From an uncultured Muribaculaceae bacterium (lineage in GTDB: Bacteria; Pseudomonadota; Alphaproteobacteria; Rs-D84), in assembly GCA_965231035.1 (NCBI GenBank), contig OZ246409.1, positions 91,101-123,100 on the forward strand: 32,000 nucleotides of DNA. Direction: 5' to 3'. Shown here piece by piece: positions 1 to 32,000 of this stretch (its first letter is position 1; each line of letters opens with the position of its first letter). The notes under the pieces were generated by a model. The model did not search any database. It was not told the origin of the DNA and worked only from the letters and a program-made list of their open reading frames with translations. The position numbers and the translations under genes were made by a program.

Positions 1-86
1 GTGTTTCAGGATATGTTTCCAAAGCAAAAGTGCACAACTGTAATGAATCACAAGATTTGATTATTTCCAGAATCGATTGTTTTATT

Positions 87-563
87 TCATTGTTCATTTT
101 TATCCTCCATTTTATCAAGTGCTTTATCTAGTTTATAAAGAGAACTGTTTGCACATCCGCGTCCGCGCCAAGACATAATTTCTTCACCGCTTCTTTGGTC
201 TGCAATAGAAACGTTAAAATTCCACCACCAAAATCCATTAAATACGCACCATATTGGCATAAACCATTCGCGGCGTTCGGAAACACGTACAACATAACGC
301 GCACCCATCGTATTTGCCGCATCTACATTAACCAATCCATCTTCTGTAAAGCTTTCTATGCTGACACTGTTTGTTGCTTTGCCAACCATAACCTTGTATC
401 CGCGTTCTTCCATTCTTTCTTTGATACTGCGACGCATAGAATAACCGCCACGATCTGCAAATACTGTTTCATTTTTATCCAAGGTCCCAGGCTTGATATA
501 CATGCTGTTGCACCCAGCCAAGGTAAAGCAAAATAAAATTGATAATAATAAGCCTGTTTTCAT
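87..563 (-). CDS. putative lipoprotein, unknown function (158 aa)
   Basis: The N-terminus MKTGLLLSILFCFTLAGC has a signal peptide plus lipobox (LAGC). An AAGAGGA SD lies upstream of ATG 563. No family recognised. Confidence 0.6.
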   Translation of the reverse strand: MKTGLLLSILFCFTLAGCNSMYIKPGTLDKNETVFADRGGYSMRRSIKERMEERGYKVMVGKATNSVSIESFTEDGLVNVDAANTMGARYVVRVSERREWFMPIWCVFNGFWWWNFNVSIADQRSGEEIMSWRGRGCANSSLYKLDKALDKMEDKNEQ

Positions 564-640
564 AATACATCCTCTTGGGAATTTATTCTACAAAATAGGC
601 TTTGATTAATTCAAGTAAATAAAAATTGACGGAATAACAT

Positions 641-669
641 TTGTAAATATAGGAAAACTTTGCTATAAT
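641..669 (+). promoter_or_regulatory. sigma-70-type promoter candidate for the 702..1802 gene
   Basis: TTGTAA (641-646), 17 nt, TGc-TATAAT (664-669, extended -10). An AAAGGAG SD at 685-691 precedes ATG 702. Confidence 0.45.
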
Positions 670-701
670 ATACATCAATAAAGTAAAGGAGTCTCGAATA
701 A

Positions 702-1802
702 ATGTCAGTTCCTGAACAGAATAACGTGTCGTCAGTTATAAATAATTTCAGTCGATATGGGGAAGCCTTTTACAAATTTGCAGAAGCTTTTTATAATTAT
801 AAATTTTCTTACGAACTTGTTTTTTCTCAGCTTGGATCAATTTCCAGCACGCTAAAAGGGGCAAGACCTGGTAAATCTGGTGATTTACAAAATAATATAA
901 AAGAAGCTCAATTTAATAATCTTGTAAATATTGGAAATTTTATAAAAACTTTGGAATTTAACATGAGCAATATAGCTTATGGTAAGACCAGAATTTCAAA
1001 TACGGAAATTCCAGAAAAAAATAAAATATTAATGAATAACATTTCAAAAGAAGATTTGCTGGGATTTCCACATGGATGGAACGAACATATCCACAATGAG
1101 TTTAAAACAGATATAAAAAGACAAAAAGTTGATAAAAATTCAGGTATTGTTAACTGGGATGTTTTGTTTGCAAAACTGCTGGATATCGATAATTATGGAT
1201 TACAGGGTATTTTTAATAGAACTGTGATGGAATATGACATGGATCTAGAATTGTATAACTATGGCGAATTACTTGGAGGCACAGTTTTTTCAAATAGCGA
1301 AAAGTTTGCCAAATACAGAGAAGATTGTTCAAATGTTTTTAATAACACACCAAAGGCAGCTATGCGCGAAATACACAGGGCCGAGTATATTATCATGCAC
1401 ACATCTTGTGCAAACCGTCTATCTTATTTAACAAACAGATTTCATAATAATAACCTGATGCGGAACAAGGTTGAAAATACCATGAACGCAAGACAAATAA
1501 ATATGGGCGAAGCACAAAAACCAAAACCAGAACCAAAAATCATAGATTCAATAAACGATATAACTACTTGGTTAAAGACTGTTGATCTTCCTTCGAATGA
1601 TGAGTTTTTAGTAAAAGAGTCCATTAACGATTTTAATTGTTTATTACAATATTTAGAAGACGGGGATAAAATTGAAAGTTGGCCTCAATTTTTCCAAAAT
1701 TCTGCTAATCTGGCATTTATGTCCTTGGCTATGACATCCGAAGCCCGAAAAAGAGATAAAAAGATAATTGAAATGATAAAAGAAAAATTTCAAGTAAGAT
1801 AA
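702..1802 (+). CDS. hypothetical protein, Asn/Lys-rich orphan (366 aa), no signal peptide
   Basis: Long ORF with a good SD and promoter, followed by a hairpin terminator. No recognisable domain or motif. Confidence 0.6.
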   Translation: MSVPEQNNVSSVINNFSRYGEAFYKFAEAFYNYKFSYELVFSQLGSISSTLKGARPGKSGDLQNNIKEAQFNNLVNIGNFIKTLEFNMSNIAYGKTRISNTEIPEKNKILMNNISKEDLLGFPHGWNEHIHNEFKTDIKRQKVDKNSGIVNWDVLFAKLLDIDNYGLQGIFNRTVMEYDMDLELYNYGELLGGTVFSNSEKFAKYREDCSNVFNNTPKAAMREIHRAEYIIMHTSCANRLSYLTNRFHNNNLMRNKVENTMNARQINMGEAQKPKPEPKIIDSINDITTWLKTVDLPSNDEFLVKESINDFNCLLQYLEDGDKIESWPQFFQNSANLAFMSLAMTSEARKRDKKIIEMIKEKFQVR

Positions 1803-1806
1803 AAAT

Positions 1807-1831
1807 ACCCGCAGAAATGCGGGTTTTATTT
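1807..1831 (+). terminator. rho-independent terminator
   Basis: ACCCGC-agaaat-GCGGGT hairpin followed by TTTATTTT, 5 nt after the stop at 1802. Confidence 0.6.
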
Positions 1832-1908
1832 TGGTGCACCCGACAAGAGTCGAACTTGTAATCTCTGCCTTCGGAGGGCAGCGCTTTATCCAGTTAAGCC
1901 ACGGGTGC
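1832..1908 (-). tRNA. tRNA-Arg (anticodon CCG)
   Basis: The reverse complement folds as a cloverleaf. Acceptor GCACCCG/CGGGTGC, D stem GCTT/AAGC, anticodon stem CTGCC/GGCAG with loop CTCCGAA, T arm ACAAG-TTCGACT-CTTGT, encoded CCA. Confidence 0.9.
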
Positions 1909-1924
1909 ATTTCCGAATTATATT

Positions 1925-2993
1925 TTATTTTGCCAACATTGCCAGCATAAAGTCGTCCAAGTCGCCATCTAATACCGCATCTGAATCTGTTTTTTCTACA
2001 CCTGTCCGAACATCCTTGACCAGTTGATAGGGATACAAAACATAATTTCTGATCTGGCTGCCCCATTCAATTTTTTTCTGATTTGCCTTGGCGGCGTCTT
2101 CGGCGGCTGCACGTTTCTGCATTTCTAATTCATACAAGCGTGAACGCAACATCTTCATAGCCACTTCACGATTTTGCAGTTGTGAACGTTCGTTCTGACA
2201 GGTTACCACCGTATTAGTAGGTAAGTGAGTTATGCGAACAGCACTGTCGGTTTTATTAACACTTTGACCACCAGCACCTTGGGAACGGTATGTATCAATT
2301 CGCAAATCTTTATCATTAATTTCAATTTCAATAGTATCGTCAATATCTGGCCAAACATCAATCGAAGCAAAGCTGGTCTGGCGTTTGCCATTTGCATTAA
2401 AAGGCGAAATTCTGACCAACCTGTGAACACCGATTTCGTTTTTTAGCCAACCAAATGCACGGTTTCCGATAATTCGAAATGTTACATTTTTTATTCCTGC
2501 TGTGTCGCCTTCGTGTTCTTCAATAACTTCCAGACTGAATCCATGACGCTCGGACCATCTTTGATACATTCTGGAAAGCATCTGTGCCCAGTCTTGAGCT
2601 TCGGTTCCACCAGCGCCAGCCTGGATAAAAAGAAAAGCACCACTGTTGTCCATTGGGTCGTTAAACAACGTTATGAATTTAGCGGCATGCGCACGTTCGC
2701 CTAAGTTCTCGATTGCTTTTACAACTTCGGAATCATCAGGTGCCATTTGAAACAATTCGCTCAAATCTTTATAATCTGATTCTAATGACAAAAGTTCAGA
2801 TAAACTCTTTTCCAAGTTGGATTTTTTCTGCAACAAGGAACGTGCATTGTCGGGGTTATTCCAAAGATCTGGAACATTAACCTGGGTATTTAATTCATCA
2901 ATTTCGGATTGTAATTTTACAGGGTCAAAGAAACCCCCTGATGGCAGAAATGTCATCAGAAACTTGCGTCAAAATTTCATTTGGTAATATCAT
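1925..2993 (-). CDS. prfB: peptide chain release factor 2, with programmed +1 frameshift at 2927
   Basis: SPF (RISPFNANGKRQTSF) and GGQ (SQGAGGQSVNKTDSAVR) motifs are present. Frame 0 from ATG 2993 gives MILPNEILTQVSDDISAIRGFL, then TGA. AGGGGG-TTT-CTT-TGA-C is the classical prfB shift site joining to DPVKLQSE... Confidence 0.95.
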
Positions 2994-3000
2994 GGCAATC

Positions 3001-3028
3001 AGGGTAACAATTTATTTGCATAAATCAA
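3001..3028 (-). promoter_or_regulatory. promoter candidate abutting the prfB start (predicted leaderless)
   Basis: On the minus strand: TTGATT (3028-3023), 16 nt, TGt-TACCCT (3006-3001), 7 nt, ATG 2993. No SD. Confidence 0.35.
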
Positions 3029-3048
3029 TAAGTTTTATAAATGAACGT

Positions 3049-3077
3049 TTGCGTTTTTTTTTGAAATATGATAAAAT
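3049..3077 (+). promoter_or_regulatory. promoter candidate for the 3102..4337 gene
   Basis: TTGCGT (3049-3054), 17 nt, TGa-TAAAAT (3072-3077). A GAGAGAGGA SD precedes ATG 3102. Confidence 0.45.
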
Positions 3078-3101
3078 TTCCTTAATGAGAGAGGATTTTA
3101 T

Positions 3102-4337
3102 ATGAAAAAATATTTACTCTTTGCCATTTGTTCTTTGTGCTTGGTGCCTGCGGCGCATGCTTTATCGGCTGGAACTGTTAATGGAAATGATACCTCGCGC
3201 AGTACCGTCACTTCATCCAACAGTGATCGTGGTGACCAAAGCTTGGCTAACGCTTACAGAACAAATCAAAGAAATACTTATTATATGGTAAATCAACCAG
3301 ATGTTGATACTGCATGCCGTACAAAGATTTATAAATGTTTGGCTGACTATTGTGGTGATGTTACTGTGGTTCCTGGACAACGTGACAGCCGCTGCACATA
3401 TTCAACTGAAAGTGAACTTTATAACTACGCGTTACTATGTCTGCAAAAAGATACTGACATATTGTTGCCCCAATATAATACCAATACCAGAAATGGAACA
3501 GGTGGTATGAACACAGCGGCCAAGCTTTGTCCTTCTTATGTTCAGCAAGAATTGATGTCTTATTTATCAATGGCAAACAGTGCAACCCAGCTTAGCAAAT
3601 CCAGATCCAGTGTTTGTTTGGAAAGACGCCAAGAACTGGAAGCTGCAACAGCTTGTCATTCAATCGCTTTGGCTTATGGAAATGAAACAACCAGCATGTT
3701 AAATTCTCAACTGACAGATTATTGTGGTTCTGGTGTTGCTGGGGGTTCTTCTGAAATGGTTACCAAGTTTGCAAATGCTGGAAATGTAGGCGCAAATATT
3801 TGGGGTTGGGCAGAAAAAGTTGTTAATTTAGACCTGAATAAAAAGGGTGAAGATTGGCAAGTTGCGGTTGATGCAGTTCTGGCAGGTTACACGAATCGTA
3901 TGAATTTGGCTTGTGGCGATGATGTTCAAATGAATACATCTTCATATTCTGCAAACAGTAATGATAGTCAACCTACAACATTGCAAACTGCTGCTGCTTT
4001 GGCAGTTGGTGCTGCGTTTCCAACAACAGGTGCAGCAAATGTTCAGAATCCTTATGAATCTTGGAGTGTCTGGCAAGAAGTTCAAAGTGCAACAGATATT
4101 TATGATTATACAACAGCAAAACAGGTTGTCCAAGCTGGTTTAACAAATGCTTCTACGACCCAGAATGCATTCTTGTCCAGTGCACAAATGGACAGTATGC
4201 AATCTGCTTATAAACTGGGAACTAAGGTATTTATACTTCGCGACAGTTCCAGATGCTATATGATTCCAGTTGCAACTTTGGATGCAAAACAAAAATCTGT
4301 TTTAGCACAGTCATTTGCAAATTGTGTAAGTCAATAA
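3102..4337 (+). CDS. secreted protein, Ser/Thr/Asn/Ala-rich with multiple Cys, unknown function (411 aa)
   Basis: Signal peptide MKKYLLFAICSLCLVPAAHA|LS (AxA cleavage site). Strong SD and a terminator downstream. No domain recognised. Confidence 0.6.
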   Translation: MKKYLLFAICSLCLVPAAHALSAGTVNGNDTSRSTVTSSNSDRGDQSLANAYRTNQRNTYYMVNQPDVDTACRTKIYKCLADYCGDVTVVPGQRDSRCTYSTESELYNYALLCLQKDTDILLPQYNTNTRNGTGGMNTAAKLCPSYVQQELMSYLSMANSATQLSKSRSSVCLERRQELEAATACHSIALAYGNETTSMLNSQLTDYCGSGVAGGSSEMVTKFANAGNVGANIWGWAEKVVNLDLNKKGEDWQVAVDAVLAGYTNRMNLACGDDVQMNTSSYSANSNDSQPTTLQTAAALAVGAAFPTTGAANVQNPYESWSVWQEVQSATDIYDYTTAKQVVQAGLTNASTTQNAFLSSAQMDSMQSAYKLGTKVFILRDSSRCYMIPVATLDAKQKSVLAQSFANCVSQ

Positions 4338-4342
4338 AATTA

Positions 4343-4368
4343 AACCGCCAACTGGCGGTTTTCATTTT
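4343..4368. terminator. bidirectional rho-independent terminator between convergent genes
   Basis: AACCGCC-aact-GGCGGTT hairpin with an A-rich 5' flank and a T-rich 3' flank. It lies between stops at 4337 (+) and 4371 (-). Confidence 0.65.
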
Positions 4369-4370
4369 CT

Positions 4371-5252
4371 TTAATAATTGATTTTTTTCGTTCCTATCTG
4401 TATACCAAACAAGTAATACCGAATTTTTTTGATAAAAAATTCTTTACTGAATATATTTATGTTAAACATTTTGAATTTTTCAACAATGAATGGTGATTCT
4501 GGTATTTTAAAAAACCTTATGGCCCCACTGCTGGTCAGAAAATTATGATATTTTATCCAAACTTTTTCCGCTTTGTCAGTATTAGTAACATTTACATGTT
4601 TTTTCATATTTTTACTTAATGTGGCATTACTTTCAATTACATTATATTTTGCCTTTGGAACCAAAGTTATATTATTTGCTAAAACAATTGAAAACCTTGT
4701 AAAAATTATATCTTGCTTGCCGAAAATGGCTGGTTCATATTTTAGTTTTGCTCTATCTAGGAATTCTTTTTTATACAAATATCGCCATGCCGGATGAAAT
4801 CTGTTTGCACGTGTTTTTAAAATTTTATCTTCCAAAGTACAACATATTTCTAAATTATCAAATTCTGGAAAATTATATCCAGGTTGATTTACCTCGCCAC
4901 ATAAAATGTCGGAATTTGTCGTTTCGGCAGCCTTTGCCATCAGCTCGTAATAATCCAAATTTACAAAATCATCGTGGTCATGAAAATGAATATAATCACC
5001 GGTTGCCATTAATAAACCAGTATTCAAGGCAACCGCCGGCCCAGAATTCTTTTGTTTCTTTATTTTGATTCTTTTATCTTTTTTAGCATATTGATTATAT
5101 ATTACGGGCGAATTGTCTGTACTTCCATCATCAACAATTATTATTTCCAAATTCTTATATGTTTGATGAACAATATGTTCAAGGCATTTTTCTAAGAACT
5201 TCTCAGCATTATACACAGGTATAATCACAGATATTTTGATTGTTTGTTTCAT
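4371..5252 (-). CDS. family 2 glycosyltransferase (293 aa)
   Basis: The N-terminus KISVIIPVYNAEKFLEKCLEHIVHQTYKNLEIIIVDDGSTDNS is the classic GT2 (GT-A) signature, including the DDG motif. There is a later DHDD acidic motif and an AAGGAA SD. Confidence 0.85.
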   Translation of the reverse strand: MKQTIKISVIIPVYNAEKFLEKCLEHIVHQTYKNLEIIIVDDGSTDNSPVIYNQYAKKDKRIKIKKQKNSGPAVALNTGLLMATGDYIHFHDHDDFVNLDYYELMAKAAETTNSDILCGEVNQPGYNFPEFDNLEICCTLEDKILKTRANRFHPAWRYLYKKEFLDRAKLKYEPAIFGKQDIIFTRFSIVLANNITLVPKAKYNVIESNATLSKNMKKHVNVTNTDKAEKVWIKYHNFLTSSGAIRFFKIPESPFIVEKFKMFNINIFSKEFFIKKIRYYLFGIQIGTKKINY

Positions 5253-5296
5253 TAAAATTCCTTATTTTTTACAAAAAAACTCTTAATAAAAATTAG

Positions 5297-5440
5297 GAGT
5301 CGGGAAGTTCAACAGTCATATAACTTTGACCTTGTGGTTTTCAGGCATAAGCCTTGTTGTATAGCCACATCTTCCTGACATAAGGTCGGAACAGGTCAGT
5401 TAAAACACTTGCGGTGCCAGTTATATGGGTGTTGAAACCC
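5297..5440. ncRNA. candidate structured RNA (unclassified): independent sRNA or 5' leader of the GT2 gene
   Basis: A GC-richer island in an AT-rich intergenic region. A long closing helix pairs 5307-5325 with 5419-5438 (GTTCAACA..CATATAACT / AGTTATATG..TGTTGAAC). It encloses three hairpins: 5333-5369 (with nested 5343-5354), 5375-5399 and 5406-5416. No ORF. Confidence 0.3.
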
Positions 5441-5480
5441 AACTACTAACTTGTTTTTGTTTCGTTCAAGAAATATATAA

Positions 5481-5509
5481 ATATTAAGGTATTATTGTAA
5501 AAAAATCAA
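5481..5509 (-). promoter_or_regulatory. promoter candidate that would transcribe the structured island plus the GT2 gene
   Basis: On the minus strand: TTGATT (5509-5504), 17 nt, TAATAT (5486-5481). This implies a roughly 220-nt leader before ATG 5252. Confidence 0.35.
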
Positions 5510-5532
5510 TAAATATAAAAAATCTATGTTTC

Positions 5533-5561
5533 TTGAAAAAAAGGTATTTTTTTGATATAAT
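5533..5561 (+). promoter_or_regulatory. near-consensus promoter abutting the amidase start (predicted leaderless)
   Basis: TTGAAA (5533-5538), 17 nt, TGa-TATAAT (5556-5561). GTG 5567 follows 5 nt later and ATG 5570 follows 8 nt later. No SD. Confidence 0.55.
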
Positions 5562-5566
5562 CCCCA

Positions 5567-6724
5567 GTGATGAATATTTCCAGAAGGTCAGTTTTAAAAA
5601 TTGCAGGCATGGGTGCATTGCTTATCAGCTTTGTCCCACGGGTTGCCTTTGCTGCACGTGGTCAGCTGAAGTCTTTACGCACTGGTGTTCAACCAGGTAA
5701 TAAAACCAGACTGGTTATTGAAACATCTACCAGACCTTCGTATAATTTATCTTATTATGAAAACAGGCTGGTTGTCAGTTTGGCAAACACAACCGGTAAT
5801 TTATATATAAACCCTAAAATGGTTCCTGGAACTTTGGTAAAATCATTAACTCAAAGTCAGGCTGGTGATCGTTTGTTAATAACAGCAAATTTGTCAAAAT
5901 CTATTTCTGAAATCCCAAGAAATCAAATATTATTATTGCAACCAAATGGCGACAATGGATACCGATTGGTTCTGGATTTTGTTGCTGGAAAATCTGCTGT
6001 TGTTGCATCAAATTCTGAAGTCGTTAAACAGCAAACTCAATCTGCAAAAAAATATGTAATTGTTATTGATCCTGGTCATGGTGGTAAAGATCCTGGGTGC
6101 ATTGGCAGACATGGGTCCAAGGAAAAGCATGTTGTTTTGGCAGTCGGCAGAAAGTTAAAAACAAAACTTGATGCGGCTGGGTTTAACGCGCGCCTGACAC
6201 GCAGCACAGATGTATTTTTGAATTTGGACACTCGTGCGAACTTGGCAGAAAAATATCATGCAGATTTGTTTATTTCTTTGCACGCAAATTCAAACCCCAG
6301 CCGTTCTATGCAGGGATTTTCAATTTATACTTTATCTAAAAAAGCATCTGACCAAGAGGCACAAAAATTGGCCGAGGCTGAAAATGCTTCTGATAAAATT
6401 GATGTCGATGGGTTTGAAAAATTCTCGGTGGATGTCAGAAATGCTTTATCTGCTTTGCAACAACAGGCTGTTGCGGAAATGTCAGTTGAATATGCTGCAA
6501 ACTGTGCCGATGATTTGCAAGATGCAGGTGTAAAAAAACAGTGTGGATCGGCGGTTAGACATGCGGCTTTTGCAGTATTGCGCTCAACAATTCCAGGTGC
6601 GTTGATTGAATTGGGTCATTTGACAAATGATGTTGAAGAAAGATTACTGACATCTGATTCTTATCAAGATAAATTGGCCAGCACTGTTTTGAAATCCATC
6701 AAAGAATATAATTTTGAAGTTTAA
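5567..6724 (+). CDS. amiC: N-acetylmuramoyl-L-alanine amidase, AmiC-like (Tat signal, AMIN domain, Amidase_3 domain)
   Basis: Twin-arginine signal SRRSVLKIAGMGALL...AFA. AMIN-like segment LKSLRTGVQPGNKTRLVIE. Catalytic domain VIVIDPGHGGKDPGCIG ... FISLHANS ... ALIELGHLTN. The start may be ATG 5570. Confidence 0.9.
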   Translation: MMNISRRSVLKIAGMGALLISFVPRVAFAARGQLKSLRTGVQPGNKTRLVIETSTRPSYNLSYYENRLVVSLANTTGNLYINPKMVPGTLVKSLTQSQAGDRLLITANLSKSISEIPRNQILLLQPNGDNGYRLVLDFVAGKSAVVASNSEVVKQQTQSAKKYVIVIDPGHGGKDPGCIGRHGSKEKHVVLAVGRKLKTKLDAAGFNARLTRSTDVFLNLDTRANLAEKYHADLFISLHANSNPSRSMQGFSIYTLSKKASDQEAQKLAEAENASDKIDVDGFEKFSVDVRNALSALQQQAVAEMSVEYAANCADDLQDAGVKKQCGSAVRHAAFAVLRSTIPGALIELGHLTNDVEERLLTSDSYQDKLASTVLKSIKEYNFEV

Positions 6725-6726
6725 TG

Positions 6727-7257
6727 TTATTTTACTAAACCAGATTCACGGATTGTATTAACCCAATTTTCTATACCGTCTTTTTTTGATTTAAATAATT
6801 CCAGCCCTTTGAATACAGTATCATTCTTTACAATAGTTTCTCCAAAAAGATTTTCATATTCAAATTTACTTTGGGGATAATTCCTTGGAAAATAATAGCC
6901 CAAATGTTCTGTTTTAAATTCTTTAGTGTACCATATATATGACATCCATACTTGGCGACTAATTTTTGTAAGAGAAAGAGAATTTTTTGGAAAATTCTTT
7001 GCAGATTTTATAAAATAATCTGTGAACACAATAGCAGTTGGTTCTGTAATTGTATTACCTGTTTTACTGCGGGTTTCATGCCCAAAAGAAAGAATAAGCA
7101 TAGCAAGATCAGGTGTATTTTTTAACAATTCTTGAATAGAAGGATCGCTTGGTGTTTTTATAAATTTATCTTTACGCAAATTTTTTATTTTAAGTTCGAA
7201 ACATTCATAAAGTGAACCATTATCAATTTTCCAGATATTTGTTTGATTTACATACAT
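6727..7257 (-). CDS. hypothetical protein (176 aa), low-GC orphan
   Basis: ORF with an AAGAGG SD. It is convergent with amiC with only a 2-nt gap. No domain recognised. Confidence 0.5.
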   Translation of the reverse strand: MYVNQTNIWKIDNGSLYECFELKIKNLRKDKFIKTPSDPSIQELLKNTPDLAMLILSFGHETRSKTGNTITEPTAIVFTDYFIKSAKNFPKNSLSLTKISRQVWMSYIWYTKEFKTEHLGYYFPRNYPQSKFEYENLFGETIVKNDTVFKGLELFKSKKDGIENWVNTIRESGLVK

Positions 7258-7385
7258 ACTTGGCCTCTTGTATAAACCTACAGCCTCTCTTGGGACGGGA
7301 TTGTATAACTTTTTATATTATTGGCAAGATTTATTTTATAGATTCTTGCAATTTATAAAATAAAATGATAGCGTTCTGCGATACT

Positions 7386-7475
7386 GGAGACGTGGCAGAG
7401 TGGTTGAATGTACCTGACTCGAAATCAGGCATACTCGCAAGAGTATCAAGGGTTCAAATCCCTTCGTCTCCGCCA
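7386..7475 (+). tRNA. tRNA-Ser (anticodon CGA)
   Basis: Acceptor GGAGACG/CGTCTCC, anticodon stem CCTGA/TCAGG with loop CTCGAAA, long variable arm ATACTC-gcaa-GAGTAT, T arm AAGGG-TTCAAAT-CCCTT, encoded CCA. Confidence 0.92.
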
Positions 7476-7488
7476 GAATTTTATAATA

Positions 7489-7911
7489 ATGACACGGATA
7501 AATTTAATACCTGTTTCCGAGCTGTCCGATCAGCATTTGATGGCAGAATACCGAGAGCTGCCACGTGTCGTTAATGGTGTTCTGGCGGGCAAGTTCAATT
7601 CAACCAATATTCCAAGTAAATATGTCTTGGGGGCGGGGCATGTTAAATTCTTTACAAATAAGATAATTTTTCTGTCTGAACGCTATAAAAAGATTTATGA
7701 CGAACTGGTATACCGTAAATTTAACCCAGACCCACGCTATACCCCCGAAGGGCTTTTTAAGAAAATTACCCCAGAAAACTATGTTGGAGATGAAAAATAT
7801 AAGTTTTCTGCCACAGATATTGCACTGTCCAGGCAAAGAATTATCGAAAAAATCCTTATGAAACCGCATTGGTACAGGTGGACAAACCGTAAAAAACCAA
7901 AGTATGCATAA
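7489..7911 (+). CDS. denV: pyrimidine-dimer DNA glycosylase/AP lyase, T4 endonuclease V family (140 aa)
   Basis: [27 protein letters not shown]... closely parallels phage T4 endonuclease V ([27 protein letters not shown]) in sequence and size. The ORF-track start at 7408 overlaps the tRNA, so ATG 7489 is used. Confidence 0.9.
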   Translation: [140 protein letters not shown]

Positions 7912-7991
7912 TATCTCATATCTAATAAAAACACTTTACTCTTGCCAAAATATGCTATGATATGAATAATACTTAATAAAGAGGTGCAAAA

Positions 7992-8270
7992 ATGAAACGT
8001 TCTGACATTATAAGATCGGTCCAGGTTCAATTTAAGCATATGCGTACAAATGATGCTTCTGCCATGTTGGATGCAGTGGCTGACCACTTGAAAGAATCTA
8101 TTTCCAAAGGGGATAGAATAGAGGTTCGTGGCTTTGGAACTTTCCAGCAACGTGTTCGCGCTGCCAAGACGGGGTACAATCCTTGCACTGGTCAGCCAAT
8201 GCATTTGGATGCTGGAAAAACAATATTGTTTAAACCCAGCCGTGAATTAACAAAGAAAATGAATGGATAA
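7992..8270 (+). CDS. ihfB: HU/IHF family DNA-binding protein, IHF beta-like (92 aa)
   Basis: GDRIEVRGFGTF...TGYNPCTGQPM...FKPSRELTKK matches the IHF-beta pattern (GERIEIRGFGSF...RNPKTG...FKPGKEL). AGAGGTG SD. Confidence 0.75.
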   Translation: MKRSDIIRSVQVQFKHMRTNDASAMLDAVADHLKESISKGDRIEVRGFGTFQQRVRAAKTGYNPCTGQPMHLDAGKTILFKPSRELTKKMNG

Positions 8271-8273
8271 TTA

Positions 8274-10019
8274 ATGTTATTTGGGAAAAAATCTGGTATA
8301 AAAAAGCACAATAATCGTGAACGTTATGATCGTGTCCGCAAGTTGATGTGGATTAAATGCGAATCTTGCGGAAAACTGGTTTATTATAAAGATTACAAAG
8401 ACAATAACTATATCTGCCCACGCTGCAACCATTCCTTTATTATGACACCAAAGCAAAGATTTGACCTGGTGTTTGATAATAATAATTGGGAAAAAATTAA
8501 TCTTCCTATTGTGTCTGATGACCCTTTGAACTTTACAGATCGTATCCCGTACAAGGACAGATTGGTTGAAGCGCGTGCAGAAACTGGTTACCAAGATGCA
8601 ATAACCACCGCAGACGGGGTTATTGGCGGAATTCCAACAACTGTTTGTGTTTTGAATGGTGATTTTATGATGGGTTCTATGGGACGCGCCGCAGGTGATG
8701 GTATTATTGCCAGCATTGAACATGCAATCGAATTAAAACAATCTTTTATCATGGTTACTTGCAGTGGTGGTGCCAGAATGCAAGAAAACATACTTTCGTT
8801 GATGCAAATGGCAAGAACAACCGTTGCTGTGAATAAGTTACATGCGAACAAGCTGCCTTATATTGTATTGCTGACTGATCCAACTTTTGGTGGTGTTACT
8901 GCGTCTTTTGCAATGCTGGGCGATATTCATATTGCCGAAGCTGGCGCCAGAATTGGTTTTGCTGGTCGTCGTGTAATTGAACAAAATATTCGCGAAAAGT
9001 TGCCTTCGAACTTCCAAACTGCCGATTATTTGTATGAACATGGTATGGTTGACATGGTTGTCAACAGAACGGAATTAAAATCAAAATTGGAAAAGATTTT
9101 GGCTGTGCTGACCAAGCGGGAAAAAGAACCTAAAAACATAAATGTTAAAACGCCTATTGCGGATCATTCTAAGAAAGTCCGTGGATTGGGCGAATCTGAG
9201 GCCTATGATAAAGTATTATTGGCACGTAATGAAAATCGCCCACACTTCTTGGATTATATTGAAGGTATCGTAGAAGATTGGACATATTTGGCAGGTGACA
9301 GATTATATGCCGAAGATCCTGCGATGTGCAGTGGTATTGGTTTTTGGCGTGGTATTCCAGCTGTAATATTCGGTCAGGAAAAAGGAAGAACTATTGAAAG
9401 CCGTCAAAAACACAGATTTGGTATGCCAAATCCAGACGGCTATCGCAAGGCTCAACGAATGATGAGATTGGCGGAAAAGTTTGAATTACCTGCGATTTCG
9501 TTATTCGACACTGCTGGTGCTTTTGCTGGTCGCGAAGGCGAAGAACGCGGACAATCCGAAGCAGTTGCAAGCTCTATTGCCACAGGCTTATCTATCAAAA
9601 CCCCTTATATAGCCGTAAACGTGGGTGAGGGTGGTTCTGGCGGCGCAATCGCAATCGGAACTGGAAATCGTGTTTTGATGCTGGAAAATGCAATTTATTC
9701 AGTTATTGCACCTGAATCTTGTGCATCTATTTTATGGAGAGATAATAAGTTCAAAGCAGTTGCTGCAACAGCTATGAAATTGACCGCTCGTGATATGTCT
9801 GAAATGAATGTGGTTGATGAAATTATCACAGAACCCGCAGGTGGTGCACATAATGACTGGCAAACAACTATGGAAATGTTAAGTACCACAGTTGCAAAAC
9901 ATATCCAAGAATTACAAAAAATCCCAACCAATGAATTGCCTGCACAACGTGCTGCTAAGTTCATCGCAATGACCAGGGATGTAGAAATATATAAACCCGA
10001 ACAAAAAGAAGAACTTTGA
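8274..10019 (+). CDS. accDA: acetyl-CoA carboxylase carboxyltransferase, fused beta (AccD) and alpha (AccA) subunits (581 aa)
   Basis: The N-terminal half has the AccD Zn ribbon CESCGKLVYYKDYKDNNYICPRCNH and SGGARMQE...LTDPTFGGVTASFAMLGD. The C-terminal half has AccA motifs: FGMPNPDGYRKAQRMMRLAEKFELPAISLFDTAGAFAGREGEERGQSEAVA and GEGGSGGA. Confidence 0.92.
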   Translation: MLFGKKSGIKKHNNRERYDRVRKLMWIKCESCGKLVYYKDYKDNNYICPRCNHSFIMTPKQRFDLVFDNNNWEKINLPIVSDDPLNFTDRIPYKDRLVEARAETGYQDAITTADGVIGGIPTTVCVLNGDFMMGSMGRAAGDGIIASIEHAIELKQSFIMVTCSGGARMQENILSLMQMARTTVAVNKLHANKLPYIVLLTDPTFGGVTASFAMLGDIHIAEAGARIGFAGRRVIEQNIREKLPSNFQTADYLYEHGMVDMVVNRTELKSKLEKILAVLTKREKEPKNINVKTPIADHSKKVRGLGESEAYDKVLLARNENRPHFLDYIEGIVEDWTYLAGDRLYAEDPAMCSGIGFWRGIPAVIFGQEKGRTIESRQKHRFGMPNPDGYRKAQRMMRLAEKFELPAISLFDTAGAFAGREGEERGQSEAVASSIATGLSIKTPYIAVNVGEGGSGGAIAIGTGNRVLMLENAIYSVIAPESCASILWRDNKFKAVAATAMKLTARDMSEMNVVDEIITEPAGGAHNDWQTTMEMLSTTVAKHIQELQKIPTNELPAQRAAKFIAMTRDVEIYKPEQKEEL

Positions 10020-10025
10020 TATTTG

Positions 10026-10047
10026 ACCCCGCAAAAAGCGGGGTTTA
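10026..10047 (+). terminator. rho-independent terminator candidate after accDA
   Basis: ACCCCGC-aaaaa-GCGGGGT hairpin followed by TTTAAATT (short T tract). Confidence 0.5.
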
Positions 10048-10072
10048 AATTATCTTATACAAATCTTATACC

Positions 10073-10099
10073 TTGACAAATAATACTTTATACTATAAT
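10073..10099 (+). promoter_or_regulatory. promoter candidate with consensus hexamers
   Basis: TTGACA (10073-10078), 15 nt, TATAAT (10094-10099). It is bracketed by the inverted repeat TTGACAAA (10073-10080) / TTTGTCAA (10099-10106). Confidence 0.4.
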
Positions 10100-10199
10100 T
10101 TGTCAAAAAGGATTGATTATGAATAATAAAGTCAGGTTCTGAACCATTAGACATATTAACTTTCATAAAGTCCGGGAAAACAACAAATTAAATTATAAA

Positions 10200-10484
10200 A
10201 TGTCAGACAAATCAATTGTATTACAAAGTATAAACTCGAATTATCCTTTTATATCACCTGGATGTGAATATTTTTTCTTGATAGGTTATCCTTGTCTGTT
10301 TCGCAAGGCATTACATGAAGATACAAACCTGAATATAAAAATTAAACTTGCAAATGCACGACTGGGGTTAAGTGTTAAAGAACCAAATGAAAAAAATTTT
10401 GATTCTTTAAAAACAGAATATTGCCAACTGAAAAAAAATATTTGTGAAAATTGTAAAGTAAAAAAATGTGAAAATCTATTCTAA
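10200..10484 (+). CDS. hypothetical small protein (94 aa) with a Cys-rich C-terminus
   Basis: ORF ending in CQLKKNICENCKVKKCENLF. No SD. A terminator follows immediately. Coding status is uncertain. Confidence 0.35.
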   Translation: MSDKSIVLQSINSNYPFISPGCEYFFLIGYPCLFRKALHEDTNLNIKIKLANARLGLSVKEPNEKNFDSLKTEYCQLKKNICENCKVKKCENLF

Positions 10485-10512
10485 AAAACCCCGAAATTTC
10501 GGGGTTTTATTT
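10483..10512. terminator. bidirectional rho-independent terminator
   Basis: Perfect palindrome CCCCGAAATTTCGGGG, flanked by an A tract 5' and a T tract 3'. It lies between convergent stops at 10484 (+) and 10512 (-). Confidence 0.75.
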
Positions 10513-10931
10513 TAAGATATTGACCTTTGATCAGCCTTACCATCAGTCAGAGGTTCAGGCATTTCAACTCCGCAAGCCTTTATACAAGACTTCTGGGTAT
10601 CTGTCATCTTATTTGGACCACCTTCGCTTGGTTTTTCACCAGAGGGAGGTGTCTTCATTTCACCTTGTGCAGGTGGGGTTCTTTTCTCATCCTTAGCCGG
10701 AGGAGTTCCCTTTTCACTTTCATCCGGAATCGTTATTCCGCATTCTTTTACACAAGATTTTTGTGTATCTGTAAGATCAGCAAAAGGGTTGCCGCCTGGA
10801 CCCATACCAGACCCAGGACCGCCCATTCCACTACCAGGACCACCCATTTCAGAATTGGATGAAGATGTTGTGGCTGCAAAAGAACCTGCTGATAATACGG
10901 AAAGCAGGGTAAATATTGCTACCTTTTTCAT
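10512..10931 (-). CDS. exported Gly/Pro/Met-rich repeat protein with two TDTQKSCxKxCG (CxxxC) modules (139 aa)
   Basis: Signal peptide MKKVAIFTLLSVLSAGSFA. Tandem MGGPGSG x2, TPP x3, and duplicated TDTQKSC[VI]K[EA]CG[IV]. The AAGGA SD overlaps the upstream gene's stop. Confidence 0.6.
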   Translation of the reverse strand: MKKVAIFTLLSVLSAGSFAATTSSSNSEMGGPGSGMGGPGSGMGPGGNPFADLTDTQKSCVKECGITIPDESEKGTPPAKDEKRTPPAQGEMKTPPSGEKPSEGGPNKMTDTQKSCIKACGVEMPEPLTDGKADQRSIS

Positions 10932-10940
10932 ATCATATCC

Positions 10941-11177
10941 TTATTTTACTTTTGGTTGTTCTTGTTTTGGAGCCTGAGGTCCTTTCATACCTGGTTGTTC
11001 GCCACGCATTTGTTCACCTGGGCGTGCTGCTGGTTGACCCTGCATCATTTCATCGCCGCCGCGCATATCATTTGGACCCATTGGACGTGGACCTTTAGGG
11101 CAAGCAAACAAAACCATACCCAATGCAATAATAGAAATTATTATTGCTATAACACTTAATACATCAGACTTTTTCAT
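10941..11177 (-). CDS. small membrane-anchored or lipoprotein-like Met/Gly/Pro/Gln-rich protein (78 aa)
   Basis: AAGGAG SD. The hydrophobic N-terminus ends in LFAC (possible lipobox). The tail is disordered: PMGPNDMRGGDEMMQGQPAARPGEQMRGEQPGMKGPQ. Confidence 0.55.
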   Translation of the reverse strand: MKKSDVLSVIAIIISIIALGMVLFACPKGPRPMGPNDMRGGDEMMQGQPAARPGEQMRGEQPGMKGPQAPKQEQPKVK

Positions 11178-11294
11178 TTTCTTTCTCCTTAGTTTGTTAT
11201 TTGGAAGGCATATAAAAATATTACGTGGATTCCAAGCAAAATTATGCGTCTTTATTTTAAATAAAACAATACAATTAATTAAAGAATTTCCGGC

Positions 11295-11323
11295 TTGATT
11301 TTTAGAAATGATTTATATATAAT
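11295..11323 (+). promoter_or_regulatory. promoter candidate for tRNA-Ser(GCU)
   Basis: TTGATT (11295-11300), 17 nt, TATAAT (11318-11323), about 58 nt upstream of the tRNA 5' end. Confidence 0.45.
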
Positions 11324-11381
11324 ACCCCGGCATAACCAATTGCGAAGTATGGCGGAAATCTGCCAAATTCGCTTAAAACAC

Positions 11382-11470
11382 GGAGCGTTGGCAGAGTGGT
11401 AATGCAGCGGTTTGCTAAACCGTGACGGACTAATACCCGTCCATAGGTTCGAGTCCTATACGCTCCGCCA
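11382..11470 (+). tRNA. tRNA-Ser (anticodon GCU)
   Basis: Acceptor GGAGCGT/ACGCTCC, anticodon stem GCGGT/ACCGT with loop TTGCTAA, long variable arm GACGG...CCGTC, T arm ATAGG-TTCGAGT-CCTAT, encoded CCA. Confidence 0.92.
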
Positions 11471-11605
11471 TTTTTTGGAAAAAGATGATTATTAGATTTA
11501 TTAATTTTTACTGTTGTTGTTAATTTTCTTTATGTGGTTATTCAAAAACCACTTGCTTATAATCCATTAATTTTATAAATTTTACATAACGAAAAAAGGT
11601 CAGCT

Positions 11606-13054
11606 ATGACAATTAAATTATATAATACGATGTCCAGAAAATTGGAAGAATTCAAACCATTAATTCCCGACCACGTCAGTTTTTATTCTTGCGGTCCAAC
11701 AGTTTATTGGGACCAGCATTTGGGTAATATGCGTACTTTTATTCACAACGATTTGATTAAAAGAATGTTTATTGAAAACGGCTACAAGGTAACCCATGTT
11801 ATGAATTATACCGATGTTGGACACCTTGTTGGTGACGAAGACGAAGATGGTGGAGAAGGTAAGGCGGATAAGGGTGCAGACAAAATGATTAAGGCCGCAA
11901 AAAACGAAAAGAAATCTGTTTGGGATATTGCAAAAACATATATAAATTCTGTTGAATCAGATATGCGTGAATTAAATATAATATTGCCAACTTATACTCC
12001 GCGGGCAACAGAATATATCCAAGAACAAATCGACTTGATACAAAAACTTGAAAAACTGGGTTATACATATGTTATCCCAGACAAGGGTGTTTATTATGAT
12101 ATAAGCAAATTCGCAGATTATGGTGCTTTGTCCGGTCAGGATATTTCTAAGTTAAAAGCTGGTTTCAGAATTTCTGATGAAGGGAAAAGAAATCCCCAAG
12201 ATTTTGTATTGTGGGCATTTTTGCCAGCAGATGCAAAAAACGAAATGATATGGGACAGCCCTTGGGGTCGTGGATTTCCAGGCTGGCACATTGAATGCAG
12301 TGCCATGAGTATGAAACTTTTGGGTAATCATTTTGATATACACACAGCTGCCCAAGAACATATTAATGTTCATCACACTAATGAAATTGCACAAAGTGAA
12401 CCTGTTGTAGGGAAACCTTGGGTTAACTATTGGGTACATTTCGCTTGGTTGATGTCCAAGGACGGAAAAATGTCTAAATCCGCTGGAGATTCTTTGACCG
12501 TGCCATATATAAAAAGCAAAGGTTATGACCCGATGGATTTTAGATATCTGGCATTGCTGGGGCACTATCGCAGTCCAATAGAATTTTCATGGGCTTCGTT
12601 GGATGCTGCTGCAACAGGATATAAAAACATTGTTCGTAAAGTTGCAGATTTATTAAATCAAAAATCCGAAATCATAAATCAGAAATCATTTGAAGAATGG
12701 CATAATAAAATTCTGGAAGCCGTTTCAGATAATTTAAAAACCGCCGAAGCTTTGGTTCTGGTTCAAGAATTATTGAAAGATTCAGGTGTAAACCCTGCAA
12801 CCAAAATAAAACTTTTTGAATTTATTGACCGTTTGTTGGGCTTGCAACTTATTGATCATGCCAAAAAACTTAATATTGCATTAAGGGGAACACCTATACC
12901 AGATGAAATAGACCAATTAGTCCAAAAACGTGAGAATGCCAAGTTCGCTAAGAATTGGATATTGGCAGACGAACTTAGAAGACAAATTGAATTAGCAGGT
13001 TGGAATGTGGTTGATACAGGTAATAATGTTACAACATTAACAAAAAAAATATAG
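11606..13054 (+). CDS. cysS: cysteine--tRNA ligase (482 aa)
   Basis: LYNTMSRKLEEFKP...CGPTVYWDQHLGNMRTF (HIGH-type motif), PGWHIECS, KMSKS (GKMSKSAGD). AAGG SD. Confidence 0.93.
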   Translation: MTIKLYNTMSRKLEEFKPLIPDHVSFYSCGPTVYWDQHLGNMRTFIHNDLIKRMFIENGYKVTHVMNYTDVGHLVGDEDEDGGEGKADKGADKMIKAAKNEKKSVWDIAKTYINSVESDMRELNIILPTYTPRATEYIQEQIDLIQKLEKLGYTYVIPDKGVYYDISKFADYGALSGQDISKLKAGFRISDEGKRNPQDFVLWAFLPADAKNEMIWDSPWGRGFPGWHIECSAMSMKLLGNHFDIHTAAQEHINVHHTNEIAQSEPVVGKPWVNYWVHFAWLMSKDGKMSKSAGDSLTVPYIKSKGYDPMDFRYLALLGHYRSPIEFSWASLDAAATGYKNIVRKVADLLNQKSEIINQKSFEEWHNKILEAVSDNLKTAEALVLVQELLKDSGVNPATKIKLFEFIDRLLGLQLIDHAKKLNIALRGTPIPDEIDQLVQKRENAKFAKNWILADELRRQIELAGWNVVDTGNNVTTLTKKI

Positions 13055-13180
13055 AGTTATACTGGATTGCTTCGCTTCGCTCACAATTACATATTGGTTC
13101 TTTTTTGTTATTGCAAGGGGTGTGTTAGCACGACGTGGAAATTCGGTCGATTGGTCTAAAAAAATAATAAAAAAAATGGC

Positions 13181-13209
13181 TTGAAATTAGCTGTTTTTTA
13201 GGCTATATT
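13181..13209 (+). promoter_or_regulatory. promoter candidate for the DUF1013-rpoD unit
   Basis: TTGAAA (13181-13186), 17 nt, TATATT (13204-13209). An AAGGA SD precedes ATG 13236. Confidence 0.45.
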
Positions 13210-13235
13210 GCAGCACGCAAGAAAAGGAATTTTTT

Positions 13236-13754
13236 ATGAACTACCCGTATATGCCGAAATCCACCGCTCTTTGGTTAATTGAAAACACGTCACTATCCTT
13301 TGAACAAATCGCAGATTTCTGTGGCTTGCACGAGTTGGAAATCAAAAATATTGCTGATGCAGAAAACTCTAAAATCCAAGGATTGAATCCGATTTTGAAT
13401 GGTCAATTGACTCGTGAAGATATCGAAAGATGCGAAAACGACGCTTCGTCCAGATTAGTTTTACGTGATGCTATTGTCACAGCACAGAAAACCCAAAATA
13501 AAAAAGGTGTAGGTTATACACCAAAATTGCATCGTCAAAACAGATTAGGTGGTGTTCTGTGGATTTTGAAGAATTATCCAGAATTATCGGATGGTCAGGT
13601 TGCGCGTCTGATGCGCAGCACAAATCCAACTGTGGCTTCTATTCGCAATAAAACTCACAAATCTTATTCCGCTATCCAAATACAAAGCCCTATTGTTTTG
13701 GGTTTGGTGTCAGAATCAGCTTTGCAAGATGCAGTCGCAAAGGCAAAAAAATAA
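13236..13754 (+). CDS. DUF1013 family protein (alphaproteobacterial TrcR-like cell-cycle regulator family) (172 aa)
   Basis: The N-terminus MPKSTALWLIENTSLSFEQIADFCGLHELEIKNIAD matches my recollection of the conserved alphaproteobacterial DUF1013 N-terminus. The assignment is from memory of the family pattern. Confidence 0.75.
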   Translation: MNYPYMPKSTALWLIENTSLSFEQIADFCGLHELEIKNIADAENSKIQGLNPILNGQLTREDIERCENDASSRLVLRDAIVTAQKTQNKKGVGYTPKLHRQNRLGGVLWILKNYPELSDGQVARLMRSTNPTVASIRNKTHKSYSAIQIQSPIVLGLVSESALQDAVAKAKK

Positions 13755-13787
13755 TAAAATCCCATTTATTGGAAACCCAAAGGGTAG

Positions 13788-15875
13788 TTGATGGCTAAAC
13801 GTATTGATGAAGCAACCAAGCTTCTTATAGATTCTCTGCCAGAGAACTTGCAAAAACTTGCGGCTTCTGCGTCAGAGTTAGGTTACCTGTCTCATGCAGA
13901 TTTTATCCATGCCATAGAAGCAGACGAGGTTCCAGCAGATGAGCACGCCGAAGTTCTGGCTTTTTTTCAACAAGATTTGGGATTGGAAATAATCGAAGCG
14001 GGCGCTTTGTCGAATGATATTGAACAATACTATGACGAAGACAGCGATGAACCAAAAGATAAAACCAGAAACCTTTTGAATTCTGATGCAGAACAGGTTG
14101 ATGTCAACGACGAAGATTATGAACACTTTGCAAAACAACTAGAACGCAGTTCTACAGGAAACCTTGTTCTGGGGGTCCAAGATTCAGTCCAATCATATTT
14201 GAAACAAATCGGTACAGTTCAGTTATTAACTGCTGTGGGCGAAGTTGCAATTGCTCAACGTATCGAAGCTGCATCTCGTTTGATGGTTTACGGTTTATGT
14301 GAAAGTCCTATGACAATCCAGGCTATGTTGGATTGGTACCAACAATTGTTAAATGAAGATGTTCGTCTGCGTTATATTGTTAATTTAGAAGTTATGTATT
14401 CTTCAGACTCTGAACAAAAATCATTAGCTGCGCTTTCCGAAGCTATGAAATCCAAGGGTGTGGATCATGTTGATGATTTGGACGATGATGATTTAGAAGA
14501 TTTGGAAGAATCACCTGTCGAAGAGGAAGAAGACGAAGAAGAAGAATCCGAAAGCGAAGAGGGTATTAGTAAAAAAGACGATACTCCACGTGGGACTTCG
14601 GGTATTCCAATTCCTGTAATGGAAGAATCTTTGATGCCAATGGTATTAGATTTGTTTGCAAAGATTAAACGTATCTTTAACAATATGCAAAAATTGCAGG
14701 CTCAACGTTTGGAAAATCTGTTATCTTCTGCAAAACCAGACGATGCTTTGGAAAAGAAATACTGCAAAATGCGTTTGGAATTATTTGAATACGTCAGCAA
14801 AATTAGATTGAACGAAGATCGTATTGCAGACATCTTGGAACATCTGACAAAGCGTGATAAATTGTTGATGGGACTGGAAGGCAAACTGTTGCGTTTGGCA
14901 TTGGCTGCAAAAATTAAGCGAGAAGATTTCTTGGCAGAATATTCCGGAAACGAATTAAATCGCAACTGGGTTAAAAAACTTTTAAAACACAAAAATCAGG
15001 CTTGGGTTAAATTCGCACAAAAGCATGAAAAAGATATCTTGAAAATTCAAGAAGATATAACAGCAATTGCAGCAGAAACAGGTCAACCAACTGCTGAATA
15101 TAAAAAAGTAGTAGAACTGGTTCGCCGTGGTCAATCCGAAGCTGCACGTGCAAAACGCGAAATGATCGAGGCCAACTTGCGATTGGTAATCAAGTTTGCC
15201 AAGAAAAGCAGCAACCGCGGTCTGGGTTTGGACTTCTGTGATTTGGTTCAAGACGGAAATATTGGTTTGATGAAGGCTGTGGATAAGTTTGATTATCGTT
15301 TGGGTAATAAATTCTCAACCTATGCCACAAACTGGATACAGCAAGGTATTTCACGCAGCATTGCAGACCAGGCTCGCACAATCAGAATCCCTGTTCATAT
15401 GATTGATAATATACACAAGATTCAACGCGCCAGTCGTCAGTTTATGCATAAATATGGACGTTCTCCGACCGCCGAAGAATTGTCAAAGATTATCTATTTG
15501 CCTGTTGATAAAATTCACAAGGCTATGAAAGTTAACTTGAAGCCAATTTCCTTAGAGGCACCAGTCGGTACCGAAGATGACAGTTCAAGAATTGAAATTA
15601 TTGCGGACGAAACCGCCAAGAATCCATTTACATCTGCGGCCCAGAAAAATCTGCGTAAGATTGTAACCCAGATTCTGTCTGAATTGGATCCAAAAGAAGA
15701 AACAGTTCTGCGTCAAAGATTCGGGATGAGCACCAACAAAACCAGCACATTGGAAGAGGTTGGTGAATACATCGGCGTTACCCGCGAACGTATTCGTCAG
15801 ATTGAACAAAAAGCTTTGAACAAATTGAAACATCCAACCCGTGCACGTAAATTGCGCAGCTTCTTGGAAGATTAA
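13788..15875 (+). CDS. rpoD: RNA polymerase primary sigma factor (sigma-70) (695 aa)
   Basis: Regions 1.2-4.2 are recognisable: DLVQDGNIGLMKAVDKFDY, TIRIPVHMID, LEEVGEYIGVTRERIRQIEQKALNKLKHP. There is an acidic non-conserved insert. The likely start is ATG 13791, after a TTG at 13788. Confidence 0.95.
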   Translation: MMAKRIDEATKLLIDSLPENLQKLAASASELGYLSHADFIHAIEADEVPADEHAEVLAFFQQDLGLEIIEAGALSNDIEQYYDEDSDEPKDKTRNLLNSDAEQVDVNDEDYEHFAKQLERSSTGNLVLGVQDSVQSYLKQIGTVQLLTAVGEVAIAQRIEAASRLMVYGLCESPMTIQAMLDWYQQLLNEDVRLRYIVNLEVMYSSDSEQKSLAALSEAMKSKGVDHVDDLDDDDLEDLEESPVEEEEDEEEESESEEGISKKDDTPRGTSGIPIPVMEESLMPMVLDLFAKIKRIFNNMQKLQAQRLENLLSSAKPDDALEKKYCKMRLELFEYVSKIRLNEDRIADILEHLTKRDKLLMGLEGKLLRLALAAKIKREDFLAEYSGNELNRNWVKKLLKHKNQAWVKFAQKHEKDILKIQEDITAIAAETGQPTAEYKKVVELVRRGQSEAARAKREMIEANLRLVIKFAKKSSNRGLGLDFCDLVQDGNIGLMKAVDKFDYRLGNKFSTYATNWIQQGISRSIADQARTIRIPVHMIDNIHKIQRASRQFMHKYGRSPTAEELSKIIYLPVDKIHKAMKVNLKPISLEAPVGTEDDSSRIEIIADETAKNPFTSAAQKNLRKIVTQILSELDPKEETVLRQRFGMSTNKTSTLEEVGEYIGVTRERIRQIEQKALNKLKHPTRARKLRSFLED

Positions 15876-15879
15876 AAAA

Positions 15880-15905
15880 TCCCGCCGTTTGGCGGAATTT
15901 TTTTA
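15880..15905 (+). terminator. rho-independent terminator after rpoD
   Basis: CCGCC-gttt-GGCGG hairpin followed by AATTTTTTTATT. Confidence 0.7.
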
Positions 15906-16035
15906 TTGTAATATTTTGTAAAAATGTCTATTATTTTATACAAGAGAGACAAATAAAAAGGACAGAATTATGTTCTGTGATTATTACCGTCTCGTTAATT
16001 CACCAAAAATTTCAGATAAGTACAAGGAGTAGTAA

Positions 16036-16761
16036 ATGTCCAAAGGATATGTAATTGCCATTGAAGGTGCAGATAAAGCTGGGAAACATACCCAAGTTGT
16101 AAATATTATGAATTATCTTAAATCAAAAGGAGTTCCTACAGAAACTTTAGATTTTCCGCGATATAAAGAATTTTTTGGTAAACTTGTTAAAGATTATTTG
16201 AATGGAAAATTTGGAGGACTTCAAGATTTACCGGCCGAATATGCAATGTTACCGTATGCACTTGATAGATTACAACATCAACCAATGATAAAAAAATGGC
16301 TAAAAAGTGGTAAATTTGTTGTGTTTGATAGATACAGTTACAGCAATTCTTTTTCTGTTGCAAAATGTCCCCAGGAACTATGGGCTGAAAAAATTAATTA
16401 CATGGAAGACTTAGAATTCAACCGACTTAAACTTATAAAACCGAACCATAATATATATTTATCACTGGATCCAAAAATTGCATTTAATATGAGAAACCAG
16501 GGTTTAAAAGAATATCAAAACGGTAAAGCTGATATTCATGAAAGTGATTTTGGTTTATTATATAACGTATCGAAAGTTTATTATGAAATTGCTGCACAAA
16601 ATCCAAATACTTGGACGGTTATTAATGAAATGAAGCCAGATGGAACAAGAATGAACCAAGAAGAAGTATTCGAAATAATTAAACCTGTATTGGATAAATT
16701 AATAATAGAACAATGGAAAACAACATTTTTCGGCAGATTATTTTCATTAAGACGTAAATAA
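16036..16761 (+). CDS. tmk: thymidylate (dTMP) kinase family protein (241 aa)
   Basis: P-loop IAIEGADKAGKHTQ, DFPRY, DRYSYSNS (DRY motif). AAGGAG SD. The C-terminus carries a basic/hydrophobic extension. Confidence 0.8.
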   Translation: MSKGYVIAIEGADKAGKHTQVVNIMNYLKSKGVPTETLDFPRYKEFFGKLVKDYLNGKFGGLQDLPAEYAMLPYALDRLQHQPMIKKWLKSGKFVVFDRYSYSNSFSVAKCPQELWAEKINYMEDLEFNRLKLIKPNHNIYLSLDPKIAFNMRNQGLKEYQNGKADIHESDFGLLYNVSKVYYEIAAQNPNTWTVINEMKPDGTRMNQEEVFEIIKPVLDKLIIEQWKTTFFGRLFSLRRK

Positions 16762-16857
16762 TTATAAAAACCAGCCAGAATTTGGCGGTTTTTTATAACG
16801 ATTCCATTTAATAAAATTAATAATCAATTGACAAATTGTTTGTATTATGATAATTAA

Positions 16858-17570
16858 TTGTCAATTATGACTAACATTGAAATATTACCTATATTCAGAC
16901 AAAATTCTTTACTATGGAACGAGTTTGCAAATATTGAGGCATATGCTTTAAACGCCAGATATGGTCTTCCCTTATGTAAAGAAGATATTAAAAGAACTTC
17001 TTATAATTATCAACAAATTTGGAAATTGCAAAAAAACAGTTTTGCCTTTGGTGCATATGATAACAAAGACCTAATTGGATTCATATGTGGTTATTACTAC
17101 AAAAATCTTGCGTCTGTCTCCAATTTATATGTAATGCCAAATTATCAAAGTAATGGTATTGCAAGTGCTTTACTGAAACACGCTGAAAAACAGCAGCTAT
17201 AAATTATGATACGATTAATATTTTATATTCGCTTACTAAGGCAAAATCTTTTTATATCGAACGTGGATACAATGAAAATCAAAATTGTAAAAGTTTATCC
17301 AAAGACATTTCTTATCAAATATTTCAAGATTACGTCTCTCCTATTTTTAAAATGTCAGGCAAAATTGAGCAAATTTTAAAAAAATATCCCAATGTAAAAT
17401 CTGCTTGCAATGGAAAAGAGTTTTTAACATGTTTTGCATATTTTAGGAACAATCATGAAATATCAGGCTGCATAGTTGGAGATATTAAACCTTTTTTTAT
17501 TGAATATGATAATTTGAAAATACGTAATATTTTGTTGAATAATTTTAGCAGATCTGTTGAACACTATTAA
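16858..17570 (+). pseudogene. GNAT N-acetyltransferase interrupted by a 1-nt frameshift (ORFs 16858..17202 and 17187..17570)
   Basis: Motif A (LYVMPNYQSNGIASALLKHAEK) ends at stop 17200-17202. The alternative frame, open from 17187, continues with GNAT motif B (NILYSLTKAKSFYIERGY) and runs to 17570. An A5 run at 17186-17190 is a plausible indel site. Confidence 0.6.
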
Positions 17571-17572
17571 TT

Positions 17573-18271
17573 CTATAACATCATCGCTTTATTTTTCATT
17601 TCTGTGGGCAGTTTTTCAATTGCATAACGAAACGCTGTGCGGGGCATTTTATCAACACGTGCCACAACAAAATCATAAACGCGTTTTGGATATTTTTCGC
17701 TGGCGGCTTTTAGTACCCAACCATAACCTTTTTGAACCATATCCGCAGAATCTGTCAGCATTGAATCTGCAATTTCAAAAACATCATCTATGAACTTTCC
17801 ATGTCGGGCAGGTAATATAAATGTCACAGCCGATGCACGACGTACCCAAAGATTTTTTGATTTTGACCATTTCTTTATATCAGAAATCAACGTGGGAAAT
17901 TTTTCAATCAAGGCAGCCATTGTGTGATTGCAAAAAGTATCGCACTTGGCCCAATTGTTTATATAATTTTTTACCCATTTTTCAAAAGTTATAAAATCTG
18001 ATTTTTCAAACTTTTTATGAATTCGATACGCAAAAGCGCAGGCTATAAAAAATTCTTCTTGATAATCTGTTTTCATCAAGCTTTCGCAAAGTTCAAAAAC
18101 TTTTGACTTTTCCATTTTATCAATTTGCAAAAAATACTCGCGAGCCAACTTTTGAACATCAGGTGTTTTTACACCATGAATTTTAATTTTTTCTTTGAAA
18201 AATCGTCTGCCACTTTCCGCAACCTGTGGATCTGATATTTTTAAAATACGATTTTGTATTTCATAAAGCAT
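17573..18271 (-). CDS. DNA alkylation repair protein, AlkD-like HEAT-repeat glycosylase family
   Basis: KSKNLWVRRASAVTFIL...MVQKGYGWVLKAASEKYPKRVYDFV...MPRTAFRYAIEKL parallels B. cereus AlkD (NIWLQRAAILFQL...FIQKAIGWVLREYAKTNP...LSKREAIKHI). The ORF extends to 18313, but ATG 18271 avoids overlap with the upstream gene. Confidence 0.8.
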   Translation of the reverse strand: MLYEIQNRILKISDPQVAESGRRFFKEKIKIHGVKTPDVQKLAREYFLQIDKMEKSKVFELCESLMKTDYQEEFFIACAFAYRIHKKFEKSDFITFEKWVKNYINNWAKCDTFCNHTMAALIEKFPTLISDIKKWSKSKNLWVRRASAVTFILPARHGKFIDDVFEIADSMLTDSADMVQKGYGWVLKAASEKYPKRVYDFVVARVDKMPRTAFRYAIEKLPTEMKNKAMML

Positions 18272-18290
18272 AATTATCTCATGTTTAGAA

Positions 18291-19334
18291 TTACTTATTT
18301 TGCAATTCATCAATTTGTTTTTTAAGTTTTACAATTTCTTTATGTTTCTTATTTTGTTCTTTTTTAAAAAGTTTTTCTGTTTTATTTTTAGCACGCTGAA
18401 ACTTCCTATCTGCCTTATTAAAATCTTTTATAGCATGTTTGTATTCTAAAACTTTAGGTTTAGTCTGAAAAATCATATCTTGTATTTTTTGATTACTTAA
18501 TAAACTTTGATTCATATTTAATATAAAATTATTACTTTCATACTTTAGTAAGTTTATTTCTTTATTATCAATATATACAATAAACATATTTTTTACTATT
18601 TCTTCAAATATATTTTTATGATTCGGTTTTTTAATTTTTTTTGATTCAGCTAAAGTCAACCCAGTGTTTCTGATAAACTGATCATAATATTGTTTAGAGT
18701 TAAGTAAATACTCAGTATTCGATTTAACAATTATTTCAATTTCTTCTTTTGAAGGACCATCTTCTATCATTTTTCTTGCGGTCTCTTTATATATTGAACT
18801 ATCTTTTGATAAAAAAATTCCGGTAAGCCATCTTTCATACCTTGTTTCCATAGTTGATGTATCTTTTAAAAAAAAATCACCTTTGTTTAAAATATCTTCT
18901 AAAAACCATTTGCGATGACCTACTAGGTCAGTTAAACAAAAACTAGTTAACTCATTATAAAATTCTAATAAGAAAGTTTCTTCTTTTGTTAAACCATGTA
19001 TTTTTGAACCGAACATATAATTTTTATAGTGATTCCACTCGTGCTCATAAGTTCCAATATTTACCCCACCAACTTGTCCATTGTCATACCGAAGTGAATG
19101 TAATTTTATTAATTTGTTATTTGAACTAAAACTTGCCAAAGATGTAAATATTGTATACAAATCTTTATAATTAATAGTATCTTTTACAACTTCTAATTTA
19201 CGTTTATCATCGTTTCTAATCTTGTCTTGTGGTAATTCATTATCAATTGTTTGTGCAGATGTATTTTTACCACCAATCAAAATTAATAAAGTAAATAAAG
19301 TAATAATATGAAAATTTTTAAATTTTGAATTCAT
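18291..19334 (-). CDS. secreted protein with an HExxH motif and a Lys-rich coiled C-terminus (347 aa), very low GC
   Basis: Signal peptide MNSKFKNFHIITLFTLLILIGGKNTSAQ. GTYEHEWNHYKN contains HEWNH. The start overlaps the upstream stop (TAATG). Confidence 0.6.
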   Translation of the reverse strand: MNSKFKNFHIITLFTLLILIGGKNTSAQTIDNELPQDKIRNDDKRKLEVVKDTINYKDLYTIFTSLASFSSNNKLIKLHSLRYDNGQVGGVNIGTYEHEWNHYKNYMFGSKIHGLTKEETFLLEFYNELTSFCLTDLVGHRKWFLEDILNKGDFFLKDTSTMETRYERWLTGIFLSKDSSIYKETARKMIEDGPSKEEIEIIVKSNTEYLLNSKQYYDQFIRNTGLTLAESKKIKKPNHKNIFEEIVKNMFIVYIDNKEINLLKYESNNFILNMNQSLLSNQKIQDMIFQTKPKVLEYKHAIKDFNKADRKFQRAKNKTEKLFKKEQNKKHKEIVKLKKQIDELQNK

Positions 19335-21262
19335 TAAATATTTCCATTAAGAATCGTGTAAACCTGGCCCAGGTCGGTTTTCAATAATGTCTCTATCAGC
19401 ATATCTTTGTTATCTGCCTGTTCTGCGCCAGTCATTATTTTATTAAATGCACGAATAAACTGTGTCGCTTGGGAACGGAAAACAGCATCAGATTTTAACA
19501 GATCTCGAATTTGTTTTTTTTCTGCCGCTGCCAACATCCTTGCCAACCATTTTGAAAATATTGTTTTATCCCCAGCATGATATTTCTTTAACACAGCATC
19601 TGGAATTTCCGCACCAATACTACGTGTCAAATCCATTGATTGTTCATGAAGTTTTTCAACCATTTTTTCGCTTTGTTTTATGAAATCTTGGCTGCTGATT
19701 TTTGCAAATGTTTGTGCAGGTGCTGCCTTGATTGCTTCCATTGGGGCAGTAGCACGTGCAACCATCATTTGTTTATTTAATGTCTGCAATGTGGTCACAG
19801 CCTTGGCATAGTCGGACATTAAATCTATCATTTGCTGGCGTGATTGACCCGACAAGTTTTCAAGTTTTAAAGAAGATTCAGAAATTCCATCAATAGATTC
19901 AGCAGCTGTTTGTTTCAGAATATCAATTTTTTCATTCATTGTAGCAACTATGGTTTCCAGATTCTGAGCCATTTCAACCGATCCTTCGGATAATTCGGGC
20001 AGGGCTTTGTAATATTTTTCTATCAGTTCCGACAAAGGTTGTAATTGAGCAGTTGTATCATTTGACATCTTTATTAAATTGGCAGATTGGCTGGAAAGCT
20101 GAGTATGTGCCGTATTCATTTCCATCAATGTCTCGCGTACGCCAATTGCCATCGCACGAACAGAGTCTGAAAATGCACCAGCAGCCGATCGTGTATTTTC
20201 CAAAGTCGTATTTGCCACGCCGGAAACAGTATTTAACTCACCAACTACACCTGTTGCGAATTCACGGATTTCACCATTGAATCTGTTAGTCAAAGTTGCA
20301 AGTTCGGTTGATACATTTCGAACCGAAGACTCTGTTGTAGATGCCGAAGACATCAGATTTTCAACCGCATCCGCCAGTTTTTTGACCTGTTTTTCAATTG
20401 AAGATTCTGCTAAACGGATTTGACCCCCAACAACATTTGCGGTATTGCTTAACGAATTCATCTGGTTTGTTAATAATGTCTTGGACTGTTTTGTAAATGC
20501 ATCTAATTTTTCAAGTTGTGATCCTAATAATTTATCATTATTTTCCATCAATTTTTCATAGTCTGCTGCTGATGTTTTAACTTTATCAAATCCTTCGGAT
20601 GTTGAATTTGATAAATCTGTTAATTTTTGTTGTATTATTCCAGATTCTTCGGTCATTGCACGAATCTGAGAAACATTGCCATCAATCTCGGCTTTTAATT
20701 GTTCCGACATTTTTTTACCAGAAGAAATCCAACCATCAATATGATTCTGCAAGGTTGAAGTCTTATCAATTGTATCCTGGGAAACTGTATCAATTTTATT
20801 TAATAACCCATTGATACGATTTGTAAAGTTTTCAGCCGAGTTTTCAACATTTTTCCATCCATTTGAATCAACAATGCCTTTTAATCCGGTTACAGTGTTG
20901 TCTAAACGTTGGGACATCACTGCTATCTTTTTTGCAGCTTCTTCTGCCAACCCAACTAATTTTTCATTGTGACCAGACAGCTCATTCTTCAATTCCTGTG
21001 CAGAAGATATTTGTGACATCAAAGTATCCTGCATCGTCTTAAAACCAGTATGAATTTTATTAATTTCATCCGCCAGAATTATTTGTAACACACGTGAAGC
21101 ATCTTGAACTTTGGCACGTTCTGGACGTGTCATCAAAAGCAGTAAAGATTCCATAACTTTTTGTGATCGTTTAGACACTGAAAATAGAAAAATCATTGCA
21201 ATTATAAATAAAAATCCCAAAACTCCGCTGGCGATTAAAAATATATCTGTTGTTTCCATCAT
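19334..21262 (-). CDS. membrane-anchored long coiled-coil protein (about 642 aa)
   Basis: GGGAGA SD before ATGATG at 21262. One N-terminal TM helix (IFLIASGVLGFLFIIAMIFLFSV). About 600 aa of Q/E/K/L/S/T-rich helical sequence follows. The ORF track begins at 21280. Confidence 0.7.
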   Translation of the reverse strand: MMETTDIFLIASGVLGFLFIIAMIFLFSVSKRSQKVMESLLLLMTRPERAKVQDASRVLQIILADEINKIHTGFKTMQDTLMSQISSAQELKNELSGHNEKLVGLAEEAAKKIAVMSQRLDNTVTGLKGIVDSNGWKNVENSAENFTNRINGLLNKIDTVSQDTIDKTSTLQNHIDGWISSGKKMSEQLKAEIDGNVSQIRAMTEESGIIQQKLTDLSNSTSEGFDKVKTSAADYEKLMENNDKLLGSQLEKLDAFTKQSKTLLTNQMNSLSNTANVVGGQIRLAESSIEKQVKKLADAVENLMSSASTTESSVRNVSTELATLTNRFNGEIREFATGVVGELNTVSGVANTTLENTRSAAGAFSDSVRAMAIGVRETLMEMNTAHTQLSSQSANLIKMSNDTTAQLQPLSELIEKYYKALPELSEGSVEMAQNLETIVATMNEKIDILKQTAAESIDGISESSLKLENLSGQSRQQMIDLMSDYAKAVTTLQTLNKQMMVARATAPMEAIKAAPAQTFAKISSQDFIKQSEKMVEKLHEQSMDLTRSIGAEIPDAVLKKYHAGDKTIFSKWLARMLAAAEKKQIRDLLKSDAVFRSQATQFIRAFNKIMTGAEQADNKDMLIETLLKTDLGQVYTILNGNI

Positions 21263-21284
21263 ATTCTCCCATAAACACATATTG

Positions 21285-21313
21285 TTGCACTTTGTAAAAA
21301 TTTATACTAAAAT
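21285..21313 (+). promoter_or_regulatory. promoter candidate for addA
   Basis: TTGCAC (21285-21290), 17 nt, TAAAAT (21308-21313). An AAGGG SD precedes ATG 21337. Confidence 0.45.
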
Positions 21314-21336
21314 ATCATAAATAAAGCAAGGGCATA

Positions 21337-22938
21337 ATGGCAAAAAGACAGACACTTTCACCAGAACAAAATCAAGCTGCGAATCCAATTGAAAACATTT
21401 GGGTCCAAGCAAACGCAGGTACTGGAAAAACAAGCGTTTTGGTTCAACGTCTGTTGCGAATTTTATTCAGATCAGATAATCAGTTACATCGAAATCATAA
21501 ACCAAATGGCATATTGTGTTTGACATATACAAACGCGGGTGCCAGTGAAATGCGAAATAGGATTTTGTCTGCTTTGCGTGATTGGGCAACCGCTGACGAT
21601 AAAAGGCTTTATGAATTACTTGATGGCGTATCTGAAAAAAAAGATCCTGATAAATATGATTTAGAACATGCCAGAAATATTTTTTATGAATATATTGATA
21701 ATCCAGACATATTAAAGATAAAAACAATACATGGATTTTGTGAAGAGGTACTTCGCAGGTTTCCGATCGAGGCTGGGATTTCACCTGCGTGGAATTTGAT
21801 ATCTGATTCAAATCAAAAAATAATGCTTACGGATGCTTTTCATAAATTAATAAACTCTCCGATTACAAAAAATAGTAATTCTGATGATGAAAGCATAAGA
21901 ATAAATGATGCCTTTTCTCGCATAGTGGAAAGGGTATCCGAGCAGTCTTTTGATGAACTTTTGGGCATTTTAACCAGTCAGTACAAACAATTCTTCAAGG
22001 TGACTGATATTTATAGTTATAGGAAATACTTCATTGATAATATTAAATATTTTCTTGATATCAATCCACCAATTATAATAGAAGAATCAACCGAAAAACT
22101 GAAAAAAATTATAGAATTGGTTGAAAATGAGGTAAAATCATCGAAAAAGCCGGCAGGATACCTCACTGAAGTTATTAATTTAACAAAACAGTATATTGAT
22201 AAAACTATAAATTTTGAAAAATATAAAGAGGCGTATTTGACGGCTTCCGATACCAAGATTGCAAACGTCGCCAAAAAAGATTTTTTGATTGAAGAACAAG
22301 GTAGAGTCTATAAACTGAATCAAAAACACCTGGACGAACAGATATATGCGGATACAATCGCATTATTTGACCTGTCAGCAGCTTTTACAAAGACGTATAA
22401 AGAGTTAAAAGCCGAAAGAAATGCCTTGGATTTTGATGATTTGATACTTTACACCAGAAAATTATTTTCAAAACCAGATGTAATGGGTTGGATTCTGTCA
22501 CAACTTGATATGTCACTTAGTCATATACTTGTGGACGAGGCCCAAGACACCAGTCCTGAGCAGTGGGAAATACTTCGCATGCTGTCTGGTGATTTTTTTA
22601 CAGATGGTGACATCGATAAAAACACACATTCCTTGTTTGTTGTTGGAGATACCAAGCAATCTATATATGGCTTCCAGGGTGCAGATCCATTGGCTTTTGC
22701 CAGCAGTCGTGATGAAATTGCAAATCAAATCAAAAACAATTTACGATCAATAACAGAAGTTCCATTAACTCAAAGTTTTCGTTCAACTGCAGCAATACTA
22801 AGGACTGTAGATTATTTCTTTGGAAATTCAGATATAAAAAGCATTTCTGGATTTGTAAACAACGATCATAAATGCTTCAGACAAGATTCATGTGGTGTCG
22901 TAGAATTGCACTCTTTGTCTTCAAAAGAATCGAATTGA
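21337..22938 (+). CDS. addA: double-strand break repair helicase AddA, N-terminal fragment (UvrD-type domains 1A/1B); the gene is split
   Basis: Walker A NAGTGKTSVL, ILCLTYTNAGASEMRNR, VDEAQDTSPEQW, VGDTKQSIYGFQGA, LTQSFRS. The ORF stops at 22938 where AddA normally continues. Confidence 0.85.
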   Translation: MAKRQTLSPEQNQAANPIENIWVQANAGTGKTSVLVQRLLRILFRSDNQLHRNHKPNGILCLTYTNAGASEMRNRILSALRDWATADDKRLYELLDGVSEKKDPDKYDLEHARNIFYEYIDNPDILKIKTIHGFCEEVLRRFPIEAGISPAWNLISDSNQKIMLTDAFHKLINSPITKNSNSDDESIRINDAFSRIVERVSEQSFDELLGILTSQYKQFFKVTDIYSYRKYFIDNIKYFLDINPPIIIEESTEKLKKIIELVENEVKSSKKPAGYLTEVINLTKQYIDKTINFEKYKEAYLTASDTKIANVAKKDFLIEEQGRVYKLNQKHLDEQIYADTIALFDLSAAFTKTYKELKAERNALDFDDLILYTRKLFSKPDVMGWILSQLDMSLSHILVDEAQDTSPEQWEILRMLSGDFFTDGDIDKNTHSLFVVGDTKQSIYGFQGADPLAFASSRDEIANQIKNNLRSITEVPLTQSFRSTAAILRTVDYFFGNSDIKSISGFVNNDHKCFRQDSCGVVELHSLSSKESN

Positions 22939-23317
22939 TACAAATTTAAAACATTCCAAATTATATGATTCGTTTTTGGTCATTTTAAATATAAAAAAAA
23001 CATGCTTTTAAACACTTAAATACAATCACATTCGGCAATTAATACTGGTATAACATTACTTGCATTTAATTGTAATATGCAGATTTATTGAAATATTTGA
23101 TGTATAAATCAATCAGATAATATACCTTTATAAAACAATGATGTTTTTTTTATAATTTTCATATTTTCTTCAAAATTTAATGAAATTTTGTTAAAAATAA
23201 CCTGTGTAAAAAATTGATTTTATAAAATATTTTTTGCATAAAATACTTTTACAATGAAAAATCATATGATATCATTAATAGTGAATTGAAATTTTATATT
23301 CATGAAAATATTTTTTT

Positions 23318-24448
23318 ATGAAACAAAATAAAAAATATATGAAAGATGAAAATTTGAAAACTTTATCAGAAAAAAAATCTGCTGCGAAAGCTCGTAAGGA
23401 ATACTTATGTAATATCGCTGATAAAATTCAATCTTTGATTTCTGAAAAAACATTCCAAGCAAATGAAATTATGGTTCTGGTTCAACGCAGAAACCCTTTT
23501 GCAGGTCCATTAGTCAAAGAATTAAAGTCTCGTGACATAGAAGTAGCCGGAAATGACCGCATTATTTTGCCAGAATTTCCAGCAATCCGTGATTTGCTGA
23601 ATCTAGTAAGGTTTTGTATTGATAAAACGGATAATTACAGTTTATGTTGCACTTTGAAAAGTCCGATTTATCATCTGAAAGAACAAGATATTTATAATCT
23701 TTGTAAAATCAAAACTGATTTGCAAAAAGATGTATCAGTCTTTGATGTTTTGGGAAAAAATTACCCTGAAATATATTCCGAGCTTTCAAACATTATTGAA
23801 TGGTCAAAAACTTTGGCACCATATTCGTTTTTTATGCGTGTTTTGAACACAAATAATAATCGCGAAAAAATGATAGCTGCACTTGGTACACAAATTATTG
23901 ATCCCTTGGAAGAATTTTTAACTATTTGTTTGGCATACGAAAGAACTAAACCTGGAACACTTCGTCATTTTATAAAATGGTTTATAACCGGTGGCAGTGA
24001 AATCAAACGCGACATGGATGCCAGCAGTGGCGTCAGAATAGTAACCGTTCACGGCAGCAAAGGTTTAGAAGCCCCAGCAGTATTCTTAATAGACACAATC
24101 GCAACACCAAAGCAGGATAGGGTTTTGGAGCTTTCACAAATTAACACAAATCATAAAAACAATGATATTGATGCTCAGAAGCTGACTGCATGGTTATGGT
24201 CACCACAAAAAAGTAATAACGAAAAATTAGAATCTGTTGCAGAAATAAATATGAATAAGAAAATTGCCGAGTATTATCGCTTGCTGTACGTAGCAATGAC
24301 ACGTGCACGTGACAGACTTTATATTTATGGTTTTACATCTAATAAAAATCCACCTGAAATTGCATGGCATACTCAATTAATAAATGTTTTATCTGATATA
24401 CCAGGTGCAAAATCTGAAAAAGATGTCATAGAAATAACAAATGTGTAA
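23318..24448 (+). CDS. addA: AddA, central fragment (helicase domains 2A/2B)
   Basis: IMVLVQRRNPF...LKSRDIEVAGNDRIIL, VRIVTVHGSKGLEAPAVFL, LLYVAMTRARDRLYIYG (UvrD motifs IV-VI). No SD before ATG 23318. Confidence 0.8.
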   Translation: MKQNKKYMKDENLKTLSEKKSAAKARKEYLCNIADKIQSLISEKTFQANEIMVLVQRRNPFAGPLVKELKSRDIEVAGNDRIILPEFPAIRDLLNLVRFCIDKTDNYSLCCTLKSPIYHLKEQDIYNLCKIKTDLQKDVSVFDVLGKNYPEIYSELSNIIEWSKTLAPYSFFMRVLNTNNNREKMIAALGTQIIDPLEEFLTICLAYERTKPGTLRHFIKWFITGGSEIKRDMDASSGVRIVTVHGSKGLEAPAVFLIDTIATPKQDRVLELSQINTNHKNNDIDAQKLTAWLWSPQKSNNEKLESVAEINMNKKIAEYYRLLYVAMTRARDRLYIYGFTSNKNPPEIAWHTQLINVLSDIPGAKSEKDVIEITNV

Positions 24449-24887
24449 AAATATTCTTGAAATTTTATCAAAAAGGACTAGCCAACAGTTTGCAACTGAG
24501 GTTGGTACAGAAACGCATAAGAAAATGCAAAAAATTGTTATTGATGGTGATTTAATTATTGGAAATAATACATTGATACAACAAATAAAATTAAAAAAAG
24601 AACTGTTGCAATTTTTTACAAAGAGTTCCCAAACAGAAGTGCCTTTGGCGGGTGTAATAAACGGTAAATTCATCAGTCGCCGCATAGACAGATTGATAAA
24701 AGATGATGAAACAAAACATATATTATTTTTAGATTACAAAACTGACACAAACAAAAATTTATTTCGCGAAAAATACATCGCACAGATGAAAGACTACAAA
24801 GAATTGCTTAAAAAAATATACCCTAGTTATTCTGTACATGGATTAATTTTATGGTTGCAAGATTTTACAACCGAAGAAATTTGTTGA
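24441..24887 (+). CDS. addA: AddA, C-terminal RecB-type PD-(D/E)XK nuclease fragment, frameshifted relative to the central fragment
   Basis: GTETHKKMQ, RRIDRL and FLDYKTD nuclease motifs, and Q..DY (KYIAQMKDYKELL). It overlaps the previous ORF by 8 nt in another frame. Confidence 0.8.
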   Translation: MCKNILEILSKRTSQQFATEVGTETHKKMQKIVIDGDLIIGNNTLIQQIKLKKELLQFFTKSSQTEVPLAGVINGKFISRRIDRLIKDDETKHILFLDYKTDTNKNLFREKYIAQMKDYKELLKKIYPSYSVHGLILWLQDFTTEEIC

Positions 24888-24899
24888 CTCTAAAACCCC

Positions 24900-24929
24900 T
24901 TGAAATATGTTTAATTATTTGTCTATAAT
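24900..24929 (+). promoter_or_regulatory. promoter abutting the recN start (predicted leaderless)
   Basis: TTGAAA (24900-24905), 18 nt, TATAAT (24924-24929), 6 nt, ATG 24936. No SD. Confidence 0.5.
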
Positions 24930-24935
24930 TTGACT

Positions 24936-26591
24936 ATGTTAACCGGTCTTAATATATCAAACATTGTATTAATCGAAAAGCTGAATCTGGAATTCGGTCG
25001 TGGCTTAAACGTATTAACTGGCGAAACCGGTGCAGGTAAAAGTATATTGCTGGATGCGCTGTCTTTGGCTTTGGGCGCACGATCAGACACTGGGCTTATT
25101 CGTCATGGTTGTGACAATTCACAAGTAATCGCAGAGTTTGACAGCATCAATGAAGAACTGAAATCAATACTGGATGAAAATGGAATTGATTTTGATGGGA
25201 CATTGATACTGCGCAGGACACTTGGTACAGATGGAAAAAGCCGTGCTTGGGTTAATGATGTTCCTGTATCAATTAAAACATTAAAACAGGTTGGTGATTT
25301 ACTGGTTGAAATTCATGGACAGTTTGAAAATCATTCCTTGCTGGACCCAACAACACATCGTAAGACTTTGGACGAATTCGCTGGGAACAAAAATATAAAA
25401 TATTTGGGCCTGATTAACGATGTTAAAAAATCTTTTTCCGAATTTTATCTGGCTGAAACTAAACTGATAGAATTAGAAAAATTATTAGAAAAATCAGCAG
25501 CTGAACGCGAATTCTTAGAGCATAATGTTAAGGAATTAAAATCATTAAATCCACAAATTGGCGAAGAAGAAACACTTGCCAATCGGCGTGCGATTTTAAT
25601 GAATGCTGAAAAGAATGCTGCTATTTTATCCGATGCTGTTTCTGAATTAAATCCAAACGGTCATGGTTTAGAATCAATGATTTTTGCAGTCGCACATACT
25701 TTAGAAAAAATTAAACTGGATCCAAATCCATATCAAAAGCAAATAGACAGATTGTATGATGCTGCAAATGGTATTGCAGAAGTTTCTGATGAATTAAAAC
25801 CAACCGATTCTGACACAGAAAATCTGGAAGAAATTGAAGAACGTTTATTCGCAATTCGTGCCGCCGCACGCAAACATCGTGTTTCTGCTGATGAACTGGC
25901 TGCCAAGCTGATTGAAATGTCAGAACAACTGAACCAAATTGATAATTCAGATGCAGAACTGAAAAAATTGAAAACTGATGTAAAAAGTAAAAAATCAGAA
26001 TTTGATTCGTTTGCAAATAAATTAACATCTGAACGCAAATCCGCAAGTGAACTTTTACGCAAAAAAATACTTGCTGAATTACCAGACTTGAAGCTTGGTC
26101 AGGCAGACTTTATGGTTGAACTAAAAGATTCCGCGCCGTCGTCATATGGTATGGATGAAATAACATTTTTGATAAAGACAAATCCGGGAACACCATTTGC
26201 GCCTTTGCATAAAATTGCCAGTGGTGGTGAATTGGCACGATTGATGTTGGCACTGCGGGTTGTTTTTGGAAATGGAAATTACAGCGGGCACACTTTTGTT
26301 TTTGACGAGGTTGATACCGGTATCAGCGGTGCCACTGCCAGCGCCGTTGGTGAGCGTTTAGCACGTCTGGCAGCCGAGGCTCAATCACTGGTTGTTACTC
26401 ACAGTGCCCAAGTTTCTGGATTTGCCGATAAGCATTTCAAAATTGAAAAGAACAGTAACAAAGATTCAACAATTACAATTGTAAAAGAAGTTAAAGGTGA
26501 CGACAGAATCAATGAAATCGCCAGAATAATCAGTGGTTCCAAGATTACACCTGAATCAATCGCATCTGCAAAGACATTAATCAAAAAATAA
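24936..26591 (+). CDS. recN: DNA repair protein RecN
   Basis: MLTGLNISNIVLIEKLNLEFGRGLNVLTGETGAGKSILLDAL (Walker A), a long coiled-coil middle, ASGGELARLMLAL (signature) and FVFDEVDTGISG (Walker B). The ORF track starts at TTG 24930. Confidence 0.93.
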   Translation: MLTGLNISNIVLIEKLNLEFGRGLNVLTGETGAGKSILLDALSLALGARSDTGLIRHGCDNSQVIAEFDSINEELKSILDENGIDFDGTLILRRTLGTDGKSRAWVNDVPVSIKTLKQVGDLLVEIHGQFENHSLLDPTTHRKTLDEFAGNKNIKYLGLINDVKKSFSEFYLAETKLIELEKLLEKSAAEREFLEHNVKELKSLNPQIGEEETLANRRAILMNAEKNAAILSDAVSELNPNGHGLESMIFAVAHTLEKIKLDPNPYQKQIDRLYDAANGIAEVSDELKPTDSDTENLEEIEERLFAIRAAARKHRVSADELAAKLIEMSEQLNQIDNSDAELKKLKTDVKSKKSEFDSFANKLTSERKSASELLRKKILAELPDLKLGQADFMVELKDSAPSSYGMDEITFLIKTNPGTPFAPLHKIASGGELARLMLALRVVFGNGNYSGHTFVFDEVDTGISGATASAVGERLARLAAEAQSLVVTHSAQVSGFADKHFKIEKNSNKDSTITIVKEVKGDDRINEIARIISGSKITPESIASAKTLIKK

Positions 26592-26592
26592 T

Positions 26593-27828
26593 CTAAACTT
26601 TTACCACACCATCACTAAATTCTATTTCAGCAGGAATTGCAAAATCGGCGGCGTGCGAGATTATTTTATTTTGATGGCGAACAATTGCATATCCCCGCGA
26701 CAAAACATTTTTATAAGACAACGAATTTAACATTTGATCCAGATGATTTATTACCTGATTCAAACTGGTCATTCTGTTTTTTAAAATGTTTGGAAAATTT
26801 GAAATTGCTTGTATCTGTTGCTTGGTGCTTGCAATTTTTCCATTTACAATTATACCCATTGTCCTGGTTAAATCATCCAATCTTTGTGCGTGTTCCATAA
26901 TTAACTGTTTTGGATTTTTAACATTGATTGATTCAATTTTGTGTTTAGTGTTTATCAATCTGTTTGCAAAGTTTCCATTCAGTCTGTGCGATAAGTTATC
27001 AATTTCTTGAATCAGCGAAAGTTTTGTTGGTACAACAATTTCCGCCGCCATAGTAGGTGTCGCAGCACGTACATCCGCCGCAAAGTCAATCAGCATCCAA
27101 TCTGGTTCATGACCAACACCAGATACCAAAGGAATTTCACTGGCGGCGGCAGCACGAACAACAATTTCTTCTGAGAACGGAAGCAAATCTTCCAAAGAAC
27201 CACCACCACGTGCAACTATTATTACATCAACATTTTTCATACGATTAAAATATTCAATACCTGCTACAACTTCTGCCGCGGCAGTTGCCCCTTGGACCGT
27301 TGCAGGATAAAATAATACATGCACTGGGAAACGTTCACGTAATCTGTTTTGAATATCCTGAAAGGCTGCACCAGTCGGGCTGGTAACAATTCCTATTGTT
27401 TGTGGAAAACGTGGTAAAGGTTTCTTGCGCGCAGAATCAAACAATCCCAACGCCGCCAATTTCTTTTTGCGTTCTTCCAGCATTTTTAAAATTGCACCAA
27501 CACCTGCCATTTCAATTTCAGATGCAATTAATTGATAATTGCTGCGCGCAGGATAGGTAGTGAATTTACCGGTTATTATAACCTCTAGACCTTCTTCCAA
27601 TTTAAAGGACAACGGTGTTCCACGCCAAACAATTACCGAAATGGCGGCACCAGAATCTTTTATCGTCATATAAACATGACCCGAAGAAGCACGCGTGATT
27701 TGTGACAATTCGCCACGAATTTTAATAATTGGAAAAGCAGTTTCAACCACACCCTTTAACAGTGCAGACGCATCAGATACACTGAAAATAGTGTCCGGTT
27801 TTACAAAAGGTTCTGGTTTTTGAATCAT
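26593..27828 (-). CDS. xseA: exodeoxyribonuclease VII large subunit
   Basis: N-terminal OB fold (IKIRGELSQITRASSGHVYMTIKD), IGIVTSPTGAAFQDI and ARGGGSLEDLLPFSEE motifs, and a helical C-terminus. Confidence 0.93.
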   Translation of the reverse strand: MIQKPEPFVKPDTIFSVSDASALLKGVVETAFPIIKIRGELSQITRASSGHVYMTIKDSGAAISVIVWRGTPLSFKLEEGLEVIITGKFTTYPARSNYQLIASEIEMAGVGAILKMLEERKKKLAALGLFDSARKKPLPRFPQTIGIVTSPTGAAFQDIQNRLRERFPVHVLFYPATVQGATAAAEVVAGIEYFNRMKNVDVIIVARGGGSLEDLLPFSEEIVVRAAAASEIPLVSGVGHEPDWMLIDFAADVRAATPTMAAEIVVPTKLSLIQEIDNLSHRLNGNFANRLINTKHKIESINVKNPKQLIMEHAQRLDDLTRTMGIIVNGKIASTKQQIQAISNFPNILKNRMTSLNQVINHLDQMLNSLSYKNVLSRGYAIVRHQNKIISHAADFAIPAEIEFSDGVVKV

Positions 27829-27834
27829 GGTTGA

Positions 27835-27862
27835 ATTTTATCAATAAAACAAAATAATGCAA
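27835..27862 (-). promoter_or_regulatory. promoter abutting the xseA start (predicted leaderless)
   Basis: On the minus strand: TTGCAT (27862-27857), 16 nt, TGa-TAAAAT (27840-27835), 6 nt, ATG 27828. No SD. Confidence 0.45.
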
Positions 27863-27885
27863 ACACTGTTTTTATATGATAAAAT
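27857..27885 (+). promoter_or_regulatory. promoter abutting the kinase-like gene start (predicted leaderless); its -35 overlaps the xseA -35
   Basis: ATGCAA (27857-27862), 17 nt, TGa-TAAAAT (27880-27885), 6 nt, ATG 27892. No SD. Confidence 0.45.
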
Positions 27886-27891
27886 ATATCC

Positions 27892-28809
27892 ATGAATTAT
27901 GATTTAAGTAACTTAAAAGTTCTTAGCACCGTTGGGACAAGCGGGGTGATTGTTTACGAATACGAAGATGATAAAGTTATATTATATCTTCCAGGTAACC
28001 AAGATGTTGAATCTTGGTTATTAGGTCAAATTTTGGCACAAAATATAACTAATCAGCTAATTGATATCAAAAATAAGACTTATTCTGTTCCTAAAATCCT
28101 TAAAATCTTAAAATCTGACAGAATTATTATTGAATCTCGTCTGTTCGGAGAACCTTTAACAAAAAAATTATTTTGTTCTCTGGATGAATCTGATAAATAT
28201 ATCGTACAAAAAGGTATTGCAAACCTTATCAATGATATGAACCAAATGAGACCTGTTAAGGAACCAAAGTATTTACTTAATAATGCAGGTTTTTCATTTG
28301 AAGACATTTTAAAAAAATTATCTGAAATATTACCAAATAAAACAATAAAACATATAGAAAACGCCTACAAAAAATTTATACAATTAAACGGTTCAAGTAT
28401 CGTTTTTTCTCACACAGATTTGTATAATAACAATATACTTTGGAATTCAAAGACTAAAACTGTTGGAATATTAGATTTCGCAGAAAGTGATTTCAAAAAT
28501 ATAAATGAAATAATTGAAAAACTATCTGATTTTGATTCAAATAAAATACTGGATATTTATACTAATTTACCAAAAAATCAGCCTGTTTATTTTGAACAAA
28601 ATAAAACATTTACTAACTTATTTAAAATGCTTCGAGATTTTTATTTGGTTGCAAATGCTTACTTTAAAAATCAGAATTCAGGCCTACTAAAAACTCTTTT
28701 AAACAACACTGGAAATTTATCAAATTACCTTAATATAACAAAAGGTTCAGAAATATTAAAAAAATCTTTTAATTCTACTCCCGTAATAGAACAAAGCAAT
28801 CAATACTAA
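27892..28809 (+). CDS. phosphotransferase family protein (APH/choline-kinase-like small-molecule kinase) (305 aa)
   Basis: Brenner motif FSHTDLYNNNILW (HxDxxxxN) followed by GILDFAES (DFG-like). Very low GC. Confidence 0.75.
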   Translation: MNYDLSNLKVLSTVGTSGVIVYEYEDDKVILYLPGNQDVESWLLGQILAQNITNQLIDIKNKTYSVPKILKILKSDRIIIESRLFGEPLTKKLFCSLDESDKYIVQKGIANLINDMNQMRPVKEPKYLLNNAGFSFEDILKKLSEILPNKTIKHIENAYKKFIQLNGSSIVFSHTDLYNNNILWNSKTKTVGILDFAESDFKNINEIIEKLSDFDSNKILDIYTNLPKNQPVYFEQNKTFTNLFKMLRDFYLVANAYFKNQNSGLLKTLLNNTGNLSNYLNITKGSEILKKSFNSTPVIEQSNQY

Positions 28810-28814
28810 ATAAA

Positions 28815-29049
28815 TTATTCTCTATAATTATTAACCAAAGAATTTCTTATAACAATTTTTTCTAAATCATGTTTATCGTTACCAACCAAAGACTTGATAA
28901 TAAACATTCGGATCTTTGAAGGATTCACGTAATTTTTCAACAATGTATGGAAATGATAATCTACCACGGATATTAACTTCATAATCAGTTGCCAGTTTGG
29001 CAAGTTTTTTTGTTCCTATATTAAATAGTTCTTCTCTTTCTGATATCAT
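28815..29049 (-). pseudogene. truncated/frameshifted paralog of the 29102..29557 gene
   Basis: A 56-codon ORF from ATG 29049 encodes ...LAKLATDYEVNIRGRLSFPYIVEKLRESFKDPNVYYQVFGW. This aligns with LVLLAEDYEIPQIGKYSLPEIVSALRESFKNPETHKKVFGNF of the upstream gene. The reading frame then breaks. Confidence 0.5.
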
Positions 29050-29101
29050 ATTATGATTGTATCAAAATATAGAAAAAATTCAAGTTTTTAACAAAACACA
29101 A

Positions 29102-29557
29102 TTATTCCAACCCTGCACATTTACCCAAAATAATAGCCTGGTGTTTTAAACGTCTTGTCCAATCTGAATCCGTATTAATTCTATTTTCTATTGATGCACT
29201 TCGATATTGAAAAGGTTTTGAAAATTGAGTACGAGTTATATCAAAAGGTCCACTTATAATCAAATGTTCTAACCACCAATGAGATGATCCTTTAATAAGT
29301 TTCCATTGTTTAGAACCTCCTGTTTTAAGGCTTATATAAAAATGACTTATTAAACAAAAATCATCAGAAAAATCGTATTGTTCTTCTAGAAAATTGCCGA
29401 ATACTTTTTTGTGTGTTTCTGGATTTTTGAAAGATTCACGCAAAGCGCTGACTATTTCTGGAAGTGAATATTTACCAATCTGTGGAATTTCATAATCCTC
29501 TGCCAGAAGAACCAATTCTCTTGTTGCTTTATCATAAGATTCTAGTTTATTGAGCAT
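29102..29557 (-). CDS. hypothetical protein (151 aa from ATG 29557), unknown family
   Basis: The ORF is tracked to 29668, but its first 37 codons are an out-of-frame tsaD 3' remnant. ATG 29557 aligns with the paralog's start, and TACAAT lies 6 nt upstream. Confidence 0.55.
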   Translation of the reverse strand: MLNKLESYDKATRELVLLAEDYEIPQIGKYSLPEIVSALRESFKNPETHKKVFGNFLEEQYDFSDDFCLISHFYISLKTGGSKQWKLIKGSSHWWLEHLIISGPFDITRTQFSKPFQYRSASIENRINTDSDWTRRLKHQAIILGKCAGLE

Positions 29558-29583
29558 GTGTATATTGTATAAAAAATTCCATT

Positions 29584-29720
29584 CTATAATTCTGTCAATG
29601 GCCAGCGGGGATGGGGGTAATCGGTTCGGTAACAAATTTACCCGCCAGGTGTTTTCCAGTCCAGGCAATCATAACACTTTTTTAGCAGTATTAAGATCTA
29701 GTAAATGGCCGTATAAATAT
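29584..29720 (-). pseudogene. decayed duplicate of the tsaD 3' end
   Basis: 29584-29672 aligns with 30588-30681 at roughly 80% identity by hand alignment. There are a 5-nt and a 1-nt indel, and the stop changes from TAA to TAG. Weaker similarity continues to about 29720 or beyond. Confidence 0.7.
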
Positions 29721-30563
29721 TCTTTTCAACATGCGAAGAATATACTTTTTTGTTCCACCTTTATTTATAGACAATCTTTTGCATGTCTTATAATCTTTTC
29801 GCATGCTACGAATTAATCTTCTAAATCTTCGAATACTACGGTGTCCAAGAATCATATACATAGGCAATTTTTTGCGGTATACAACAAAATTTATAATATC
29901 TTTAGCAGCCACATTTATATCACCTTGAAATTCCTGAGCCAAGTACCTTTTTACAGCTTCTTCTTTGTTTACATTTGGATTTTCCAAAGAATTCTTACGC
30001 ATATTTGACGCGAATTTTCCTGGATTAACACTCATTGTGCGAACTTGGCAATGTTTTGTACTTTTGATTGCCTGGGTTAGTCCATTCACAGCATGTTTTG
30101 ACATACCATACAGAATTACATCCCATCCTGTATCTAATCCACTCATAGAAGATAAATTTACAATTGCACTGTTGTTGTTATCTGGAATATATGGCAATGC
30201 TTCCTTGGTCATATTAATAATTCCAATTATATTTGTTTCAAACAACAATCGCATTTTATCTTGTTCTAAATTATTTATTGTCGTAAGATAGTTTATCCCC
30301 GCATTATTTATCAATACATCTATCTTGCCAAATTTAGAGACTGCAGATTTTATAGCCTTTTGTATAGAATCTAAATTAGTTATATCCAATTCCAAACATA
30401 AAATGTTTTCGCTGTTTCCCAGATAATTCAGAGTATTTACATCGCGTGCGGTGGCAACCAGATTAAATCCAAGTTTTGCAACGTATTCAGCCATGCTTTT
30501 CCCAAAGCCAGAAGAACATCCTGTTATCAAAAATACTGCGTCATTACTTATATATTTTCTCAT
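29691..30563 (-). CDS. short-chain dehydrogenase/reductase (SDR) family oxidoreductase (290 aa); the C-terminal tail runs into the tsaD remnant
   Basis: TGCSSGFGKS (TGxxxGxG), NNAG, S...YGMSKHAV (YxxxK). AAAGGTGA SD 24 nt after the tsaD stop. Confidence 0.85.
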   Translation of the reverse strand: MRKYISNDAVFLITGCSSGFGKSMAEYVAKLGFNLVATARDVNTLNYLGNSENILCLELDITNLDSIQKAIKSAVSKFGKIDVLINNAGINYLTTINNLEQDKMRLLFETNIIGIINMTKEALPYIPDNNNSAIVNLSSMSGLDTGWDVILYGMSKHAVNGLTQAIKSTKHCQVRTMSVNPGKFASNMRKNSLENPNVNKEEAVKRYLAQEFQGDINVAAKDIINFVVYRKKLPMYMILGHRSIRRFRRLIRSMRKDYKTCKRLSINKGGTKKYILRMLKRIFIRPFTRS

Positions 30564-30587
30564 ATTTTCACCTTTTGTATTTTAATT

Positions 30588-31658
30588 TTATAATTCTGTT
30601 AATGGCCAGCGGGGACGAGGAGTAATTGGTTCGGCAACAACTTTACCAACCAAATAGTTTTCCAGTCCAGCCCAGGCAATCATTGCACCATTATCAGTAC
30701 ATAGATTCAATGGTGGGGCAGCAAACTGCATATTATTCTCGACCGCCATTTTTTCCAACGCCGAACGGATTGCTGAATTTTTTGCAACACCACCTGCAAC
30801 TACCAATGTTTTTGGTGCTATATTAATTATACGTTTATCATGCATGGCATTATTTAAACGATTAGTTATGCAATCAACCACAGATGCCTGAAAAGACGCA
30901 CAGAAATCATTTATAAATTCTTCACTGTGTGGCTCTGGATGTTTTGCCAACATTGTTCTGGCAGATGTTTTAATTCCAGAAAATGAAAAATCACATCCGG
31001 GTTTATCACAAAGTGGTCTGGGAAAATTAAACGCACGCGGATTACCAATCTGTGCACGCTTGTCTACAACAGGCCCACCAGGATATTCCAACCCCAACAT
31101 TTTTGCGACTTTATCAAAAGCTTCACCAGCACTGTCATCAATGGTTTGACCAATCAATTCATATTTACCAACACCATTAACCAACAAAATCATTGTGTGT
31201 CCACCACTGGCCAAAACCAACAGGTAAGGGAAATCTACACTGATTGATTTTTGATTTGTATCACTGGCAGATGCACCTCGCAGACGCGGAACCAATGCGT
31301 GCCCCTCCAGATGATTCACCGCGACCAATGGTTTTCCTGTGGATTGTGCAATACCAACCGCAGCCATCCAACCAACCAGAACTCCACCAATTAACCCAGG
31401 TCCAGCCGTTGCAGCAATCACATCAATATCATTAATTGTTTTGCCAGCATCATTCAACGTTTTATTTATAACCTCATCAATTGCTAAAATATGCGCGCGC
31501 GCGGCCAGTTCAGGGACCACACCACCGTATTTCTGGTGTTCAGGGATCTGAGAATAAATAATGTGCGACAAGATATTACGATCAGAATCAACAATCGCGG
31601 CAGATGTTTCATCGCAGCTGGATTCAATGCCCAAACAAAGAATTTTTTTATCTGTCAT
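30588..31658 (-). CDS. tsaD: tRNA N6-adenosine threonylcarbamoyltransferase TsaD
   Basis: ILCLGIESSCDETSAAIV, VNHLEGHAL and LLVLASGGHT motifs, and CTDNGAMIAWAG. Full length at 356 aa. Confidence 0.95.
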   Translation of the reverse strand: MTDKKILCLGIESSCDETSAAIVDSDRNILSHIIYSQIPEHQKYGGVVPELAARAHILAIDEVINKTLNDAGKTINDIDVIAATAGPGLIGGVLVGWMAAVGIAQSTGKPLVAVNHLEGHALVPRLRGASASDTNQKSISVDFPYLLVLASGGHTMILLVNGVGKYELIGQTIDDSAGEAFDKVAKMLGLEYPGGPVVDKRAQIGNPRAFNFPRPLCDKPGCDFSFSGIKTSARTMLAKHPEPHSEEFINDFCASFQASVVDCITNRLNNAMHDKRIINIAPKTLVVAGGVAKNSAIRSALEKMAVENNMQFAAPPLNLCTDNGAMIAWAGLENYLVGKVVAEPITPRPRWPLTEL

Positions 31659-32000
31659 TTTTTATCTCGAAAAAAGCAACCCCAATATTTGATTTGCTTT
31701 GTTTTTGTTTTTCTATGTAATCCTTAAAATTAATATCAACAACCTTTTTTTGTTTTGTTGATGCATGTCTTAGTATTCCACCAGGTAATAAAAATCCCAT
31801 ATGCGATACAGCCAAGTCCGTACCTGCCTCCTTAACCATATTTTTATTATTCATTACAAATAATATTATTAATGGCTTTTTTAGATTGATATCTTTTAAA
31901 TTTTCGTATGGTATATATTCAATCTGAACATTTACTTTTTTAAATCTAGTATCCAAATTGTGAACTTTTTTAAACCAACTTTTCTTGTCCAAAATTTCTT
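31648..32000 (-). CDS. papain-fold (DUF1460 or NlpC/P60-like) cell-wall hydrolase-like protein, 3' part; continues beyond the window edge
   Basis: LAVSHMGFLLPGGILRHASTKQKKVVDINFKDYI resembles the H-x-G...HAS core of these families. The frame is open to position 32000. It overlaps the tsaD start by 11 nt. Confidence 0.4.
   Translation of the reverse strand, partial: EILDKKSWFKKVHNLDTRFKKVNVQIEYIPYENLKDINLKKPLIILFVMNNKNMVKEAGTDLAVSHMGFLLPGGILRHASTKQKKVVDINFKDYIEKQKQSKSNIGVAFFEIKNDR

Follow-up and report, generated by a model that had tools for sequence, protein, structure and literature searches.

The window (32,000 nt) comes from a reduced-genome gut alphaproteobacterium that is Candidatus Enterousia-like, and the locus described here lies between tsaD and xseA. 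The tsaD gene (30588..31658, minus strand) is intact and encodes 356 amino acids. It matches PF00814 over the full model (1-264 of 264, E 1.9e-88) and its C-terminus, ...PRPRWPLTEL, is present in all relatives; on these two grounds the product is predicted to be TsaD, the tRNA t6A37 threonylcarbamoyltransferase. A gene for a short-chain dehydrogenase/reductase (SDR; 29691..30563, minus strand, 290 aa) starts 24 nt past the tsaD stop, as the earlier note had reported, with a leader carrying a Shine-Dalgarno sequence (AAAAGGTG; 30564..30587, minus strand) in between. The SDR protein matches adh_short (PF00106, E 7e-43, residues 10-195) and its translation contains ITGCSSGFGK and YGMSK, so that by its domain and its TGxxxGxG and YxxxK motifs it is predicted to be a classical SDR; its top NCBIfam matches are generic and below cut-offs. 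Beyond the SDR lie a second, decaying copy of the tsaD 3' end, the remains of an intergenic promoter (29558..29583, minus strand), the intact gene orf151 (29102..29557, minus strand), a further promoter with a fragment called orf56 (28857..29091, minus strand), a choline/ethanolamine-kinase-like gene on the plus strand (27892..28809; PF01633, E 4e-7) and xseA (26593..27828, minus strand; PF02601, E 1e-85), the conserved right-hand flank of this variable locus.

At its 3' end tsaD carries 96 nt (30683..30588, minus strand, ATGATTGCC...TTATAA) that are repeated in the same orientation at 29672..29584. We call the functional copy tail A (core 30588-30683, 96 nt including the TAA) and the remnant tail B (core 29584-29672, 89 nt, minus strand); the repeat may extend by a few nucleotides at both ends (30688..30585 versus 29677..29581). 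The two tails are identical at 76 of 87 aligned bases (87% match), with a longest common run of 15 nt. Their local alignment score of 106 compares with 21.0±2.7 (maximum 33) for 500 dinucleotide shuffles, and an independent repeat search also recovered pieces of the pair (D1, D8 and D18), so the recurrence claimed in the earlier note is real. Its report of a stop codon changed from TAA in tail A to TAG in tail B was borne out too; its count of one 5-nt and one 1-nt indel was too low, since tail B carries three deletions (5, 1 and 1 nt). Tail B also has substitutions at conserved residues (R to H and V to F). The weaker similarity that had been described up to about 29720 and further upstream did not hold up: anchored extension tests over 12-60 nt gave p=0.03-0.44, and both a 300-nt local alignment and a three-frame protein comparison were at chance. 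A search for further copies, which the note had proposed, found nothing significant beyond the known pair in the window or at the LicD locus of the same genome, and no tsaD-tail remnant at E≤0.01 in 28 related tsaD loci.

The comparison of this locus took in the sister genome together with 25 relatives known from genomes and the four nearest metagenomic ones. In all of these ~30 relatives, which are gut Alphaproteobacteria of the Candidatus Enterousia-like type, only 0–2 small ORFs of hypervariable type separate tsaD from xseA (downstream of tsaD in 25/25 close relatives), and no SDR gene is present. The SDR-free empty site that the note had named as a test thus exists, including in the sister, and the comparison supports reading the SDR gene as an insertion. 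The remnant was found in the window genome alone among about 30 loci. Tail B and the DNA downstream of it are colinear with the native junction of tsaD stop, intergenic promoter and orf15x in relatives: the stretch 29558..29583 aligns with TAG-AATTGAATTTTTTA...TACAAT...ATG in L088, L087 and L092, with a spacer short by about 10 nt, and no promoter-like site was scored there. The orf151 product has no Pfam or NCBIfam match; it shares 60% amino acid identity with orf152 of L092 and 42-43% with the proteins of L087 and L088, and members of its family normally lie directly 3' of tsaD. Its real start is the ATG at 29557, as in the homologues, and the 188-aa ORF from 29668 that the note had described as beginning with out-of-frame remnant codons is a mechanical extension of this gene. 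The third module follows the same plan: its promoter (TTGAAT-16-TACAAT with an upstream TG; -35 at 29083, -10 ending at 29056) and orf56 (28879-29049), a second orf15x paralogue that is frameshifted and truncated, match the tsaD stop, intergenic region and first 63 codons of orf153 of L088 at 84% nucleotide identity. A third stacked module of this kind appears to show repeated additive events at the locus.

The SDR gene itself has another usual home. Its homologues, generally of 270-290 aa, adjoin LicD and CTP-transferase genes at 91%, 61% and 50% identity alike; only two sequences more than 61% identical to it were found among ~15 billion proteins, a JGI metagenome scan with the protein returned nothing closer than 61%, and an exact-protein look-up in the contig index found neither the window SDR nor orf151 on record. 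The closest homologue, P0001, shares 91% amino acid and 90% nucleotide identity with the window SDR and is flanked by Stealth and LicD genes, tsaD being nowhere near it. The dN/dS between the two is 0.09, which shows that the gene is under purifying selection. The sister genome has its SDR in a Stealth–SDR–LicD–cytidylyltransferase cluster. The corresponding Stealth-LicD-CTP_transf cluster of the window genome lacks the SDR: 140 nt stand there, against 1055 nt with the SDR in the sister. These linkages join separate contigs that were put in one genome by co-occurrence in the same samples: the own-cluster contig and the contig 100% identical to the window come from the same sequencing run, and the sister's two loci from the same two samples. 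As the SDR is absent from its own cluster, a single-copy gene has changed place. It is the clade's own single-copy gene of a putative LicD/cytidylyltransferase pathway (phospho-alcohol glycan decoration) and not alien cargo. The likeness to known LicD phosphotransferase/cytidylyltransferase/reductase clusters that decorate surface glycans with phospho-alcohols or phosphocholine, a link made here from Pfam and NCBIfam domains only, is that the three nearest SDR homologues adjoin LicD (PF04991) and CTP_transf_like (PF01467) genes, the closest one also adjoining a Stealth gene; the difference is that the window SDR stands unlinked from its cluster, behind tsaD.

The inserted DNA is limited to the SDR and its ~24-nt leader (30587..~29700). 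A blastn match of the SDR region to contig L082 (90% over 874 nt) starts at 30588, and the leader resembles the Stealth 3' end and the ribosome-binding region upstream of the sister's SDR. The first ~200 nt of the SDR gene are 15% divergent. On the other side, homology to L082 ends at about 29705-29716, next to a junction zone (29673..29704, minus strand) that holds the final four codons of the SDR with their stop and a spacer of 18 nt; the right joint lies within 29705..29673, where 18-32 nt have no significant match to either source. The earlier note had taken the end of the SDR ORF, GGTKKYILRMLKRIFI, to run into the remnant because it resembles tsaD GGVAKNSAIRSALEKM. The C-terminal tail of the SDR (…INKGGTKKYIIRMWKRVLRPF…) is conserved in P0001, and this part of the claim is wrong. 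A simple cut-and-paste of the SDR was also considered and rejected, because the left boundary of the deletion in the cluster and the left end of the segment at the tsaD site differ by ~15 nt.

The tsaD gene is a mosaic when compared with that of the sister, to which it is 90.7% identical at the nucleotide level. Its 3' block (30588..30909, minus strand, gene positions 750-1071) differs at 48 of 322 nt (14.9%, dS 0.78); immediately upstream there are 125 nt without a difference, preceded by 386 nt at 3.6%, and the rest of the gene diverges by 3.2-3.6% in two segments (dS 0.12). The maximum chi-square breakpoint falls at gene position 749 (permutation p=0.004). The suspicion in the note that the last ~280 nt of tsaD differ from the remainder was thus nearly right, the block as measured being 322 nt long. 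The block abuts the insert, as a one-sided exchange at this place would leave it, and reaches past the repeat by 226 nt, an extent that speaks for homologous recombination over a site-specific one. High-divergence blocks are, however, common between the window genome and the sister genome, and the position of this one beside the insert could therefore be a coincidence or reflect the sister's own history. Among 120 tsaD homologues compared block by block, none was closer than the sister in the 3' block. The outgroups were tried as judges of which of the two genomes is recombinant here and are uninformative because both genomes are equally distant from them, which leaves the remnant as the only usable witness.

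That witness favors tail B as the resident allele. Over the 89-96 nt that the allele comparisons span, the dS to the sister's tail is 0.21 for tail B (3.5 of 19 synonymous sites) and 0.65 for tail A (10 of 23); under the rate of the 3' block, a value as low as that of tail B would have a probability of about 0.004-0.015 by our own binomial estimate. Tail B and the sister share a derived Ala codon (GCG, in LAGK); the codon is one for Val in tail A and in the close outgroups. In raw differences the three tails are roughly equidistant (A-B 11, A-sister 13, B-sister 10). At synonymous sites tail B has the look of the resident allele, and the tail that tsaD uses today sits in a block of foreign-like divergence. 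The resident context is not simply shared with the sister, as the sister's downstream ORF, orf161, is of a different type from orf151 (26% amino acid identity).

Taken together we lean, at somewhat better than even chances, to a reading in which tail B is the displaced, decaying resident 3' end of tsaD, left by non-site-specific recombination in the hypervariable tsaD-xseA interval. The donor would have been DNA of a related lineage carrying at least the last 322 nt of tsaD with the SDR directly behind. On the left, homologous recombination within the resident tsaD would have crossed over between window positions 31034 and 30910; on the right, just past the SDR stop, an illegitimate joint would have linked the incoming piece to the resident tsaD at a point 96 nt short of the tsaD stop codon. 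The process would be homology-facilitated illegitimate recombination (HFIR), with the geometry of a “C-terminal displacement.” The last 96 nt of the resident gene, together with the native promoter region and orf151, would have been shifted downstream, and the displaced tail would later have gained its three deletions and two damaging substitutions. The gene tsaD would have stayed intact through the complete 3' end that came in with the donor DNA, and the net outcome would be the relocation of the SDR gene. The retention of tail B, the degenerate promoter and orf151 distal to the insert is what such an event predicts. A mirror-image event, with the homologous anchor in xseA and the left end of the incoming fragment 96 nt inside tsaD, is structurally equivalent. 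We infer the donor structure, the order of events and the direction of exchange from this arrangement; the donor haplotype, tsaD then SDR with no remnant, is absent from the tsaD loci of 185,579 species genomes, from a 5.8-billion-protein search and from the JGI metagenome scan.

One, however, has to consider that the duplication could have arisen in place. Replication or repair synthesis might have left the tsaD end, copied the SDR of the genome's own cluster via microhomology and returned ~100 nt upstream of where it had left; the result would be a single-gene insertion with a ~100-nt target duplication, followed by deletion of the original SDR and divergence of the tails. This is unlikely, if still to be taken seriously. 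It would account well for an insert of exactly one gene plus ~24 nt of its native upstream sequence, for the strings CAGAATT and AAAAT common to the tsaD end and the Stealth end at the left junction and for a home cluster that lacks the SDR. Tails A and B are also mutually nearest when distant relatives are considered, and the two share with the sister alone a Thr codon in ITP. Other observations speak against it. The tails differ by 12.6% plus three indels, and their dS of 0.32 is ~2.6 times the clonal-frame dS between the window genome and the sister (0.12), although the sister has no insertion. When polarised with the sister's tail and the closest outgroups, ~7 of the 11 differences between A and B fall on copy A, which is under selection, although under this reading it is the neutral copy B that should have changed faster; tail B, moreover, lies nearer the sister's tail than tail A does. 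The copied piece would also begin ~22-25 nt before the SDR ATG, against ~8 nt for the deletion boundary in the home cluster.

Integrative elements that target the 3' ends of genes (tRNA, tmRNA and some protein genes) bring along, within attP, a replacement for the end they target, and the earlier note, in calling tsaD an insertion site for a metabolic cassette, had implied something of this sort. Under such a reading an attP with a tsaD 3' end would have integrated site-specifically into tsaD and all but the SDR would have been deleted later. The likeness is evident: the inserted DNA is flanked on both sides by direct copies of the target's 3' end, which is the classic signature, the target is intact and an empty site exists in relatives. 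We nevertheless consider it highly improbable. The insert is 0.9 kb with a single chromosomal pathway gene, and Pfam scans of 27 window ORFs, a few of them without a match, found no integrase, recombinase or transposase domain, nor is any recognisable element seen at the locus. In place of an identical attL/attR core with the replacement confined to it, there is a repeat at 87% identity whose longest common run is 15 nt, and the replaced tract runs 226 nt upstream of the repeat, which is not expected from site-specific recombination. The same cargo with an att-like flank was not found in other genomes: P0001, the one close homologue of the SDR, belongs to a chromosomal glycan cluster and has neither a tsaD-like flank nor a mobility gene beside it, and the repeat has no other copy at the loci searched. 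The cassette of the note thus comes down to one gene of the clade's own LicD pathway, missing from its usual cluster, with a ~24-nt leader. Its proposal that incoming DNA carried a replacement 3' end fared better and fits the dS of 0.21 for tail B and of 0.78 versus 0.12 for the 3' block and the rest of tsaD.

Very little chance is left for the remnant being kept for a function (as a regulatory RNA, a terminator or a promoter module), which would suit its place in the 133-nt gap before orf151, where relatives have a promoter site, or for the whole structure being a two-strain assembly chimera, as might be suspected of a metagenome-assembled genome: the remnant has frameshifts, has lost conserved residues and is confined to one genome among about 30 loci, an Rfam search of 28500-31000 gave only one chance-level miRNA match, promoter and terminator scans gave counts at shuffle level with nothing within the remnant, the adjacent native promoter is short by ~10 nt, and exact runs of ≤15 nt common to the copies are too short to mislead an assembler. 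The three genes are consecutive in the NCBI annotation (HNY25279-81) and each of the three proteins is recorded on 5 contigs (NCBI, JGI, ENA, Logan), one of which, L001, was compared at the DNA level and is 100% identical to the window over 11.4 kb. An assembly artefact is thus unlikely.

The favored reconstruction, in which incoming DNA displaced the resident tsaD end, has precedents in both its mechanism and its pattern, which are already documented elsewhere (PMC3240628; PMC5361080). In HFIR the incoming DNA is anchored by homology at one end and joined illegitimately at the other, as described in Escherichia coli conjugation (PMC3240628) and in work by de Vries & Wackernagel 2002, Prudhomme et al. 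2002 and Meier & Wackernagel 2003, as cited in PMC5361080. The tsaD case is alike in having a homologous tract on one side only, the 322-nt block, with apparently no extended homology at the other junction, and in the addition of foreign DNA of small size (about 1.2 kb in total). It differs in that it is read from comparative sequence with an unsampled donor, and in that the incoming homologous segment reaches further downstream than the point at which the illegitimate joint was made in the resident gene, so that a piece of the resident gene would survive as a direct repeat and not be deleted. C-terminal displacement and orphan arrays have been described at rhs, CDI and T6SS effector loci (Kirchberger et al. 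2017, PMC5361080; for the displacement also Jackson et al. 2009, as cited there). The tsaD locus appears to resemble this pattern: a new 3' end and a downstream gene arrive, the old ones are kept distally as remnants, and modules are stacked, here the SDR, tail B with orf151 and a promoter with the orf56 fragment. Unlike those loci, tsaD is a housekeeping gene, essential and conserved, and what its two tails code for is one and the same sequence and not a polymorphic toxin domain, and no toxin-immunity logic is evident.

The scar is an instructive but ordinary footprint of genome evolution that does not imply a new mechanism or function. It offers a clean, datable case of a change in gene order with no mobile element involved, in a genome that is very small and recombines a great deal: a pathway gene present in single copy comes to lie far from its operon, the essential gene survives the insertion as the incoming DNA supplies its own copy of the gene's end, and the scar permits the event to be reconstructed. 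One may speculate further, with some doubt, that recombination in these gut alphaproteobacteria, whose genomes measure ~0.9 Mb, recurrently uses the conserved tsaD 3' end and the small promoter behind it as an anchor, gene modules being stacked there by one-sided homologous recombination; this would amount to C-terminal displacement on an essential gene, moving pathway genes like the SDR out of their operons without a mobile element. The tsaD-xseA interval is in any case a hypervariable accessory locus in Candidatus Enterousia-like bacteria, with a fast-evolving small-protein family and surface-decoration genes exchanged between lineages. The kinase-like gene has a low GC content (23-29%) and homologues at the same locus in L004, L009 and L016. 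A string of ~16 nt resembling the tsaD end, too short to count, precedes a second orf15x gene in L087.

The last 96 nt of tsaD (30588-31658, minus strand) recur as a decayed copy at 29672..29584 (minus), 18 nt past an SDR gene (29691-30563, minus) that itself follows tsaD by 24 nt. The earlier note had claimed such a second 3' end, and alignment bears it out: the regions of the functional end (tail A) and of the remnant (tail B) reach a local alignment score of 106, against 21.0±2.7 (maximum 33) for 500 dinucleotide-preserving shuffles, with 76/87 aligned bases identical. The repeat is real and significant; an independent repeat search of the window recovered the same pieces, and neither the window nor the genome's LicD locus contains a third copy. 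Tail B has suffered three deletions (5, 1 and 1 nt), ends in TAG instead of the TAA of tail A, and is changed at residues that are invariant among relatives (R to H in PRPRW).

Other parts of the note did not hold. The similarity was said to extend into the SDR gene, but anchored extension tests gave p=0.03-0.44, and local alignment over 300 nt and protein comparisons in three frames found upstream extension of the repeat only at chance level. Nor is the end of the SDR remnant sequence, as had been proposed: the same tail (...INKGGTKKYILRMLKRIFIRPF...) is kept in a 91%-identical homologue (P0001) flanked by Stealth and LicD genes, with no tsaD nearby. SDR homologues are usually 270-290 aa long. 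The ORF from 29668, taken for the next gene, is mechanical only; the true gene downstream of the remnant is orf151, which begins at ATG 29557 in the manner of its homologues.

SDR-free sites were found in all the relatives compared. A sister genome, whose tsaD (P0242) is 90.7% identical in nucleotides to that of the window, has the order tsaD-orf161-xseA, and both the SDR and the remnant are absent from this locus (L095-L097). In 25/25 close genome relatives xseA lies downstream of tsaD in the same direction, 13 nt to about 1.1 kb away, and the SDR is seen in 0/25. Among metagenomic relatives, the four closest (86-88% aa) have either a 152/153-aa ORF or one in reverse orientation between tsaD and xseA. 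Samples ERZ15185479 and ERR4682331 contain both the sister tsaD and the 91%-identical SDR, the latter inside a Stealth-SDR-LicD-cytidylyltransferase cluster, and farther homologues (61% and 50%) also adjoin LicD and cytidylyltransferase. Run SRR5007244 yields a contig that matches the window at 100% identity, together with the window genome's own LicD cluster, which is colinear with the sister's at 93-94% identity and has a 140-nt segment where the sister has 1055 nt including the SDR. Since the SDR is without a place in its own cluster, and only two sequences of this type (>61% identity) occur in a collection of ~15 billion proteins, the comparison indicates that a single-copy pathway gene has moved to a new place. 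The window SDR is under purifying selection (dN/dS 0.09), and its leader (~24 nt) is still similar to the Stealth 3' end and ribosome-binding region.

From the remnant onwards (TAG-AATGGAATTTTTTA...TACAAT...ATG-orf151), the sequence lines up colinearly with the junction of tsaD stop, promoter and orf152 in the relatives, with about 10 nt lost from the promoter spacer. In comparisons that span <100 nt, and among three tails whose raw distances are similar, dS from the sister's tail is 0.21 for tail B and 0.65 for tail A, with 0.32 between A and B. A derived Ala codon (LAGK) is common to the remnant and the sister, while tail A and close outgroups have Val. Taken together, junction, dS and shared codon mark the remnant as the probable resident allele and place the functional 3' end in an apparently imported tract, which supports the note's core claim that the native end was displaced beside an insertion bringing its own replacement.

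Against the sister, the window tsaD is a mosaic: divergence is 3.2% at gene positions 1-158, 16.6% nt at 159-363 (window 31296-31500; dS 1.27, only 2 non-synonymous), 3.6% at 364-749, the last 125 nt without difference, and 14.9% at 750-1071, reaching the stop codon. Max-chi-square analysis places a breakpoint at position 749 (permutation p=0.004), and dS is 0.12 in the low-divergence blocks vs 0.78 in the 3' block. The imported-like tract is longer than the repeat; this favours homologous recombination on the left side, with an illegitimate joint on the right, over site-specific integration. The best-supported model would be one-sided homologous or homology-facilitated illegitimate recombination, in which the incoming DNA brought the SDR together with a tsaD 3' end. 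The geometry matches C-terminal displacement at rhs and T6SS loci (PMC3240628; PMC5361080), and the scar is a fresh instance of an already known kind; what sets it apart is that a pathway gene was reciprocally relocated and that the gene affected is essential, in a genome of reduced size. Several points weaken this model: the tail comparisons are short and their raw distances similar, high-divergence blocks are frequent between the two genomes, the sister's downstream ORF differs in type from orf151, and no donor haplotype was found among 120 tsaD homologues or in a metagenome scan with the SDR.

A mirror-image event anchored in xseA would leave the same structure. A serious rival is that the SDR was copied in situ by template switching, with ~100 nt of the target duplicated. 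Against it, A and B differ at synonymous sites about 2.6 times as much as the clonal frame does, changes are in excess on the selected copy, and the deletion boundary in the cluster does not match the copied segment. The framing of the insert as a mobile cassette is not supported. An integrase-type island is unlikely, as the cargo is a single gene, no recombinase was found among the window ORFs scanned with Pfam, att-like flanks do not recur and the replaced tract exceeds the repeat. That the remnant is a functional element, or the structure an assembly chimera, is very unlikely.

Because tsaD positions 159-363 are flanked by ~3% segments, they suggest an independent recombination import. Over 11 kb (window 20588-32000 and beyond; L001, the contig identical to the window, vs the sister's L095), divergence of 0-3% alternates with 12-22% per 100 nt; the flank on the rplS side is 97-100% identical to the sister's, whereas xseA is ~13% divergent. 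The pattern implies that these reduced genomes very often exchange DNA with divergent relatives by homologous recombination. The tsaD protein search matched gut and rumen Alphaproteobacteria MAGs, several named Candidatus Enterousia, a genus whose genomes measure about 0.75-1.0 Mb and which belongs to order Rs-D84 (PMC12306168).

In the window, tsaD and xseA are separated by the SDR, the remnant, orf151, a second promoter with orf56, and a reverse choline-kinase-like gene. With its varied gene content and low GC (23-30% vs 38-46% in tsaD), this interval is a hypervariable accessory locus. Its small proteins belong to a fast-evolving family (orf15x; ~150-160 aa, 26-60% aa identity between types) with no Pfam or NCBIfam match, whose genes lie directly 3' of tsaD in many relatives, sometimes two types in tandem (window 28857-29557; in relatives, L087:3630-4394, L088:1486-1947, L092:6105-6563 and L095:7099-7584). 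Each has its own conserved sigma-70-like promoter (TTGAAT-16/17-TAnAAT) directly after the tsaD stop, and the diversification pattern is striking. Orf56 (28857-29049) is a fragmentary pseudogene derived from an orf153 of L088 type (84% nt to L088), shifted in frame after ...QVFG by a 4-nt duplication (TGGT); homology stops about 20 codons further on, beside the reverse gene. In L087, a short string GATAGAATTATAATTTGAATTTTT (4090-4180), downstream of orf152 and ahead of a second paralogue, is similar to the last tsaD codons plus promoter; it may be another, far shorter displaced tail.

The choline/ethanolamine-kinase-like gene (27892-28809), which shares the interval with the relocated SDR, has very low GC (23-29%) and homologues (~30% aa) at the matching locus in L004, L009 and L016; with LicD elsewhere in the genome, it hints at phosphocholine-type surface decoration. 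On the other side, an AmiA-like gene (PF07313; 31648-32000, continuing past the window, L001:1952-2668) overlaps the tsaD start by 11 nt and is missing here in L095 and L092, so the 5' side of tsaD is variable too. The two parts of a UvrD-type helicase, N-terminal (533 aa) and C-terminal (376 aa), lie in separate ORFs (21337-22938 and 23318-24448) with a gap of ~380 nt between them, and in the sister the C-terminal part is likewise an ORF by itself, 380 aa long. A single 581-aa ORF (8274-10019) combining an AccD-type zinc ribbon and carboxyltransferase domains with an AccA domain is apparently an acetyl-CoA carboxylase carboxyltransferase fusion.
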